Assembly (NCBI GenBank): GCA_038740615.1 | Contig: JAVYLQ010000002.1 | Coordinates: 1-54,383 of the forward strand | Length of the DNA stretch: 54,383 bases | Reading direction: 5' to 3' | Source: Candidatus Anstonellales archaeon | GTDB taxonomy: Archaea; Micrarchaeota; Micrarchaeia; Anstonellales; J096 | Shown: positions 1 through 54,383 of the stretch, piece after piece | How positions within the stretch are numbered: position 1 is the stretch's first letter | How the letters are laid out: the number at the start of each line of letters is the position of its first letter | The notes under the pieces: model-generated | Databases searched by the model: none | What the model saw: the letters and a program-made list of their open reading frames with translations, nothing else | What the model was told of the DNA's origin: nothing | Made by a program: the position numbers and the translations under genes

Positions 1-60
1 ATTGATCTGTTGTGAAAGGAACTATCAATCTAAACTCAAAACTCGATGGAATGTGATTAT

Positions 61-315
61 TCATCTTTTCTTGAGTATAGCGATCAATAGAACTAGAATT
101 ATTGGATGATTCTTCTTTTTATTCTCATCATTTCCAGAATAGTTTAACGTTAATATAGGTATATAGTTATTTTCTGGTGTAATTTCTACTAGTTCATAAA
201 TATCCGAATTTCCCTTTTTAACAACCTTCAACTTCACATCCTCCCCTTTTCTGATCCTATCGATTACGTTCAATAATTTTTCATTATCTGTTTGTTCAGA
301 GATAAATCTTTTCAA
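61..315 (-). CDS. hypothetical small protein with C-terminal hydrophobic segment
   Basis: 84-aa ORF. K/E-rich body followed by HPIILVLLIAIL near the C-terminus (tail-anchor-like). No recognisable family. Confidence 0.35.
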   Translation of the reverse strand: MKRFISEQTDNEKLLNVIDRIRKGEDVKLKVVKKGNSDIYELVEITPENNYIPILTLNYSGNDENKKKNHPIILVLLIAILKKR

Positions 316-358
316 AGAATCTCTCAGTAAATATCTGAAATCATAAAATATTAAATAG

Positions 359-429
359 TGCGGCCACCGGGATTCGAACCCGGGTCTTCAGCTTGGGAAG
401 CTGACATCCTGCCACTAGACTATGGCCGC
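359..429 (-). tRNA. tRNA-Gly (anticodon CCC)
   Basis: The reverse complement folds by hand as a cloverleaf: acceptor GCGGCCA/TGGCCGC, anticodon stem TCAGC/GCTGA, loop TTCCCAA, T-arm CCGGG-TTCGAAT-CCCGG, discriminator A. No intron. Confidence 0.9.
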
Positions 430-454
430 GAGCTAATATTTATATAAAGCTTAC

Positions 455-462
455 TTTTTAAA
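455..462 (-). promoter_or_regulatory. TATA-like box (TTTAAAAA on minus strand) upstream of tRNA-Gly
   Basis: The 5' edge lies 33 nt upstream of tRNA position 1, directly after the stop of the upstream DRG gene. Confidence 0.4.
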
Positions 463-465
463 TTT

Positions 466-1551
466 TCACTGATCATAGATCTGTATTATATCCCCATCAT
501 CCATCTTATGATCTAATCCTACTCTCTGCCCAGGATATTTTGCAGATGTTCCCCATACAATAGCATATTTGAAGTTCTCTTCCAATTCTCTGTGAATAGC
601 TCTACATACATCTCTAACGGTTGCGCCCCTTTTGAGTATAAGCGGATCAGAACTAACCTCTCCTTTCCAAGACTTGGTATAGATTCTTATAAAATCAAAT
701 TCTGTATATATTCTGTCTTTTAGAATTTGAATAGTTTCAGGGATATAATTGCTTACGAATACTGCTTTCGGGTATTTGGATTTTAATATTTCAATAGTAT
801 CAGTATCTACTAAATCTATTTTATTTACCACTACCAGAGATTTAGTATATACTAATGAGTCATCAAGACTATCCAAAAGATCCTGATATCCGACTCCTTC
901 ACCTACATATACATCAGCACTCCTTATTCCATTTTCATTAAGTATTGCGATGATCGTAGATGTATCTAGTTTTGAGTTGTTGAATATTTTCATAGGTCCT
1001 GATGCCCTCTTGCTTATTCTTACATCAGGTCTCTCTTTCTCCAATCTTATTCCTACTTCATGTAACATTCTTATGATTGAGCTTAGTTGCTTTTCAGCAG
1101 CAGTAGCTTCAACAACTATCAATATTAGATCTGCAGTTCTAACCACTGCTAATACCTCTCTACCTCTACCCCTTCCTTTACTTGCATCTTCTATTATTCC
1201 AGGTAGATCTAGTATCTGTATTTTAGCACCTTTATATTCTAATATTGCTGGTATAACAGATACTGTGGTGAAGGCATAATCAGCTGATTTTGATTCTTTA
1301 CCTGTGAGAGAAGTTAAGAGAGAAGATTTACCAACAGATGGAAATCCGACTAATGCTACTCTAGCATCTCCAGTTTTAGCTACATCAAATCCACCCCCAC
1401 CCCCTCCTCTCTTTAACTCCATCTTTAATTTCTCTCTCTTCAATTTAGCTATTTTAGCTAGTAATAAACTTATATGTTTTTCAGTAGCTTTGTTCTTTTG
1501 AGTTCTTCGAATCTCTTCTTCTAATTCTCTGATTCGTTGGTCAAAATCCAT
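466..1551 (-). CDS. DRG/Obg-family GTP-binding protein with C-terminal TGS domain
   Basis: P-loop GFPSVGKSSLL, DLPG and NKID G-motifs, N-terminal coiled region with a Gly run, and a TGS-like C-terminus. Typical archaeal developmentally-regulated GTPase architecture. Confidence 0.85.
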   Translation of the reverse strand: MDFDQRIRELEEEIRRTQKNKATEKHISLLLAKIAKLKREKLKMELKRGGGGGGFDVAKTGDARVALVGFPSVGKSSLLTSLTGKESKSADYAFTTVSVIPAILEYKGAKIQILDLPGIIEDASKGRGRGREVLAVVRTADLILIVVEATAAEKQLSSIIRMLHEVGIRLEKERPDVRISKRASGPMKIFNNSKLDTSTIIAILNENGIRSADVYVGEGVGYQDLLDSLDDSLVYTKSLVVVNKIDLVDTDTIEILKSKYPKAVFVSNYIPETIQILKDRIYTEFDFIRIYTKSWKGEVSSDPLILKRGATVRDVCRAIHRELEENFKYAIVWGTSAKYPGQRVGLDHKMDDGDIIQIYDQ

Positions 1552-1574
1552 CTATGTTTAATGTTATCGTAGAT

Positions 1575-1582
1575 CATTTAAA
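1575..1582 (-). promoter_or_regulatory. TATA-like box ATTTAAAT for the DRG gene
   Basis: Box spans -31..-24 relative to the ATG at 1551, implying a leaderless or near-leaderless mRNA. Confidence 0.45.
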
Positions 1583-1626
1583 TGTTATTAGTCAATTATG
1601 AAACACTTTTAATTAAAATAAATAAC

Positions 1627-1634
1627 TTTTTAAA
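1627..1634 (+). promoter_or_regulatory. TATA-like box TTTTTAAA for ORF 1657
   Basis: Box spans -30..-23 relative to the ATG at 1657. Confidence 0.45.
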
Positions 1635-1656
1635 CACTTTGTGCTAATATAATATC

Positions 1657-2337
1657 ATGAAACTATCCAACCGATTAGATGTGGAGCAGAAAAATAGTAT
1701 CGGAACCAGAATAGTAGAGACAGTAGATAAACGCTTGGAAGATATCTTAAGGAGAAAGCCAGAACCAGATATGTTTTATAGTAGGATCGCAGAAGTATTT
1801 GATAAGCACCTAAATACCCAAAATAACTACCTCAAGCTTCTATCAATATTGCCTACTGATCATCCAACATTCAGAACTTTTCTAGCTAAGATAACCAATT
1901 ATAGTATCAGGGATCATAATGGGAACAATATATTACATGTTCTATTGAATAGAGATATGTTACATACAATTGTTCAGCAAGGATTCTATCGATTAAACCT
2001 CTGGGAAAGTGACAACAATATGGGAGTAAAACCTTTAGATCTACTATTAACTAAACTCTTTAAGGATAATAACAAAGAGAGAGATGAAGTAATTGTTATA
2101 CTCAGATATCTTATAAATAATCGAATTCTCAGTGATTACATGGCAAAACACGTAGCTGATAGTTTATTAGGATTCTATCAGAATACTAAAGACCACAGGC
2201 TCTTAGATCTTCTGGTAGATCTGGGGAAGAAATACGGGAAGAATACTGTGAATTCTGCAGCTAAGGAGATAATCAAGCTAGATGCAGTGAAAAATAATTA
2301 CCAGGAGTATCTCTTCTGGGAATACTATACAAAATAA
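1657..2337 (+). CDS. hypothetical protein, possible degenerate ankyrin-like repeats
   Basis: 226-aa ORF. DHNGNNILHVLLNRDMLHTIVQQG and DNNMGVKPLDLLLTKL resemble the ankyrin core (G-x-T-x-LH ... G-x-TPLdl). Followed by a T-rich tract. Confidence 0.5.
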   Translation: MKLSNRLDVEQKNSIGTRIVETVDKRLEDILRRKPEPDMFYSRIAEVFDKHLNTQNNYLKLLSILPTDHPTFRTFLAKITNYSIRDHNGNNILHVLLNRDMLHTIVQQGFYRLNLWESDNNMGVKPLDLLLTKLFKDNNKERDEVIVILRYLINNRILSDYMAKHVADSLLGFYQNTKDHRLLDLLVDLGKKYGKNTVNSAAKEIIKLDAVKNNYQEYLFWEYYTK

Positions 2338-2372
2338 AGATAATATTTAAATCTTTTCTTTTTATTTAATTC

Positions 2373-3314
2373 ATGCTTGATAGAAAACTATTGCTAGTTG
2401 GATTAGGTATCGCTGCTCTGTTTGCTGTGATAGGGTACTTGTCTTTCAGATTGGGAATTGACTTTACAGGTGGTTTTGTAATAACTATAATTTCAGAGCA
2501 GCCACTAACTATTCCATTTTCACATACTATTAAAACATCTGGACAGATAAATATTTACGAAATCTCTATGAGAATTGATAGAGATTTGGAGCAAGTGATT
2601 TCTCTGAGAAATGATTTAGTAAGATGTTTGAGAGAGCAGGTTAATGTTAGTGTCTGTGATACATATGTGGAGAGATTAGAGAGTATTTCGGAGATCCCTG
2701 TGGGAAATTCTAGTGCAATAGATTATGTTAATAGTGTCTATGAAACCATGGTAAATCGATCTATTTCAAATCTAATCTCTCAAATCCCTGGTGAATATTC
2801 TTATTCATACAATCTTATAACACCTACTCTCTCTACAGAGCTGTTTACAAAGATCCTATCAATTTTTCTATTAGGAATGGTATTTGTAACTATATACATA
2901 ATCTACACATTTAAAACCTGGTTCCCTACAATCAATATCTTAAGCGGAGCTCTTATTGATTCATTCATTACTCTTGGAATTGTTAGTCTACTCGGATTTG
3001 ATGTGGATTTAAGTATATTAGTTGGGTTATTGGTACTATTTGGATACAGTTTAGATACTAGTGTATTATTGGTTAGTAACTATTATCTCACTAGAAGAAT
3101 CGATAGTATAGATGAGAGCATGAAAACTGGGATATCAATGATAATGAGTTCTCTATTGGTTTTTATAATCATCTTCCTTATAGGAATTATTCTAGGTATA
3201 TCTTTCCTCAAGAATATCGGAGTAGTTCTGATAATTGGATTGATAGTTGATTTCTTCACATCATGGGGATATAATGCTTATCTAATCCAGAAATTCGGTG
3301 ATAGATATGGTTAG
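2373..3314 (+). CDS. secF: protein-export membrane protein SecF
   Basis: N-terminal TM followed by GIDFTGG, and a C-terminal 5-6 TM bundle typical of SecD/F. Directly upstream of and overlapping secD, the archaeal secFD order. Confidence 0.8.
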   Translation: MLDRKLLLVGLGIAALFAVIGYLSFRLGIDFTGGFVITIISEQPLTIPFSHTIKTSGQINIYEISMRIDRDLEQVISLRNDLVRCLREQVNVSVCDTYVERLESISEIPVGNSSAIDYVNSVYETMVNRSISNLISQIPGEYSYSYNLITPTLSTELFTKILSIFLLGMVFVTIYIIYTFKTWFPTINILSGALIDSFITLGIVSLLGFDVDLSILVGLLVLFGYSLDTSVLLVSNYYLTRRIDSIDESMKTGISMIMSSLLVFIIIFLIGIILGISFLKNIGVVLIIGLIVDFFTSWGYNAYLIQKFGDRYG

Positions 3315-4830
3315 ATTGGATTATGGTTTTCTGGTGATTGGGCTTCTAATAATATTATTTGGATTGATCGATGCAAGAGTAACAAATCTGATATCAATAT
3401 ATTTAATTTTAGGAATTATACTATCCACTATAATTGCTAAAAACAATAAATTCAATTACTTCTTAGGATTGGGTGTTATCTCAATTTTATCTCTAGTAAT
3501 ATTTGGCATCAATCTGGGAATTGAGTTCAGAGGAGGTACTAGAGTTATTCTCCAAACAGAGAGTTTTCTATCAAACACAGAGATGTTGGATCTGGTGGAT
3601 AGAATCAAATCAAGATTATCTGTCTTGGGATTAGAACAATTTGTAGTTAAGGGAATTGAAAATAGGATAATATACATAGAGAGCAGTACTCCTGATCTTG
3701 TTGATAGGATTAAGAATGTGATTACTAGAAGAGGAGAATACATAGGGATTGTTGATGGTGTTGTTGTAGTCAGAGGTGAGGATATTATTCCTAACAGTGT
3801 TCAAATAATATTGGATAAAGCTCAATTAGGAGGTGCTGATTGGGGTGTTCAGTTTGCACTAAATCCTAATGCAAATGCCAGATTCTTAGAATCGGTTAGA
3901 GGTAAGGCTAATAGACCTATCTATATGTTTCTTGATCCTCCTCGAAATATGTACATTCTACTGAATCGCTCCAAGCTTCAGGATCCAGCAGAAGCAATAG
4001 AGGTTCTCTCTTACTTGAATATTACTGTCCTATGGGATGATGAACCTATTGATATTAGTGATAACACAACAATTATATCAGATAGAGATCTTGGTCGTAA
4101 GAATCAAATTGTAGTGAATGAGTTTGATCTATACCCTGTATATAATTTTGGATCAATATCATCCTGGAAAGCTATAAATCTCATATCTGCTCCAAGATTA
4201 TCTCCATCCATAACTGCAGGTGGTAATATTGTTGGTATGAGATATCTGATCAGTGGAACAGCAAGGGACAGACCTGCTATAGATGAAGCAAGGGAGATTG
4301 CATCGGTTCTAAGAGGGGGAGGTATTCCTTATAACTTAGAGATCATAGGTACTACAAATATCCCACCTGTATTTGGAGAGTTGTCTTTATCTTATTCAAT
4401 AGCCGGATTGATATTAAGTGTGATATCCGTAGCTATATTCACAGCTATAAGATACAGAAATCTGATTATTGCAGGGATTATTGCAGCAATAACTATTCTA
4501 GAGATGACCATCCTTCTAGCTATTGTAGGAAGATTTACATTGGATCTAGCTGCTATAGTTGGGTTGATAGCTGCTGCAGGTGTGAGTATAGATGCACAGA
4601 TTATTATAACTGATTTTAGATTGAGAAGGCTATTGAAGTTTGAAGAGGTTTACAGAATTATAAAGAATAATACTATCATAGCAATTGCCGTCATCTTCCC
4701 TCTATTGCTATTAGGAAATGTAGAAGTAGTAGGTTTTGCTATAGTTGCAATAATATCTTATATTATGGGTTATCTAATATCTAGAACAGTATACAATGAA
4801 CTATTAGATAAATACGTATTCAAGAAATGA
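3307..4830 (+). CDS. secD: protein-export membrane protein SecD
   Basis: GIEFRGGT motif after the first TM, a large extracytoplasmic domain and a C-terminal TM bundle. ATG 3307 is preceded by GGTGA; the ORF track begins at 3298 with an alternative start. Confidence 0.8.
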   Translation: MVRLDYGFLVIGLLIILFGLIDARVTNLISIYLILGIILSTIIAKNNKFNYFLGLGVISILSLVIFGINLGIEFRGGTRVILQTESFLSNTEMLDLVDRIKSRLSVLGLEQFVVKGIENRIIYIESSTPDLVDRIKNVITRRGEYIGIVDGVVVVRGEDIIPNSVQIILDKAQLGGADWGVQFALNPNANARFLESVRGKANRPIYMFLDPPRNMYILLNRSKLQDPAEAIEVLSYLNITVLWDDEPIDISDNTTIISDRDLGRKNQIVVNEFDLYPVYNFGSISSWKAINLISAPRLSPSITAGGNIVGMRYLISGTARDRPAIDEAREIASVLRGGGIPYNLEIIGTTNIPPVFGELSLSYSIAGLILSVISVAIFTAIRYRNLIIAGIIAAITILEMTILLAIVGRFTLDLAAIVGLIAAAGVSIDAQIIITDFRLRRLLKFEEVYRIIKNNTIIAIAVIFPLLLLGNVEVVGFAIVAIISYIMGYLISRTVYNELLDKYVFKK

Positions 4831-4833
4831 GTA

Positions 4834-5058
4834 TTATTTGTTAGGATTGAATTTTTCTCTCTCAAACTTTCTCAAATTCTTTAATCTCTCTATAGCTCGG
4901 TTTAACTTTTCCTTAGTGAGTATTATCTTTTTCTTAGATCTCCCAGTGTACCTTCGTATCCTAGTTCTTTTAGGTTTGGTTGTATCGCCACTAACGAAGA
5001 GCAGCTCGGGATCGTATATGAAGAAATGTATGTTATCCGAAATTTTCTTCTTTTTCAT
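4834..5058 (-). CDS. hypothetical small basic protein
   Basis: 74-aa K/R-rich ORF. The opposite-strand ORF (4838..5107) has the hydrophobic low-complexity look of an antisense shadow. Confidence 0.4.
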   Translation of the reverse strand: MKKKKISDNIHFFIYDPELLFVSGDTTKPKRTRIRRYTGRSKKKIILTKEKLNRAIERLKNLRKFEREKFNPNK

Positions 5059-5215
5059 AAATATTTATACAATAAATTATTTTAAATATTTAATCTATTG
5101 TTTGTAGTTCTATCGAAATTATTATCAGAATTAATATGTTGATCTGAAGCTTATCTCTGATAATAGAACTCATCTAATACGTTATTAAATATGGCGACGT
5201 TGTATAGCGTTTTAG

Positions 5216-5289
5216 AGCCCCAGGAGGGATTTGAACCCTCGACCTACCGCTTACAAGGCGGTCGCTCTACCAGGCTGAGCTACTGAGGC
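5216..5289 (-). tRNA. tRNA-Thr (anticodon UGU)
   Basis: Reverse complement is GCCTCAG-TA-GCTC..GAGC-G-ACCGC-CTTGTAA-GCGGT-AGGTC-GAGGG-TTCAAAT-CCCTC-CTGGGGC-T. Discriminator U. Confidence 0.9.
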
Positions 5290-5354
5290 AACGATTCTTA
5301 AATAATATAAAAAGCTATTTAAAAGTATCATATCCATATAAAAAAGGGATAACT

Positions 5355-5687
5355 ATGGATGATCTTGAAAATGTGAATAGATTAATCGCGCAGAAATTGA
5401 GAGAGCTTAATTTATTACCTAGAGGGCAGACACTCACAGGAGTAGTGGTAAGTAATAGAGCAAAGAATACTGTTACTATTCTCAGAGAGATCGTAAGAAA
5501 GATACCTAAATATAATAGATATATGAGAAGTAGAAGTAAAATACATGCGCATGTTCCTAGTGGTATAGAAGTGAATGTTGGGGATGTTGTAGAGGTTCAG
5601 GAGACTAGAAAGATAAGCAAAACTAAAAGCTGGGTAGTAACTAGGATATTGAAGAGGGGTGAGATTTATGAAAGCATTGAGAGCTAA
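5355..5687 (+). CDS. rps17: 30S ribosomal protein S17 (uS17)
   Basis: GVVVSNRAKNTVTI ... VGDVVEVQETRKISKTKSWVV matches the uS17 OB-fold signature. First gene of the spc-like block. Confidence 0.9.
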   Translation: MDDLENVNRLIAQKLRELNLLPRGQTLTGVVVSNRAKNTVTILREIVRKIPKYNRYMRSRSKIHAHVPSGIEVNVGDVVEVQETRKISKTKSWVVTRILKRGEIYESIES

Positions 5688-6066
5688 GCCTGTTAAGGTA
5701 TTAAGTGTGGGTAGCTATTTGAAATGCGATGATAATAGCGGAGCTAGAGAGTTGATGATAATAGGGGTTGTAGGGTACAAAGGAGTTAGATCGAGAGTAC
5801 CAAAGGCAGGAGTAGGAGATATGGTGATATGTTCTGTAAAGAAAGGAGATCCAAAAATGGTTGGTACTAAGGTTAAAGCAGTAATAGTTAGGCAGAAAAA
5901 AGAATACAGGAGATACGCTGGATACAGAATCTCATTTGAGGATAATGCTGCTGTGGTAGTAAATGATGATGGAGTTCCTATTGGTACGGAAATCAAAGGA
6001 GTAGTGGCTAGAGAGGCTGTTGAGAGATATCCTAAGATAGCAGCAATCTCTCAAGGTGTTGTATAA
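5668..6066 (+). CDS. rpl14: 50S ribosomal protein L14 (uL14)
   Basis: LKCDDNSGARE...GDMVICSVKKG...AVIVRQKKE is typical uL14. GGTGA Shine-Dalgarno lies before ATG 5668. Confidence 0.92.
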   Translation: MKALRAKPVKVLSVGSYLKCDDNSGARELMIIGVVGYKGVRSRVPKAGVGDMVICSVKKGDPKMVGTKVKAVIVRQKKEYRRYAGYRISFEDNAAVVVNDDGVPIGTEIKGVVAREAVERYPKIAAISQGVV

Positions 6067-6067
6067 T

Positions 6068-6385
6068 ATGCACAGATCGAAAGTTAGAAAGATGCTCTAT
6101 AACGCTCCTATACATATTAGGAATAAGTTTCTGAACGTTCCTGTGGATAAGGCTCTTGTTGATAAATTTGGTAAAACTACAAGAGTTAGAATAGGAGATG
6201 TTGTTAGAATTATGAGAGGAGATTTTGCTAAGAAGGAAGGTAAGGTGGTAGAACTTAACACTAAGAGAGGAACAGTTTATATAGAAGGAGTGGTGAGGAA
6301 GAATGCTTCAGGTAAGGAGATATACATACCTATTCATGCATCTAAAATCATGCTTATAAAGAGGGGTGAGGATAATGGCAAATAG
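6068..6385 (+). CDS. rpl24: 50S ribosomal protein L24 (uL24)
   Basis: YNAPIHIRNKFL and the KOW motif RIGDVVRIMRGDFAKKEGKV. Operon position between L14 and S4e. Confidence 0.9.
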   Translation: MHRSKVRKMLYNAPIHIRNKFLNVPVDKALVDKFGKTTRVRIGDVVRIMRGDFAKKEGKVVELNTKRGTVYIEGVVRKNASGKEIYIPIHASKIMLIKRGEDNGK

Positions 6386-7049
6386 AGGACCTACTAAACA
6401 CTTGAAGAGACTTGTTTTACCATCATATATAAAGATAAGGAGAAAGGATAAGAAATATTTATTAAAACCATCTCCAGGTCCACATCCAAAAGATGATAGC
6501 ATTAGTCTTGGTGTGTTGCTAAGAGATTATATGGGCATAGCAGCTAATATGAGAGAAGTAAGATATATATTAAGAAATGGTAAGGTTAAGGTTGATGGGA
6601 GAATTGTAAAAGAGCCTAAATTCCCTATAGGTTTTCAGGATATAATCGATATTGATGGAGTTGGAAAGTATATTATAGATATAGACTCACACGGCTATTT
6701 TGTACCAAGAGATTATAATGGAAATTCTCAGATACTTAAAGTTATTAGAAAGACCAAGGTTAAAGGAGGAAAGCTCCAATACACTTTCCATAATGGTAGA
6801 ACTCTACTATCAGAAGATTCTTCTATAAAGATTGGTGATTCTGTGGTGTATGATGTGAATAGCAAAAGTATATCAAAAATAATCTCTCAAGATCTAAATA
6901 GAGAATGTATAGTGCTAAGAGGAAAACACAGAGGTTTCAGAGGAAAGATAAAACAGGTCTTGAATATAGGTAAGAGAGTTGCAGATGTGGTTAATGAGAA
7001 AGGAGAGAGTGTAAGGACAGATTACAAATATCTATTCCTATTAGGGTGA
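6375..7049 (+). CDS. rps4e: 30S ribosomal protein S4e
   Basis: N-terminus MANRGPTKHLKRL, an S4-like RNA-binding region and a KOW-like C-terminus. GGTGAGG lies before ATG 6375. Confidence 0.9.
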   Translation: MANRGPTKHLKRLVLPSYIKIRRKDKKYLLKPSPGPHPKDDSISLGVLLRDYMGIAANMREVRYILRNGKVKVDGRIVKEPKFPIGFQDIIDIDGVGKYIIDIDSHGYFVPRDYNGNSQILKVIRKTKVKGGKLQYTFHNGRTLLSEDSSIKIGDSVVYDVNSKSISKIISQDLNRECIVLRGKHRGFRGKIKQVLNIGKRVADVVNEKGESVRTDYKYLFLLG

Positions 7050-7054
7050 GGAGA

Positions 7055-7564
7055 ATGGGTAAGATCACAGATGTTAAGATTGATAAAGTTGTTTTGAATA
7101 TAGGAGTTGGTCAGCCTGGAGAGCGACTTGATAATGCAAAGAAGCTGTTAGAAATTATTACTGGGAAGAAGGCAATCTATACCAAGGCAAAAGAGAGAAA
7201 CCCTACATTTAAGATTAGGCCAGGATTAGAGATAGGTGTGAAAGTAACACTAAGAGGTAAGGATGCTGAAGAGATCTTAAGGAGAGCATTTGGAGCTCTG
7301 AAGAATACTATAAGAAAAAGTATGTTTGATAAGACAGGTAATCTATCTATTGGAATAAAAGAGTATATTGATTTCCCAGGAGTTAAATATATGCCTGAAA
7401 TAGGAGTTATGGGATTTGATGTAGTGGTTAGATTAATCAAGCCTGGATATAGAGTGGCTAGAAGAAAACGAAAACCTGGGAGAGTTGGTAAGAGACAAAG
7501 AGTTACAATTGAAGAGGCTATTGATTTTATATCTAAGAAATTTGATGTTAAGGTGATATCATGA
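7055..7564 (+). CDS. rpl5: 50S ribosomal protein L5 (uL5)
   Basis: KVVLNIGVG...[12 protein letters not shown]...[15 protein letters not shown] is typical uL5. Confidence 0.9.
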
Positions 7565-7710
7565 AAATAGATAATGCTAGAGGAAAAGGAGAGAGAAAGT
7601 GCAAGATATGCGGAACTACTAGAGGACTGATAAGAAAGTACGATATTTACATATGCAGAAGATGCTTCAGAGAGCATGCTGAAAAGCTTGGATTTAAGAA
7701 ATATCATTGA
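7561..7710 (+). CDS. rps14: 30S ribosomal protein S14 (uS14, zinc-ribbon type)
   Basis: Not in the ORF track (49 aa): [49 protein letters not shown]. It has CxxC...CxxC and sits in the canonical position between L5 and S8. Confidence 0.9.
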
Positions 7711-7722
7711 GGGTGAGATGAG

Positions 7723-8115
7723 ATGTCTGTAGATCCATTTGCAGAGGTTGTTAATCAGATCAAAACTTCTGCCAGAGTAGGAAAACGTGAAATTATTCTA
7801 AAGAGGAATAATAGATTGATCAGAAATGTCCTGAACGTTCTAAAAGAAGAGGGATATATACAGGGATTTGAGTTAATAGGGGATGGATACCTACAGATGC
7901 TCAAAGTCACCCTGATACCTGAAAGAATTAGAGAGTTTCAAGTAGTTAATCCTAGAGCTCCTGTTAAGTATTTAGAGATAATACAGAAAGAGATGCAATA
8001 TTTACCTTCATATGTAGAGGGGATATTGATATTAACAACTCCCAAAGGAGTTATGAGTAATAGAAAGGCTAAGGAATTAAAAATTGGTGGTAGAATTATT
8101 GCGTATATATTCTGA
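7723..8115 (+). CDS. rps8: 30S ribosomal protein S8 (uS8)
   Basis: DPFAEVVNQIKT...ILTTPKGVMSNRKAKELKIGGRIIAYIF is typical uS8. Confidence 0.92.
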   Translation: MSVDPFAEVVNQIKTSARVGKREIILKRNNRLIRNVLNVLKEEGYIQGFELIGDGYLQMLKVTLIPERIREFQVVNPRAPVKYLEIIQKEMQYLPSYVEGILILTTPKGVMSNRKAKELKIGGRIIAYIF

Positions 8116-8126
8116 GGTGATAACAG

Positions 8127-8612
8127 ATGAGAGATATAAAAGTTGTAGTAGATAGTTCTGTTAGGGTTGAAGATAATAAGGTCATAATAGGGGATTACGA
8201 GTTAAAATTCAAGGGAGAGGGTTTAAGAATATGGATTGAAAATGGAGAGTTAATGGTGGAGGCAAAGAACAAAGCTATGATAAATACTGTAAAGAGGAAG
8301 GTGTTAAATCTACTCAAAGGCATCAAAGAACCTTATAGAATGGAATTGGTAGCAAGGTATCTCCACTTTCCTATAAAACTTGTATACAAGGACAATGTGC
8401 TAGAGATACAGAATTTTCTAGGTGAGAAAAATCCCAGATATGCAAAGATACCTAAAGGAGTAAAAGTAGAGATTAAAGGTCAGAATATCATTCTATCTTC
8501 TCCAGATAAAGAATTGTTAGGACAGGCTTATACTAATATAAAGAGGGCTGTGTTTATTAGAGAGAAGGATAGGAGAGTATTCCAAGATGGTATTTATAAG
8601 GTGATATTATGA
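8127..8612 (+). CDS. rpl6: 50S ribosomal protein L6 (uL6)
   Basis: Operon position after S8 and a two-domain uL6-like sequence (YAKIPKGVKVEIKGQNIILSSPDKELLGQ). Somewhat short at 161 aa. Confidence 0.8.
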   Translation: MRDIKVVVDSSVRVEDNKVIIGDYELKFKGEGLRIWIENGELMVEAKNKAMINTVKRKVLNLLKGIKEPYRMELVARYLHFPIKLVYKDNVLEIQNFLGEKNPRYAKIPKGVKVEIKGQNIILSSPDKELLGQAYTNIKRAVFIREKDRRVFQDGIYKVIL

Positions 8613-8980
8613 AGAAGAAAAAGATTCCTGAATTTAAAAATATTGGACCTAGTGATGGTCATAGAATGAAGAGGAGAATAAAGGATAGCTGGAGAAAGCC
8701 TAGAGGTATTGATAATAAGAAACGAGTAAGGGCTAAGCAATACGGTAAATCCCCTAATATAGGATACAAAAATCCTGAAGAATTAAGAGGGATGCATCCT
8801 TCTGGATATTTTGAGATTTTAGTGGAGAGGATTGAACAGTTGAATGATTTGGATAGAAATAGATATGCAATTAGATTGAGCGGTAGATTGGGTAAGAAGA
8901 AAAAGCTCGAGATTCAGAAGAGAGCCCAGGAATTAGGAATTCACATATTAAATCCTGTTAAGGAGGTGAGTTCAAAATGA
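8609..8980 (+). CDS. rpl32e: 50S ribosomal protein L32e
   Basis: SWRKPRGIDNKKR motif and operon position. Confidence 0.88.
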   Translation: MKKKKIPEFKNIGPSDGHRMKRRIKDSWRKPRGIDNKKRVRAKQYGKSPNIGYKNPEELRGMHPSGYFEILVERIEQLNDLDRNRYAIRLSGRLGKKKKLEIQKRAQELGIHILNPVKEVSSK

Positions 8981-9405
8981 ATATCACTACATTTAAGAGG
9001 CTTTTAGCGGATATCAAAGGTGTGGGGACTAATAGAATTAGGATTAAACCTGGTAGGGAGATTTTAGAGATTATTAAAACCAGTCTTGTGACTAGAAATG
9101 ATGTTAGGCAGAGATGGAAAGAGGTTGCTGATATAGTACCTGAAAAGAAGTTGCTTAGAAAGAGAGAGAAGAGAAAGAGAGGACCGGGTAGTAGAAGAGG
9201 AGCTAAGTATTCTAGATTATCTAAAAAAAGAAGATGGATGATAAAAGTAAGAGCTCTTAGAAAGCAAGTAAAGATATTGAAAGAGGAAGGTAAAATTGAT
9301 AATGCAACTAAGAAATTGTTGTACAGAAAGATCAAAGGTGGGGAGATCAAGAGCAAAAGATCTATGATGGAATTTCTATCTAGGTTGGGTGGTTTAAATG
9401 GCTAG
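8977..9405 (+). CDS. rpl19e: 50S ribosomal protein L19e
   Basis: KRLLADIKGVGTNRIRI N-terminus, basic middle region and operon position. Confidence 0.88.
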   Translation: MNITTFKRLLADIKGVGTNRIRIKPGREILEIIKTSLVTRNDVRQRWKEVADIVPEKKLLRKREKRKRGPGSRRGAKYSRLSKKRRWMIKVRALRKQVKILKEEGKIDNATKKLLYRKIKGGEIKSKRSMMEFLSRLGGLNG

Positions 9406-9898
9406 GGCTACTGGACCTAAATATAGAGTTCACTTTAGGAGAAGAAGAGAGGGAAAAACTAATTATGCTAAGAGACTTAGATTACTCAAATCTGGTCTTC
9501 CCAGATTAGTTGTTAGAAAAACCAATACTAGAGTTATAGCAAGTATAGTAAGATTTGCAGAGAAGGGGGATATTACTGAGATTTATGTTGATGGGAAATA
9601 TCTTAGAAAAATGGGTTGGAAAGGTAGTTTGAAGAGTATAGCTGCAGCATATTTGATCGGTTTAAAGATAGGTAAAGAAGCTGTTAGTAGAAACATACAG
9701 AAAGCTGTATTAGATATTGGATTGCATACACCTACTAAGAACAATTTCTCTTTCTTTGTTGCTTATGGTGCTAAAGAGGCAGGATTAGATGTGAAAGTAC
9801 CTGAAGATTTAGATATGAGTAGAATTGAGAAATCGAAAACTTTTGACAAGAATGCATTTGAAAATATTAGAAAAATGATACTTGGTGATGTTAAATGA
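9398..9898 (+). CDS. rpl18: 50S ribosomal protein L18 (uL18)
   Basis: YRVHFRRRREGKTNYAKRLRLLKSG..RLVVRKTN is typical archaeal uL18. Confidence 0.92.
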   Translation: MARATGPKYRVHFRRRREGKTNYAKRLRLLKSGLPRLVVRKTNTRVIASIVRFAEKGDITEIYVDGKYLRKMGWKGSLKSIAAAYLIGLKIGKEAVSRNIQKAVLDIGLHTPTKNNFSFFVAYGAKEAGLDVKVPEDLDMSRIEKSKTFDKNAFENIRKMILGDVK

Positions 9899-10479
9899 TG
9901 GAAGATTGGGTACCTAAGACCGAGCTTGGTAAGGCAGTTAAAGCAGGAACATATAAAAATATAGATGAAGTGCTGGCTACAGGTAAACCTATATTAGAGC
10001 ATGAGATTGTAGATTATTTATTACCAAATCTTAAATCTGAGATATTAGAAATTAGAGCTACTCAGAGAGTTACTGATTCCGGAAGGAAAACTGCATATAA
10101 AGTGTTAGCTGTAGTTGGAGATGAGAATGGACATGTTGGTTATGGAATTGGAAAATCTGCTGAGTTAGCAATTGCCAGAGATAAGGCTGTGAACAATGCT
10201 AAGAGAAATATAATATCTATTAAAAGAGGATGTGGATCTTGGGAGTGTAGATGTGAATTAGAACACTCTATTCCAAAGAAAGTATCCGCAAAAGTTAGTG
10301 CTACTTATGTAGAATTGTTACCCGCCCCTAGGGGTCTTGGTCTAGCAGCTAATGATAATCTAAAGGTGATCCTATCTCTAGCTGGGGTAAAAGATGTGTG
10401 GAGTAGTGTCAGAGGATCAAAATCTAACATCCAATCCCTAGTGGCTGCAACTTTCAAAGCTCTTAAACAATTATATTGA
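9895..10479 (+). CDS. rps5: 30S ribosomal protein S5 (uS5)
   Basis: RVTDSGRKTAYKVLAVVGDENGHVGYGIGKS...APRGLGLAA is typical uS5. Confidence 0.92.
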   Translation: MMEDWVPKTELGKAVKAGTYKNIDEVLATGKPILEHEIVDYLLPNLKSEILEIRATQRVTDSGRKTAYKVLAVVGDENGHVGYGIGKSAELAIARDKAVNNAKRNIISIKRGCGSWECRCELEHSIPKKVSAKVSATYVELLPAPRGLGLAANDNLKVILSLAGVKDVWSSVRGSKSNIQSLVAATFKALKQLY

Positions 10480-10490
10480 GGTGAATTGTT

Positions 10491-10895
10491 ATGATAGCCA
10501 TCATTAGAGTTAGAGGTAGATTTGGTCTGAAACCTAAAATCGCAGAAACTTTGAGATTGCTCAGATTGAACAAACCAAATCACTGTGTTGTATACAAGGA
10601 CAGCGAATCTCTAAGAGGTATGTTAAAGGTAGTAGAGAATTATGTTGCTTATGGGGAGATTAATGAAATTACTCTTAGAGCTCTGATTAGTAAAAGAGGT
10701 GAGATAGGTAGTAAAAGTGTTGATAATGTTGATGAGGTTATTGAACACTTCAAGAACACTGGTAAATGGATTATAGATCCTGTATTTAGATTACACCCTC
10801 CAAGAGGAGGATGGAAATCTATAAAGGAGAGATACCCTAAAGGTGCTTTGGGTAAACGTGATGATATGGATGATCTGTTAAAGAGGATGATGTGA
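10491..10895 (+). CDS. rpl30: 50S ribosomal protein L30 (uL30)
   Basis: IAIIRVRGRFGLKPKIAETLRLLRLNKPNH is typical uL30. Confidence 0.9.
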   Translation: MIAIIRVRGRFGLKPKIAETLRLLRLNKPNHCVVYKDSESLRGMLKVVENYVAYGEINEITLRALISKRGEIGSKSVDNVDEVIEHFKNTGKWIIDPVFRLHPPRGGWKSIKERYPKGALGKRDDMDDLLKRMM

Positions 10896-10896
10896 T

Positions 10897-11316
10897 ATGG
10901 TCAAAAGAGTGAAGAAAACTAAGAAGACTAAAAAACTAGGGCATAGGACGTTTGGTAGAGGTAATGTTAAGAACAGGAGAGGATCTGGTAATAGGGGTGG
11001 ATTTGGTAAAGCAGGATTCTGGAAACATGAGAAAACTGCATGGTTAAAGGATAAGGAGAAATTCCTCAAACAGAGAAAAGGATTTGTATCCAAGCGGGAG
11101 AAGCTACCTTCGATAAATCTATACCATATTCAGAGAATGATAGAGAGGGGAGAAATAGAGAGAGAAGGGGATGTCTATAAATATAGATTTGAAGGAAAGT
11201 TACTAGGTACAGGTGAATTAGACTATCCTGTTGTTATAGAGGTTATATCTGCTTCCAATAGGGCAAGAGAGAAAGTTCAGAAAGCTGGTGGAAAAGTAGT
11301 TGAGATAGGTAAATGA
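10897..11316 (+). CDS. rpl15: 50S ribosomal protein L15 (uL15)
   Basis: Basic Gly-rich N-terminus RGSGNRGGFGKAG and operon position before secY. Confidence 0.88.
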   Translation: MVKRVKKTKKTKKLGHRTFGRGNVKNRRGSGNRGGFGKAGFWKHEKTAWLKDKEKFLKQRKGFVSKREKLPSINLYHIQRMIERGEIEREGDVYKYRFEGKLLGTGELDYPVVIEVISASNRAREKVQKAGGKVVEIGK

Positions 11317-12713
11317 TAGAGACTCTAGCAAAATTCCATAAATACCTACCTGCCATAGCATCACCTAAATTGCCACCAAGTTTAGTGGATAAATTCAAAT
11401 ATACTGCTATCATCTTGTTTTTGTATTTTCTCATGTATCATACTTTTGTAATAGGTGTTAAGGGAATAGATACAAGTGTAAATATAATTTCTACTCTAAC
11501 AGCATCTAGAATAGGAACACTGTTAACTCTAGGGATTGCACCTATGATAATAGCTAGCCTATTGTTACAGCTATTAGTTAAAGGAGGGGCTATACAATTT
11601 GATCTCTCTAATGCTAAGAACCAGAAAATCTTTCAGGAAGCTCAGGTTACATTCGCAATAATAATCGCAATCTTCCAAGGAATATTCTCAAGTGTTTCGA
11701 TGGTTGGATTTGATGGATTCGGTCCATTTGTTGCTGATAGTTTCAGGGGAAATTCTATTGTGTTCTTGATAGTTCTGATTCAGATAGTTCTTGGAGCAGT
11801 AATAGTAATATATTTGGATCAGATATCTACTAAATATGGACTCACCTCAGGGATATCGCTATTCATAGCTGCTGGAGTTTCCTATTCGATATTATCTCTC
11901 CTAGGATACCTAATGCTGGATGAGTTCATAGGTATAATTCCAAATCTATTGTCTCAAGCAGGTATAGATAGATTGCAATTTATAATTATCCAATTTATAC
12001 CTATCTTAACCACATTCCTGGCGATATATGTAATAGCTTATATTCAATCTTACAAGCTACCCATACCTATTAATATAGCTGGGCAGAGTAGAAAGATAGA
12101 ATTGCCTTTTTTCTACCTAACTACAATTCCAGTAATATTCAGCTCTGCGCTTCTATTCATATTCTATCAATTAGGTGTATCGATGATAAGTGTACCTGGA
12201 GAGGGATTGTTAGTTGATATCGTAAGAATAATTGGAGGTGTTCTTTATATCTTGGGTCCTGTGGTTCATAGCTATAATATGTCTGAATATATAGCAATTC
12301 TATTTACAGCAAAAACACCTATATTAGGATTGCCAGAATATTTACACCTGATTATATATATCATAGCTATGGCATTGTTGAGTATGGTATTTGGAGTTAT
12401 ATGGGCTGAAACCACGGGTCAGGATGGAAAATCTGTTGCAAAACTACTATCAAACAATCCAAATATAAGCTTAGAGGGATACAGGAGAGATCCAAGACTC
12501 CTAGAGCGAAAAATTACTGAATATGTAGATGGTCTAATAAGATTGAGCTCATTTACTATAGGTTTAATAGCTGGAATAGGAGATGCACTTCTGGTTCTAG
12601 GAACGGCCACAGGAATACTTTTGATGATATCTATTTATGATAGAATGATCCCTCAGATAAAGGAATTCCTAAAGATATATTATCCACCACTGATTAGGAT
12701 ACTTGGTGAATGA
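11313..12713 (+). CDS. secY: preprotein translocase subunit SecY
   Basis: 466-aa, 10-TM protein in the canonical position after L15. Archaeal SecY/Sec61alpha-like N-terminus (LPAIASPKLPPSLVDKFKYT). Confidence 0.9.
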   Translation: MIETLAKFHKYLPAIASPKLPPSLVDKFKYTAIILFLYFLMYHTFVIGVKGIDTSVNIISTLTASRIGTLLTLGIAPMIIASLLLQLLVKGGAIQFDLSNAKNQKIFQEAQVTFAIIIAIFQGIFSSVSMVGFDGFGPFVADSFRGNSIVFLIVLIQIVLGAVIVIYLDQISTKYGLTSGISLFIAAGVSYSILSLLGYLMLDEFIGIIPNLLSQAGIDRLQFIIIQFIPILTTFLAIYVIAYIQSYKLPIPINIAGQSRKIELPFFYLTTIPVIFSSALLFIFYQLGVSMISVPGEGLLVDIVRIIGGVLYILGPVVHSYNMSEYIAILFTAKTPILGLPEYLHLIIYIIAMALLSMVFGVIWAETTGQDGKSVAKLLSNNPNISLEGYRRDPRLLERKITEYVDGLIRLSSFTIGLIAGIGDALLVLGTATGILLMISIYDRMIPQIKEFLKIYYPPLIRILGE

Positions 12714-12714
12714 T

Positions 12715-13302
12715 ATGATTATTGTGATTACGGGTTTGCCTGGAGCAGGTAAGACTACTACTATAAATGAGGTCATGAAGAGATTAGGTGATAAGATAGA
12801 GGTAATATCTTTTGGTACAGAGATGATGAGAATTGTGGAGAGTAAATATGGGATCAAACACAGAGATGAGATTAGGAAGAAACTAACCCCTTCTCAGATT
12901 GAAGAGGTTCAGATAGAAGTTGCTAGAAGAATTCAGGAAATAGCTAATACTACTAAAAAATTAATCCTTGTAGATACTCATGCAGCAATTAAAACTGAAT
13001 TTGGATATATGCCTGGAATTCACGATGCAATGCTAAACAATATGGAAATTGCATCTTTTATCTATATAACTACTAAATACGAGGAGATATTGCTAAGGAG
13101 GGCGAAGGATAGTTCAAGATATAGAGATGAAGAAGACAAGGTTGAGATATCGTTGCATAATGAAATGAACCTAGCAGTTCTAAGCTCATGTTCTATCAAA
13201 ACAGGTGCTCCGGTGAAGATAATTATAAATAGAGATGGTGAACTAGAAAGAGCTGTTGAGGATCTACAGGAATATCTGCTAAAATGGATTCACCAGAACT
13301 AG
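12715..13302 (+). CDS. adkA: adenylate kinase, archaeal type
   Basis: P-loop ITGLPGAGKTT at the N-terminus and the canonical position after secY. ATG 12715 lies 1 nt after the secY stop; the track start 12703 is an alternative codon. Confidence 0.85.
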   Translation: MIIVITGLPGAGKTTTINEVMKRLGDKIEVISFGTEMMRIVESKYGIKHRDEIRKKLTPSQIEEVQIEVARRIQEIANTTKKLILVDTHAAIKTEFGYMPGIHDAMLNNMEIASFIYITTKYEEILLRRAKDSSRYRDEEDKVEISLHNEMNLAVLSSCSIKTGAPVKIIINRDGELERAVEDLQEYLLKWIHQN

Positions 13303-13871
13303 ATCTCTGGATTATATTTGTATTAGCTCTTATTTACTCTTCGATTTCGGTATTTTTTATAGCTAGGCAAGATTTCTACAAGAAGTATCAGGAAAGTGGT
13401 AAGAGATATTGGGAAGAATATATAGGGTTTCTGAAAGATGGATTGAAAATGACTCCTGAACAGATTGAGGAACGTAAGAAATTGTTGAATTCGCTGTTGA
13501 TGGAGCAATTTAAAAATATGCTAAAGATAAGTGTGGTATATTTGATAATGTTCTTAGGTGCAGCAAGTATAATCCAGTTCCTGATTGTAGAATCCCCAGC
13601 CAATCATCCATATGGGAGCATATGTATTGTTGATAATAAATATATATATGAGAACGGTGTTTATAAAGTTCCAGATTTATTCCATGATCAGATTGTTCAA
13701 GATATTAATCCAGAGAGCTATGTATGTCCTAGAGCAATTCTCTATCTACCTTTTCCTATACTAAATCTTCGATATGTGGTTGGTGAGATTAAGATATTTA
13801 TATTTTTTGTCATAATTATATCAATAATCTTAGGTATATTAAAGAAAAGAATTATGAAGATGGGCCCTTAG
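13284..13871 (+). CDS. membrane protein, probable DUF106/YidC-Oxa1-like insertase homolog
   Basis: Three TMs with a charged helical segment between TM1 and TM2, in the conserved archaeal secY-adk-DUF106 synteny position. The call rests on architecture and position only. The last 10 nt overlap tRNA-Ala. Confidence 0.5.
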   Translation: MDSPELDLWIIFVLALIYSSISVFFIARQDFYKKYQESGKRYWEEYIGFLKDGLKMTPEQIEERKKLLNSLLMEQFKNMLKISVVYLIMFLGAASIIQFLIVESPANHPYGSICIVDNKYIYENGVYKVPDLFHDQIVQDINPESYVCPRAILYLPFPILNLRYVVGEIKIFIFFVIIISIILGILKKRIMKMGP

Positions 13872-13933
13872 ATCAGTGGTAGATCGCTCCCTTGGCATGG
13901 GAGAGGCCGGGGGTTCGAATCCCCCAGGGTCCA
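13862..13933 (+). tRNA. tRNA-Ala (anticodon GGC)
   Basis: GGGCCCT-TA-GATC..GATC-G-CTCCC-TTGGCAT-GGGAG-AGGCC-GGGGG-TTCGAAT-CCCCC-AGGGTCC-A. The G3:U70 identity pair is present. Confidence 0.9.
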
Positions 13934-13983
13934 ATATCTATACATAAGACATATTATTTCTTATAACAAATCAATCCGGATAG

Positions 13984-14057
13984 AGCCCCAGGAGGGATTT
14001 GAACCCTCGACCTACCGCTTACGAGGCGGTCGCTCTACCAGGCTGAGCTACTGAGGC
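13984..14057 (-). tRNA. tRNA-Thr (anticodon CGU)
   Basis: Identical to the tRNA-Thr at 5216..5289 except for anticodon position 34 (C instead of U). Confidence 0.9.
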
Positions 14058-14560
14058 ATAGATATCGATTCATTATAATATCTTATATTTTCCTTTAAAA
14101 TCTCTAACAGAGTTTTTCTATAATTTTCCATAACCGAATCTATATCTCTATAAATTATTGGATTGTATCTCGAGCGTATTTCTAATATATTACCAATCTC
14201 CTCATCGTAATTTATCACTATACGCTTCAACCTACTATCATCTGAAATTATCTTACGTCGTGTTAAATCGATCGCAATTCTTGATGAACTATCCTTTTTT
14301 AACACATACATAAGATCCTCCAAGAATTCTAATATATTTTGTATAAAATATTCTATATAGATTACTCTATGGACTGCAACATTGTCCTCAAGAGCAATCT
14401 CCTTTATCTGCTTATTAAAATTCTCACGGATTGAATTTAATCTCTCTATAGCATCTCCGATTGGAATGCTCTTATCCTCCAGAGTTCTCTTTATCTCTGT
14501 ATACGTATCTAGAAACAGTTTTTCTCTTGTGATACTATTATTTAATTTCTCTCTATTCAT
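14048..14560 (-). CDS. hypothetical protein (ORFan, helical)
   Basis: 170-aa ORF that overlaps the upstream 661-aa ORF by 8 nt. Its TAG stop is formed by tRNA-Thr positions 8-10. Confidence 0.5.
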   Translation of the reverse strand: MNREKLNNSITREKLFLDTYTEIKRTLEDKSIPIGDAIERLNSIRENFNKQIKEIALEDNVAVHRVIYIEYFIQNILEFLEDLMYVLKKDSSSRIAIDLTRRKIISDDSRLKRIVINYDEEIGNILEIRSRYNPIIYRDIDSVMENYRKTLLEILKENIRYYNESISMPQ

Positions 14561-16538
14561 AGAAAGTCACTCCAAAGGAATTACCGCTTATGGGCTCAGC
14601 CTGACGCAAGAATCTCAGATTCAATTCTGCAGCTCTACTCTCCAGGTATTTATCCCCTATTTCTACGTATGGTACTTTTAAATTTTCATAGGCAGAACTG
14701 TAATATAGATTATTTCTGCTCAATACTAACTCCCCATTCAATAACGCCAATCTGAATATAACTCTGGCTACAGGTTTACTAAATTTTTTACTCTCTATTA
14801 CTAGGACTTTACTATTAGGATCTGCTGCCAATCCAAATAGTTCTAGTCTTTTCTCGGGATGCCCGTCATATCTTAAACATGAATTACTATTATTTAATAT
14901 CTCTTGTATCCTAAGGATCCTCTCAAAATCCCCTATTTCATATATCCGTATCCAAAATTGATCTATACTATCGATTATCTCTCTTATCCTACTATTCTGA
15001 CGCTTTGTTACACTTTCTATAACATTCATCATATTATTCAAATAGTTTTTCATTTTCTGAATATCTTGAGGATTTGTAGGTTTAGTTAAGAGAATATTTC
15101 TAAAGTTATTCAAATTCTCCCTGTATTTTCTTCTCTGTTCTTCACTGATATTTGATCGATTCAGAAATAACTGATTATATGATTCTAGCTCAGAGATCAC
15201 CCCTAAGTTAATCTGTTCGAATGCGTCCCAATAGAACATATAATTATCTTCCTTCTTATCATCTATCCAATCTTTAGGATTCTTCAATCTTAGATATAGT
15301 AGATTTTCTCTGTTTAAGAATCTATTATCGTATCTGAATAGGTGCCTATTCTCCGCCTTTTTATAGTCCCTAACGTAATCCTGCATTACATTAAAATTAT
15401 CTATAACGTGCGTGTTATCCAGTTCTAATTGAACATCATTCTTTTGAGTTATAAATCCAAATATAACATCGACCATCTCAATATCTCTCCTATTAAGCTG
15501 CGTTCTAAGCTCTTCTAATATATCGTTTTCATCTCTAATAGTTCTGTTATATTCATTTAATCCATATAGTTTAGCTACATCTATAGCAAGAGCTAATAGT
15601 CTTGGAGGAATCTTATGGTTTTTGGTTAGAATACTATAAGAAATTGAGATATCTTTTGTAATAGTATGGAATAATTCTCTATTAAATGTGTTCTTTGAAT
15701 AGTAATCACCTGTTATTTTTAATATCGATTCCACCATAGACATTTCCTGGTCAGATTTAATATGAGTTAATAGAGTTGCAACCAGAGATATATTGTGAGT
15801 AATCTCCATTAATCTAATCATATACATGATGGATTTAGAATTGTTCAGATTGAATTGACTTAAGTAATTATTAGATACTACGTATTCAATTAATTTCTCC
15901 TTGTCATAAGGATAGTCTTGTATTGCTCTATAGAAACTTATAACCTTTCTCAACCCTACTTTTGGGTTTGTGATTCCATAATTCAGCAATCTTATTAGTG
16001 CATAGTCTTCTGACTCCAATCCTAATTTTAAATAATCCTCTATAAATGTTTTAACCCAGCTCTCACCTACGCCGGATATAAAACCTAAATCCCTGAACAT
16101 CAATCTGTAATGTAGTGTCGTGAGCTGAGATTTTATATCGCTATACAATCTACCAAATGTATATTTGGGTTTTATAGAGAGTTCTTCCTCTAGTGCTATA
16201 TTGAGCATAGGTATAAATAGTTCGGGTATAGCTAGTCCGTATTTTATTCGCTCTGGCCAATCAAACAATCTCATTGTTCCATAACTCAATATCAATAATT
16301 TAAAGAATTCATATTCAGATTGCTTGAGTCGCAAATCTCCTTTAGAATATGTATCTAATATATGCCTGTAAACTCTTCTCATGTTCTCAGTTGGTAACAC
16401 GGAGAAGGTCATCAATTCTCTTGAAGTATACTCTCTCTTTTTAATAGCATAGTTTTCTATAAAATTTGCTATGTATCTGTTGTTCAATAGTATTGGTGGA
16501 GCGTAATCAACCAGTGCTCTATACACCATCTCTCTCAT
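14553..16538 (-). CDS. hypothetical large soluble protein (ORFan)
   Basis: Long uninterrupted 661-aa ORF with no TM segment and no motif I recognise. Confidence 0.6.
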   Translation of the reverse strand: MREMVYRALVDYAPPILLNNRYIANFIENYAIKKREYTSRELMTFSVLPTENMRRVYRHILDTYSKGDLRLKQSEYEFFKLLILSYGTMRLFDWPERIKYGLAIPELFIPMLNIALEEELSIKPKYTFGRLYSDIKSQLTTLHYRLMFRDLGFISGVGESWVKTFIEDYLKLGLESEDYALIRLLNYGITNPKVGLRKVISFYRAIQDYPYDKEKLIEYVVSNNYLSQFNLNNSKSIMYMIRLMEITHNISLVATLLTHIKSDQEMSMVESILKITGDYYSKNTFNRELFHTITKDISISYSILTKNHKIPPRLLALAIDVAKLYGLNEYNRTIRDENDILEELRTQLNRRDIEMVDVIFGFITQKNDVQLELDNTHVIDNFNVMQDYVRDYKKAENRHLFRYDNRFLNRENLLYLRLKNPKDWIDDKKEDNYMFYWDAFEQINLGVISELESYNQLFLNRSNISEEQRRKYRENLNNFRNILLTKPTNPQDIQKMKNYLNNMMNVIESVTKRQNSRIREIIDSIDQFWIRIYEIGDFERILRIQEILNNSNSCLRYDGHPEKRLELFGLAADPNSKVLVIESKKFSKPVARVIFRLALLNGELVLSRNNLYYSSAYENLKVPYVEIGDKYLESRAAELNLRFLRQAEPISGNSFGVTFYE

Positions 16539-16651
16539 AGTCTCACCTCTGAGATACGATTACAATAACTAGAGAGCAACATTCACTGATAATCTAAGTT
16601 GCTACCATTTTTGATAACATATATATCATATTAGTTATATCTGTTTGAATA

Positions 16652-16660
16652 TTTTTAAAA
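16652..16660 (+). promoter_or_regulatory. TATA-like box TTTTTAAAA upstream of tRNA-Ile
   Basis: Spans -32..-24 relative to tRNA position 1 at 16684. Confidence 0.45.
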
Positions 16661-16683
16661 TGTTTTGTTTTAGAATAAATTAA

Positions 16684-16758
16684 GGGCCTGTAGCTCAGCT
16701 AGGTACGAGCGCTCGACTGATAATCGAGAGGTCGTGGGTTCAAATCCCACCAGGCCCA
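16684..16758 (+). tRNA. tRNA-Ile (anticodon GAU)
   Basis: GGGCCTG-TA-GCTC..GAGC-G-CTCGA-CTGATAA-TCGAG-AGGTC-GTGGG-TTCAAAT-CCCAC-CAGGCCC-A. Confidence 0.9.
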
Positions 16759-16771
16759 TTGGTGGTGTGAT

Positions 16772-16924
16772 ATGGGTAAGATACCTGAGGCAAATGCAGA
16801 ATTGTTGGCTATAAAGATATGTTTAGATTGCAAAACTAAAAACAATATAAACGCAACTAGATGCAGAAAATGTGGTGGAACTAGGTTTAGGAAGAAGGAC
16901 TTAGCACCAAGAGTTAAGAAATAA
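16772..16924 (+). CDS. rpl40e: 50S ribosomal protein L40e
   Basis: Not in the ORF track (50 aa): MGKIPEANAELLAIKICLDCKTKNNINATRCRKCGGTRFRKKDLAPRVKK. CxxC...CxxC zinc ribbon and the L40e N-terminal pattern. GGTGGTG Shine-Dalgarno lies directly after tRNA-Ile. Confidence 0.85.
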   Translation: MGKIPEANAELLAIKICLDCKTKNNINATRCRKCGGTRFRKKDLAPRVKK

Positions 16925-16980
16925 TTCTTGAAAATTTAGTAGTAAATATAAATAAAAAAAGATTGGTTGTTAGAATTAAT

Positions 16981-17913
16981 ATGGCTTCAAAGTTTTCAAA
17001 TAAAGTTATTGAAGAAGCTTCAGAGAGAATAGTTAAAAAGTTAGAATATGTTATCTCCAAGGAGAATGAAGGTAGAATCTTAAAATCAGAGATTGATATT
17101 TCCAAAGATAGGGATATGATCAAAAGTATGTTTAGAGAGATACTCCAAAAATCTAAGGAGAATGCATATAGAGATTATTCAAGGTTGATCAGCAATGATC
17201 ATAAAAAATTTGAAGATCTATATGATGATTTAATGAAAAAGTTGTTCATAAATAGTGATGATTATCTAAGACCTAATATAAGGATAGGACATGATCTTAT
17301 GATATTCAACCTCACATATGTATTCCAACTCTATCTAGCAAAATTAGAGAAAAATCTCCCAGAGTATTTGATAAAAATTATGGAATTATTAAAGATGATT
17401 AATAATGTAAACTCTTATATGTATTCAATTATATCTGCATATGCTTCTAGGCTGGATGAAAGGAAATTAGATAAAATAAATATATTCAATAGTGAGGAAA
17501 TTGTTGTTCTGTCTTTTTCTATGAACTTTAACAAAAAATATTTAGAACTAGTTACTCCTGGTCTCTTTCAGACCGAAACCATCAACAATAAATATCTAGA
17601 AGAGAACGCCAAACATATAAATCTCACAAAACTAAATAATGATTCTGTAATAAGTTTATCAACCGCCACCTATGATTTTCTGATCAAACTAGCAAAACAG
17701 ATCAAAAGACTAGAGAATCTAGATTTAAATCAGAATACCATTACTTATAAGAATAAACAACTAAAACCTCTATTAGCTCTTGTAAGACATCTTGCAGGAC
17801 TTGGTGATATGGCTATTCGCATCAAAAAATTAGATGATGTAACTAGTCAAGGCATTCTGTATATGAACTTCATTGGATTAGATAATCCTCATTCAGATAA
17901 CATTACAGCATAA
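16981..17913 (+). CDS. hypothetical protein (ORFan, helical)
   Basis: 311 aa counted from ATG 16981. An ATATAAAT box lies about 30 nt upstream. The track start 16963 is a TTG. Confidence 0.5.
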   Translation: MASKFSNKVIEEASERIVKKLEYVISKENEGRILKSEIDISKDRDMIKSMFREILQKSKENAYRDYSRLISNDHKKFEDLYDDLMKKLFINSDDYLRPNIRIGHDLMIFNLTYVFQLYLAKLEKNLPEYLIKIMELLKMINNVNSYMYSIISAYASRLDERKLDKINIFNSEEIVVLSFSMNFNKKYLELVTPGLFQTETINNKYLEENAKHINLTKLNNDSVISLSTATYDFLIKLAKQIKRLENLDLNQNTITYKNKQLKPLLALVRHLAGLGDMAIRIKKLDDVTSQGILYMNFIGLDNPHSDNITA

Positions 17914-17916
17914 TCT

Positions 17917-17924
17917 TTTAAATA
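17917..17924 (+). promoter_or_regulatory. TATA-like box TTTTAAAT for ORF 17945
   Basis: Spans -28..-21 relative to the ATG at 17945. Confidence 0.4.
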
Positions 17925-17944
17925 GAAATATAAAAATATAATGT

Positions 17945-18685
17945 ATGTTAAAGAGTGATGGGGCATTTAAGGAGGATCTGAAAAAAGTGTTAGATGGGAT
18001 ATCTAATAGGATTGGAGAATTTAATATTGATAAAAATGTTGTCAATATCTCTAACTCTATATTGATACTTAATAAACATAAGAAAGAGGTTTTGGACCGA
18101 ATTAGAAAGCTATTGGAGGAGAATCGTGATAGATATAGGGACTTTTTGGACAGATTGACTAAGAGCAATATTCAGGAAATGCATGAGACTAATACAGGGG
18201 AAATATATGTGATAAATATCCCTTTAGATGAGATGATAAAAAGAAGTATATATCGAGAAGCACTTTACGATAATGTACGTTCGCAGAACCTCCAGGAATT
18301 GAATTATGAAATCTACAGACATTTATTATTAGATCTGCGTATCATACTAAGCTATACTAATTTTCTAATAGACGTTTTTGCCAACAGAGTTAGAGATGGG
18401 AACCTTAAAGACGGATTTGGTAAAAAAGAGGGACATATTCAAACGATCAATTTTCTACTAGGCTTTCTATCGCAAGAATTCCCAAAAATGGACGAGGAGC
18501 AGAGAAATCTATTTAGAGAATATCGAAAATTAATAGAAAACAATCTAAAAACTCTTGAAAACCCAGAGTATATTAAGGTTATCAGTAACTATACAGAATT
18601 GCAAAATACAAAATCCAGACTTGATGCAGAGATAGAAATAATGATGAAGGTTGAGCCTAAATTCATACCTACGCTCAAAGCTTAG
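17945..18685 (+). CDS. hypothetical protein (ORFan, helical)
   Basis: 246-aa ORF. Weak local resemblance to the preceding ORF (ENRDRYRDFLDRLTKSN versus ENAYRDYSRLISN). Confidence 0.5.
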   Translation: MLKSDGAFKEDLKKVLDGISNRIGEFNIDKNVVNISNSILILNKHKKEVLDRIRKLLEENRDRYRDFLDRLTKSNIQEMHETNTGEIYVINIPLDEMIKRSIYREALYDNVRSQNLQELNYEIYRHLLLDLRIILSYTNFLIDVFANRVRDGNLKDGFGKKEGHIQTINFLLGFLSQEFPKMDEEQRNLFREYRKLIENNLKTLENPEYIKVISNYTELQNTKSRLDAEIEIMMKVEPKFIPTLKA

Positions 18686-18686
18686 A

Positions 18687-18696
18687 TTTTTTAAAG
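18687..18696 (+). promoter_or_regulatory. TATA-like box TTTTTTAAAG upstream of tRNA-Gln
   Basis: Spans -31..-22 relative to tRNA position 1 at 18718, and directly follows the stop codon of ORF 17945..18685. Confidence 0.45.
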
Positions 18697-18717
18697 TATT
18701 ATATTATTAGTTAATTA

Positions 18718-18790
18718 AGCCCCGTCGTCTAGTGGTCCAGGACACCGGGCTTTGGACCCGGAGACCCAGGTTCGAATCCTGGCGGGGCTA
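18718..18790 (+). tRNA. tRNA-Gln (anticodon UUG)
   Basis: AGCCCCG-TC-GTCT..GGAC-A-CCGGG-CTTTGGA-CCCGG-AGAC-CCAGG-TTCGAAT-CCTGG-CGGGGCT-A. A1:U72 pair, as in archaeal tRNA-Gln. Confidence 0.88.
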
Positions 18791-18852
18791 TGCACATATT
18801 GTTTTAAAAAGCTTCTATAGATATATAATGAAAATCGATAGGTGGTGGGGTA

Positions 18853-19794
18853 ATGACTGATATTAGAAAACCTAGAAGAGGGTCTTTGGCTGTAAGACCA
18901 AGGAAGAGGGCAAAGCGCTTGATTTACAAGCTCAAACATATGAAAGTACCTGATAAATACACCTTATCTGGTTTTATTGGATACAAAGTAGGTATGGTTT
19001 CACTCAGTTTCAAGAAAACGGTTGATAAGATCGTTCAGACAGAAGTAGTAGCTGGAACTGTAATTGAGGTCCCTCCAATATTAGTGTATGGGATTAGGTA
19101 TTACTTAAGTGATGGTAAGGTTGTAGATGAGATAAGTGCTGACGAGAATATAAAGAAATTGCTAGGTATGAAAAGAACTCCTAAGTCTGTGAATATTGAT
19201 CCAAAAACCGTAAAATACGTGAGATTATTAGTTTTATCAGATCCTACTGCTACTGGAGGAGTGGAGGTAAATCATATATTCAGAGCAGAGTTGGATATTG
19301 TAATGCCCAGAGATTCTGTAGAAGAACAGATAAAACTAGCTAGAAATTATTTGGGAAAGAGTGTGAGATTTGCAGATGTATTTAAAGTAGGAGATATGGT
19401 TAATGTTGGAGCTGTAACCAAAGGTAAAGGTTGGCAAGGTGAGATCAAAAGATTTGGAGTTGCTAAACAGAGGAGAAAAGCTACTGGAAAAGTTAGACAT
19501 GTTGGTACTCTAGGTCCTTGGCATCCTCATTACGTGATGTATTATGTTCCAAGAGCAGGTCAGACAGGTTTTCATAACAGATTAGAATTGAACAAAACTA
19601 TTATGGTAATTTCCTCTTCTGATCTGAATATAAAATTTGATCACTACGGATTTGTAAAATCTGATTATGTAATAGTTAAGGGCAGTGTTCCTGGAACTGT
19701 TAAGAGACCTGTGATGTTAGGAATATCTAGACGGGGAATGTCAGAGGGAGCTGGGGTTAAAGAGGAACTCAAAGATATTAAGGTGATACTATGA
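18853..19794 (+). CDS. rpl3: 50S ribosomal protein L3 (uL3)
   Basis: RKPRRGSLAVRPRKRA N-terminus and TKGKGWQGEIKRFG motif. GGTGGTGGGG Shine-Dalgarno. Confidence 0.92.
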   Translation: MTDIRKPRRGSLAVRPRKRAKRLIYKLKHMKVPDKYTLSGFIGYKVGMVSLSFKKTVDKIVQTEVVAGTVIEVPPILVYGIRYYLSDGKVVDEISADENIKKLLGMKRTPKSVNIDPKTVKYVRLLVLSDPTATGGVEVNHIFRAELDIVMPRDSVEEQIKLARNYLGKSVRFADVFKVGDMVNVGAVTKGKGWQGEIKRFGVAKQRRKATGKVRHVGTLGPWHPHYVMYYVPRAGQTGFHNRLELNKTIMVISSSDLNIKFDHYGFVKSDYVIVKGSVPGTVKRPVMLGISRRGMSEGAGVKEELKDIKVIL

Positions 19795-20516
19795 AAATTG
19801 AGATTCTGAACCTTGATGGACAAGTTGTTGATTATCTGGATCTACCAGAACTTAGATATATAAGATCCGATCTTATTAGAAGAGCAGTACTCAGTGAAGA
19901 GAGCTATATGTATCAGCCTAAAGGTAATTATAGATGGGCGGGTATGGATACTTCAGCTAGGTTTGTAGGTAGAGAAGGTATATATGGTTCTTTGAAAGAT
20001 CAAGGTCAGGCTAGATTACCCAGAGAACTTTTAGGTGGAGGTAGATATGGTAGGGTTAGAATAGTTCCTCAGTCAGTTAAAGGACGAAGAGCCCACCCTC
20101 CAAAACCTGAGAAAATATTGATAGAAAAGATAAACAACAAGGAGAAGAAACTGGCTATGTTGAATGCAATAATTGGGGCTAAGCTGTTTGTTGTTAGAGA
20201 TTTGGATAGTGTGAGTAAAGTTAAAGATGGGAAAAGAGTTATAGAGAAACTCATAGGGGAAATAGATGCGGACAGAAAGAGGATAACTGGAGTTAGAAGA
20301 AAGAGAAAAACCAGAGCATACAAGGTACCGGTAAGAGTGACTGTTGTTACTGAAAACAATACCAAAGGTTTTAATAACATTCCTGGCGTTAGATGTAAAA
20401 CTGTGAAAAATCTTATGGTTAGAGATATTGCCCCTGGTGGAGAGATAAAGAATAGGAAACTTATAATATCTGAGAATGCTATGAGAGAGCTGCTATCTAA
20501 ACTAATTGATATTTAG
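19791..20516 (+). CDS. rpl4: 50S ribosomal protein L4 (uL4)
   Basis: Position after L3, and RFVGREGIYGSLKDQGQARLPRE...GRRAHPPK is typical archaeal uL4. Confidence 0.9.
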   Translation: MKIEILNLDGQVVDYLDLPELRYIRSDLIRRAVLSEESYMYQPKGNYRWAGMDTSARFVGREGIYGSLKDQGQARLPRELLGGGRYGRVRIVPQSVKGRRAHPPKPEKILIEKINNKEKKLAMLNAIIGAKLFVVRDLDSVSKVKDGKRVIEKLIGEIDADRKRITGVRRKRKTRAYKVPVRVTVVTENNTKGFNNIPGVRCKTVKNLMVRDIAPGGEIKNRKLIISENAMRELLSKLIDI

Positions 20517-20524
20517 GTGATACT

Positions 20525-20767
20525 ATGATAATTGCTATTCTAAGAACTGAGAAAGCTATGAATGATTTAATGAATAATAAATTGTATTTCATCGTAGATC
20601 TTAAGGCTACAAAGCCTCAGATCAGAGAGTTTGTCGAGAAGAACTTCAATGTAAAAGTAGAATCTGTGAGAACTCATATAAATATGAGAGGTGAGAAAAT
20701 AGCAATAGTGAAGTTAGCAAAGGATTATAATGCTAATGAAATATTGGATAAAATCACTATTGGGTGA
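20525..20767 (+). CDS. rpl23: 50S ribosomal protein L23 (uL23)
   Basis: TEKAMNDLMNNKLYFIVDLKATKPQIREFVEKNFNVKV is typical uL23. Confidence 0.9.
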   Translation: MIIAILRTEKAMNDLMNNKLYFIVDLKATKPQIREFVEKNFNVKVESVRTHINMRGEKIAIVKLAKDYNANEILDKITIG

Positions 20768-20772
20768 GTTGT

Positions 20773-21483
20773 ATGGGTAAGAGATTAAAACAGCAGGTTA
20801 GAGGTAAGGGAACTGGAAGATACAGAGTTCCGGATACAATCACAAAATATAAAGTAGAACTACCTAAATCAGAGAAGGCTTATATAGGAAAGGTGGTAGA
20901 CATCATAGATGATCCAGTTAGAACCGCTGTGATCGCAAAGATAGAATACGAAGGAGGAATATTCTATGTGCCTGCAGCAGAAGGTATATATGTAGGTAGG
21001 GAAATAGAGATAAACGGTCAAACTCCAAAGTTAGGTAATATACTTAAGTTAGAGAACATTCCAGACGGATACTATATTTATATGATTGAGAGAAGAAAGT
21101 TAGATGGAGGGAAGTACATAAGATCTGCTGGAGGATATGCAATAGTCCTATCTAGAGATGAGAAAGGTGTTTATGTAAAGATGCCTAGTAGGAAAGTTAT
21201 ATTGTTCCCCAAGGATGCTAGGGCAATTGTAGGAGTAGTGTCTGGAGGGGGATACCTAGACAAACCATTGGTTAAAGCTGGAAATGCATATTACAGATTT
21301 AGGAAATTGCATAGAATATGGCCTAGAAATAGAGGAGTTAAGATGTCTCCTTATGACCATCCTCATGGAGGTAAGCAACACCACGAGGGTAAAGCAACCA
21401 CTGTATCAAGAAATGCCGCTCCTGGACAGAAAGTAGGTCATATAGCTGCTAGATCTACTGGTAGGAAGAAGTCTAAATCATGA
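20773..21483 (+). CDS. rpl2: 50S ribosomal protein L2 (uL2)
   Basis: MGKRLKQQVRGKG N-terminus and SPYDHPHGGKQHHEG motif. GGGTGA lies before ATG 20773; the track start 20764 is an alternative codon. Confidence 0.92.
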   Translation: MGKRLKQQVRGKGTGRYRVPDTITKYKVELPKSEKAYIGKVVDIIDDPVRTAVIAKIEYEGGIFYVPAAEGIYVGREIEINGQTPKLGNILKLENIPDGYYIYMIERRKLDGGKYIRSAGGYAIVLSRDEKGVYVKMPSRKVILFPKDARAIVGVVSGGGYLDKPLVKAGNAYYRFRKLHRIWPRNRGVKMSPYDHPHGGKQHHEGKATTVSRNAAPGQKVGHIAARSTGRKKSKS

Positions 21484-21498
21484 TACTGAGGTGAGAAT

Positions 21499-21918
21499 AT
21501 GTATAGTTATCAACCTAATCTTAGAAAAGGATATTCTGAAGATGAGTTGAAAAAACTCGATATAGAATCCACTATGAAATTGGTTAAGAGTAGAGCTAGA
21601 AGAGCTATAAAGAGAGCTCTGGAAGGGAAATCTATAGAATTTAGAAAATTAATTCTTAAAGTTAGAAAACTTAAGGAGAAAAACTCTAAGAAATTGCAAG
21701 AGGGAATTAAGACTCATTGTAGAGAGGCAGTCATTTTGCCAGAATGGATAGGTCTGAAATTCTTAGTTTATAATGGTAAGGAATGGAAACCTGTAGAGAT
21801 TACAATGGAAAAAGTAGGACATAGATTGGGAGAATTTGCATTTACAACTAAATTTGAGAAACACGCTGGTCCAGGTATTGGAGCTACTAGAGGTAGTAAG
21901 TTTATAGCTATGAAGTGA
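21499..21918 (+). CDS. rps19: 30S ribosomal protein S19 (uS19)
   Basis: VYNGKEWKPVEIT..VGHRLGEFAFTTKF..HAGPGIGAT is typical uS19. Confidence 0.92.
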   Translation: MYSYQPNLRKGYSEDELKKLDIESTMKLVKSRARRAIKRALEGKSIEFRKLILKVRKLKEKNSKKLQEGIKTHCREAVILPEWIGLKFLVYNGKEWKPVEITMEKVGHRLGEFAFTTKFEKHAGPGIGATRGSKFIAMK

Positions 21919-22352
21919 TGCTTATGAAAATCGCAAGAGCATCTATTGAAGGTGTAGATGCATCATACAAGGATTTAGTGGAAATAGCAAATTTTATTAG
22001 ATACAAAACATTAGTTCAGGCTAGAGAGTTACTTGAACAGGTAATAAGAGGAGAGAGATATGTTCCATATCGTAGGTACAATAAGAAAATGGGGCATAGG
22101 AAACACGGGGAAAAGGGGAGGTACCCAAAGAAAGAGGCTAAGATAATGCTGAAGCTTCTGAACTCATGTGCTGCAAATGCTAGACAGGCTGGAATGGATG
22201 AGAACAATCTTAAGATCATACATGTAGCTGCTAATAAGAAAGCAATTTATTACAGAATTCAACCTAAAGGTAAACCTTTCAGACAGAGATATGTTTTGTC
22301 ACGAGCTGAGATTATATTGGGTGAGATAGATGCTAAAGGAGCAAAGGATTAA
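21915..22352 (+). CDS. rpl22: 50S ribosomal protein L22 (uL22)
   Basis: Position between S19 and S3, and VPYRRYNKKMGHRK motif. The true start may be ATG 21918 or 21924. Confidence 0.88.
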   Translation: MMLMKIARASIEGVDASYKDLVEIANFIRYKTLVQARELLEQVIRGERYVPYRRYNKKMGHRKHGEKGRYPKKEAKIMLKLLNSCAANARQAGMDENNLKIIHVAANKKAIYYRIQPKGKPFRQRYVLSRAEIILGEIDAKGAKD

Positions 22353-22998
22353 ATTCATCAATAACAGGATCTCGGAGATAATTATTGCAGAGGAACTCAA
22401 ACGCATGCTAAAGAATATAGGTGTAGTAGTTATCAATCTTAGAATTCAGAAGCTACCTATGGAAACCAAGATAAGCTTAGAATACTTCCCTATGAGTAAG
22501 GAATATGCTAACAGAAATGATCTGATTCAGAAAATCAGAGAGTTTGTAATTAATACATTCAGAATTCAGAGTATAAACGTAGAAGTTAGTAGAACCAGAA
22601 ATTATATCATGGAACCTGCTGTAATAGCTACTTTTATAGAGGAAGCTTTACAAACAAACAAACCAATCAGAAATATAATATATCGATATCTCTACAAAAT
22701 CAAAGAAGCAGGAGCTATAGGAGGGGAGATATACGTTAAAGGTAAGTTAGGTGCTAGAGGAGCTAAGGCAAGAAAGATTAAAGCCTCTTTTGGGTTTATT
22801 CCTAAGGCAGGAGATTTGAGAAAATATGTTAAAATGATAAATTATCAAGCAGTAACCAAAGCAGGAGTGGTAGGAGTGGAGGTTATGATAACTCCTCCAG
22901 AAGTGGAGCCATATTTGAAACCTCAGCAAAAAGAGAAAGTCAAGAGAGAGATAGAGATCAAGCCAGATGAGGATATCGATGAATCATCTGAAGAATAG
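22330..22998 (+). CDS. rps3: 30S ribosomal protein S3 (uS3)
   Basis: KH-domain N-terminus, GAIGGEIYVKGKLGARGAKARKIK motif and an acidic C-terminal tail. Confidence 0.9.
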   Translation: MLKEQRIKFINNRISEIIIAEELKRMLKNIGVVVINLRIQKLPMETKISLEYFPMSKEYANRNDLIQKIREFVINTFRIQSINVEVSRTRNYIMEPAVIATFIEEALQTNKPIRNIIYRYLYKIKEAGAIGGEIYVKGKLGARGAKARKIKASFGFIPKAGDLRKYVKMINYQAVTKAGVVGVEVMITPPEVEPYLKPQQKEKVKREIEIKPDEDIDESSEE

Positions 22999-23032
22999 AT
23001 TTTTAAAATGTTTTTCCTATAAATAAATCAAT

Positions 23033-23200
23033 ATGAAACCTAAAGAACTAAGAGAGATGAGTAATGATGAATTGCTCGCTTTGGAGAGAAATCTGCGATT
23101 GTTACTTCTTAAAACAGATAAGATTAAGAGAAGGCCAATACGAAGAGAGATCGCTAGAGTTCTAACCATTCTAGGTGAAAGGGGAATAAAAATTGGCTAG
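23033..23200 (+). CDS. rpl29: 50S ribosomal protein L29 (uL29)
   Basis: Not in the ORF track (55 aa): MKPKELREMSNDELLALERNLRLLLLKTDKIKRRPIRREIARVLTILGERGIKIG. Canonical position after S3. Confidence 0.88.
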   Translation: MKPKELREMSNDELLALERNLRLLLLKTDKIKRRPIRREIARVLTILGERGIKIG

Positions 23201-23489
23201 GATCAATATCCCTGGATTTGATGATGAGATTGATTTTGAGAAAGAGGATATCTCAGTAAGAATTAAAATATACACAGAAACTTCAAAATTCAACAAATTA
23301 GTTACTGTAATTGCTGGAGTGGGTAAGAAAAACTTAGAGGAAGTAGCAAAGTTTCTGAAGAAAAAATTGGCATGTGGTGGTACTATCAGAGATGATGGGG
23401 CAATAGTGTTGCAGGGAGATCATAAAAAGAGAGTACCTGGATTGCTGAAAGAATTTGGTTACAAAGAGGAACAGTTTGAATTATTGTAA
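23193..23489 (+). CDS. sui1: translation initiation factor SUI1 (aIF1)
   Basis: VTVIAGVG...KKLACGGTIRDDGAIVLQGDHKKRVPGLLKEFGY is typical SUI1. TTG start overlaps the L29 3' end. Confidence 0.85.
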   Translation: MARINIPGFDDEIDFEKEDISVRIKIYTETSKFNKLVTVIAGVGKKNLEEVAKFLKKKLACGGTIRDDGAIVLQGDHKKRVPGLLKEFGYKEEQFELL

Positions 23490-25304
23490 CTTATAAACAT
23501 ACAAAGATCCGTTCTGATAAATAAGTTTGTAATTACTATCTATTTTAATTCTCTCATAGTTCCTATAATCAATTATGTAAACTCTAAATGTTTTGATATA
23601 GAATTCTCTTATAGCAGGGTCTAACCAACCATCTGCGGTTATATACAAAATTCTATTTGCATCTAATTCAGATTTACATTCTAAACAGATCAGGGGATCT
23701 CTTATGTATTGTCTGTATTCGTATCTAGATAAGTGTTTTATATTGGGTATTGTCGAACTGAATTCTGATGCGAAGAATCTGTTCAGATCAATAACTATGT
23801 ATTTTACTCTGTATTTGTTCAATAACTCCTGTGCTAGACTGCGATTTGATGAATATAAAATAATAGCAGCATCTAAATCTCTATTTGAGAAATTAAGAAA
23901 TGGTAAGTGGAATGATTGAGCCCATCTAGTTGCTACAACATTGTTTCCTGTGTATGCATTTAGAGCAAAAGCAATAGGTTTATTACTGAGTATTACACCT
24001 GGATCCTCAGATATTATCCTAATCGCTTCTGCGTATTCTGGAAAGAGATCTGTTAGGGTTAGGCTGTATTTCTTCAAATTTGTAAAGCTGCTTGTATAAG
24101 ATTCATATGTAAGATGGAGCTGTGCTAAGATGAACAACACTAATAACATACCATATTCGGATTTTCTGTATGGTATTGACAGTAAAATTAGGGGAGTTAA
24201 TACGAGTGAAGTTGTGTATGTAGGTACAGTATTGAATAGGAACAGATCTAGAATGGGTGATATTAATATTAGAACGGATGTGAGGATTATGTAATGATCA
24301 AATTCGTACAATTTCCTATCCTTGTATAAGCTATATAAATACGCCAAGATAACCCATATCTTCGACATCATCGATTCCGGAATGTATTTTGTGTATAGGA
24401 ACAACATGCCCTCAGAATTGGAATATACTGGAAAATCCAATCTGTTTCTAGGAAAGTATTCGTTGAACATATCTAGTCTGTATATCATATACAAACCTAG
24501 AGGTAATAAGAATAGGATTGGTATTACATCTTTGAATATATTATTTAATTTCTCCTGATCCATTAATCTACGGATGATATCGTATGAAATAAATATCAAT
24601 ACATATAGTAATAGTAGAAAGTGGGATATTGTTGATAGTAGAATGGCTAAAGCGTAATTACGTTTTAATATCAAATACAATACTATTGGACTAACAATAG
24701 ATATGGTGAAGTCAGTATATTTTAATATTACTGGGGTTAGAGATGATGCAACTATAAATACTAACATAGCCACTCCGTAAGATCCTCCTAATCTCAAACT
24801 GATGTAGTACCATATGATAGTTGAATATATTAAAATAGAAGATAGCAATTTCATAGCTGAAATGCCATCGATATTCATCAATCTCATTGTGATTACAACT
24901 AACCAAGAGTAGAGTGGGTTATAGGAGAACAATTTTCCCTCGTAATATTGGTTTCCAAAAATATCTAGAGTCCTGTTTACATAATTTATCTGCCCCAACT
25001 GAGCATAGTAATCCCCACCGAATACTGGTGAGGGGAGCTCCTTGAAAGATAGGAGAAATTGATATGAACTAGAGGAAAGAATAGAAGCTATTACAAATAC
25101 AATCCCTGTAAATAATCCTGGGATAAGATTGGATGACTTATAAGAATATATTCCAAGAATAACAATTGAGATAATGATACTTGGATTCAAATACAATATA
25201 TCATAAATATTGGTTGGATTGAGGTATAATAAACCTAACGTATTGATGATTATAGATATTACTCCAATCTTCTCCAGATCTGTCCATCGAAGTATTCTAT
25301 CCAT
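23481..25304 (-). CDS. large polytopic membrane protein with C-terminal soluble domain (GT-C-like architecture, family unassigned)
   Basis: 607 aa: roughly 12 predicted TM helices followed by a domain of about 180 aa. No WWDxG (AglB) motif seen. Overlaps the upstream transglutaminase-like gene by 46 nt. Confidence 0.55.
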   Translation of the reverse strand: MDRILRWTDLEKIGVISIIINTLGLLYLNPTNIYDILYLNPSIIISIVILGIYSYKSSNLIPGLFTGIVFVIASILSSSSYQFLLSFKELPSPVFGGDYYAQLGQINYVNRTLDIFGNQYYEGKLFSYNPLYSWLVVITMRLMNIDGISAMKLLSSILIYSTIIWYYISLRLGGSYGVAMLVFIVASSLTPVILKYTDFTISIVSPIVLYLILKRNYALAILLSTISHFLLLLYVLIFISYDIIRRLMDQEKLNNIFKDVIPILFLLPLGLYMIYRLDMFNEYFPRNRLDFPVYSNSEGMLFLYTKYIPESMMSKIWVILAYLYSLYKDRKLYEFDHYIILTSVLILISPILDLFLFNTVPTYTTSLVLTPLILLSIPYRKSEYGMLLVLFILAQLHLTYESYTSSFTNLKKYSLTLTDLFPEYAEAIRIISEDPGVILSNKPIAFALNAYTGNNVVATRWAQSFHLPFLNFSNRDLDAAIILYSSNRSLAQELLNKYRVKYIVIDLNRFFASEFSSTIPNIKHLSRYEYRQYIRDPLICLECKSELDANRILYITADGWLDPAIREFYIKTFRVYIIDYRNYERIKIDSNYKLIYQNGSLYVYKLQ

Positions 25305-26275
25305 TTCTGATGGATCACCATTAATATACGATTGGGTTCTTTAGCACATGTTGGTGAATCACACACTATGTATTTTCCACCTAGATCACCAAGAGTTATT
25401 CCTGTAAGAGGATCTATCACATATCCCCAGGTGAGATTCTGATACGATTGGACTGGGATAGATGATATTGCAACACCACAATGTCCTGATTTTTCTGTAT
25501 TAAAACATACCACTACAAAATCATACTCACTAACTTTTGCAAATAGCTGAGGGGTATATCCTCTTAAAATCACATCTCGATATACTATATAATTATAATA
25601 TGGGGTATCTAGAATGCTCACTGGTCTTGTTCCCTCTAGATACATATTTGGATTCAGTGATCGCAATAATTCTCTCAACATCAATGCATGCTGTTTACAA
25701 TCTCCATATCCTTGCTCAATAAATTTTTTCAAGGTATGAAACTCTGATATCCTATTATTATAACCGTATTCCATTCTGGTAACATAGACTGCACATGGTA
25801 TCTTTAGATTAAAGCCGTCACTACATTCTCTCAGAATTTTAGATCTAAGATAGGGGTCAGGATATTCTGAGTTCTCTCTAAACCATTGTGTGAGATTTTT
25901 AAATATTAACCACTCTTCCTGCTTACTGTGATTTGCTATGATTTCATCTATCATCTTCAGAGTAGAATTCATCTGCAAGCTCAAGTTGTTATATTTTTGA
26001 AGTAGCTCCTGATATTCCATTTCCAATTTCTCCTTCTCATTACTTAACTCTGAATACTGATTAGAGAGGTTTTTAATTATCTCTGATGCTATAATATTTT
26101 GAGATTTTTCCTGTGCTAATTTATCATGAAGTGAATTTATAGTTATGTAAAGTTCTGTTATTGTAGTATTATATTCCTCTCTGATTGAGTTGATAGTTGT
26201 TAAGTGTAAATAAACAACAGATATAATCGCAGATATCAATATTGCTATGATTAAGTATATTGACTGATAGTTCAT
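25259..26275 (-). CDS. membrane-anchored coiled-coil protein with transglutaminase-like (Cys-His-Asp) domain
   Basis: N-terminal TM, a coiled coil of about 100 aa, then GYGDCKQHA ... SGHCGVAI ... YVIDP. The spacing resembles the transglutaminase/cysteine-protease core. Confidence 0.5.
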   Translation of the reverse strand: MNYQSIYLIIAILISAIISVVYLHLTTINSIREEYNTTITELYITINSLHDKLAQEKSQNIIASEIIKNLSNQYSELSNEKEKLEMEYQELLQKYNNLSLQMNSTLKMIDEIIANHSKQEEWLIFKNLTQWFRENSEYPDPYLRSKILRECSDGFNLKIPCAVYVTRMEYGYNNRISEFHTLKKFIEQGYGDCKQHALMLRELLRSLNPNMYLEGTRPVSILDTPYYNYIVYRDVILRGYTPQLFAKVSEYDFVVVCFNTEKSGHCGVAISSIPVQSYQNLTWGYVIDPLTGITLGDLGGKYIVCDSPTCAKEPNRILMVIHQKWIEYFDGQIWRRLE

Positions 26276-26309
26276 GTATTTATAATAAAAACATTTTTAT
26301 AAAATATCC

Positions 26310-27491
26310 ATGGATCTTATCGTTGATCTTCATATACATGGTAAATATTCTAGAGCTACCTCATCTAAGCTTGAACCATATATTCTAGCTAGAACAGCAG
26401 AGCGTAAAGGTATAAATGTGCTTGGAACCGGTGATTTCACCCATCCTAAGTGGTTGGAGATGTTCACAGGTTTGGAGCAAGAAGATGGTCTGTTAACCAT
26501 GGGGGATATTAAATTTATGCTAAGTGTAGAGGTGAATAATGTTTTTGAATATAATTCTAGAACTCTTACTATTCATAATGTTATATTAACTGATTCTATA
26601 GATTCTGCAAAACAAATTGCAGATGCTCTATCAAAATATGGTGATATTGAAGCTGATGGTAGGCCTACTCTTAATCTATCTATGCTAGAAATGATGGATC
26701 TATTAAAGAGCTTAAATCCAAAGACGGAAGTATTCGCTGCACACATATGGACTCCTTGGTTTTCTATATTGGGAGCTAGGAATGGATTGAATAGCATTTA
26801 TGAAGTTATAGATCGAAGACTATTGGCAGTAGAGACAGGTTTGAGCGCAGACCCGGAGATGACTTGGAATACTCATGCTGGCGATTTTCCAATAATATCC
26901 AACTCTGATGCACATAGTCCTGATAATCTGGGAAGAGAGGCCACTGTTATAGATGTGGAGAGGATCACATACGATGAAATTATATCATCTATAAAGAACA
27001 GAAAGATAATTAAAACATATGAATTCTATCCTCAGGAGGGTAAGTACTACTATGATGGTCATAGAAACTGTGGGATCTCTTTACATCCGGAGGAGAGCAT
27101 TCAGAATATGAATATATGTAGAAAATGTGGAAAGAGATTGACTATAGGGGTTCTTCATAGATGTATGGAATTACGAGATAGTAATCCTAGACCTAGGCAG
27201 AAGTTTATCTATATAATACCGATTAGAAAAGTGGTATCTTATGCAACCGGTTTGAATGAGAATAGCAAACGTGTAGATGATTATGTAAATAAACTGATAT
27301 CTATATATGGAAATGAACTTAGTATATATGAGAATATTACTAGAGAGGATATGGCTGAATATGGTGAAATTGGTGAGAGAATATATAGAATAATAAAAGG
27401 AGATATAGAATGGCAACCAGGCTACGATGGAGTATATGGAACTTTTAAATTGAGAGATCGAAAGGGATTATTTGAACAGCTAAAGCACTGA
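26310..27491 (+). CDS. PHP-domain endonuclease, EndoQ-like
   Basis: N-terminal DLHIHGKYSRATS...GINVLGTGDFTHPKW PHP signature plus an internal zinc ribbon CRKCGKRLTIGVLHRC. This resembles archaeal endonuclease Q. Confidence 0.65.
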   Translation: MDLIVDLHIHGKYSRATSSKLEPYILARTAERKGINVLGTGDFTHPKWLEMFTGLEQEDGLLTMGDIKFMLSVEVNNVFEYNSRTLTIHNVILTDSIDSAKQIADALSKYGDIEADGRPTLNLSMLEMMDLLKSLNPKTEVFAAHIWTPWFSILGARNGLNSIYEVIDRRLLAVETGLSADPEMTWNTHAGDFPIISNSDAHSPDNLGREATVIDVERITYDEIISSIKNRKIIKTYEFYPQEGKYYYDGHRNCGISLHPEESIQNMNICRKCGKRLTIGVLHRCMELRDSNPRPRQKFIYIIPIRKVVSYATGLNENSKRVDDYVNKLISIYGNELSIYENITREDMAEYGEIGERIYRIIKGDIEWQPGYDGVYGTFKLRDRKGLFEQLKH

Positions 27492-27837
27492 TATACATCT
27501 CTGCTGAAGTGGGGATTCTGTTTCTATAGAATCTAGAGATCAATAAAATTAAGAGTATATACAATATCGCAAATATGATTATATCTGAAATTGAATTCAG
27601 TATAATTATAGAATTGGCTAGATGGATATAATCATCATAATCAATAAACCTGTTTCTTTTCAGATACATAGAAATCTCAAATACTAGAGCTGTAATCAAA
27701 AATGTAATAACCCATATTTCATATTTACCCAATTCTAACAACAATGCCCCTGTGATCAATAGTGCCAGTATATGATTGGATTTTACATATTTAAGGTCAT
27801 AATATATTAGGATTGCAATTAGGATCAGAGCTATCAT
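27445..27837 (-). CDS. hypothetical 4-TM membrane protein
   Basis: 130-aa hydrophobic ORF with a 4-nt overlap with the upstream dUTPase gene. Its 3' end overlaps the EndoQ-like gene convergently by 47 nt. Confidence 0.45.
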   Translation of the reverse strand: MIALILIAILIYYDLKYVKSNHILALLITGALLLELGKYEIWVITFLITALVFEISMYLKRNRFIDYDDYIHLANSIIILNSISDIIIFAILYILLILLISRFYRNRIPTSAEMYISALAVQIIPFDLSI

Positions 27838-28313
27838 TTACTCTTCTTGTATATCCCTCTATATTCTCCCAGTAATTTAGTGTTCTTTATAAATACAATC
27901 TGTCCTATTCTTGCATTCTCATATATCTCAACACCATTTGGATTGATAACATGCATTAGAACTTCAGCGTATCCTTCAAATCCAGGATCAAACAGACCTG
28001 CATATATAGCCACCCCATTTCTCAGTAGTGTGGTTCTGGGAAATAGAATACCTATAGTTTTCCTATCAAGTTTGAAATACTCATTTAGCTTGATCTTGTA
28101 CACTCCTGGAGCTATATGTTCTTTCCCTTCTATTTCAATAGGAATTGTTTTTGCCAGTCTTCGATTTTTATTATCCAAATCCAAGCTGCCATAACCTACA
28201 AAATAATGGATTTCTTTAAGAGTTACATCGATTCCAGCCTGTTGAATCTGCAGATCTTTGCTCAAATATTCATATACTATCTTATCTATAGCCTGTTCCG
28301 GGGGAATTATCAT
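27834..28313 (-). CDS. dut: dUTPase / dCTP deaminase family protein
   Basis: QQAGIDVTL, GLFDPGFEGY and RIGQIVF motifs of the trimeric Dcd/Dut superfamily. Confidence 0.8.
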   Translation of the reverse strand: MIIPPEQAIDKIVYEYLSKDLQIQQAGIDVTLKEIHYFVGYGSLDLDNKNRRLAKTIPIEIEGKEHIAPGVYKIKLNEYFKLDRKTIGILFPRTTLLRNGVAIYAGLFDPGFEGYAEVLMHVINPNGVEIYENARIGQIVFIKNTKLLGEYRGIYKKSK

Positions 28314-28334
28314 AAGTTATGATTTAAGCTTAGG

Positions 28335-28343
28335 TTTTAAAAA
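28335..28343 (+). promoter_or_regulatory. TATA-like box TTTTAAAAA for ORF 28366
   Basis: Spans -31..-23 relative to the ATG at 28366. Confidence 0.45.
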
Positions 28344-28365
28344 TTAATGAATATATTAGAACATA

Positions 28366-28572
28366 ATGGTGGTATCTATGCCTAACCCTAAGAAGCCCGA
28401 AGATGAGAAAAGACCAGACGAACGAAGACCTCATGAGGATGAGAAGAGAAGACCTAAGAGAGATGAGGATGAGGAGGAAGATTGGGAAGAGGAGGAGGAT
28501 GACGAGGATTGGGATGAGGATTGGGATGAGTGGGAAGAGGAGGAGGATTGGGAAGAGGAGGAAGAGGAATAG
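28366..28572 (+). CDS. small charge-block protein (basic/Pro-rich N-half, Trp-punctuated poly-acidic C-half)
   Basis: 68 aa: PNPKKPEDEKRPDERRPHEDEKRRPKR followed by DEDEEEDWEEEEDDEDWDEDWDEWEEEEDWEEEEEE. Its stop codon abuts the ATG of the next gene. Confidence 0.55.
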   Translation: MVVSMPNPKKPEDEKRPDERRPHEDEKRRPKRDEDEEEDWEEEEDDEDWDEDWDEWEEEEDWEEEEEE

Positions 28573-29052
28573 ATGAGATTTTATTTTTCGTATTATTATG
28601 AATTCTTAACTCATGGATTATTGCTATCGTTTTTAGGTCTAATTTTACTGATGCTACCGGAGATCATCACAGGTCTCCGACTCAATCTTCCATTCGATTT
28701 TCTGTATTTTGAACAGAATTTTATCTTCCTGAGGACGGTTGGGATAGTTCTAATAATTTTTGCAATGATATTTAGCTATTTAAAATTCAAATTCAGCTTC
28801 TTGGATCTAGCTGATGATTATCTGTATTATGAAGAAGGAATTGTGGCAAAAGTTAGGAAAAAAATTCCATACAAGAGCATTACAGATATTCAACTGAAAA
28901 GATCTGTGTTGGATAGTATTATTGGATGGGATACAATTTATATAAATACTGCAGGCCAGGCTACTTATGAACTGATAATCAAAGGAGTATCAATAGAGCA
29001 TGGCGATATGATACTAGAGATTCTTAAGAAAAAAACTACATCTAATAAATGA
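28573..29052 (+). CDS. membrane protein with bacterial PH-like (bPH_2/YdbS-YdbT-like) domain
   Basis: Two N-terminal TMs, then YYEEGIVAKVRKKIPYKSITDIQLKRSVLDSIIGWDTIYINTAG, the typical bPH_2 signature. Confidence 0.65.
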   Translation: MRFYFSYYYEFLTHGLLLSFLGLILLMLPEIITGLRLNLPFDFLYFEQNFIFLRTVGIVLIIFAMIFSYLKFKFSFLDLADDYLYYEEGIVAKVRKKIPYKSITDIQLKRSVLDSIIGWDTIYINTAGQATYELIIKGVSIEHGDMILEILKKKTTSNK

Positions 29053-29558
29053 GAATAGCTATAACAGGAGTACCAGGAACTGGTAAAACTACACTTGCAA
29101 AGATATTATCTTCTAGATTTGGATATGATTATATAGATGTTGCAAAGATTGTAAGGGAATATCGTCTGGGAACAAGTGTAGATATTGATAAATTACAAAC
29201 TATACTTGAACAGATCCTTGGATCGAGAAATAATTATGTGATAGAGAGTCATCTGTTAGCTGAATTGGATATGGATTTTGATATCACAATAATCACAAGG
29301 GCTTCATACAGAGCTCTATTAAGACGCTATGCAAGAAGACGATACAGTAAGAGGAAGATATGGGAGAATATAGCTGCTGAACTTTTGGATTATTTTCCAA
29401 TAAAACTAGAGAATAAGAGATTTATACAGATCGATACAACTGGTCTATCCACAAGAGAATTAGAAAGAAAAGCTATTAGATATATTCAGCTGGGAATTAG
29501 TGATGATGTAGACTGGAGCAATGATTTGTTTAGATTAGTGATTCGAGGAAAAATATAG
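29049..29558 (+). CDS. putative adenylate kinase AK6/Fap7-like NTPase
   Basis: MRIAITGVPGTGKTTLAKIL P-loop at the N-terminus, with the size and layout of archaeal Fap7. Confidence 0.7.
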   Translation: MRIAITGVPGTGKTTLAKILSSRFGYDYIDVAKIVREYRLGTSVDIDKLQTILEQILGSRNNYVIESHLLAELDMDFDITIITRASYRALLRRYARRRYSKRKIWENIAAELLDYFPIKLENKRFIQIDTTGLSTRELERKAIRYIQLGISDDVDWSNDLFRLVIRGKI

Positions 29559-29600
29559 TTTTTAAAAGATATCCGATTTATTAATAAAGCGTGATTTGTG

Positions 29601-30149
29601 ATGCAGAACAATAAAGAGGAGCTAGAGAGACTAATGAGAGAACGAAAAGAGCTATTACATTATCTAAGAGAGGTGGAGGAGAATCTTCTGTATCTGAGCA
29701 AGGAGAAAGAATATTTACAACCTAGCGTTGATAAGTTCCATGAGTTAAAATTATTTGATTTGAAGAAGAAGCAGAAGAGGATTGAATATATGCTGATTAC
29801 TCAATCGAAAAATGCTAAGAATGAAAAGAAATATTTGGATAAATTGATAGATATTGAAAGGAAATTGAAGGAGTATTCTCCTCTATTTGAAGCACATGCT
29901 AGATATAATATAGTAACCAAACAAATTGAGACATTGGCTAAACAGAGAGATGAGATCAAACAGAAACTTCAAGAGATGGATAATAAAATTAAGGAGCAGG
30001 TGGATAGATTTAGATCCAGTATGAGAAGGAGAGTGAGGAACAAGGAGGATAGGGAGGGAAATAACGACATATCAGATGATGAGCCGAATCAGGAGTTAGG
30101 AAAGGATTATATTTCATTAGAAGAATTACTAGGGGATAAGTTTAAATAA
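29601..30149 (+). CDS. coiled-coil protein, function unknown
   Basis: K/E/L-rich heptad-like sequence throughout, with an acidic C-terminus. Confidence 0.5.
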   Translation: MQNNKEELERLMRERKELLHYLREVEENLLYLSKEKEYLQPSVDKFHELKLFDLKKKQKRIEYMLITQSKNAKNEKKYLDKLIDIERKLKEYSPLFEAHARYNIVTKQIETLAKQRDEIKQKLQEMDNKIKEQVDRFRSSMRRRVRNKEDREGNNDISDDEPNQELGKDYISLEELLGDKFK

Positions 30150-30183
30150 ATTTGTTGTTATGTTATATTAAGAGGTGAATTGG

Positions 30184-30630
30184 ATGGATAGTAGTTCTAT
30201 TAATCAGTTAAATCTGAGCGTAGAGCGCATTCTAGCGTATATAGTGGATGTTGTAGTTATGTATGTAATACTTTTTATTATAAGTATTGCTATAGGAATA
30301 GTATTGGTAATATTCGTTAGTCTGCTAATATTCATTCCAGTGCTCTCGGGTATTATATCATCACTAGGTCTGCTCATTCAATTGCTACTAGGAGTAGGAT
30401 TCCCTATTTTATATTTCTACTTCACAGAGAACAAATACAAGCATACAGTAGGTCATAAATTATTTGGGTTGAAGGTAGAGGGAACAGAATCTGCTTCTAG
30501 AGAGGCAAAGATCAAGAGAGCAGTTCTTAAACATCCTCTCCTTATGATATTCGTATTTCTAATAGGATTACTGAATGGAGGTAAATTCTATCATGAGACT
30601 CTGACAGGTATTCGAACTGTGAAGGGGTGA
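30184..30630 (+). CDS. RDD-family membrane protein
   Basis: RILAYIVDVVVMYVILF N-terminal RDD-type motif, TM helices and a C-terminal K/R-rich region. GAGGTGA lies before ATG 30184. Confidence 0.6.
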   Translation: MDSSSINQLNLSVERILAYIVDVVVMYVILFIISIAIGIVLVIFVSLLIFIPVLSGIISSLGLLIQLLLGVGFPILYFYFTENKYKHTVGHKLFGLKVEGTESASREAKIKRAVLKHPLLMIFVFLIGLLNGGKFYHETLTGIRTVKG

Positions 30631-30698
30631 TTTTAAATCACTCTTCTGTTAAACATTTGATCTCTATTTTTTAAATATATCTTTTCATAAAGTTGACT

Positions 30699-31862
30699 AT
30701 GCGAAGAGTTGCTGTTATTGGAATAGGGATTACAAAATTTGGTGAACATTGGGATAAAGGTTTGCGAGAATTAGCTCTGGAAGCTGGTATAAAAGCTATT
30801 ACTGATGCTGGATTGGAAGGGGAGAAAATAGATGCAGGATATTTGGGAAACATGGCTGCTGGTAGTTTTGCGCTTCAGGAACATCTAGGGGCTTTATTAG
30901 CTGATCAATTAGGTCTTAATCCAATTCCTGTTACAAAAGTTGAAGCAGCATGTGCGTCAGGAGCAGTTGCATTCAGGCAAGCCTATCTATCAGTGGCCTC
31001 CGGAGCACATGATATTGTTGTTGCAGGAGGGGTAGAGAAGATGACAGACTTGGATACAGAGACAGTTACTAAGATACTAGCTGCTGCTGGAGATCAGGAG
31101 TGGGAAGCATTTCAAGGAGCAACATTCCCAGCTCTATACGCTCTAATGATGAGGGCCTATATGTTAAAATATGGGGCTAAGGAGGAAGATTTTGCATATG
31201 TGGCTGTAAAAAACCATAAGCATGCTAAGAATGTGGAATATGCACAATTCAGGAATGAGATTACCGTTGAGCAGGTTATGGAATCTAAGTATGTCGCCGA
31301 ACCAATAAAAGTTCTAGATTCATCACCTATCACAGATGGTGCAGCAGCAGTGATATTAGCTCCTCTGGATATAGCCTATTCATATACCTCAGAACCCATA
31401 GAGGTATTAGCTAGTGCACAGGCTTCAGATACTATAGCACTACATGATCGTGAAGATATAACTTTCCTTAAAGCTACTTCAATAGCCTCTCAGAAAGCCT
31501 ATGCTCAGGCAAATATATCTCCTTCTCAAATAGACATAGCTGAAGTACATGATGCATTTACTATAGGTGAGGTACTTGCTCTAGAAGCATTGGGTATATT
31601 CGAAAGAGGTACAGCATACAGGGCAGCTAGAGAAGGATTGACTACTTATGGAGGAGAGATAGTCGTGAATCCTAGCGGAGGCCTAAAGGCTGCTGGTCAT
31701 CCAGTTGGAGCTACAGGTATAAAACAGATCTATGAAATAGTACTACAATTGAGAGGTAAGGCGGGGGCAAGACAGGTAAAGAACGCTAGTTACGGATTGG
31801 CAAATAATGTAGGAGGTAGTGGAGCCACATCAGTCGTTCATATATTTGGCAAGGTATATTAG
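30699..31862 (+). CDS. thiolase-family protein (archaeal acetyl-CoA acetyltransferase type)
   Basis: MRRVAVIGIGITKFG N-terminus, active-site region VEAACASGA and C-terminal NPSGGLKAAGHPVGATG...NVGGSG. Confidence 0.85.
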   Translation: MRRVAVIGIGITKFGEHWDKGLRELALEAGIKAITDAGLEGEKIDAGYLGNMAAGSFALQEHLGALLADQLGLNPIPVTKVEAACASGAVAFRQAYLSVASGAHDIVVAGGVEKMTDLDTETVTKILAAAGDQEWEAFQGATFPALYALMMRAYMLKYGAKEEDFAYVAVKNHKHAKNVEYAQFRNEITVEQVMESKYVAEPIKVLDSSPITDGAAAVILAPLDIAYSYTSEPIEVLASAQASDTIALHDREDITFLKATSIASQKAYAQANISPSQIDIAEVHDAFTIGEVLALEALGIFERGTAYRAAREGLTTYGGEIVVNPSGGLKAAGHPVGATGIKQIYEIVLQLRGKAGARQVKNASYGLANNVGGSGATSVVHIFGKVY

Positions 31863-31893
31863 ATTTAAAAACATAACTATGAACAATAATAAC

Positions 31894-32052
31894 ATGAATA
31901 AGTTCATAAAGGCTAGAATAATTGGGGCCAGAGCTTTGCAATTATCCTGTGGTGCTGAATCTGAACTCAAGAACAAGGTAAGAGATAGTGTTGAATTGAG
32001 CTATTTAGAGTTTTCCAAATCAAAAATCCCATTGGAGGTGAGAAATAGATGA
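31894..32052 (+). CDS. rpoK: DNA-directed RNA polymerase subunit K (Rpo6/omega-like)
   Basis: MNKFIKARIIGARALQLSCGA...KIPLEVRNR matches the RpoK core. A TTTAAAAA box at 31864-31871 is about 30 nt upstream of ATG 31894, favouring this start over 31879 or the track start 31819. Confidence 0.8.
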   Translation: MNKFIKARIIGARALQLSCGAESELKNKVRDSVELSYLEFSKSKIPLEVRNR

Positions 32053-32888
32053 ATCCAATGATATTTATTTTAAGTCTTCTAGTATTGTTATCTGGATGTA
32101 TTGATCTGGGGAGTGGATCCGGAAATACAAAACAGTGTAGTGCTGACAGCGATTGTAAACCATATCAAACCTGCTCTGGTGGGAGTTGTGTATTGAAGGC
32201 TGGTGCATGCGAATCTGATAGAGATTGTGATTTCTACCAGGTATGTGATAGGAGAAACAATCAGTGTATTGTTAAAGAAGGGTTCTGTGTTGATAATAAT
32301 CAATGTAAGCTCCACCAATTCTGCAATCTTACCACAAAGAAATGTGATTTAAGACCTGGTTTCTGTGAGAAGAATAGTGATTGTGAGAGTTGGCAAACTT
32401 GTGATACCAAGACTTTTAGATGTGTAGCAAGAGCAGGATATTGTGTGGATGATAAAGATTGTCAATCTTGGGAGAGATGCGGATTGATGAATAGATGTGA
32501 ACCTCTGCCTGGCAGATGTAATTTAGATGGGGATTGTAAATCCTATGAAAAATGTGATAAGAGATCTAATAGGTGTGTGCCTAAAGAAGGATTCTGCAAT
32601 GTGGATGGAGATTGTAAGAATTGGGAGTATTGTAATAATAATAAATGTGTAGTATTGCCTGGCAGATGTAATTCAAATTCAGATTGTGCCCAGTGGGAAA
32701 CTTGTAATATGAGAAGGAATACGTGTGAGTTGGCTCCAGGTAGATGTGTATCTAACTCCGATTGTCAATCATGGCAATACTGTGATATAGGAGTTAAAAT
32801 GTGTAAACCTCAACCTGGCAGATGTGCAAGCACTCAGGATTGTAGAGAGGGACAAATATGCGATACAATGACGAATACCTGCAGATAA
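32049..32888 (+). CDS. secreted/lipobox-anchored cysteine-rich repeat protein
   Basis: Signal peptide MNPMIFILSLLVLLSGC (lipobox-like LSGC), then ten repeats of C-x5-C-x5-C-x4-6-C-x6. Perfect GGAGGTGA Shine-Dalgarno. ATGA overlap with the rpoK stop. Confidence 0.75.
   Translation: MNPMIFILSLLVLLSGCIDLGSGSGNTKQCSADSDCKPYQTCSGGSCVLKAGACESDRDCDFYQVCDRRNNQCIVKEGFCVDNNQCKLHQFCNLTTKKCDLRPGFCEKNSDCESWQTCDTKTFRCVARAGYCVDDKDCQSWERCGLMNRCEPLPGRCNLDGDCKSYEKCDKRSNRCVPKEGFCNVDGDCKNWEYCNNNKCVVLPGRCNSNSDCAQWETCNMRRNTCELAPGRCVSNSDCQSWQYCDIGVKMCKPQPGRCASTQDCREGQICDTMTNTCR
32136..32885 (+). repeat. ten tandem coding repeats of about 75 nt (4-Cys module)
   Basis: Recurrent DNA strings cctggcagatgt (three occurrences, about 150 nt apart) and gattgtcaatc(t/a)tgg. 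The protein repeat is CxxDxDCxxW/YxxCxxxxxxCxxxPGx. Confidence 0.8.
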
Positions 32889-33361
32889 AGATCTTGACTC
32901 GTAAGAATCTGGATGAAGTCGTGGAATTTTTAGAAGAGGTTCGAGAGTTAGAGTTGGATGAGGATGAAATAAAAGATATAAATGATATACTCGTAGAAGG
33001 ATATAGTTTTGCAGTGTACGATGATGGTGTTCTATACAGTGTGATATTAATGTATGAAGCCAGTTTTGATGGTATACAAATTCTATTTGATGATGAACCT
33101 AATGCCCTATCTGTAGAGCCCCATATCGACTATTCTTATGATAATCTTGACGTTTTAGAAAGAGTAATATTCAGAAATATGAATAGAATAGCTAGTCAGA
33201 ATGGATTTGAGTTCTTAGTTATACAATTGGCGAGAACTGTTCGGGAGATAAGAGATTCTCCTAACGATATAATTCGTTCTATAATAAGAGCTGGATTCAA
33301 ATTTATAGAGGCTCCTGATGATGTTACTATAGCATTTAGAGAAGTGAAATCAGAAGAGTGA
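32858..33361 (+). CDS. hypothetical acidic protein
   Basis: 167-aa ORF that overlaps the preceding gene by 31 nt. No clear motif. Confidence 0.45.
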   Translation: MRYNDEYLQIKILTRKNLDEVVEFLEEVRELELDEDEIKDINDILVEGYSFAVYDDGVLYSVILMYEASFDGIQILFDDEPNALSVEPHIDYSYDNLDVLERVIFRNMNRIASQNGFEFLVIQLARTVREIRDSPNDIIRSIIRAGFKFIEAPDDVTIAFREVKSEE

Positions 33362-33565
33362 TAGGCTTAGGTGTATCACCTTATTATTCTTAAACATCTT
33401 TCTATACTGATTATTACTCCAACAATTCTTACATATATTTATTTTCTTTATCATCACATCGTTGGTATTTTTTGATGATTTGATCTTAGATATCTCTACT
33501 ACTCTTCCACAGTAATTACATATTTCGGCTTTAGCAACCATCTTACCATCAGATGTCTTGATCAT
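33350..33565 (-). CDS. small zinc-ribbon protein
   Basis: 71 aa with CNYCGR ... CKNCW. 4-nt overlap with the upstream carbonic anhydrase gene. Confidence 0.5.
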   Translation of the reverse strand: MIKTSDGKMVAKAEICNYCGRVVEISKIKSSKNTNDVMIKKINICKNCWSNNQYRKMFKNNKVIHLSLSLF

Positions 33566-34113
33566 ATTCTTTTATTTACAACAATATCTTTTTTAATCTC
33601 CCAGTCCAACTTCACTAGAGATACTTCACCTATATTGTATATATAGGCACTTATCTCAAGATTATCAACATCTTTGAAGATCTTTCTAAGTCTTCTAGCC
33701 AATCCAATCACATTTGCTATTTCTAAATCCCTCATATCCGGAGCTTGCTTGATATTCTCATGAATAGCTCGAAATATTGCTGGAAACTCATCAGAAGCGT
33801 TTGAAGCATATGCTTTTATAGCTCCACAATGAGTATGTCCTATGATACATATCTCCCTGACCTTTAGATGGTATACAGCGTACTTCAAACTTTCTAATGC
33901 ATAATCATCCAAACTATTCCCTGCGTTTCTTATAACAAAATTTTCACCAATAAATCTCTCTTTAAAGAGTTCATCTGGAATTCTAGAATCCGAACATGTT
34001 ATGATTACTCTTTTAGGTTTTTGGCCTACCTCTGCAAGATCATGTGCTAATTTGAAATTATTATATGTAAGACGAGCTCGATTAGTTTCAAAAGTTCTAA
34101 TAAGACCGTTCAC
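33562..34113 (-). CDS. beta-class carbonic anhydrase
   Basis: Zinc ligand motifs CSDSR and GHTHCGA. GTG start. Confidence 0.8.
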   Translation of the reverse strand: MNGLIRTFETNRARLTYNNFKLAHDLAEVGQKPKRVIITCSDSRIPDELFKERFIGENFVIRNAGNSLDDYALESLKYAVYHLKVREICIIGHTHCGAIKAYASNASDEFPAIFRAIHENIKQAPDMRDLEIANVIGLARRLRKIFKDVDNLEISAYIYNIGEVSLVKLDWEIKKDIVVNKRI

Positions 34114-34136
34114 GTTTGTGTTGTTCTATAAACATA

Positions 34137-34147
34137 TTTTTTTAAAT
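34137..34147. promoter_or_regulatory. shared quasi-palindromic A/T box (TTTTTTTAAAT) between divergent genes
   Basis: Lies about -31..-24 from malic enzyme ATG 34171 and about -33..-26 from carbonic anhydrase GTG 34113 on the other strand. Confidence 0.4.
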
Positions 34148-34170
34148 CTATCCTAAACATAAGTTAAGGT

Positions 34171-35241
34171 ATGTCTAAAATTCGAATTGATTTAAATGTA
34201 AAGTTAGATAATAGAACAGATCTTGCAGAGCACTATACTCCTGGTGTTGGTAAGATTGTGGAGATCCTAAGCCAGGACCCCAATAGATCCTTTGATCTAA
34301 CTTATAGGGGAGATTTTGTATCGATATTATCAAATGGTAGCTCTGTTCTTGGATATGGCGATTTGGGTCCAATACCTATGATACCTGTTCTCGAAGGCAA
34401 GTCAATGATTCTCAGAAAATTTGGGAGAGTGAATCCAATACCAATCGCAATTAGAGGTACATACAGAGATATATATGATGTTGCTATGAAAATTCAAGAT
34501 AATTATTCATTGATAATGATAGAAGATGTGAAAGGTCCTGATTGTATAGAACTTCATGATATGTTAAACAGAGATTTACAGATTCCTGTATTCAATGATG
34601 ACATGTTTGGAAGCACTATTGCAGTTCTATCCATATTGAAAAGGGCTTTACTCAGATTGAATAAATCTAATCCTAGAGTAGTCTTATTAGGAGCAGGTGC
34701 AGCTGGATTAACTGTAGCTAAATACATAAGATTAATAGGTGTTAGAGATGTGGTGGTATTTGATTCCAAGGGCTCTCTTAATGAAAATAGAGAGGATCTG
34801 AATAAGTATAAGTTAGAAATAGCTAGGATGTATAAGGTTCCTGAAATATCTCTAAACGAGGCACTCACTGGGGCAGATGTATTTATAGGATTCTCCAAAG
34901 GAAATATTATAAATCGTTCTCATATTGATATGATGAATAATGACGCAATAGTGTTTGCACTAGCTAATCCAATACCAGAAATAGGCGAAGAGGAGGCTAA
35001 ATCCTCTAAAAAGATCGGTGTATATGCAAATGGGAGGAGTGATAATAAGAATCAGATAAACAATGCATTAGTATTTCCATCTTTAGTCTCTTACATGGCT
35101 CTTAAACAGGTTAAGTTGGATGACAAATTGATAACCAGAGCCATTGATATTATAGTCTCCTATAACACTTCCACCTTAGTTCCAGATATATTCGATTTAA
35201 GATTTCATAATTATCTGTTTGATCAGCTCATTAACAAGTAA
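34171..35241 (+). CDS. malic enzyme (NAD(P)-dependent malate dehydrogenase, decarboxylating), short form
   Basis: LAEHYTPGVGK, GSSVLGYGDLGP..MIPVLEGKSMILRKF and the Rossmann motif LLGAGAAGL. Confidence 0.8.
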   Translation: MSKIRIDLNVKLDNRTDLAEHYTPGVGKIVEILSQDPNRSFDLTYRGDFVSILSNGSSVLGYGDLGPIPMIPVLEGKSMILRKFGRVNPIPIAIRGTYRDIYDVAMKIQDNYSLIMIEDVKGPDCIELHDMLNRDLQIPVFNDDMFGSTIAVLSILKRALLRLNKSNPRVVLLGAGAAGLTVAKYIRLIGVRDVVVFDSKGSLNENREDLNKYKLEIARMYKVPEISLNEALTGADVFIGFSKGNIINRSHIDMMNNDAIVFALANPIPEIGEEEAKSSKKIGVYANGRSDNKNQINNALVFPSLVSYMALKQVKLDDKLITRAIDIIVSYNTSTLVPDIFDLRFHNYLFDQLINK

Positions 35242-36850
35242 ATATATACTCATTCTCCCTGTCTTTTATTACATAACCCAATCTATTCAGATAGAGTCGA
35301 TCATTGTTGTAATATTTATCTGATATAACTCCTTCGATGATTTCCATGGAATTAGGATTGAGTTCTTCTTCCCCTAAAAACAATTCTCTAGGAATTTTTA
35401 CTCTTATGGTTTGAGGTTTCTCCACCCAATCTGTGACAGGTAATTGATTATCAGAAGTATAGCTTACAAAAATACCATTAACGTTCTTGACAACTCCTAG
35501 GCCTCTAAGATTCAGAATATCGGAATATTCTTTTTCATCAATATAGAGAGTTCCTTCCCAGAGAAATCTCTCCCCCTCTCTTTCTATTACTATCTTTGTG
35601 GATATTCTCCTTGGATTCTTTATGAATGGAATTTTAGGAATATCTTTCATTTTCCTATCCATTATTTCTCGATTTATATTTAGCAACATATCCCAATCTA
35701 CTTCAGTCTCCTGTTTACCTGGACCGAATCTAGATATGAATTCTTTTATAGCTGCAGGCAATATTCCTCTTCTTCTAAGAGCCCTAACTGTAGTTAGTCT
35801 AGGATCATCCCAACCATCTACTATACCTCTCTCCACAAGTTCTCTAATTTTTCTCTTAGATGTAATACTACCCCTAATCTCCAATCTGGAGAAATGTATC
35901 AGGATTATATCTCTCAATCCTAAATCTCTTAAGATAGAATGATATAGCTCAGTTCTTAGTTCATACTCTTTGGATCTTAGAGCATGAGATACCATCTGAA
36001 TACTATCTAGAATAGGTGTGGCAAAATCGTAAGTTGGCCAGAACTTATACTTAGTCTTGTGTCTATAATGTGGATGATTCACCACTCGGAACATGGTTGG
36101 ATCTCTCATGACAGTATTACTTGATGTCAGATCTCCTTTATATAGTGCAACAATCTCCCCCTCGTCATAATCTCCATTAACAGCTGCTCTGAACATTTCT
36201 AGATTCTCCTCTATACTATTGTTTCTTTCTGATACGGGAATTCCCTCTCTTCTCATCTTAGATATTTCCTCCTGACTAGCTAGAGTGAGATACATCCTAT
36301 CTGCAGCTATCAATTTCTCCGCGTATTTATACAGAATATCCATATAATCTGAGGAATGTGTGATATCTGAAAATTTGATCTTTAGCCACTCTAAATCTTC
36401 TATCATAGCTCTTTCAAACTCCTCAGATACCTTTTCTGGATTGGTGTCATCAAATCTTAATATCAATTTCCCAGAATACTTTTCTAAGTAGAAGGTGTTT
36501 AGAAAAACAGATTTACAATGCCCTATATGCATATATCCAGAGGGTTCAGGGGCAAATCTTAGCACGATATAGCTAGGATCATTAGGTAATAAGTATCTCT
36601 TCTCATTTCTCATATATTCTTGATAGTTATATTGAGCCAATTCTTTCTCTGCTTCCCCTAGATCCATGTTGTTAACAGAATTAATTATGTTATTGAGTAT
36701 TGGTATGATCTCTTTTACTCTTGTTTTTAGCTCTGGATGTTCATATAGAACCCAACTCACCGTGGATTTAAGATCAGCTTTACCATAGTCTATTCTATTC
36801 TTGAGTGCCTGTTTTCTAAAATCATTATAATATTTCTCTAAATCATCCAT
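35231..36850 (-). CDS. gltX: glutamyl-tRNA synthetase
   Basis: Class I HIGH region PEPSGYMHIGHCKS, then the archaeal/eukaryal GluRS-type catalytic and anticodon-binding layout. Own CTTTTAAAT box about 28 nt upstream. Confidence 0.85.
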   Translation of the reverse strand: MDDLEKYYNDFRKQALKNRIDYGKADLKSTVSWVLYEHPELKTRVKEIIPILNNIINSVNNMDLGEAEKELAQYNYQEYMRNEKRYLLPNDPSYIVLRFAPEPSGYMHIGHCKSVFLNTFYLEKYSGKLILRFDDTNPEKVSEEFERAMIEDLEWLKIKFSDITHSSDYMDILYKYAEKLIAADRMYLTLASQEEISKMRREGIPVSERNNSIEENLEMFRAAVNGDYDEGEIVALYKGDLTSSNTVMRDPTMFRVVNHPHYRHKTKYKFWPTYDFATPILDSIQMVSHALRSKEYELRTELYHSILRDLGLRDIILIHFSRLEIRGSITSKRKIRELVERGIVDGWDDPRLTTVRALRRRGILPAAIKEFISRFGPGKQETEVDWDMLLNINREIMDRKMKDIPKIPFIKNPRRISTKIVIEREGERFLWEGTLYIDEKEYSDILNLRGLGVVKNVNGIFVSYTSDNQLPVTDWVEKPQTIRVKIPRELFLGEEELNPNSMEIIEGVISDKYYNNDRLYLNRLGYVIKDRENEYIFTC

Positions 36851-36872
36851 GCTATTTTATGGAATACTCTAT

Positions 36873-37700
36873 TTAAAAGTTCAACTCTTCATAGATCCTG
36901 TTCTTCTCCTCTTTGGGAAGTGCTACTAGGGAGAATATAAGGAGCTTGGATAGATACAGAGCCTGTTCATTATCGTAGAAAGCCAGTAATCTGAGATAAG
37001 TGCTTTTAATCAATTCTATTAATTTCTGTTTATTTTCGTCTATTTTAGTCTGTATGGCAGGTAAGTTAGTTCTATTGATAAGTTTTCTGAGTTCAATAAT
37101 TTTTCTATCTAAATAGAATATCTCTAAAAATTTCTCCCGTATGGATTTGGGTAATAGCATAGGATTATAACCTAATGGAAAACTGTAGCTGCCCAATAGA
37201 TATTCTATTATCTCCGGCTTATATTCGATATTGTTCTCTAGTGCAAATACAACAGCCTGCATTTTCATTATCCTATCCACCACATCGTCGCTATAATTGA
37301 TAGCCCTATCCACCATACTCTGAATAGCAGATTTTTCAACAACAGTCCCTTTGGATCTGAAGTAATCGTATATTAAATAAACTATCGGATCGTATTCTCC
37401 TTGAGAATATGGTTTTATGTTATGTATTAGTATCTCTATGTATTCTTTCAATTCTGGACTCTGATTGATACGTTCCAGAAGTTGATTTGCCTCCTGTATG
37501 GTTAATCTTAACTCCACGAGAATCTGAATTGCTCTTTTTATATATTCGTCATCCAAATGTCTCTGAAAAAGTTTGATATATATGATAGCTAATGATAACT
37601 TATCCTCATCAGATAGATGTTTAGCTTTTCTGAATGCATATTCTGCTAACTGTACATACCCATTTGCATATAATACTTTTGCAGCGATATTATAGATCAT
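36873..37700 (-). CDS. hypothetical all-helical protein, third gene of the SMC-like operon
   Basis: 275 aa. ATGA overlap with the stop of the Rad50-like gene. Confidence 0.55.
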   Translation of the reverse strand: MIYNIAAKVLYANGYVQLAEYAFRKAKHLSDEDKLSLAIIYIKLFQRHLDDEYIKRAIQILVELRLTIQEANQLLERINQSPELKEYIEILIHNIKPYSQGEYDPIVYLIYDYFRSKGTVVEKSAIQSMVDRAINYSDDVVDRIMKMQAVVFALENNIEYKPEIIEYLLGSYSFPLGYNPMLLPKSIREKFLEIFYLDRKIIELRKLINRTNLPAIQTKIDENKQKLIELIKSTYLRLLAFYDNEQALYLSKLLIFSLVALPKEEKNRIYEELNF

Positions 37701-39949
37701 AATAATACTTTACTATAATTTACAGATCCATCCTTGCTCTTTTCTCTGAATACTTGGATAACCTGATTCCACATCACATTATTCTTTAATCTATCATCAT
37801 GTGTTATTATTATAAATTGATCTATATGATCTAAACTCAGTCTATTGATATTGTCTACAAGATTATCTATTGAAGAATCATCTAGATTATGAGTTGGTTC
37901 ATCCAGTATTATAACTCTTAATCTCCTAGTGATTAGATTCAGAATGGCTAGTCTCAATGATAGTGCATAGATAGTTTTCTCCCCTCCACTCAATCGATCA
38001 GCAGAAACCTCATTATCTCCTATGGAGATCTTCAATTCATATCCATCAGATTTATCTACAACTATCTTTGGATCATTGTAAACCACACCTGCGTAAAGAG
38101 AATTCCAGAATAGACCCATACCTAGATTGATGTTCTGTATATATACTTGTCTATTCTTTGTCTGTAGATCTGAAATTCTATTCTTTATCTCCTCTAATTC
38201 TTTCTGCAAAGCTCTTAATATCTCCACACGCTCTATCTTCCTTTTCATATCTTCAATATCTCTTTCTAATATCTCTATAGACTTCTGGAACTCTCTGCTC
38301 TGATTAGTTAGTAGATTTATTTCTGATTTAGTACGTTTTATAGCCTCTTGTAATTCTACATATCTTTTAGACCATTCTCTGTATATTTTATCATTTATCT
38401 CTAGTGATTTGAGTGTTTGATCTATCGATTCTAAGTTTTTAACAAAATCTTCCAACTCCTGCCTCAACTCTAATAATCTTTTCTGATCTTTCTTATAAGA
38501 TTCTATATTTCCAAGTGCTCTGGATATCTCATCTCTGCGTCTCTCCAACTCTTTACCATAATCAGAAGGGATTTTGCTCATGATATCTTTAAGTTGTTCG
38601 GAGACATTATTCTTATCATTCTTCAATTTCTCCAACTCTTGCTCCAGATCATCCAATTCATTCTGGATAGAACTGATCTCGGCTTCAATCCTTTTGATAT
38701 CATTGCTAACTCTTTCCAATTCATTACCCCATCTCCTCTTCTGTTCATTATATTTAATATAAAGATATAATGCTGCTATCACAAAAGCCATAGCAAGTAA
38801 TAATGCAAGATTTATTACAAACATCCCAACTCCAAAAGCACCTACAGCTAAAATTACAGCCATTATAAAAGTTAAATTTGAGGGTTTGGACCTATTCAGT
38901 TGTTCCAACTCTTTTCTTAACCTATCTAATTCAAAATTATGCTCCCCCAAGATTCTATACAATTCTTCTCTATTTCTAAATACACTATCGTACTTCTGAT
39001 TGAGCTGATTCTGCAAATCATTCAATTTCATCGATTGATCTGTATATAACCTAAACTGTTCAATCTCCTTCTCTAGCTGCAATCGCCTCTCTTCTAATAC
39101 TTCCGGATCTTCTAACTGAATATTGCTGATTATCTGTTCCAATTTTTTAATATCCTGATTTAATCTATCTATCTTGGTTTCAGTCGCTATTTTTTTATCT
39201 CTGTATTGGATGTATTTATTGTATTTCTGTTCTATTGTTTCCTTCTGCTTAGTCATATCCTCATAATCTTTCTGCAATGATCTGAATTGTGAGTTCAACT
39301 CCTCTATTCTGGAGAGAGTGGTTTGATATCCTGATTTGAGTCTCTCCAATTCTTTCTGCTTATTTCTATAACCATCCAAATCAATCTCCGTCTGCTTTAT
39401 CTGATCTCTGATTCTATTTATGATCTTAGTTATCTTATCTATTCTATCTTGTATCTCTTCTATTCCCAATACTCTATCTATATTTAGTTTTAGCTCTTTG
39501 GGAGGCATGTTTATTAGCTGGTATATATTATCTTGAGCTCCATAGAATACATTACCAAATAATCTTTCATCTATATTCAGAATTTTAGTTATATGCCTTA
39601 GTATCTCATCATCATTTTCAGATATGAGATTTGAGTTATAATAAAGTGCAGATCTACTTGGCTTATCTCTATATAAGTTCCTAACGATTCTGAAATTCTT
39701 CCCATCAACAGAAAACTCAATCTCTACCTTTGCAGACTTCTCTCCATCCCGTATGAAATTCCTCCTATTCTGCCGATTTATTCCTCTGTAACTAGTCTTT
39801 ACTTCACCGAATAGAGCAAACACAATCCCCTCTACAATACTAGTCTTACCGGAACCATTCTTACCATGAATTAATATCTTACCATGTCTAAAAGAGATCT
39901 GTGTATCTCGGTGAGACATCCAATTCTGCAGTATCAATTTTTGTATCAT
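37697..39949 (-). CDS. Rad50/SbcC/SMC-like ABC ATPase with central transmembrane hairpin
   Basis: Walker A GKNGSGKTS, signature LSGGEKT, Walker B VIILDEPTHNLD and H-loop IIITHD. Coiled-coil arms of about 200 aa flank residues 358-398, NLTFIMAVILAVGAFGVGMFVINLALLLAMAFVIAALYLYI. The protein contains no cysteine. Confidence 0.8.
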   Translation of the reverse strand: MIQKLILQNWMSHRDTQISFRHGKILIHGKNGSGKTSIVEGIVFALFGEVKTSYRGINRQNRRNFIRDGEKSAKVEIEFSVDGKNFRIVRNLYRDKPSRSALYYNSNLISENDDEILRHITKILNIDERLFGNVFYGAQDNIYQLINMPPKELKLNIDRVLGIEEIQDRIDKITKIINRIRDQIKQTEIDLDGYRNKQKELERLKSGYQTTLSRIEELNSQFRSLQKDYEDMTKQKETIEQKYNKYIQYRDKKIATETKIDRLNQDIKKLEQIISNIQLEDPEVLEERRLQLEKEIEQFRLYTDQSMKLNDLQNQLNQKYDSVFRNREELYRILGEHNFELDRLRKELEQLNRSKPSNLTFIMAVILAVGAFGVGMFVINLALLLAMAFVIAALYLYIKYNEQKRRWGNELERVSNDIKRIEAEISSIQNELDDLEQELEKLKNDKNNVSEQLKDIMSKIPSDYGKELERRRDEISRALGNIESYKKDQKRLLELRQELEDFVKNLESIDQTLKSLEINDKIYREWSKRYVELQEAIKRTKSEINLLTNQSREFQKSIEILERDIEDMKRKIERVEILRALQKELEEIKNRISDLQTKNRQVYIQNINLGMGLFWNSLYAGVVYNDPKIVVDKSDGYELKISIGDNEVSADRLSGGEKTIYALSLRLAILNLITRRLRVIILDEPTHNLDDSSIDNLVDNINRLSLDHIDQFIIITHDDRLKNNVMWNQVIQVFREKSKDGSVNYSKVLL

Positions 39950-40683
39950 ATTTTTCTAATTGATAGGGAAAACTTATTAAAATATAAATTAGCCCCTAGA
40001 ATCACAAGGAATGGTACTATTATAAATATGTTTATTACCAACATAATAATTCTAACAATATCCAATGGAAATACTAGGCCAAATATGAAGATTAGAATTA
40101 GATTTATAATCAAGCCTATAGCAGAATACATAATCGGATAGATTGCTAGCTCTTTTCTAAAAATATATAGTTTCTTAATTGCTCTGTCAAAATCGACTTC
40201 TTCTATAACAATAGCATATGGTATAAATAGGAATATATAGCTGATTAGGAAGAATATTATTGAGAGTAACATAGGATCCCATGCATTTACATACCATAAT
40301 ACTGAGAGATTGAACTGTATCAGAAACCAGATTATAAATATCTTATAGACTTCTGGAAAACTAGAGATGATGTTTTTTATAAACACACTTGGGTGTATTC
40401 TATCGGCTCTGTATTCTTTGGTAGCTACTGTTAATATAATCAGGGATAGAGTATAGAGTGCAATAACGATCAGAAAAGAGAATAGTGCAAATATGAACTC
40501 GAGTAGATTTATTTCAGTTATTTTAGATATACGTAGGAATATTCCTGTAACAGAAATATATATGTAATCTTGAAAGGTCAATATTAGAATACCTGTGACT
40601 GTAAGTATAACAAACCCTAGTAATATGATCAAATCATAAGCCTGTTTAAATATCTCTATACTACTTCTAATCTCAAATATCAT
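39946..40683 (-). CDS. polytopic membrane protein, first gene of the SMC-like operon
   Basis: About 6-7 TM helices. ATGA overlap with the Rad50-like start. ATG 40683 is preferred because an ATTTAAAAA box lies about 28 nt upstream. The track start 40755 would overlap the divergent PDO gene. Confidence 0.6.
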   Translation of the reverse strand: MIFEIRSSIEIFKQAYDLIILLGFVILTVTGILILTFQDYIYISVTGIFLRISKITEINLLEFIFALFSFLIVIALYTLSLIILTVATKEYRADRIHPSVFIKNIISSFPEVYKIFIIWFLIQFNLSVLWYVNAWDPMLLSIIFFLISYIFLFIPYAIVIEEVDFDRAIKKLYIFRKELAIYPIMYSAIGLIINLILIFIFGLVFPLDIVRIIMLVINIFIIVPFLVILGANLYFNKFSLSIRKI

Positions 40684-40727
40684 ATATATATTAAAACCTA
40701 AGTTTTTAAATATAAACAGGTGATTCC

Positions 40728-41393
40728 ATGAGAAACCTATTAGATGCAGAGACAAGAAAGATCCTAACAGATTATCTGAGCAAGATGGAGAGCGAGGTAG
40801 AGCTAGTTGTTATTTTAGATCACAATTCTCCAAATTGTGTTTACTGTAAAGATATACAACAACTGTTTACAGAACTAGCCGAATTGGATATACCTAAACT
40901 GAAGATAACTATATTTGATAAATATCATCCTGAATTTGAAAAGAGATATGGGATACGCGAATCTGATGTTCCTGCCATTGTGTTTGTGAATAATAATATA
41001 AAAGGACAGATAGTCTATAGAGGCGTTCCATCAGAACAGGAATTTAGTGTATTTATAGAGACTATATTAGAGGTATCATTGGGACACATACATATCCCTC
41101 AGGAACAAATAGAGAAATTAAATAGAATTGATAAGAAAATTAAGATAAATGTTTATGTAACTCCAACATGTCCTTACTGTCCAACAGCAGTAGCAATGGC
41201 ATTTGCAACAGCAATGGTTAATCCAAATCTCTCAGCACATGCAGTTGAGGTGACTGAATTTCAGGAAGAGGGAGCTAAATACAATATAAGAGCTGTACCT
41301 ACAATAGTTATAAACGATGGAGCAGTTAAATTTGAGGGAGCATTGCCCTTGGATCGATTTATAGCTAAGATTGAAGAAGCTGCAAAGAAATGA
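40728..41393 (+). CDS. protein disulfide oxidoreductase (two thioredoxin-fold units)
   Basis: Two CxxC sites (CVYC and CPYC) in a protein of about 220 aa, as in the PDO of hyperthermophiles. Confidence 0.8.
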   Translation: MRNLLDAETRKILTDYLSKMESEVELVVILDHNSPNCVYCKDIQQLFTELAELDIPKLKITIFDKYHPEFEKRYGIRESDVPAIVFVNNNIKGQIVYRGVPSEQEFSVFIETILEVSLGHIHIPQEQIEKLNRIDKKIKINVYVTPTCPYCPTAVAMAFATAMVNPNLSAHAVEVTEFQEEGAKYNIRAVPTIVINDGAVKFEGALPLDRFIAKIEEAAKK

Positions 41394-42430
41394 GTGATCT
41401 AGATAGTAGATTAGAACTATTCAAGAGAAGACCCACAGAAGAGATAGTTAATGAGGATCTGTTAATTGCTAAACTAGAATCAGGAAAGACACTTAAGCAT
41501 TACATAGGATTTGAAGTCTCCGGATTGATACATTTAGGTACTATATCAACATTGCTGAAAGTGAGAGACCTAAAGAGTGCTGGAGTGAATGTAAACATAT
41601 TTATAGCTGATTATCATAGTTGGATAAATCGTAAGTTTGGGGGTGATCTAGAGCTTATAAGAAAAGTATCGTCGGAGTATTTTAGACCATTTCTTGAGAT
41701 TATGGGAGTAGAGGCTAATTACATATTAGCATCAGAATTATATGATAACGATTATTGGAGATTGGTTTTGCAAATAGGTAACTCAAGTACTGTGAATAGA
41801 GTAAAGAGAACTCTTACTATTATGGGAAGAGAGGAGTCTGATAGCAATCCTGTCTCATTCTTCATATATCCCCTCATGCAGGCTGCAGATATATTCAAGT
41901 TGGAAGTGGATATCGCTCATGCAGGTATGGATCAGAGAAAGGTTCATATGTTAGCAGTAGATGTTGCAGAGAAGATAAATAGAGAGAAACCAGTGTGTTT
42001 ACATACTCATCTAATTCCTGCTCTAGATTATGATGGTAGAATGGATATAGTTGATGCAAAGATGAGTAAGAGCAAGGAGAACAGTGCTATATTTATACAT
42101 GACTCTGAGGAGGAAATACGTAGGAAGATAAATGGGGCCTATTGTCCTCCAAGAGTCCTGGAGAATAATGTTGTATACGAGATACTGAAATGGATTATAA
42201 TTAGAACGGATACAGAGCAATTTACTATACCAAGAGATATGAAATATGGAGGGGATATAACTCTAACTATGCCTGAGTTTGAGAGATTATATATTGAAGG
42301 TAAGATCCATCCGATGGATTTGAAGAGATTTGTTTCAGATAGTTTGATAAGAATGCTCGAACCTGCTAGAAAATTAACTGAACAGAAAATGGATCTGGTA
42401 AATTTTGTAAAATTATCTAGAACTAGATAA
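41390..42430 (+). CDS. tyrS: tyrosyl-tRNA synthetase
   Basis: GFEVSGLIHLG (HIGH region) and KMSKS followed by IFIHDSEEEIRRKINGAYCP, typical of archaeal TyrRS. Confidence 0.8.
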   Translation: MSDLDSRLELFKRRPTEEIVNEDLLIAKLESGKTLKHYIGFEVSGLIHLGTISTLLKVRDLKSAGVNVNIFIADYHSWINRKFGGDLELIRKVSSEYFRPFLEIMGVEANYILASELYDNDYWRLVLQIGNSSTVNRVKRTLTIMGREESDSNPVSFFIYPLMQAADIFKLEVDIAHAGMDQRKVHMLAVDVAEKINREKPVCLHTHLIPALDYDGRMDIVDAKMSKSKENSAIFIHDSEEEIRRKINGAYCPPRVLENNVVYEILKWIIIRTDTEQFTIPRDMKYGGDITLTMPEFERLYIEGKIHPMDLKRFVSDSLIRMLEPARKLTEQKMDLVNFVKLSRTR

Positions 42431-42433
42431 AGG

Positions 42434-42442
42434 TTTTAAAAA
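42434..42442 (+). promoter_or_regulatory. TATA-like box TTTTAAAAA for rps19e
   Basis: Spans -31..-23 relative to the ATG at 42465. Confidence 0.45.
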
Positions 42443-42464
42443 CTATTATAATTTTTTAATTAAC

Positions 42465-42875
42465 ATGCACGTACACCAAATAAGAGCAGATGTATTCATA
42501 AGAAAACTTGCTGATCGATTGAAAAACGAATTACCCAAACCTGAATGGGTTGATTATGTGAAGGCTGGGGTATATGCAGAAAGACCTCCTGAACAGGAGG
42601 ATTTCTGGTGGATCAGGGCTGCGGCCATAATGCGAAAACTCTATTTACATGGAGCTATAGGTGTATCTAGATTGAGAAAAATGTATGGTAAGAGAAAGAA
42701 AAGGGGAGTTAAGCCAGAGCACAAATATCCTGCTGGAGGAAAATTGATTAGAAACATCCTTCAGGGTTTGGAGAGACTAGGATATGTGAGAAAAGTTCAG
42801 AAAGGTAGAGAATTGACTGGCAAGGGAAGAGCTCTATTGGATTCTCTTGCTAAGGAATATGGATCAGGACAATAA
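42465..42875 (+). CDS. rps19e: 30S ribosomal protein S19e
   Basis: EWVDYVKAGVYAERPPEQEDFWWIRAAAIMRKLY...GRELT.KGRALLD is typical S19e. Confidence 0.9.
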   Translation: MHVHQIRADVFIRKLADRLKNELPKPEWVDYVKAGVYAERPPEQEDFWWIRAAAIMRKLYLHGAIGVSRLRKMYGKRKKRGVKPEHKYPAGGKLIRNILQGLERLGYVRKVQKGRELTGKGRALLDSLAKEYGSGQ

Positions 42876-43137
42876 ACCAAAACAGGAACCCAGGGACAAG
42901 GAAGAAGAGATAAAGAGATTGTTATCAATTGCCCTTACTCCTGAGGCATATACGAGATTGATGAATGTTAGAATTGCCAATCCTGAATTTTTTCAACAGG
43001 CCGCATCTGTTGTGTTACAAATCTTCTCCAGATATGGAAGAAAGGTGGATGAGCAGAGTTTGATAGATATCCTTAGAAAACTCAAGGAAAGATCTGATAG
43101 TAATAAGGGCGGAAACATAATCATACGGAGGAAGTGA
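42859..43137 (+). CDS. PDCD5/TFAR19-like DNA-binding protein
   Basis: LLSIALTPEAYTRLMNVRIANPEFFQQAASVVLQ matches the archaeal PDCD5 homolog that commonly follows rps19e. Confidence 0.7.
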   Translation: MDQDNKPKQEPRDKEEEIKRLLSIALTPEAYTRLMNVRIANPEFFQQAASVVLQIFSRYGRKVDEQSLIDILRKLKERSDSNKGGNIIIRRK

Positions 43138-43140
43138 TAA

Positions 43141-43151
43141 TTTTTTAAAAA
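43141..43151 (+). promoter_or_regulatory. TATA-like box TTTTTTAAAAA for the six-gene membrane operon
   Basis: Spans -34..-24 relative to the ATG at 43175. None of the five downstream junctions has room for a separate box: 1-nt spacers or overlaps. Confidence 0.45.
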
Positions 43152-43174
43152 GTGTTTAAATAATATAAAAACAG

Positions 43175-44713
43175 ATGGGAATTATCGATATCATAACCAG
43201 AAATTTATTCATGCTGGCTCTAGGTCTGGGAATAGGCCTAGCTATAGCTATTTTGATATACTTCTACAATCTGATATTCAAGAAAGATCAGGCTAAATCC
43301 TTAGATGCAGTTAAAGATGTTATTATAGTTGTTTTCTATCTAGTATTACTATTTGCAATTGATCTTGCATATAATCTATTCCTATCGGCATGGTTAGGTA
43401 TCCCTGTAAGTCCGGGTGATAATCTGAGGATTGCTGAGGCAGTAATCTACAAAGATATCGATAAATTCAGGGAGACTCTGATGTATATATATGTAGCGGA
43501 TTTTGTGATTAATCTCTTTGGATCATTTTCAGCACATTTACATGCAGCAATAAACCCAGAGATGACCAAGTTGCAAGGATTATCCCCCCTAAATAGAGTA
43601 ATGGAAGGTATGACTTCATTATTGGGGAAGGCTAGTTTGGATCCTTACAAGGCAGAGATGGGGATTGATTATTTCTATAAGATGAATTCTGCAATACAAC
43701 TGCTCTACAATGCTTCATATGGTCTGTTCCTAGTTCTTGTATATAAATACATCAAACTCACAGTTATAACCTACTTACCTCTAATCATGTCCATCTTTAT
43801 TCCTCTAGGTCTAGTTCTAATATTCATACCTATTACTAGAAAGGTAGGAATGACTATTGTTGGATTGGCAGTAACACTTTACTATCTCTTCCCAGTGTTT
43901 ATAATATATTCAGACACTGTTCTTAGGAATATGCCCGATTTTGATCACAGATATATTTCAGCGTATATCTCTCCTACTATAGTAGAGTTTTTGGATAAGA
44001 GTTCAGGATCTAATCCTGCCACAAGAGTAGGTTATAAGTACGCATTTATAGAGAGAGAACAGGCAATACAGAGATCTCTGGATTATATATTCTTAGAACA
44101 GGATAGGAGCAACATCATGGAGCCGGATCAGAACAATCCTGTAGGGAAGCTGGAGAAAGAAGGAGTAGGTGTGTTTCATATATATTCATTTGTAGATGCA
44201 CAATCAGTATGTGACCCAGGGACTAATGACAGAGAAGTTTGTAGAGAATATCAAACAGCTAACATTGGTGACTACAGATCGGAGAATGTATTAGCTCCTC
44301 TTGGATCTCTGTATGCAAATACAGTAAAATACTCTGCCATAGTTAGAGTAGGAACTGCTATCAAAGAGGTTATATCCACAGTATCTATAACAGCCTCTCT
44401 AAATCCGTTTGCAGTTGCACTGATAAATATACTTGGAATGGCTATTAATATGTTCCTGTTTGCAATCCAAATAACCCAGGTGTTACCTATCCCTGGATTG
44501 AGCCAAATCCTATATGGAGCTCTAAATATCCCATTCTTACCATTTCTGATGTTTAGAACTGCATTAGAAGCAGCATTGATAGCCTACAAGATAATTATAT
44601 ATGGATCTATTACTATCTTTTTAGATATCTTCCTGATTATCACTGGATATAGGGCAGTAGCATCTATAATAGGAGCTGAGCAGAGAATACTAGGTTTGGA
44701 GAAGGTGCTGTAG
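43175..44713 (+). CDS. polytopic membrane protein, paralog 1 of 6 (unassigned family)
   Basis: 512 aa. Core motif PLGLVLIFIPITRKVGMTIVGLAVTLYYLFPVFIIY. Loop of about 130 aa with C-x9-C. C-terminus ...GAEQRILGLEKVL. Confidence 0.75.
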   Translation: MGIIDIITRNLFMLALGLGIGLAIAILIYFYNLIFKKDQAKSLDAVKDVIIVVFYLVLLFAIDLAYNLFLSAWLGIPVSPGDNLRIAEAVIYKDIDKFRETLMYIYVADFVINLFGSFSAHLHAAINPEMTKLQGLSPLNRVMEGMTSLLGKASLDPYKAEMGIDYFYKMNSAIQLLYNASYGLFLVLVYKYIKLTVITYLPLIMSIFIPLGLVLIFIPITRKVGMTIVGLAVTLYYLFPVFIIYSDTVLRNMPDFDHRYISAYISPTIVEFLDKSSGSNPATRVGYKYAFIEREQAIQRSLDYIFLEQDRSNIMEPDQNNPVGKLEKEGVGVFHIYSFVDAQSVCDPGTNDREVCREYQTANIGDYRSENVLAPLGSLYANTVKYSAIVRVGTAIKEVISTVSITASLNPFAVALINILGMAINMFLFAIQITQVLPIPGLSQILYGALNIPFLPFLMFRTALEAALIAYKIIIYGSITIFLDIFLIITGYRAVASIIGAEQRILGLEKVL

Positions 44714-44714
44714 A

Positions 44715-45788
44715 ATGTTGTCGATCATAGATAGTTTTGTTGTAGCGTTAGTGATGATAGTTGCTGGGTATATATTGTTACTATTTGTCATGGCTAGACT
44801 TAGTAGTAACGAAGAGTGGAAACAGAATTTCAAGATAGAGTTGCAGCAGCTACTATTGAGCTTGCTATTACTAATAGGTGTATATGCAATAGCAGGTTTT
44901 GTTACTACAATATATCAATACTATACAGGTGGATTGGATGCATTCAACTACCTCTCCATTCAACTAATATCCATAATGAAAAACTTACACTTCTATGCGT
45001 CTCATCTAACTCTTTCAGCATCTCTAATGAGAATGTTTGGAGAGTTTACAAATATAGGTTATCCGCATGGTTCTTATGGATCAGCTAGATTACCCACTAC
45101 TCCTGGTGTAGATCTGTTAGCGTCAGTTACTTTTCAGATCAGAGATCTGCTTATGATAGCTACAGGTGGTTTGGTTATGCAATCTATACTTTTTGATCTT
45201 ATAAAGAATCTAGCACTTACTGTAGTATTGCCCATAGGGATTGTTTTGAGAATCTTGCCAATCACTCGACAATTTGGAAATGAACTGATCGGTCTGAGTG
45301 TTTCATCATATATAATATTACCCATCATATATTTGGTTTTCTTCCAAACCATTCAGGAAGTTGCTAATGAGCGAGGAGGGTTTATAGAAAGATTTGTTGA
45401 TGGATATCTTGCAATAGGTGACACCAGATTGATAGAGCCAGATAAGATAATCGTTGATATACAGAAAGATCACCAGGCTAGTATTCAGGACAGTATGGAT
45501 AGGTTGAACAACTATTTTGATAGGTATAAATCAGAGATTGATTCAGAAGTAATGGGAAGTACTGCTGACGAGCATAAGCTCTATAGATTCTTTGAAACCT
45601 ATTTAACTACTGGGTTGGTATTAGGATTTCTAAATGTAGGATTCCCCATATCATTTCTATTTCTTTACTCTATATTACTATATGCCTCAGGATTCTTAGT
45701 ATTTGGATTTGGATTACCAGGATTTGCCATAGCAATCACACTGACAGCTGCTAAGAGTATTAGAGATTCTCTGGAGAGATTGGTATGA
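44715..45788 (+). CDS. polytopic membrane protein, paralog 2 of 6
   Basis: 357 aa. Core motif PIGIVLRILPITRQFGNELIGLSVSSYIILPIIYLV. C-terminus ...SIRDSLERLV. Confidence 0.75.
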   Translation: MLSIIDSFVVALVMIVAGYILLLFVMARLSSNEEWKQNFKIELQQLLLSLLLLIGVYAIAGFVTTIYQYYTGGLDAFNYLSIQLISIMKNLHFYASHLTLSASLMRMFGEFTNIGYPHGSYGSARLPTTPGVDLLASVTFQIRDLLMIATGGLVMQSILFDLIKNLALTVVLPIGIVLRILPITRQFGNELIGLSVSSYIILPIIYLVFFQTIQEVANERGGFIERFVDGYLAIGDTRLIEPDKIIVDIQKDHQASIQDSMDRLNNYFDRYKSEIDSEVMGSTADEHKLYRFFETYLTTGLVLGFLNVGFPISFLFLYSILLYASGFLVFGFGLPGFAIAITLTAAKSIRDSLERLV

Positions 45789-46972
45789 ACCCAATTATAG
45801 ATGGGGTTGCTCCTATTATAGGAATATCGATTATGATATATGTCATAGCCTATCTTGTAGGAAGGGTCTTGAACAAACCTGATATACCTGCCTTTATCAA
45901 CATGGAGCTCCTATCGTTGATAATTTTCATAATTCTATTAGTAGTGTTGTTGTATATGTTGGATTTTGCAGTTGATATAACTATATCGAATCTTAATCCT
46001 GATGCAAAGTCTGAAGTATGTGACAAATATGGAATCTCTGTATCAAGATGTCATGTTGCTATAGCAGGATATTTTCTAGAGAGTGTACTTAGAGAACTTA
46101 CAGATTATTATATACAACTAAACGCAGTTCTTCTAACTACTAATTTTGTAAAGCAAACTTATTCTGTGAAAGCAATTCAGGGAGATAAATTCGTAAAGCT
46201 GAACATGAATCCATTTATATTCATACCCTCACTGTACATAGAACCTATAATTGGATTGGTTCAGACGATGTTGCAGTTCGCTATAGCACAGTTCATCGTT
46301 CTTTGGTATATCACATCTCCGCAGTTTTTCATAGGTTTCTTGACTTTAGGAATTGTTCTTAGATTATTTGCTGTAACCAAATCGGCTGGTGGATTGATAA
46401 TAGCTCTAGTTATAGGTTTATATTATGTATTTCCAATGGCATATGTTCTGATGGATGTACACTACAGATATTCATATCCTGGTACTTATGGATTTGATAA
46501 GATAAATACTTATAGAGTTACTGATCATCTCCTATCTGTATTTGGAATCCCATTTGGAGATCGATTAGATGCGGCCATAAATGCCATATTGAATGTAGAG
46601 AGTAAGCCCATTGATCCTACCGATCCTGATTCAGTAGTTAGTAGTTTAGGTGCTGCTCTCAGTAACATGGCTAGCATAGCTAAAGCGGTTATAAAGATTG
46701 CTACTGTATTAGGTGCTATGCTATCAATATATACCCTCTCCTTTTTACCGCCTGTAGCTATAGGATATACTCTTGTAGGAGATGCTGTTCCAGATATAAT
46801 GCGTAGTATTATTAATATGCCTATTATTCTATTAAACATCTACACCGAATTTTTTATAATATTTGCAGTACTAATATACATATCTCTAATAAGCACTGTG
46901 GCATTCGTTAAGACACTATCCCCAATATTAGGTGGTGACGTTGAAATTGCTGGTATTACTCGTTTTATATAG
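45785..46972 (+). CDS. polytopic membrane protein, paralog 3 of 6
   Basis: 395 aa. Core motif TLGIVLRLFAVTKSAGGLIIALVIGLYYVFPMAYVL. C-terminus ...LGGDVEIAGITRFI. Confidence 0.75.
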   Translation: MNPIIDGVAPIIGISIMIYVIAYLVGRVLNKPDIPAFINMELLSLIIFIILLVVLLYMLDFAVDITISNLNPDAKSEVCDKYGISVSRCHVAIAGYFLESVLRELTDYYIQLNAVLLTTNFVKQTYSVKAIQGDKFVKLNMNPFIFIPSLYIEPIIGLVQTMLQFAIAQFIVLWYITSPQFFIGFLTLGIVLRLFAVTKSAGGLIIALVIGLYYVFPMAYVLMDVHYRYSYPGTYGFDKINTYRVTDHLLSVFGIPFGDRLDAAINAILNVESKPIDPTDPDSVVSSLGAALSNMASIAKAVIKIATVLGAMLSIYTLSFLPPVAIGYTLVGDAVPDIMRSIINMPIILLNIYTEFFIIFAVLIYISLISTVAFVKTLSPILGGDVEIAGITRFI

Positions 46973-48212
46973 CGTCCTATCATTGGCCTCCTCATGTGAC
47001 GATGAGGGATTTATTAGTCAGGAGTGTATTGAGAGAGATATTTATGGTAAGTTTGATGAGAATCTTGTGTATAGTGGATTTAAAAAGGTGTTTTTAGATG
47101 CGAGAAATACTGCTCTAAATGTGTTAGATAATCTAATCGTAAATGTAATAGGTCCGTATACATTCTGTAAAAGCACTAATCCTGTAGATGTATCCAATCT
47201 TTTGAACACAGTTGGAATAATAGCATTCATATCGTTGCTTCTCGTATACATTCTAAATGCTATTGCATCTATCTTTGGATTACAATGGAGAATATCTCTG
47301 TTGGATGAGGCGTTTCAAGCTCTATTAACCATATTAGTAGTAATACTGATAGTAGGGGTTGTTAATTACTATGCTTATAATAGCATATTCGTTCAGGCAA
47401 AACAGTATGTGGTTAATATAATTATAAATTTCTCATTCTTCTCCATGCTGCTTAAGACTATTGAAACTATGTTAGTAGCTCTATCAAATATTACAATCCC
47501 ATTTGGTCCTCCAGATGCTAGAGGAATTTTTGGGGTATCATTCTCCCAATTATTCACAATAGTATTCAAATCTTTTGATGTGATAAAAGGATTCTTCAAT
47601 CTAGCTATATTAGAGTATGTATTTAAACTATTCCTCTTATGTATAGGTCCAAGAATAATAATTGATCTCCTTCTTCCCATAGGCGCACTCATGAGAGCAT
47701 TCTACTTTACTAGACCTGGGGGGAATGTGCTCTTAGGTATCTCAATCGCATTTATCGTAATATACCCTCTGATAATGTATATCTATTCAAAGATATATTC
47801 GCAGATCTCCTACATATGGGAAATAGATCTTGCTGAAGCTGCATACAGAATGGTTATCGCTGCTATCATGGGAGCCATATCTTCAAAATTGATCCCTGCA
47901 GCAGCCAGAGCTCTCAGATCATCCACATTTGATACTCTTAGAAATCTAATTAACATAAAGAAAGTTTGGGATGCTCTGAATAATTTTGCTCATATAATTA
48001 GTATGAACAGTTTTGGTGTTGGTGCTGTAGTAGGTCTATTGTATTTCCTACCAGCTCTGATGTATATAATATTTGGATATTTGCAATTAGCTCTGGTATT
48101 TGCAGTAATACTAGGACCATTAGCTCTGTATTTTACCGTATCATTAACAGGTCAGATAAGTAGAGCTCTTGGTACTGAAATAAATATTGCTGCTCTATCG
48201 AGGTTGATATAA
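46932..48212 (+). CDS. polytopic membrane protein, paralog 4 of 6, with N-terminal signal-peptide-like segment
   Basis: Core motif PIGALMRAFYFTRPGGNVLLGISIAFIVIYPLIMYI. C-terminus ...LGTEINIAALSRLI. AGGTGGTGA Shine-Dalgarno inside the paralog 3 3' end, so the likely start is TTG 46941, giving MKLLVLLVLYSVLSLASSC. Confidence 0.7.
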   Translation: MVTLKLLVLLVLYSVLSLASSCDDEGFISQECIERDIYGKFDENLVYSGFKKVFLDARNTALNVLDNLIVNVIGPYTFCKSTNPVDVSNLLNTVGIIAFISLLLVYILNAIASIFGLQWRISLLDEAFQALLTILVVILIVGVVNYYAYNSIFVQAKQYVVNIIINFSFFSMLLKTIETMLVALSNITIPFGPPDARGIFGVSFSQLFTIVFKSFDVIKGFFNLAILEYVFKLFLLCIGPRIIIDLLLPIGALMRAFYFTRPGGNVLLGISIAFIVIYPLIMYIYSKIYSQISYIWEIDLAEAAYRMVIAAIMGAISSKLIPAAARALRSSTFDTLRNLINIKKVWDALNNFAHIISMNSFGVGAVVGLLYFLPALMYIIFGYLQLALVFAVILGPLALYFTVSLTGQISRALGTEINIAALSRLI

Positions 48213-48213
48213 G

Positions 48214-49587
48214 ATGAATATCGAGAAAAATATTGATGCTAATCAGATTCAGATCATGGTCAAGGATATGATCGATAGTATATCTGATACATGTACTGAT
48301 CCGATTAATGATAGATGTATTGATGAGAAACAAACATTGGCTGAATCTTTTGAGGCTCTGAAACCACAGATAGGATTCTTCAGTAAAGCTATAGAGACTG
48401 CCGTAGATAAGATATTTGGTAATCTCTATAGATTAGGAGCAGGTACGAAAATATTCGATGATAAGTACTGCCCCACTGTACAGAATTTAGGATTTGTGAC
48501 AAACTACTTTGGTCTAGCCGTAATACTATTACTATCATATCTCTTTATAGAATTCATAGCTAGGATTCTAAATAACACCAAATACACTGCTCTAGCTAGA
48601 AGGGAGATAATGGAAATTATAATAATCATTCCTCTGCTAATCGCTCTTCTCAATCTACCATGTTTTATATCTATAAATGATAATACACCACTCCATACCA
48701 AATCACTACTGTATATACATTCTGCAATTGTATCTTCTATGATATCCCTGATCCCCCTATCTTATTACGCAGCAACTGTAGGAGCTCATGCTGTTATGAT
48801 AGTGCAGAATCTAGGAGGGGGAGCTCCACAGACATTGCCCCTCTCATATCAATACTATGAATCCTCACTATCCTTGAGCAAACAGGTCGCATCATTCTTA
48901 ACATTATCTTTCATTTGGATAGGGACATTTGCATTCATGTATGACATCTTCACCTATGGATTTGTAAAATACCTATTACCTTTAGCACTTCTACTTAGAT
49001 TCATACCATTCACTAGAAGTCTAGGGGGAGGACTCATAGGATTGATAATAGCTACAAATCTATTCATACCAATTATCCTATCAATCAACTATGAAATCAT
49101 AAAGATGTTTGGGGCAGGATATTTCTATTATAATAATGGTAATGTAACCTTCAAATTCAACCCATGGTTAGAGATGGCTATACATATATTTGGAGCATTC
49201 CTAATCCTAATGAGCTCTCTGTATATATTAACAGGTTTTAGATTGTTTATAGATATACGAAATGTGATAAGCAGATTCAAAATATGGCAGGCTACTAGAG
49301 AAGGAATGAAAAGGATGTTGGCATCTCTGATAGGAGCAGCAGGAGGAGCTGCAGCAACCACCTTAGATCTATTTCTAGCTATGAGAGTGCTGTCTACATC
49401 ATCACTAAGGGTATTTGCATTCCAGATTCCTCTATTAATAATTATAGCAGTTATAATCGTATCTGCTATAATCTTCAATTTACTCCTCCCCACAGTATCA
49501 TTACTCTTCCTCACATCAACAATAAAATACATGTCAGCTATATTTGGAGATGAATTTGATCTTGCTAATCTGACGAGGTTGATATAA
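48214..49587 (+). CDS. polytopic membrane protein, paralog 5 of 6
   Basis: 457 aa. Core motif PLALLLRFIPFTRSLGGGLIGLIIATNLFIPIILSI. C-terminus ...FGDEFDLANLTRLI. Confidence 0.75.
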   Translation: MNIEKNIDANQIQIMVKDMIDSISDTCTDPINDRCIDEKQTLAESFEALKPQIGFFSKAIETAVDKIFGNLYRLGAGTKIFDDKYCPTVQNLGFVTNYFGLAVILLLSYLFIEFIARILNNTKYTALARREIMEIIIIIPLLIALLNLPCFISINDNTPLHTKSLLYIHSAIVSSMISLIPLSYYAATVGAHAVMIVQNLGGGAPQTLPLSYQYYESSLSLSKQVASFLTLSFIWIGTFAFMYDIFTYGFVKYLLPLALLLRFIPFTRSLGGGLIGLIIATNLFIPIILSINYEIIKMFGAGYFYYNNGNVTFKFNPWLEMAIHIFGAFLILMSSLYILTGFRLFIDIRNVISRFKIWQATREGMKRMLASLIGAAGGAAATTLDLFLAMRVLSTSSLRVFAFQIPLLIIIAVIIVSAIIFNLLLPTVSLLFLTSTIKYMSAIFGDEFDLANLTRLI

Positions 49588-50570
49588 TGGACGAGTATCA
49601 GGTTGTTGCCATAACCTTCGCACTAATAGGAGTAATAATCGGTATAATCCTCTATCAATTGTCCAAAATATTCAATCTTGGGGGTCTGAAAAGATATTCT
49701 GAGATGTTCATATGGGAAGCAGGAGTTACAGTTCTCTTAGCCCTGTTCCTATTTGTTATGATAGATAGATTAAATAATTTCCTATTCGATATATCTCAAG
49801 AGATGTTCAAAACTATTGGTAAGGATATCTCTGGGGTTAATCCTAAGACACCCATGGCTGCTGCTAGAGTTGTTTTGAATGAATTGATAAATAGTTGTTA
49901 TCTTAGAACATACGGGGCATTGTTGATGGTTCAGGCACTCTTTGAATCTGTTGGAATGTCCATAGCTAGTGTTGGTGCGGAGAATACTAATCTACCTACT
50001 GCAAGCTTAGCCTTTGGAACTATATATATATCAGACCTTCTGAAGATAATGTTTTTCCTGGTTTGGAGCAGTATGGCAATGTTTAAACTCATGGTATTCT
50101 TCTCTGCATACTACCCATTTCTTATAATGCTAGGAATTATACTTAGAGCGTTTGAACCCACCAAATCTCTGGGGGCATACTTGATAAGTCTGGGTATTGG
50201 ATTATATGTAGTTCTGCCAATGAGTTATAATATAGGAATTGTGCTGAATTATAACGATTTACTCTGTTCATTACCTAAGAGAATACAGAGTGATGATACT
50301 CTGGGAATGGGTTATGCAAATGCTTTTGATATAGGAGAGAATTCTAGAAGCTTTGTAGCAGTGTCATCGGTCATCTCTATGTTTGTCTCGATATTCCTAT
50401 TAATAACCAATCCATCTACTCTGGTTAGTTTCATATATTCAATAATGGCTCTATCATTTATAGCTCCTCTGATTGCATTCATATTTGCTCTATCATTCGT
50501 GAATATCTCCACTACTGCACTTGGAGGAAGGATTAGTGAAGTAGGAAGAGGTCTATTTAGATTAGTTTAA
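49587..50570 (+). CDS. polytopic membrane protein, paralog 6 of 6
   Basis: 327 aa. Core motif MLGIILRAFEPTKSLGAYLISLGIGLYVVLPMSYNI. C-terminus ...LGGRISEVGRGLFRLV. TAATG overlap with paralog 5. Confidence 0.75.
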   Translation: MDEYQVVAITFALIGVIIGIILYQLSKIFNLGGLKRYSEMFIWEAGVTVLLALFLFVMIDRLNNFLFDISQEMFKTIGKDISGVNPKTPMAAARVVLNELINSCYLRTYGALLMVQALFESVGMSIASVGAENTNLPTASLAFGTIYISDLLKIMFFLVWSSMAMFKLMVFFSAYYPFLIMLGIILRAFEPTKSLGAYLISLGIGLYVVLPMSYNIGIVLNYNDLLCSLPKRIQSDDTLGMGYANAFDIGENSRSFVAVSSVISMFVSIFLLITNPSTLVSFIYSIMALSFIAPLIAFIFALSFVNISTTALGGRISEVGRGLFRLV

Positions 50571-50574
50571 ATTT
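50566..50574 (+). promoter_or_regulatory. TATA-like box TTTAAATTT for serS
   Basis: Spans -29..-21 relative to the ATG at 50595, and overlaps the stop codon of paralog 6. Confidence 0.4.
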
Positions 50575-50591
50575 ATTTATCTCTAAACTAA

Positions 50592-53220
<2,629 letters not shown>

Positions 53221-53224
53221 AGTA

Positions 53225-53251
53225 TTTTTATAACTTTGTGAAACTTTTAAA
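53225..53251. promoter_or_regulatory. interdigitated divergent promoters in a 33-bp spacer
   Basis: TTTTTATAA (53225-53233) lies -29..-21 from epimerase ATG 53254. TTTAAAAG on the minus strand (53251-53244) lies -31..-24 from rtcB ATG 53220. Confidence 0.4.
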
Positions 53252-53253
53252 TC

Positions 53254-54159
53254 ATGATAGTAATAACCGGAGGTAGGGGTTTCATAGGTAGTTATTTATA
53301 TGATTATGCTGTTTCAAGAGGAGATAATGTGATTGTGATAGATAACCTCATGCACCCTTCACCTAGAGCATCTCATATAGACTTTATAAATCTCGATCTT
53401 ACACAAGGAATGGTAGAATTAAGAGATGTTGAGGTGATATATCATTTAGCAGCAGATATATCTGTGACTAATAGTATTAAGAATCCAAAATTCAGCTATA
53501 ATAACAATATTCTTTCAACTATGAATGTGCTAGAATTTGCTAGAAAATATGATGTGAAGGTTGTGTTCTCTAGTTCATCTGCAGTTTATGGTAATTTGGA
53601 ATTTAATGGTAAAATCACGGAAGACTCTCCAAAGAAACCTGCTAGTATATATGGTATGTCTAAGCTCCATAATGAAAATATGATAGAATTGTATAATGAA
53701 TTGTATGGGATTGATTATGTAATACTAAGATATTCAAATGTATACGGACCAGGAGCTGATCCTGAAGGAGGTGTGGTTGGTAGGTTTATTACAAGAATGC
53801 TTAGAGGTGATAGTGTGGAGATATATGGAGATCCAGCTAGAGATTTTGTATATGTACAGGATGTAGCAATAATAACCTATGCAGCTAGGTGGTTTAGTGG
53901 GATCTACAATTTAGGTACAGGGAGAGCGGTTAGAATCCTAGATCTGTTCAGAATGATTGCCGAAGAATTAGATTATACTAAAGAACCGATAATAAAACCT
54001 TTCAGACAGGGGGAGATGCGAGTTAATACATTGGATAATAGTAAATTAATGTCAGTATTTCGACCCAGGTTGAGAGAACTGGGATGGGTAGATTTTATTG
54101 ATATACGAATAGGATTGAAGGAGACAATCAAGTATATAAAAACTTCTCTAGAATTCTAA
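53254..54159 (+). CDS. NAD-dependent epimerase/dehydratase (UDP-sugar 4-epimerase-like SDR)
   Basis: VITGGRGFIGS Rossmann motif at the N-terminus and catalytic YGMSK. Confidence 0.8.
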   Translation: MIVITGGRGFIGSYLYDYAVSRGDNVIVIDNLMHPSPRASHIDFINLDLTQGMVELRDVEVIYHLAADISVTNSIKNPKFSYNNNILSTMNVLEFARKYDVKVVFSSSSAVYGNLEFNGKITEDSPKKPASIYGMSKLHNENMIELYNELYGIDYVILRYSNVYGPGADPEGGVVGRFITRMLRGDSVEIYGDPARDFVYVQDVAIITYAARWFSGIYNLGTGRAVRILDLFRMIAEELDYTKEPIIKPFRQGEMRVNTLDNSKLMSVFRPRLRELGWVDFIDIRIGLKETIKYIKTSLEF

Positions 54160-54164
54160 GTAAC

Positions 54165-54383
54165 ATGAACTCAGAGATAATAAGAAAAAAACTGAACAAT
54201 ATTCTAGAGGCGAGGACCAAGGAAGAGATAAAGAATGCTGTTAAAGATCTGTTCACAACCTATCCTGATCAAATAGAAAAAGAGCAAAGTGTACTACTTG
54301 CTAAGGCAAAAATACAGATGCTAGATGATTTGAAAGCAAGGAAAGAGGTTATAGTTGAGTTACTTGCCAACTCAGAACATGTA
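54165..54383 (+). CDS. hypothetical protein, 5' fragment (runs off the window)
   Basis: Open frame from ATG 54165 to the window end: MNSEIIRKKLNNILEARTKEE... Confidence 0.35.
   Translation, partial: MNSEIIRKKLNNILEARTKEEIKNAVKDLFTTYPDQIEKEQSVLLAKAKIQMLDDLKARKEVIVELLANSEHV

Follow-up and report, generated by a model that had tools for sequence, protein, structure and literature searches.

Ten tandem four-cysteine modules, with no other domain, make up the mature part (263 residues) of a protein encoded in the window, by which we mean the whole stretch of 54,383 nt that was analysed. The open reading frame at 32049-32888 (+), from a tiny archaeon of hot springs (Micrarchaeota), is a genuine and conserved gene, and its product is a structural puzzle within a catalogued family rather than a new kind of system. 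The best reading, in line with the initial annotation, is an exported, membrane-tethered and disulfide-stapled module array, to which a conserved lipobox, an even cysteine count, an AliA/DUF63 gene, a DsbA-like lipoprotein and weak structural matches all point indirectly. The architecture has good support, whereas the function is deduced. Taken as a whole, the explanation in which an extracellular rod, lipid-anchored and stapled by 20 disulfides, forms a constitutive envelope stalk or spacer has in our judgement about an even chance of being right.

Almost nothing is known of the Micrarchaeota envelope and of host contact. DPANN genomes are very small, and a gene that is kept in more than 90% of the sampled genomes of its order and accounts for 4% of the cysteines in the proteome probably matters for the envelope. 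The protein is also small, carries no further domains and folds confidently in silico, which makes it an easy target for work on its structure, on lipidation in archaea (AliA) and on how disulfides form outside the cell.

The gene, its modules and its locus

The features of the locus are listed by position in the window, strand, description and basis.

31866..31873, +, TATA-like box TTTAAAAA, about 28 nt 5' of the rpoK ATG at 31894; A/T box
31879..32052, +, rpoK (RNA polymerase subunit K/Rpb6), 57 aa; Pfam, NCBIfam, translation
32034..32041, +, Shine-Dalgarno-like GGAGGTGA, 7 nt 5' of the repeat-gene ATG and within the rpoK coding sequence; motif search
32049..32888, +, gene of the predicted Cys-rich repeat lipoprotein, a Pfam DUF5885 member; 279 aa, 41 Cys, Pfam match, orthologues
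32049..32099, +, predicted signal peptide (residues 1-16) plus lipobox L-S-G-C, whose Cys17 is where lipidation and cleavage are predicted; sequence, orthologues
32136..32882, +, ten tandem four-Cys modules, residues 30-278; Cys spacing, 40 Cys invariant in nine orthologues
32858..33361, +, orf167, sharing 31 nt with the 3' end of the repeat gene; conserved downstream partner, in the genus only

Reading the sequence bears out both the 279-residue frame with 41 cysteines and the ten four-cysteine modules that had been described, and the cysteine spacing is regular throughout. Each of the ten modules in this DUF5885 protein has the form C-x5-C-x5-C-x4-6-C, with a spacing of 6, 6, 5-7 and 7 across all of them, and the linkers are six residues long (x-x-[PAE]-G-x). 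From first to fourth cysteine, the first five modules span residues 30-47, 54-73, 80-99, 106-125 and 132-150, and the last five residues 157-176, 183-200, 207-226, 233-252 and 259-278, so that the last cysteine lies one residue from the C terminus. Cysteine amounts to 14.7% of the protein, which holds 4.2% of all cysteines in the predicted proteome; histidine occurs once in the whole chain.

The initial annotation had tied the gene to rpoK through an ATGA overlap. The overlap is real, the rpoK TGA sharing bases with the ATG of the repeat gene, and rpoK lies directly 5' of the repeat gene with the overlap kept in all six genomes of the genus, and there only. We reject a functional link to rpoK because this adjacency stops at the genus boundary. 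The rpoK product matches Pfam RNA_pol_Rpb6 at 26.2 bits (cut-off 26) and the NCBIfam RpoK equivalogs at E 5e-13, yet under their cut-offs, and its likely start is ATG 31894 (52 aa), which is common to the orthologues (conserved MNKF). An A/T box stands approximately 28-30 nt 5' of this MNKF start in the window and at the loci L008, L009 and L010; judged by its sequence and position, the TATA-like box may be the promoter of an rpoK/Cys-repeat/orf167 transcript.

The Shine-Dalgarno-like GGAGGTGA had been called the best in the window. It is present, but it ties with an identical 8-mer 5' of a ribosomal-protein gene at 8962, and two copies in the window correspond to chance level (34 of 100 shuffles). 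Within the genus the 8-mer degrades to AGAGGTGA, AGAGGTCA or AAGGTGG. It sits in the rpoK codons for conserved L-E-V, and its presence is therefore partly a coding constraint.

Downstream, homologues of orf167 (no family match in Pfam or NCBIfam) follow the repeat gene at L008-L012 and not in other genera. The repeat gene is set among housekeeping genes, and the neighbours at 28 loci include no functional partner that is conserved across families. A HAD-like hydrolase, upstream in nine, is the single recurrent neighbour; the others are family-specific housekeeping genes, for example, Pelota and glutamate dehydrogenase.

Conservation and age of the module array

All 41 cysteines are invariant in nine orthologues, down to 38% identity. 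The other invariant residues are mainly linker glycines and module tryptophans, plus two aspartates and one glutamate. Within the order, the gene was found in 63 of the 68 sampled genomes, mostly as a single copy, and the module count is 10 in families f1 and f9 and 12 in families f6, f8, f15, f19 and f21. About 60% of the sampled Micrarchaeota genomes lack the family, which can therefore be no universal envelope requirement of the phylum. Selection is purifying overall, with a dN/dS of 0.11 against the closest orthologue; the neighbouring thiolase has a dN/dS of 0.011, the non-cysteine residues of the repeat protein evolving about ten times faster. Conservation is uniform from module to module: each has an identity of 0.45-0.59 within the genus, and no tip stands out as hypervariable or hyperconserved.

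Repeats at the DNA level had been taken as a sign of recent expansion by two-module units. The repeats themselves are there: CCTGGCAGATGT occurs three times at spacings of 150 and 156 nt, and GATTGTCAATC(T/A)TGG occurs twice. The recent expansion is contradicted, given that the DNA repeats are just 65-77% identical over 48 nt and the orthologues have the same ten modules. The 12-mers held in common code for two conserved motifs, PGRC and DCQSW, and Tandem Repeats Finder reports no array in the repeat gene. Modules within the protein share a mean of 24% and a maximum of 44% of their non-cysteine residues, without a +2 periodicity in module similarity, and within the genus they are orthologous position for position. 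On these sequence comparisons, the module array is ancient and stable rather than the product of a recent expansion.

Export, disulfides and competing readings

The signal peptide ending in LLSGC that had been proposed is confirmed as an uncharged hydrophobic stretch followed by L-S-G-C (MNPMIFILSLLVLLSG before the cysteine). The archaeal lipobox is defined as [L/V/I]-3 [A/S/T/V/I]-2 [G/A/S]-1 C+1 closing an N-terminal hydrophobic signal peptide (PMC12462473), and here L-S-G-C occupies residues 14-17, directly after MNPMIFILSLLVL. A hydrophobic stretch and then x-G-C is present in all 28 orthologues read, and the lipobox glycine is invariant in orthologues down to 38% identity. The Pfam LPAM_1 match to the signal peptide is weak (14.8 bits, cut-off 20), and the n-region of the window protein is without the lysine or arginine that most orthologues have. 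Across the genome, 12 of 598 ORFs (the repeat protein and 11 others) carry an N-terminal lipobox motif, compared with none of 2004 internal windows and no reversed sequences used as controls.

The genome also has an AliA-family gene (DUF63, PF01889; G000 C1:57366-58142, 120.7 bits, cut-off 25), which was identified via the DUF63 annotation (AliA = arCOG02177 / DUF63). In Haloferax, the lipidation of lipoproteins depends on AliA, which is HVO_2859 (PMC12462473), a protein that carries the DUF63 annotation (PMC9426492). Lipoproteins are reported as prevalent in DPANN archaea (PMC12462473). On control genomes the PF01889 profile matches Haloferax, Methanocaldococcus and Methanosarcina, and nothing in Sulfolobus. 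We hence infer export and lipidation from sequence features: the repeat gene would encode a Sec-exported prolipoprotein, Cys17 of LLSG-C would be lipid-modified after export by an archaeal AliA-type pathway with removal of the signal peptide, and the mature protein would stay attached to the cytoplasmic membrane on its outer side.

With four cysteines in every 25 residues, Zn(Cys)4 sites are conceivable in principle, and a signal peptide without a basic residue would suit a cytoplasmic zinc-binding or metallothionein-like protein whose N-terminal hydrophobic stretch is not a working signal peptide. This reading was already disfavoured and we regard it as very improbable, given that the hydrophobic N terminus and x-G-C are kept in all orthologues read and that a lipobox-like N terminus recurs in 84 of 150 distant homologues (crude test). 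The initial annotation had named a match to an intracellular metal-binding domain as evidence that would count against an extracellular array. No metallothionein, zinc-ribbon or other metal-binding domain matched in Pfam, NCBIfam, PDB sequences or Foldseek, and the weak matches are all extracellular disulfide domains.

After the lipobox cysteine, an even number of cysteines is left in the orthologues counted, 40 or 48, and the repeat protein lacks the CxxC and CC pairs that metal sites typically show. In distant homologues all four cysteines are kept in 949 of 950 complete modules (150 homologues), and these modules include no natural variants with paired cysteine loss from which disulfide pairing could be read. 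The genome encodes a lipobox-anchored DsbA-like/Thioredoxin_4 protein with CPFC; no VKOR or DsbD/CcdA that would reoxidise DsbA or balance it was found in this genome (83% complete). A two-CxxC protein at 40728-41393 had also been put forward; it is there, with 221 aa and two thioredoxin folds (CVYC, CPYC), but it has no signal peptide, and its relevance to folding outside the cell is not supported. The 40 cysteines would most plausibly form 20 disulfides, probably made by the lipobox-anchored DsbA-like oxidoreductase.

In the AF2 model, every module comprises a single bridge residue together with a short helical turn and a beta-hairpin. A three-module AlphaFold model (modules 4-6) has a pLDDT of 92.7, and the full-length model a pLDDT of 78.6 and a pTM of 0.35. 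Nothing was found at E <= 1 in a PDB sequence search with the whole protein, nor at E <= 0.001 with Foldseek against the PDB for the full and three-module models. The weak matches are to extracellular disulfide domains only, namely Draxin, the Dkk4 N-terminal region, scytovirin, the Ascaris carboxypeptidase inhibitor (ACI), knottin cores, EGF and LDLR-A repeats and the Dumpy DPY module. For 3fju_B, the module profile gives E 0.012 and Foldseek a probability of 0.84-0.94 (non-significant); squash trypsin inhibitor cores superpose locally at an rmsd of 0.6-0.8 A over 22 residues, but at E about 2; and PF04706 (Dickkopf N-terminal Cys-rich region) misses its cut-off (15.2 versus 25 bits; Foldseek Dkk4 match E 0.14). 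Giant-virus Cys-rich transmembrane proteins, matched by Foldseek against BFVD (best E 1.9e-4), were discarded at an rmsd of 7-10 A, which leaves a repeat-level likeness only.

Modelled in this way, the protein would be ten beads of about 25 residues, each a short turn and a beta-hairpin with two disulfides. The array may be rigid, a property that the full-length pTM of 0.35 does not establish. The product would be a slender rod of constant length that resists proteases and heat, with 10 beads in its own family and 12 in sister families. Its most likely role would be that of a constitutive stalk or spacer in the envelope of this order of Micrarchaeia, for example, keeping the S-layer, or a partner cell, at a defined distance. 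Spacer function is suggested by analogy and by the fixed module number.

The same lipid-anchored rod could instead sit on the surface of an episymbiont and itself bind the envelope of a host archaeon. Micrarchaeota, which are DPANN archaea, are commonly regarded as living in attachment to hosts; the genome is reduced (0.54 Mb) and the repeat protein is predicted to be surface-exposed. The tenfold faster change of its non-cysteine residues relative to the thiolase fits a host-contact adhesin as well, as does the nearest named bacterial repeat, in TraA, which belongs to a cell-cell recognition receptor (PMC3325183). However, TraA binds by its PA14 domain and not by its repeats (PMC3325183), and the repeat protein has no head or lectin domain. 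No module or tip is hypervariable within the genus, selection is purifying overall, and the gene is mostly single-copy and keeps a fixed length throughout an order whose members presumably differ in their hosts. On balance we consider an adhesin rather unlikely.

In an anoxic hot spring the 40 cysteines might also stay reduced, chelating metals or metalloids outside the cell or buffering oxidants. The high share of cysteine in the protein and of the proteome's cysteines held by it, the failure to find a VKOR or DsbD partner for DsbA and the origin of relatives from hot-spring metagenomes would agree with such a thiol or metal(loid) binder. It is nonetheless improbable in view of the single histidine, the lack of CxxC and CC pairs, profile and fold matches that are all to disulfide domains and none to metal-binding ones, a module modelled confidently as a hairpin with the cysteines facing one another, the same repeat in lipoprotein-like proteins of aerobic Myxococcota and the exported DsbA-like oxidoreductase. 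We give a slimmer chance to surface-tethered beads of the protease-inhibitor kind (ACI or knottin type) that guard the envelope from host or environmental proteases. The best leads among solved structures are inhibitors, 3fju_B and the squash trypsin inhibitor cores, but the matches are non-significant (E >= 0.01) and concern the disulfide scaffold only. ACI reportedly inserts its C-terminal tail into the enzyme (3FJU); this tail is absent from a protein that ends one residue past its last cysteine. Nor is there a conserved exposed reactive loop, the invariant non-cysteine residues being mainly glycine and tryptophan beside the few acidic ones.

Family membership and known counterparts

The initial annotation could not assign a family, but Pfam PF19232 (DUF5885) matches at 56 bits (cut-off 33.2, E 5.5e-15). 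All nine aligned Micrarchaeota orthologues match it too (E <= 0.001, best 8e-19), and a profile scan of the archaeon's own genome finds DUF5885 at the repeat gene only. The best stretch aligns residues 17-106 with profile positions 22-109 of 265, and the other repeats align as separate, sliding pieces; since the repeats can shift relative to one another, the match covers only part of the model. The profile length fits the size of the window protein and its orthologues. DUF5885 is a catalogued family whose function is not assigned; a literature search for it returned no paper, and a search on Micrarchaeota cysteine-rich proteins, lipoproteins and S-layers returned nothing on the repeat protein. 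DUF7107 (PF23416) matches marginally (26 bits, cut-off 24.6) over one 22-residue stretch in module 1, driven by cysteine spacing; five of the nine orthologues match as well.

A word-indexed protein search gave one relative only (P0001), and the family was revealed by exhaustive search and genome scans. Among the 403 representative homologues, many are long and bacterial-looking, with a lipobox-like N terminus, and many distant ones look like lipoproteins of aerobic Myxococcota. In bacterial homologues the repeats are joined to other domains, for example, RCC1 propellers and TSP3 repeats. The likeness to Cys-rich repeats of bacterial surface proteins suggested earlier is upheld by these bacterial-looking lipobox homologues and by sub-threshold matches to TIGR04201 (Myxo_Cys_RPT; 13.6 versus 25 bits) and NF033759 (TraA; 13.9 versus 750 bits). 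With the TIGR04201/TraA stalk the repeat protein shares a short tandem Cys-rich repeat, a C-x2-D-x-D-C-like core and a place among exported surface proteins. The TraA repeats are presumed to be disulfide-bonded and are proposed to form a rigid stalk (PMC3325183). TraA is, however, an outer-membrane-exchange receptor with a PA14 head and a MYXO-CTERM tag, neither of which has a Pfam or NCBIfam match in the window protein, and the latter has an N-terminal lipobox anchor instead.

The lipoproteins of the AliA/AliB system of Haloferax volcanii have in common with it the lipobox L-S-G-C after a Sec-type hydrophobic stretch, together with an AliA-family gene in the genome. Lipidation is demonstrated in Haloferax alone, where the work has dealt with solute-binding and redox substrates rather than repeat rods.

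The module itself is closest to two-disulfide hairpin mini-domains. The disulfide-directed hairpin or knottin core is a beta-hairpin with C1-C3 and C2-C4 disulfides, and cysteine spacing and motif are shared with ACI (PDB 3FJU; KCLSDTDCTNGEKCVQKNKIC in 3fju_B) and with the Dumpy DPY module (1OIG; CVLNSDCPSNQACVNQKC in 1oig_A), although no match to these or to knottins is significant (E 0.012 to above 1). In Dumpy, such modules lie within a long extracellular fibre. The mini-domains are eukaryotic and occur as single or double modules or mixed with EGF repeats, whereas the window protein is archaeal and has ten uninterrupted copies and a predicted lipid anchor.

For function, an analogy can be drawn with Braun's lipoprotein Lpp of E. 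coli, which is small, lipid-anchored and elongated, and whose length sets an envelope distance. It extends to function only, Lpp being a trimeric coiled coil with no sequence or fold relation to the repeat protein; the fixed number of 10 or 12 modules would fit a ruler role. In its strongest form, the proposal is a molecular ruler, an archaeal counterpart of Lpp in which a straight rod sets the distance between membrane and S-layer, or between symbiont and host, by its number of beads (10 or 12 by lineage). We rate this as a speculative and probably incorrect extension of the spacer reading. If true, the 10- and 12-module lineages would be a natural experiment, and the protein would be the first example of such a bead as a pure homopolymeric rod.

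Architecture and predicted export of the repeat protein

32049-32888, + strand: the repeat gene, an ORF of 279 residues with 41 cysteines

Residues 1-17 of the repeat protein (MNPMIFILSLLVLLSGC) are hydrophobic and uncharged and close with a lipobox, L-S-G-C, from which a short Gly/Ser linker leads into the repeat array. Between residues 30 and 278 the cysteines recur at regular intervals of 6,6,5-7,7, which makes ten modules with the pattern G-x-C-x2-[DN]-x-[DQ]-C-x2-[WYFH]-[EQ]-x-C-x4-6-C. The modules are connected by x-x-[PAE]-G linkers, and one more residue follows the last cysteine before the C-terminus. The lipobox, ten four-cysteine modules and 41 cysteines described in the initial annotation are borne out by the ORF and this spacing. 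Cysteine makes up 14.7% of the protein compared with 0.56% of residues in the predicted proteome of the window's genome, and 41 of the 965 cysteines in that proteome (4.2%) are found here. The sole N-x-S/T sequon (N-L-T, residues 93-95, window 32325-32333, module 3) is retained as N-[LM]-[TS]-T in the genus orthologues L009-L011 and may be an N-glycosylation site.

An N-terminal hydrophobic stretch closing in a lipobox is present in 12 of the 598 ORFs of the genome, nearly all with the consensus L-x-G-C-[IL]; the same test returned 0 of 2004 internal windows and no reversed sequences. Genes of that genome considered in connection with export, lipidation and disulfide formation, and further lipobox proteins, are:

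Contig C1, 57366-58142, - strand: DUF63 (PF01889) polytopic membrane protein, 120.7 bits
Contig C16, 8250-9215, - strand: DsbA/Thioredoxin_4 lipobox protein, 321 aa, LVLLGC, CPFC motif; one of the 12
Contig C9, 9919-14028, - strand: lipobox protein, 1369 aa with 47 Cys
Contig C1, 40071-42749, + strand: lipobox protein, 892 aa with 25 Cys
Contig C1, 25228-26067, - strand: lipobox protein, 279 aa, CAP domain (PF00188)
Contig C20, 3511-4152, - strand: second DsbA-like ORF; transmembrane stretch at the N-terminus
Window, 40728-41393, + strand: PDO-like protein, 221 aa, two thioredoxin folds

HVO_2859 of Haloferax volcanii, which carries a DUF63 family annotation (PMC9426492), is AliA; it is needed for lipoprotein lipidation, and its family has been reported from Euryarchaeota and from DPANN, in which lipoproteins are common (PMC12462473). 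Because DUF63 is the family of AliA, the DUF63 protein is a candidate lipidation enzyme. The DsbA-like lipobox protein is a likely extracytoplasmic disulfide oxidase; neither VKOR nor DsbD/CcdA was found in this 83%-complete genome of 0.54 Mb. In the second DsbA-like ORF the two parts of the DSBA/Thioredoxin_4 profile match in reversed order, the C-terminal part at residues 57-111 and the N-terminal one, with CPHC, at 125-175; this may reflect a permutation, two fused gene fragments or an artefact of the assembly.

PDO-like proteins are typical of thermophiles. The one in the window (CVYC at about residue 37, CPYC at 148; Thioredoxin_3, 85 bits) has no signal peptide, in agreement with its earlier description as a cytoplasmic two-CxxC protein; its relevance to extracellular folding is not supported, and it would serve cytoplasmic redox chemistry unrelated to the repeat protein.

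Age, family and distribution of the array

Repeated DNA 12- to 15-mers in the gene, previously read as recent expansion by two-module units, are real and consist of codons for the conserved motifs PGRC and DCQSW. When lengthened to 48 nt, the copies are just 65-77% identical, and Tandem Repeats Finder detected no array in the gene. Modules within the protein have on average 24% of non-Cys residues in common (maximum 44%), with modules two apart no more similar than neighbouring ones. Same-position modules across genus orthologues share 40-68%. Of four such orthologues compared, three have the best match at the same position for nine of ten modules, and the fourth for five of ten. Exactly 40 cysteines lie beyond the lipobox in all eight orthologues aligned or counted from families f1 and f9 of the Micrarchaeota relatives. 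The 48-nt identity, low within-protein likeness, position-wise orthology and constant cysteine number contradict recent expansion and point to an array that is old and fixed.

The initial annotation could not assign a family, but Pfam places the protein in DUF5885 (56 bits, cut-off 33.2), which also matches nine of nine aligned orthologues. DUF7107 is a marginal match (26 bits, cut-off 24.6), and Dickkopf_N (15.2 bits, cut-off 25), TIGR04201 Myxo_Cys_RPT (13.6 bits, cut-off 25) and TraA (NF033759; 13.9 bits, cut-off 750) fall below threshold. Searching 1.84 billion representative proteins exhaustively gave 403 relatives at E <= 0.001, many of them long (up to 2148 aa). A crude test scores the N-terminus of 84 of the best 150 as lipobox-like, and the first repeat often follows directly on the Cys; in some relatives RCC1 propellers or thrombospondin type 3 repeats are joined to the repeats. 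On this evidence the module is a rare building block with a wide scatter among exported proteins. In Micrarchaeia the array is the entire mature protein.

Candidatus Micrarchaeota/Micrarchaeia MAGs are the nearest public relatives, and several bear sample codes (JZ, DRTY) in the style of those from Tengchong hot springs. The gene is present, mostly in single copy, in 37 of 41 relatives scanned. A profile scan found it in 81 of 201 genomes of the phylum (63 of 68 sampled from the window's order, 18 of 133 elsewhere in the class), with several whole families lacking it. Module number is 10 in f1 and f9 and 12 in f6, f8, f15, f19 and f21. All 28 orthologues read open with a hydrophobic stretch closing in x-G-C. 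Among aligned orthologues 41 of 41 cysteines are invariant, and the other invariant residues are chiefly the linker Gly and module Trp, with two Asp and one Glu. Against the closest orthologue dN/dS is 0.11 (dS 0.17, hence unsaturated); the adjoining thiolase gives 0.011.

Gene neighbourhood

31879-32052, + strand: rpoK, 57 aa, its TGA overlapping the repeat-gene ATG as ATGA
32858-33361, + strand: orf167, overlapping the final 31 nt of the repeat gene; genus-conserved downstream partner

The previously noted ATGA overlap is confirmed and persists throughout the genus (six of six genomes), even where protein identity falls to 50%. The sequence GGAGGTGA, 7 nt 5' of the ATG, had been called the best Shine-Dalgarno in the window, but it is present there twice, as expected by chance, falls in rpoK codons for a conserved L-E-V and erodes within the genus. 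The orf167 product has no Pfam or NCBIfam match and is 59-96% identical in the three closest genomes and 32-34% in L011/L012 of the same genus; its overlap with the repeat gene looks real because the N-terminus MRY(N/D)D is conserved. The four closest genomes share an A/T box about 28-30 nt 5' of the conserved rpoK start, which would fit the promoter of a three-gene transcript.

Outside the genus the neighbours differ. The sole one recurring across families is a HAD-like hydrolase (about 220 aa, FDIDDTLFPS motif), directly upstream on the same strand at nine f1/f9 loci (L019, L026, L029-L032, L034-L036), probably merely conserved gene order. Elsewhere Pelota, glutamate dehydrogenase or others adjoin the gene, and at least two loci (L004, L017) have an A/T-rich upstream region of its own. 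These differences suggest that the rpoK coupling is a local accident of gene order: it hints at likely constitutive transcription in the window's genus and is silent on function, and a functional link to rpoK is rejected, the adjacency being confined to the genus.

Proposed function and comparison with known folds

AlphaFold2 gave pLDDT 78.6 and pTM 0.35 for the full-length single sequence, and 92.7 and 0.66 for modules 4-6 with a small alignment. In each modelled module C1 is a single bridge residue, D-x-D-C2 forms a short helical turn, and C3 and C4 sit in a beta-hairpin. The protein is very probably a Sec-exported prolipoprotein, which would be lipidated at Cys17 through the AliA pathway and whose mature part would form a rod on the membrane's outer face, built from ten hairpin beads with two disulfides each. 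Its most likely function, put forward tentatively, is that of a constitutive envelope stalk or spacer, because there is no head domain, bead number is fixed per lineage, conservation is even along the rod, selection is purifying, distribution is core-gene-like and mostly single-copy, and related repeats are proposed to act as stalks in bacterial multidomain proteins.

A host-contact adhesin would share the outer-face placement; neither a variable nor a hyperconserved tip is seen along the rod, and we regard this role as unlikely. A thiol or metal binder with reduced cysteines, which would also account for so cysteine-rich a protein, is considerably less probable: the cysteines other than that of the lipobox number 40 (10 modules) or 48 (12 modules), both even, as full pairing requires. 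A tethered array of protease inhibitors is more improbable still. Squash-inhibitor knottin cores fit the model locally (rmsd 0.6-0.8 A over 22 residues, a weak match), and a 26-position module profile run against PDB sequences gave two leads, the Ascaris carboxypeptidase inhibitor 3fju_B (E 0.012) and the DPY module of Drosophila Dumpy 1oig_A (E 0.15), both with the modules' C-x2-D-x-D-C-x5-C-x4-6-C pattern. Foldseek against PDB gave no match at E <= 0.001 for the full-length or three-module model. A cytoplasmic zinc protein, which the many cysteines might also suggest, is hardly credible: the check for an intracellular metal-binding domain found no zinc-ribbon or metallothionein match in any profile, PDB or Foldseek search.

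DUF5885 was already known as a catalogued family without a described function, and a literature search found no paper on it. New for the window are the rpoK/repeat/orf167 arrangement limited to the genus, the explicit rejection of recent expansion, the split of 10 versus 12 modules by family, the lipobox census, and the location of AliA-family (DUF63) and DsbA-like lipoprotein genes in the same genome. Every weak Foldseek match falls on an extracellular disulfide domain; besides the squash-inhibitor cores, these are LRP2/megalin repeats, TNF-receptor Cys-rich domains, Draxin, the Dkk4 N-terminal region, scytovirin, the Ascaris carboxypeptidase inhibitor and EGF modules. In BFVD, the model of residues 104-182 finds its best matches in Cys-rich transmembrane proteins from pithoviruses, pandoraviruses and cedratviruses (E 1.9e-4 to 1e-2, probability ~1, yet rmsd 7-10 A). 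This modelled likeness appears to lie at the level of the repeat only, and comparable tandem Cys-hairpin arrays may decorate giant-virus membranes.

Follow-up and report, generated by a model that had tools for sequence, protein, structure and literature searches.

The closest described relatives of the ATPase reported here are the archaeal Rad50 proteins, above all their short hook form of approximately 760 aa (solved relative: M. jannaschii Rad50, PDB 3AUX, 3AV0 and 5DNY). They share with our protein the same split head motifs and antiparallel arms of similar length, and archaeal Rad50 represents its best match in NCBIfam as well as in the PDB. Unlike archaeal Rad50, however, the ATPase has no CxxC hook and belongs to a group with an apolar hairpin of 30-43 residues instead, it is encoded without an adjacent Mre11 gene, the place upstream being taken by a membrane-protein gene, and the Rad50 equivalog cut-offs are far from being reached.

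Two other systems need to be mentioned. Arcadin-4 (Rkd4) is likewise a Rad50 derivative, which moved away from Mre11 into another operon, and its length is similar (747-aa model). The arcadin-4 family occurs in the context of crenactin clusters. This context is absent here, no actin-family Pfam match was recorded among the neighbours of our module, the phylum is a different one and the ATPase scores only 113.8 bits where the arcadin-4 model demands 860. Arcadin-4 nests in Rad50 according to a survey that never uses the words membrane or transmembrane (PMC9389158). The second system is SbcE (YhaN) of B. subtilis, an SbcC/Rad50-like protein without CxxC, with a hydrophobic and insoluble central domain and with heptad arms that are each some 300 aa long, the partner of which, SbcF (YhaO), is an SbcD/Mre11-like nuclease (PMC2811018). 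It is the only described case we found of the same architectural idea. The likeness (SbcC-like head, no CxxC, hydrophobic centre) is one of architecture only, because the Pfam model AAA_27 (SbcE/YhaN) reached 16.3 bits on our ATPase against a cut-off of 22, which indicates no specific sequence relationship. Furthermore, SbcE is bacterial, longer and has a nuclease instead of a membrane protein as partner, and no SbcF/YhaO-like nuclease gene is adjacent to the ATPase here or in its relatives. Most likely, SbcE and the hairpin ATPase arose independently.

Among the candidates that were rejected are the SMC proteins proper, since SMC_hinge (PF06470) gave no match and SMC_prok_A only 112 bits versus 729, and the ASRP / ClsN / Sph group with 86.2 bits for NF045487 against a cut-off of 300. 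Most members of the latter group have a zinc hook, which our ATPase lacks.

The locus and its genes

The module was found in a window of 54,383 nucleotides, i.e. the whole stretch of DNA that was analysed, and its features are the following:

39946..40683, minus strand: membrane-protein gene, 245 aa from ATG (ORF; a longer ORF from TTG extends to 40755)
37697..39949, minus strand: Rad50-derived ATPase gene, 750 aa, whole ORF including the stop codon
36873..37700, minus strand: gene of an all-helical cytoplasmic protein, 275 aa (ORF)
40684..40727, no strand: divergent intergenic region, A/T-rich, 44 bp, adjoining a thioredoxin-fold (PDO-like) gene (sequence)
39455..39949, minus strand: N-terminal ABC-head half, aa 1-165, Walker A and Q-loop (motifs, PDB alignment)
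38879..39454, minus strand: N-terminal coiled-coil arm, aa 166-357, sole Pro at aa 282 (heptad contrast and composition)
38756..38878, minus strand: apical hydrophobic helical hairpin, aa 358-398 (aligned with the CPxC zinc hook position of relatives)
38135..38755, minus strand: C-terminal coiled-coil arm, aa 399-605, Pro 461 and Gly 465 (heptad contrast and composition)
37700..38134, minus strand: C-terminal ABC-head half, aa 606-750, signature, Walker B/D-loop and H-loop (motifs, PDB alignment)

The original prediction of three minus-strand genes linked by ATGA overlaps could be reproduced in coordinates and junctions: the stop of the membrane gene overlaps the start of the ATPase gene, and the stop of the ATPase gene overlaps the start of the helical gene. 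Both expected TATA-like elements were also located by sequence and represent putative promoters, namely TTTATATTTAAAAA at 40703-40716 within the divergent intergenic region (-33 to -20 relative to the ATG of the membrane gene) and TTTTAAAT at 36871-36878 (-28 to -21 relative to the ATG of gltX). The head-to-head order with the thioredoxin-fold gene is kept in the full-module relatives (L001-L005, L015, L017).

A Rad50-derived head on two matched arms

The split Rad50-type head with complete motifs that had been proposed is indeed present. Walker A (GKNGSGKTS at aa 29), Q-loop (YGAQD at aa 136), signature (LSGGEKT at aa 653), Walker B/D-loop (VIILDEPTHNLD at aa 679) and H-loop (IIITHD at aa 713) were all located, these catalytic motifs are invariant among orthologues, and the head aligns to M. 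jannaschii Rad50 as closest solved relative (E 4e-40), with the Rad50 proteins of P. furiosus and T. maritima also being found. When the head was compared with Rad50/SMC-like families in profile and PDB searches, Rad50 came out nearest: Pfam returned SMC_N and AAA_23, and the five best NCBIfam matches are Rad50 equivalogs, all of them under cut-off, the best one (NF003034) with 194.3 bits versus 700 and the other Rad50 models likewise. Judged from sequence, the head is Rad50-derived, and its function may have diverged, because the scores are far under every Rad50 equivalog cut-off.

The two heptad-rich arms of approximately 200 aa each, also part of the earlier claim, are indicated by heptad contrast and composition. 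The heptad contrast, a crude in-house measure and not a trained predictor, amounts to 0.4-0.9 over aa ~151-357 and ~399-600 versus 0.2-0.3 in the heads, and the composition of both arms is typified by 40-50% charged residues and a near absence of Pro and Gly. The arms are matched in length (about 195-205 residues each), and Pro 461 and Gly 465 of the C-terminal arm sit roughly across from Pro 282 of the N-terminal one. Arms and apex evolve fast in sequence, their length being kept.

An apolar apex in place of the zinc hook

At the position of the CxxC zinc hook of Rad50, the ATPase carries the postulated hydrophobic segment, which aligns with the CPxC of relatives. The uncharged apex extends over 41-43 residues, the uncharged run itself over 43, and its Kyte-Doolittle profile (19-mer) peaks at 2.7; the chance expectation for such a run is ~6e-7 in a protein consisting to 40% of D/E/K/R/H/Q. 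All five members of the hairpin clade show such an uncharged apex (30-43 residues, peaks of 2.3-3.0), and the flanks on both sides are neutral to basic with a net charge of 0 to +3. Within one 90% cluster, 32% of the hairpin sites are variable compared to 3-10% elsewhere, and all substitutions are apolar or small, a pattern that would match the expectation for a lipid-facing anchor. The membrane topology is nevertheless uncertain, since the hairpin has just 30-35 residues in four of the five members, too short for two canonical spans; it may be re-entrant rather than forming two full membrane spans. The absence of Cys from the ATPase, to which importance had been attached, was confirmed and extends to both neighbouring proteins, but it is not remarkable, because of the 48 ORFs in the window with 150 aa or more, 22 are Cys-free, and Cys makes up 0.65% of the residues.

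Partner proteins, distribution and origin

The upstream membrane protein, for which 6-7 TMs had been given, is polytopic with 245 aa, but its predicted span number is about six, with a probable N-in/C-in orientation. Its orthologues have 241-245 aa, all from the same ATG, and share conserved cytoplasmic elements, i.e. a KEYR loop, an amphipathic helix at 165-174 and the C-terminal tail PF..ILGANLYFNKFSLSIRKI. No sequence match was found in Pfam, NCBIfam, PADLOC or PDB. The AF2 model (pLDDT 82.5, pTM 0.80) is all-helical with one beta-hairpin, and its best Foldseek matches are CysZ (3tx3, probability 1.0, TM-score 0.47-0.53, E 0.02), together with CTL/PNS1 proteins (9f63, 9qu3; TM-score 0.49-0.59); this is a weak fold likeness that does not permit a transfer of function. 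The helical protein (AF2 model with pLDDT 82 and 14 helices) has no fold or sequence relative in Pfam, NCBIfam, PADLOC, PDB or the fold searches. Conservation is highest for this protein among the three, with 65-68% identity in comparisons in which the ATPase shows 35-40%.

When 1.84 billion proteins were searched with a profile, just four clusters turned out to have the apical hairpin, each of them from Micrarchaeia with the same module, whereas the remaining 146 top matches all have a central CxxC. The same module is present in every relative examined, and the hairpin architecture and its partners without Mre11 were kept in four lineages at just 35-40% identity. The membrane gene is translationally coupled upstream of the ATPase gene in three lineages, including L020, in which the pair stands in a different genomic context. 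Hence, the expected linkage is conserved, in all three lineages for the membrane-ATPase pair and in two of them for the helical gene, which is coupled to the ATPase there and missing from the third. Sequence comparison therefore indicates that the helical partner is not essential to the core module and that the conserved core is the two-gene pair of membrane protein and ATPase. The absence of adjacent Mre11, NurA or HerA genes was correctly seen: no Mre11/Metallophos, NurA or HerA gene is adjacent to the module here or in syntenic relatives, and tblastn with three Mre11 queries found nothing in the approximately 54-kb window or in the 5-22-kb stretches of the relatives, although an Mre11 gene farther away in these genomes is conceivable.

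The history of the apex can be approached through the more distant orthologues. It had been considered that a hook in orthologues would make the hairpin a lineage artefact; the hook-bearing module orthologues L004/L017 and L014/L020 do have CPVC at the aligned apex, but this does not turn the hairpin into an artefact. It points to a lineage-specific swap of hook for hairpin inside a module that already had the membrane protein. In a quick neighbour-joining tree of the heads, calculated without support values, the hairpin clade is monophyletic and sister to the hook-bearing P0095 and P0097, and all of them nest among the short (approximately 760-aa) hook-bearing archaeal Rad50s. Both hook-bearing sisters encode a membrane-protein homologue directly 5' of the ATPase with an ATGA overlap, which argues that the membrane partnership is older and the hook-to-hairpin swap came later.

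Alternative explanations

An ordinary double-strand-break repair Rad50 with a distant Mre11, functionally unrelated neighbours and a tolerated degeneration of the hook is unlikely, even though the head is closest to Rad50, short Rad50-like genes of other lineages (P0096, P0104) stand alone without adjacent Mre11, and the entire neighbourhood is syntenic in close relatives, so that linkage counts for less among these. However, the ATGA overlap with the membrane gene persists in three lineages with L020 among them, Mre11 was found neither in the window nor in the relatives' stretches, and the hook has not been degraded: the segment in its place is longer and has stayed apolar throughout at an identity of only 35-40%.

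Quite unlikely appears a structural or cytoskeletal Rad50 derivative comparable to arcadin-4, which would have no DNA role and would act as a long, membrane-anchored coiled-coil strut that organises the division site, the zone of host contact or the envelope. A precedent exists in the nesting of arcadin-4 in Rad50 (PMC9389158), the arcadin-4 model NF053563 is among the NCBIfam matches, and fast evolution of arms and apex at constant length would suit a strut. Against this stand the score far under the arcadin-4 cut-off, the lack of any cytoskeletal gene in the neighbourhood and the strict conservation of all ATPase motifs, which favours an active ATPase cycle.

It is improbable as well that the heads serve as NBDs on the 6-TM protein in an ABC-transporter-like or mechanotransmission complex, with coiled coil and hairpin as stator and a substrate other than DNA. 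The translationally coupled order of membrane protein and ABC ATPase resembles transporter operons, permeases (CysZ and PNS1/CTL1) head the fold search with the membrane protein, and the conserved cytoplasmic elements of this protein could be read in the same direction. But these fold matches are weak (E 0.02, TM-score about 0.5), and the head groups with Rad50, transporter families being hit with E 1e-7 to 1e-8 in the C-terminal motif region only. Moreover, the coiled coil of approximately 29 nm is, to our knowledge, unprecedented among transporters.

Very improbable is an apex outside the membrane, i.e. a soluble, buried four-helix dimerisation knob in place of the hook. In four of five members the hairpin is short for two spans, and turns with Gly and Asn/Pro would fit a tight helical hairpin; yet a dimer of hairpins would still present a fully apolar surface, the free drift within apolar residues is unlike a packed interface, the flanks follow a positive-inside pattern and a polytopic membrane protein is encoded next door as obligate neighbour. 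Finally, an anti-virus defence module consisting of an SMC-like ATPase (Lamassu LmuB, PbeC/DndD, mad3-like) and a membrane effector is hardly credible, because the PADLOC matches of the ATPase (mad3 6e-35, LmuB 4e-31, PbeC 3e-24) are generic and head-level as for any Rad50/SMC protein, both partners lack a PADLOC match, so that no system-specific partner was found, and all the full-module lineages have the locus at one and the same site, surrounded by housekeeping genes for aminoacyl-tRNA synthetases and ribosomal proteins and not in a variable island.

Proposed function and biological meaning

The reading we prefer, with a probability of about 0.5, is that the ATPase is a lineage-specific, Mre11-less archaeal Rad50 derivative in a membrane-integrated complex for ATP-gated DNA tethering; its architecture is well supported, its function inferred. 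Each chain would fold back to an antiparallel coiled coil of approximately 29 nm, the hairpin of which would be inserted into the cytoplasmic membrane from inside the cell, either by a pair of short spans or in the form of a re-entrant wedge. There it would lie beside the 6-TM partner, by which apex or complex may already have been kept at the membrane in hook-bearing ancestors, and partner and bilayer would now substitute for the zinc-mediated pairing of the apices. ATP binding would engage two heads and clamp DNA on them as in Rad50, and hydrolysis would lead to release. The helical protein might occupy the region of head and coiled-coil base that is used by Mre11 in Rad50 and serve there as an adaptor or regulator without nuclease activity, and nuclease processing by this complex would not be expected. 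The net role would be to fasten the chromosome, or DNA that comes in, to the membrane of a small archaeal episymbiont under the control of ATP. With regard to the docking side, the heads are just as plausible as the apex for the membrane partner, in the style of ABC transporters.

More tentatively, and with considerable doubt, we consider a nuclease-free, Rad50-derived and SMC-like ring that would be closed by the bilayer and a dedicated 6-TM subunit instead of a zinc hook and would capture and hold DNA at the envelope of a genome-reduced episymbiont. If true, such a ring-at-membrane machine could anchor the cell's own chromosome or serve the uptake of DNA at the host contact site, and archaea would have an equivalent of what has been proposed for bacterial SbcE, a role at the competence pole. 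In any case, the hook tip of Rad50 has been swapped for a membrane-type hairpin in a small group of uncultivated symbiotic Micrarchaeia, and a membrane-protein gene stands where Mre11 would be usual, which suggests a Rad50 machine located at the membrane.

Organization of the module

The source organism, a member of Candidatus Anstonellales, is placed in the class Micrarchaeia, phylum Microcaldota, within the DPANN group. The module consists of three minus-strand ORFs in head-to-tail order, which are connected by an ATGA stop/start overlap at both junctions. In public annotation, the module genes appear only as 'SMC family ATPase' (the entry for the ATPase in the window), 'exonuclease SbcC' or 'hypothetical protein'.

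Genes of the module (from the ORF list) and the divergent neighbouring gene
39946-40683, minus strand, membrane protein gene (245 aa counted from the ATG)
37697-39949, minus strand, ATPase gene (750 aa)
36873-37700, minus strand, helical protein gene (275 aa)
40728-41393, plus strand, thioredoxin-fold gene (221 aa, two CxxC motifs, PDO-like; Thioredoxin_3, E 3e-24)

In the mechanically derived ORF list, the membrane protein gene reaches upstream to a TTG at 40755. Since this version overruns the start of the divergent gene (40728) and the orthologues, all of 241-245 aa, begin at the same ATG, position 40683 is the likely start.

A Rad50-family ATPase with an apolar apex

The central protein of the module is a Rad50-family ATPase. 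Its Pfam matches are SMC_N and AAA_23, and its top five NCBIfam models are Rad50 equivalogs, all of them far under their cut-offs (best 194 vs 700 bits) and followed by arcadin-4, SMC, ASRP and SbcC. In a PDB search using a profile from four orthologues, Rad50 of M. jannaschii was the best solved relative (E 4e-40), Rad50 of P. furiosus and T. maritima came next, and SMC heads were well behind. PADLOC matches (mad3, LmuB, PbeC) covered the head region alone and were judged to reflect generic similarity.

The split Rad50-type motifs and the two heptad-rich arms of the original prediction were both recovered. The arms (approximately residues 151-357 and 399-600) are rich in charged residues (40-50%), nearly devoid of Pro and Gly and marked by a strong heptad contrast; each arm has one break (P282; P461/G465), and the distances of these breaks to the apex are roughly equal.

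Motifs of the ATPase
aa 29, Walker A, GKNGSGKTS
aa 136, Q-loop, YGAQD
aa 653, LSGGEKT
aa 679, VIILDEPTHNLD
aa 713, IIITHD

Between the arms, residues 356-398 form a run of 43 consecutive residues without D, E, K or R, reaching a Kyte-Doolittle peak of 2.7; given that D, E, K, R, H and Q make up 40% of the protein, chance alone would yield approximately 6e-7 runs of this kind. The hairpin had been placed at nt 38756-38878, which proved exact, and the protein indeed contains no cysteine. However, of the 48 window ORFs with 150 aa or more, 22 are cysteine-free, and Cys accounts for 0.65% of residues, hence the lack of cysteine matters only because a zinc hook is thereby excluded.

Five divergent hairpin-bearing proteins (35-40% mutual identity) have uncharged runs of 43, 35, 32, 35 and 30 residues, with Asn, Pro or Gly near the midpoint and a flanking net charge of 0 to +3. 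Because four of the five hairpins are short, the segment may span the membrane twice or dip into it as a re-entrant wedge. Within the 90% cluster of the window protein, 32% of the hairpin positions are variable compared to 3-10% elsewhere, and all replacements in the hairpin are apolar or small. Substitutions of this kind are more in keeping with an anchor exposed to lipid than with a packed protein interface.

From zinc hook to hairpin

Among 5.8 billion proteins, a word-based search returned three close relatives (95, 39 and 38% identity), followed by a sharp fall to 22-25%; in this lower tier, the three loci examined (those of the ATPases P0004, P0005 and P0007) encode hook-bearing Rad50s linked to Mre11. 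When 1.84 billion cluster representatives were searched exhaustively with a HMMER profile, an apical apolar run without central CxxC was found in four clusters (P0001, P0002, P0093, P0094), whereas each of the other 146 top matches carries a central CxxC. Furthermore, the search with the helical protein led to locus L004 (also L017), a more distant lineage in which all three genes and their overlaps recur, while its ATPase, of 720 aa, bears CPVC at residue 368. A third lineage (ATPase P0095; loci L014 and L020) likewise bears a CPVC hook, and directly upstream of its ATPase, again joined by an ATGA overlap, lies a membrane-protein homologue with 33% identity to the one of the window (E 1e-27) and 40% to that of L004 (E 3e-34).

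In the multiple alignment, the hairpin occupies the position of CPxC in the hook-bearing lineages and in canonical Rad50s. The neighbour-joining tree of the head halves, which carries no support values, shows the hairpin clade as monophyletic and sister to the two hook-bearing lineages; together they are nested among hook-bearing Rad50-like proteins of approximately 760 aa, a larger group including the Mre11-linked P0004 and P0007 as well as the solitary P0096 and P0104. Since the hook-bearing sisters already possess the membrane partner, the tree indicates that membrane association came before the swap of hook for hairpin. The succession of events would thus have begun with a short archaeal Rad50, which would have taken on a polytopic membrane protein as partner instead of an adjacent Mre11, before one sub-lineage would have exchanged the zinc hook for the apolar hairpin.

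The original prediction had held that orthologues with a CxxC at this position would mark the hairpin as a lineage artefact. Such orthologues do exist in both sister lineages, but the artefact reading does not hold, as the substitution is real and conserved. Regarding the proposed conservation of the three-gene operon, the pair of membrane protein and ATPase recurs in three lineages, but the helical protein gene is missing from the L014 lineage.

The membrane protein and the helical protein

Neither partner could be assigned to a known family. The membrane protein, 51-58% identical between lineages, had no match in Pfam, NCBIfam or PADLOC, and none at E <= 1 in the PDB sequence profile search. 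Its AF2 model (pLDDT 82.5, pTM 0.80) contains about six long helices, short paired helices and a small conserved beta-hairpin (YIYISVTGIFLRISK); the best Foldseek matches were CysZ and the choline-transporter-like fold of PNS1/CTL1, both weak (E 0.02, TM-score approximately 0.5). From the distribution of K and R we infer an N-in/C-in topology, which would place the conserved KEYR loop, the invariant C-terminal tail and an amphipathic helix on the cytoplasmic side.

The helical protein is the best conserved member of the module, with 65-68% identity compared to 35-40% for the ATPase and the lower value of the membrane protein. Searches of Pfam, NCBIfam and PADLOC gave no match of meaning, and the PDB sequence profile search none at E <= 1. 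Its AF2 model (pLDDT 82) comprises 14 helices. Foldseek matches of this model in the PDB did not rise above generic noise from TPR and designed-repeat proteins (best E 0.05, TM-score approximately 0.2), thus a kleisin- or Mre11-like identity is unsupported. In its place downstream of the ATPase, the third lineage carries a tandem pair of paralogous ORFs (240 and 269 aa, 32% mutual identity; L014 2561-4116, L020 2839-4394) without Pfam match. Comparison of the helical-protein profile with the two ORFs of L014 by hhalign gave a probability of at most 0.1, therefore the third gene is not conserved in that lineage.

Genomic surroundings and distribution

In every full-module lineage, the module lies between the divergent thioredoxin-fold gene and gltX, which has the same orientation as the module. 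The module ATG and the thioredoxin-fold start are separated by 44 A/T-rich bp (40684-40727), and a TATA-like candidate promoter element is found at -33 to -20 of the module ATG. The head-to-head pairing with the thioredoxin-fold gene is retained even in the distant hook-bearing loci L004 and L017. On the other side (window 36848-36878, minus strand), 22 bp lie between the stop codon of the helical protein gene and the ATG of gltX; a TATA-like TTTTAAAT, situated at -28 to -21 of this ATG, overlaps the stop codon. Transcription of gltX could start at a promoter of its own or continue from the module.

That no Mre11 gene is adjacent was confirmed on a wider scale: neither the 54-kb window nor the fetched flanks of the relatives contain an Mre11 homologue, and a second SMC/Rad50 head is likewise absent from both, apart from L004. 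Directly downstream of gltX, L004 encodes a canonical SMC of 1000 aa with hinge domain (10375-13377), so that module and SMC lie close together there, unlike in the window. The module is rare and narrowly distributed in the collections scanned; the helical-protein profile found it in only 3 species representatives of the genome collection, and the membrane-protein profile detected only 2 loci in JGI metagenomes.

The window (G+C 31-39%; six tRNA genes and no further Rfam family) also holds six consecutive, tightly packed plus-strand ORFs at 43175-50570 (512, 357, 395, 426, 457 and 327 aa) without Pfam match at E <= 0.01. The same block, likewise without Pfam matches, occurs at L001-L003, the loci of the relatives with 38-39% identity (512/362/400-404/422-424/461/327 aa). 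Its first protein resembles a polytopic membrane protein, and the block may be a conserved envelope system of these symbionts that has so far gone undescribed.

Comparison with known systems and proposed mechanism

By descent, the closest family is archaeal Rad50, but the module ATPase departs from a Rad50 equivalent in three tested features, namely the hook, the Mre11 neighbour and the curated score. By design, its nearest analogue is SbcE/YhaN of B. subtilis, which is SbcC-like, has no CxxC and contains a hydrophobic, insoluble central domain (PMC2811018). However, the partner of SbcE is an SbcD-like nuclease instead of a membrane protein and no specific sequence kinship connects the two ATPases, thus their resemblance is most likely convergent. 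An unrelated SMC-like ATPase from a Logan assembly (P0055, 1278 aa) also has two TM-like helices in mid-protein (approximately aa 545-590) and no central CxxC, which suggests that a membrane segment between coiled-coil arms arose more than once. As arcadin-4 illustrates, other cellular systems can recruit derivatives of Rad50 (PMC9389158). No membrane-inserted archaeal Rad50/SMC protein is described in the archaeal SMC-related survey (PMC9389158) or in the other literature searched; within this literature, the hairpin, a real and conserved feature and not an artefact, is new for archaea.

In the proposed mechanism, the ATPase chain would fold back into an antiparallel coiled coil of approximately 29 nm (arms of roughly 195-205 residues, each residue adding about 0.15 nm), and the hairpin would enter the membrane from the cytoplasmic face beside the 6-TM partner, so that membrane partner and bilayer would replace zinc-mediated apex pairing. 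ATP would bring the heads together and DNA would be clamped as in Rad50, while the helical protein would bind the moderately conserved region of head and coiled-coil base, the site of Mre11 in Rad50. Alternatively, the complex may adopt a transporter-like geometry with the heads at the membrane. We favour the apex at the membrane, also for the hook-bearing ancestors, because the swap of hook for hairpin would then have required little more than a change from peripheral to integral attachment.

Architecture and DNA tethering combined, we assign this reading a probability of roughly 0.5. Its architectural part, i.e. a Rad50-type ATPase with intact catalytic motifs and matched arms, whose hook position is taken by an apolar hairpin and whose translational coupling to the membrane protein is older than this hairpin, is highly probable. 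DNA tethering as the function is a tentative proposal, towards which we lean less than away from it.

Biological significance

In DNA tethering and sensing by Mre11-Rad50, zinc hook and coiled-coil length play a central role that is still under debate. The module offers a natural comparison, in which sister lineages share the same membrane partner, some with a hook and others with a membrane hairpin, and which points to apex pairing being transferable to the membrane. Moreover, the module demonstrates that a symbiont genome of approximately 1 Mb can retain a Rad50-type ATPase with no Mre11 next to it. Provided that it binds DNA, the complex would be the first membrane-integrated machine of the SMC superfamily in archaea, and through it the organisation or acquisition of DNA at the envelope of DPANN-type symbionts could be approached.

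Follow-up and report, generated by a model that had tools for sequence, protein, structure and literature searches.

In Mrp and complex I several related antiporter-like membrane subunits, encoded in one operon, come together in an assembly of fixed stoichiometry, and in Rickettsiales tandem arrays of enlarged VirB6 paralogues are found; SlaB-type S-layer anchors are single-pass proteins. VirB6 oligomerises into the base of a stalk, and five of its seven long helices are hydrophobic (PMC9259494). For Micrarchaeota, an unidentified anchor of the S-layer protein has been suggested by Gfrerer et al. (10.1101/2021.04.28.441871), and cryo-ET of Micrarchaeon ARM-1 revealed an unassigned barrel-shaped complex beneath the S-layer, at the entry of the host nanotube (PMC11329633). 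The six-gene set described here (the hexad) would, like SlaB-type S-layer anchors, sit in the membrane as the partner of large secreted surface proteins, but in place of a single-pass anchor it is a set of predicted six-helix paralogues. With Mrp and complex I it shares, as an analogy only, related membrane subunits, a fixed-order operon and a presumed fixed stoichiometry, although there is no sequence or fold similarity and all six proteins are members of the same family, unaccompanied by a soluble or energising subunit. Like VirB6/TrbL the hexad proteins are polytopic, with several long, mostly hydrophobic helices, whereas their hallmark is an arginine-rich turn and a C-terminal peptide, and the six fixed paralogues differ from the VirB6 homo-pentamer. 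Very long transmembrane helices projecting past the bilayer are also known from type IV ABC-exporter domains and TTYH (Tweety) proteins, from which the hexad differs in having neither a nucleotide-binding domain nor a profile match.

The window, by which we mean the whole analysed stretch of 54,383 nucleotides, comes from a MAG of Candidatus Anstonellales (Micrarchaeota, DPANN), in agreement with the reduced DPANN archaeon presumed in an earlier note made from the sequence alone. Between 43175 and 50570 it carries six close-packed genes, p1 to p6 (Table 1), and the ORF coordinates reproduce all the junctions given in that note: +1, -4 (ATGA), -41, +1 and -1 (TAATG) nt from p1 to p6. The ORF lengths were also as noted except for p4, put at about 423 aa and here given one of two lengths, depending on the start codon. 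A counterpart of the p3/p4 overlap, of 35-38 nt, is kept in relative loci L001-L003 and L007. The 43140-43174 stretch holds the sole plus-strand TTTAWATA match that precedes one of the six genes. The TATA-like box reported before p1 stands as a motif match and no more, and the motif itself is not enriched across the window (28 matches against 24 expected); on that footing the stretch might act as promoter of an operon transcript with a short leader or none. Upstream the hexad is flanked by thioredoxin-like, class-Ib aaRS, S19e and dsDNA-binding genes, and downstream by SerRS, RtcB and an epimerase. Inspection of these flank genes found no ATPase or binding protein in or adjoining the operon, which bears out the remark that it has no such partner. 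In this lineage the hexad genes are surrounded by housekeeping genes, which speaks for vertical inheritance.

Table 1. Coordinates of the hexad genes and associated features in the window.
Feature	Position (nt)	Strand	Description
A/T-rich stretch	43140-43174	+	TATA-like boxes at 43142-43151 and TTTAAATA at 43155-43162
p1 (hexad gene 1)	43175-44713	+	ORF of 512 aa
p1 core hairpin	43790-43894		aa 206-240
p2 (hexad gene 2)	44715-45788	+	ORF of 357 aa
p2 core hairpin	45219-45323		aa 169-203
p3 (hexad gene 3)	45785-46972	+	ORF of 395 aa
p3 core hairpin	46331-46435		aa 183-217
Shine-Dalgarno-like sequence	46919-46926		AGGTGGTG, near the p3/p4 overlap
p3/p4 overlap	46932-46972	+	41 nt; p3 tail and p4 signal-peptide core on the same DNA in two frames
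p4 (hexad gene 4)	46932-48212	+	ORF of 426 aa from GTG, or 424 aa from TTG at 46938
p4 core hairpin	47664-47768		aa 245-279
p5 (hexad gene 5)	48214-49587	+	ORF of 457 aa
p5 core hairpin	48967-49071		aa 252-286
p6 (hexad gene 6)	49587-50570	+	ORF of 327 aa, the shortest of the six
p6 core hairpin	50115-50219		aa 177-211

The six-way alignment confirmed the shared core block, a helix-turn-helix LPxGxxLRxFxxTRxxGG...P present in all six window proteins, p1 having I where the first conserved R would stand. The C-terminal tail had also been ascribed to all six. This is true of p1 and p3-p6, where the peptide LGGxxxIxxLxRLI clearly follows the last hydrophobic helix (p1 ..ILGLEKVL, p4 ..AALSRLI, p5 ..ANLTRLI, p6 ..GLFRLV, and in p3 the very conserved SPILGGDVEIAGITRFI, invariant in the p3-type alignment), but the p2 tail is short and degenerate (..SIRDSLERLV), and at position 2 the tail is not conserved across 45 arrays. 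Both elements are found again in 143 distant members of the family as LPxGxxLRxFxxTRxxGGxLIAxAxxxYxxxP ... SxxLGGxxxIxxLxRLI. A family HMM built independently from 81 distant homologues, with the window sequences excluded, matches all six proteins with E-values from 7e-23 to 2e-56 (p1 3e-27, p2 1.3e-40, p3 1.9e-56, p4 1.1e-38, p5 3.2e-34, p6 7.2e-23), and profiles of four orthologues each give probabilities of up to 96.8%. The paralogy, first seen by eye, is therefore above chance, and these comparisons show the six proteins to be homologous, ancient paralogues. Orthologues of p1 are 63-67% identical and of equal length.

Clustering at 50% identity divides the family into at least 1,867 groups, and the phyletic and synteny survey found hexads across Micrarchaeota and Iainarchaeota-labelled genomes. 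Among 45 complete arrays, drawn from about 60 genomes so labelled, 40 have exactly six members. The order of the six is fixed and orthologous by position, with position-wise best hits diagonal in 6/6 cases against each of loci L003, L007, L006 and L013; some MAGs hold two entire hexads, and within one MAG two hexads likewise match 6/6 by position. The core and tail signatures particular to each position are kept across the 45 arrays, and each junction either overlaps or leaves at most 10 nt between the genes in 35-41 of them. These close junctions suggest translational coupling. Ordered sets of six, position orthology and close junctions are, on comparative genomics, in accordance with the fixed-stoichiometry hetero-oligomer proposed in the earlier note.

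Searches of Pfam, NCBIfam, PHROG and PDB sequences gave no match for the six proteins. AlphaFold models of p3 (pLDDT 85.4, pTM 0.77) and p6 (pLDDT 86.8, pTM 0.81) have the same helix order, and the family proteins are predicted to be polytopic and all-helical, with about six long hydrophobic helices each. Neither model has a significant structural neighbour in the PDB or BFVD by Foldseek; the top matches, ABC exporters and TTYH, are non-significant (E at least 0.2, TM at most 0.23, rmsd 15-25 Å). The absence of a recognisable family was thus upheld by both profile and structure searches, and the family is an undescribed one that has no detectable relative. Several candidate identities were rejected. 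An ABC-exporter (type IV) transmembrane domain was set aside because the Foldseek matches of p3 have E no lower than 0.23 and TM no higher than 0.17, no ABC_membrane or ABC_tran Pfam match was found in the window proteins or 81 family members, and the operon has no ATPase. SecD/SecF (RND superfamily) identity was dismissed because the six proteins do not match the SecD_SecF_C or Sec_GG profiles, while true SecF and SecD proteins, encoded beside the hexad in other loci or at 3298-4830 of the window (SecD), do. As for NnrU (PF07298), no window protein matches. Of two distant p3-type proteins, aligned over no more than the first two helices, one reaches 24.4 and the other 20.5 bits where the gathering cut-off is 24.7; we take this for compositional similarity. 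A phage or mobile-element membrane protein was rejected as well, with PHROG matches only at E of 0.037 or more, BFVD matches only at E of 0.5 or more and no p3-type relatives in IMG/VR contigs.

The cysteines and charges bear on topology. Four C-x7-10-C pairs were confirmed in the window proteins, in the four members for which they had been described, and the number of Cys per protein is always even (2, 0, 2, 4, 4 and 2 from p1 to p6). All of these cysteines are retained in three orthologous sets of 56-69% identity. The conserved pair C346/C356 of p1 lies in the long loop following the core, the invariant C79/C89 of p3 between the second and third membrane helices, and CTDPINDRC of p5 in a hydrophilic N-terminal region of 91 aa; the predicted topology places every conserved Cys on the outer side. 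In the window p4 alone, as had been noted, starts with a signal-peptide-like segment, ending ..LASSC, though the box L-A-S-S-C that precedes and includes the Cys is an imperfect lipobox; family-wide, position-4 proteins commonly open with a signal peptide or lipobox. The core turn has a net charge of +2.5 in 8 residues and the big loops are net negative. Because of this turn charge, the position-4 signal peptides and lipoboxes and the even, outer-side Cys, we infer an outward-facing N-terminus and a cytoplasmic arginine turn. Both large variable loops would then be extracellular, with disulfide-type Cys pairs. The side of the C-terminal tail would hinge on the fifth helix, whose hydrophobic fraction is only 0.55, being counted as membrane-spanning. 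In some lineages gene 3 is expanded to 1,175-1,761 aa after the core hairpin, probably by extra outer-loop insertions of more than 1,000 aa.

In 25 of 50 loci a signal-peptide or lipobox protein of 600 aa or more lies no more than two genes away from the hexad, as compared with 4/254 among genes farther away, although these loci are not independent because the linkage of giant proteins and SecDF is partly clade-specific synteny. Two recurrent giant families, in 22 and 13 loci, stand behind this linkage, SecF-SecD directly follows the hexad in about 10 loci, and the other recurrent neighbours are housekeeping genes. The window and its closest relatives have housekeeping flanks only, with no giant surface protein adjoining the hexad. 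A Pfam scan of two giant proteins that adjoin it in other loci gave no match, hence no S-layer domain such as PF05123. The giant-protein linkage and the ectodomain expansions together point to a role of the hexad at the cell surface. The pore, junction, cell-contact or bulk-uptake roles put forward in the earlier note would be more specific than what this evidence indicates. The explanation that we prefer, and to which we give even chances, is a six-subunit membrane platform serving giant surface proteins; in this explanation the six genes form one operon. The six paralogues, one copy of each, would join in the cytoplasmic membrane into one hetero-oligomeric platform, probably a ring, which would cooperate with giant secreted or lipid-anchored surface proteins and may anchor them or help to export or assemble them. 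Alternatively the platform could serve as the foundation in the membrane for a surface structure employed at the envelope or at the interface with a host. Topology, co-assembly and surface-platform role are all what we infer from such patterns. A bolder version, which we consider unlikely, holds that the hexad and its giant partners form an envelope-spanning apparatus specific to Micrarchaeota/Iainarchaeota, a pseudo-six-fold ring acting as a symbiont-side host docking device or conduit, of which the barrel-shaped complex under the Micrarchaeon S-layer (PMC11329633) would be a candidate example.

The same surface linkage could be attributed to a hetero-oligomeric assembly that acts as a channel, a lipid scramblase or an uptake machine, in which the ring of six would move lipids or metabolites across the membrane of the symbiont and the giant extracellular partners would reach the host. 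Many DPANN archaea are host-dependent, the ARM-1 barrel is located at the nanotube entry (PMC11329633), conserved arginines lie at the predicted membrane-cytoplasm interface and the long hydrophobic helices exceed bilayer length. We nevertheless find this reading improbable, since no conserved polar or charged residues showed up within the membrane helices beyond the interface motif, an energising component is absent and the non-significant ABC-exporter and TTYH matches leave it with no transporter fold. Obligatory lipid uptake is, moreover, not evident for Anstonellales because this order is reported to be rather complete in its biosynthetic pathways, among them the mevalonate route to lipid precursors (PMC12892359).

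A still more doubtful reading is a very remote VirB6/TrbL-like stalk base, a hetero-oligomeric six-protein cone of long hydrophobic helices that would be the inner-membrane foot of a secretion or uptake conduit or a filament and is likened to the T4SS VirB6 pentamer or to CedA of archaeal DNA import. The best PDB match of the p6 model by TM-score and probability is indeed R388 TrwI/VirB6 (8rtd_L: TMq 0.34, TMt 0.39, prob 0.54; 7o3v_F/G: TM 0.27/0.32), the helix composition of VirB6 and its stalk-base role (PMC9259494) are comparable, and the enlarged gene 3 resembles the enlarged paralogues of Rickettsiales. However, these matches have Foldseek E of 1.2-2.3 (1.2 for 8rtd_L) and TM-scores below 0.4, where about 0.5 or more would mark a shared fold, designed helical bundles equal them, and the p3 model retrieves no VirB6 at all. 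PF04610 has no match in the six window proteins (E up to 1) or in 81 family members (E up to 0.01), and hhalign puts the family profile at a probability of 0.45% with TrwI and of 0.15% with a profile of 37 TrwI/VirB6 sequences, all of which carry PF04610. The earlier note had offered VirB6 as an analogy only, which holds at the sequence level, the structural likeness being a weak, non-significant echo. No type IV secretion component (VirB4-type ATPase, VirB2-like pilin, VirB3/5/8) was found in the flanks of the window or among recurrent neighbours of the 50 loci, part of which were profile-scanned. Least credible of all are six independently acting permeases or enzymes (e.g. glycan or surface-polymer polymerases, flippases) that are merely clustered, since, common as tandem paralogue arrays are among transporters and GT-C or Wzy-like enzymes, and well as variable outer loops could mirror differing substrates, neither Pfam nor the structure searches connect the proteins with the GT-C, Wzx/Wzy, MFS or RND families, the close junctions suggest coupling, conservation peaks in the predicted cytoplasmic turn and terminal peptide and not in outer-loop acidic motifs, and the count of six, the order and the position signatures hold over deep divergence, with duplication of whole hexads, a pattern unlike the birth-and-death of independent paralogues.

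DPANN make up a large, mostly uncultured share of archaeal diversity, and to our knowledge their envelope and host-contact machinery is essentially unknown. The hexad is a large, phylum-wide, strictly ordered module of six genes without a detectable relative and with confident structure models, retained even within a compact neighbourhood of translation genes, and it provides concrete, testable candidates for an envelope machine. Should its role be only structural, it would still represent a new fold family of membrane proteins and a clear example of six ancient paralogues that evolve together as a unit. If the docking or conduit reading were true, the hexad would be the first genetic handle on DPANN host interaction.

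The hexad, a tandem array of six membrane-protein genes whose products are called here p1 to p6 by gene position, was described in the earlier note as an operon of paralogues encoding a candidate novel membrane complex, and this observation is confirmed and strengthened by an independent HMM and by arrays of six in other genomes. Raw pairwise similarity among p1-p6 is weak and limited to one block, but profiles unite all six. A six-way alignment brings into register both the core block, a conserved helix-turn-helix with an arginine turn, and the tail, a short conserved C-terminal peptide. With paralogue profiles that combine the window proteins with their orthologues at three loci (56-69% identity), the profile-profile probability was 96.8% (E 2e-10) for pair 3-6 and 88%, 83%, 80% and 68% for pairs 2-5, 2-4, 4-5 and 1-2, respectively. 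The six-way profile, compared with 1.84 billion representative proteins, matched 1,867 clusters at E <=0.001 and 370 at E <=1e-10. The most decisive line is a family HMM built from 81 distant matches, excluding any window sequence, which finds the six window proteins with E values of 7e-23 to 2e-56; judged by sequence comparison, the relatedness of p1-p6 is real. The core and tail motif previously aligned by eye recurs as the consensus of 143 distant members (core LPxGxxLRxFxxTRxxGGxLIAxAxxxYxxxP, C-terminal SxxLGGxxxIxxLxRLI), except that I replaces the first conserved R in p1 and the p2 tail is degenerate.

Scans with Pfam, NCBIfam and PHROG of the six window proteins and with Pfam of the 81 distant members produced no match above noise, and the family-alignment profile had zero matches among all PDB sequences even at E up to 10. 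A word-indexed protein search with alignments returned close orthologues of the first sequence only, which says nothing of taxonomic breadth. AlphaFold2 models based on a 150-sequence alignment are all-helical and confident (p3: pLDDT 85.4, pTM 0.77; p6: pLDDT 86.8, pTM 0.81) and share one order of elements. Two hydrophobic helices at the N-terminus are followed by a helical hairpin, in which helix 2 is extended and paired with a return helix; next are two helices with the arginine turn between them, then a variable loop, a further two long hydrophobic helices and the tail. Foldseek found no match at E <=0.001, either with the p3 model in PDB and BFVD or with the p6 model in PDB. ABC exporters, BAR domains, TTYH and designed bundles in the Foldseek lists were regarded as long-helix noise, and sub-threshold matches to NnrU were dismissed as compositional. 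The family is unrelated to anything that the tools used can detect. A link to VirB6-like proteins could yet emerge from structural comparison of greater sensitivity.

VirB6 has seven long helices, five of them hydrophobic, and forms the pentameric base of the stalk (PMC9259494), and one rival explanation is that the hexad is a very remote VirB6-like conduit base. This is in accordance with the highest TM-scores of the p6 model in PDB, which belong to TrwI/VirB6 chains (8rtd_L 0.34-0.39, 7o3v_F/G 0.27-0.32) but are not significant (E 1.2-2.3) and are equalled by designed helical bundles. The p3 model did not retrieve TrwI/VirB6 chains from PDB. PF04610 matched neither the six window proteins nor the 81 distant members, and hhalign of the family profile gave a probability of 0.45% with TrwI of R388 and 0.15% with a 37-sequence TrwI/VirB6 profile, so that homology is rejected at sequence level; no type IV secretion partners were found near the hexad. 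Since the comparisons of sequence, structure and context are all weak or negative, the resemblance is of a general kind only and VirB6 membership is not supported. At sequence level VirB6 thus keeps the place that the earlier note gave it, that of an analogy.

Loci for comparison came from the contexts of distant members and from scanning GTDB species, each represented by one genome, with a tail peptide of the p3 type (relatives of hexad gene 3), which together gave 60 loci. No cultivated Micrarchaeota were among the matches of the scan, and because its query was the p3-specific peptide P[IL][LI]GGD[VI]EI the result does not speak to absence from other phyla. The 60 loci are labelled Micrarchaeota, Micrarchaeia, Anstonellales or Burarchaeum, save three 'ainarchaeum' MAGs, a label that we read as Iainarchaeum, and a few unnamed archaea. 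By the independent HMM, 40 of the 45 arrays uncut by a contig end hold exactly six tandem members; the remaining five look like cases of split ORFs or of the locus end. Across the 45 arrays the core and tail signatures are specific to each position, and at each of the five junctions the genes overlap or are separated by <=10 nt in 35-41 arrays. Position-wise best matches of the window are all on the diagonal (6/6) against loci L003, L007, L006 and L013, and number 5/6 for L046, 4/6 for L005 and 3/6 for each of two distant arrays, L035 and L038. In six MAGs there are two hexads, complete or partial, on separate contigs (L017 and L037, L021 and L043, L036 and L067, L038 and L046, L039 and L055, L040 and L050). 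The two hexads of one of these, L046 and L038, are related 6/6 by position; the hexad was therefore duplicated as a unit once six paralogues already existed. Fixed sets of six, kept order and whole-unit duplication run against the birth and death of independent paralogues, and so against the rival reading of separate permeases or enzymes; they are the pattern to be expected if six different subunits make up a single assembly.

Charges, signal peptides, cysteine positions and gene-3 insertions together lead us to infer that the arginine turn is cytoplasmic and the variable loops are outside. The eight residues of the core turn have a mean net charge of +2.5, and the two large loops are net negative (-1.9 and -3.6). 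Proteins at position 4, and some at position 5, usually have a signal peptide at the start, in many cases one with a lipobox-like SGC or FGC, and this places the segment before the first helix outside. The cysteines of the six window proteins are all conserved in the three orthologous sets, in even number per protein, and in this topology would all map outside, to the N-terminal segments of p4 and p5, the outer helix ends and loops 2-3 and 4-5. In enlarged forms of gene 3 (1,175-1,761 aa) the inserted sequence comes after the core hairpin and occupies the loop that joins helix 4 to helix 5. If the proteins have six spans, the conserved C-terminal peptide too would lie outside, an uncertain point in view of the only moderate hydrophobicity of helix 5.

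The hexad has only housekeeping genes as neighbours in the window and in close relatives of it. Of 50 loci, 25 have a signal-peptide protein of >=600 aa no more than two genes away from the hexad, compared with 4/254 among genes further off in the same loci. This adjacency is explained by two recurrent families: low-cysteine giants of about 1,000-2,200 aa, usually divergent upstream (22 loci), and Cys-rich, lipobox-like giants directly downstream (13 loci), neither with a Pfam or PDB-sequence match. These neighbours reach 2,716 aa, and one family has 30-77 Cys. A second hexad type combines a giant gene 3 (1,300-1,760 aa) with a Cys-rich lipobox giant protein downstream. SecF and SecD are directly 3' of the hexad in about ten loci of other Micrarchaeota. 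Common descent within clades accounts for part of the linkage to giants and SecDF. However, neither the hexad type nor the giant family is the same in the two arrangements, a point in favour of a functional tie. Eight loci have near the hexad, and six of these upstream of it, a protein of about 140 aa that contains cysteine in its N-terminal part (CIICGEE...C) and has a hydrophobic helix at the C-terminus.

ORF calling in the window gives hexad proteins of 512, 357, 395, 426, 457 and 327 aa, with junctions of +1, -4, -41, +1 and -1 nt. By exact-sequence look-up all are hypothetical proteins in Candidatus Anstonellales archaeon MAGs, Anstonellales being an order of Micrarchaeia (DPANN kingdom Nanobdellati). 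The TATA-like boxes before gene 1 are given no weight since TTTAWATA, with 28 matches in the window and 24 expected, is no commoner than by chance. Gene 4 starts inside the end of gene 3, just 3' of the AGGTGGTG box. In the window lineage this overlap is 35-41 nt, and the DNA concerned is read in two frames, as the strongly conserved tail of p3 (DVEIAGITRFI) and as the hydrophobic core of the signal peptide of p4. Small ORFs inside the hexad genes or on their opposite strand most probably result from the A/T-rich coding sequence and are not genes. Three larger window ORFs (661, 607 and 338 aa) showed no relation to the giant hexad neighbours.

Coordinates of the hexad, its neighbours and other features in the window and compared loci
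Feature	Location	Strand	Remarks
Hexad	window 43175-50570	+	six ORFs
Gene 4 start	window 46932 or 46938	+	GTG or TTG
Gene 3/gene 4 overlap	window 46932-46972; L001 13795-13832; L002 13768-13802; L003 13752-13789; L007 6913-6947		
TATA-like boxes	window 43142-43151 and 43155-43162		motif match; A/T-rich stretch 5' of gene 1
5' flank of hexad	upstream		thioredoxin-like protein, class-Ib aminoacyl-tRNA synthetase, ribosomal protein S19e, dsDNA-binding protein
3' flank of hexad	downstream		seryl-tRNA synthetase, RtcB, NAD-dependent epimerase
Small ORFs	window 44816-45088	+	90-134 aa (all four)
	window 46525-46839, 47393-47692, 49128-49532	-	
Probable SecF	window 2373-3314	+	just upstream of SecD
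SecD	window 3298-4830	+	Sec_GG motif; 38 kb from hexad
661-aa ORF	window 14553-16538	-	soluble; no Pfam match
607-aa ORF	window 23481-25304	-	several hydrophobic segments; no Pfam match
338-aa ORF	window 25259-26275	-	N-terminal hydrophobic helix, 7 Cys; no Pfam match
Giant neighbours (examples)	L035 1924-7497; L020 1075-7503	-	
	L005 17892-22247; L049 12811-20958	+	
~140-aa neighbour (example)	L038 6208-6630	+	no Pfam match; seven other loci

No description of the hexad module was found in the literature on DPANN/Micrarchaeota membrane paralogues, S-layer, type IV secretion, Anstonellales, archaeal uncharacterised membrane proteins, DPANN protein families, Micrarchaeota evolution or cryo-ET of the Micrarchaeon-host co-culture. 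The best-supported candidate is that the hexad would form a six-subunit hetero-oligomeric membrane platform serving giant surface proteins, to which we give about an even chance. That the six form one complex is more probable than any specific function, including that of the rival channel or lipid-handling ring. One gap in published work concerns the membrane anchor for the S-layer protein of Micrarchaeota (10.1101/2021.04.28.441871), and in the ARM-1 Micrarchaeon an unassigned barrel-shaped complex is located under the S-layer at the entry of the intercellular nanotube (PMC11329633). Nothing in the present analysis ties the hexad to either of these.
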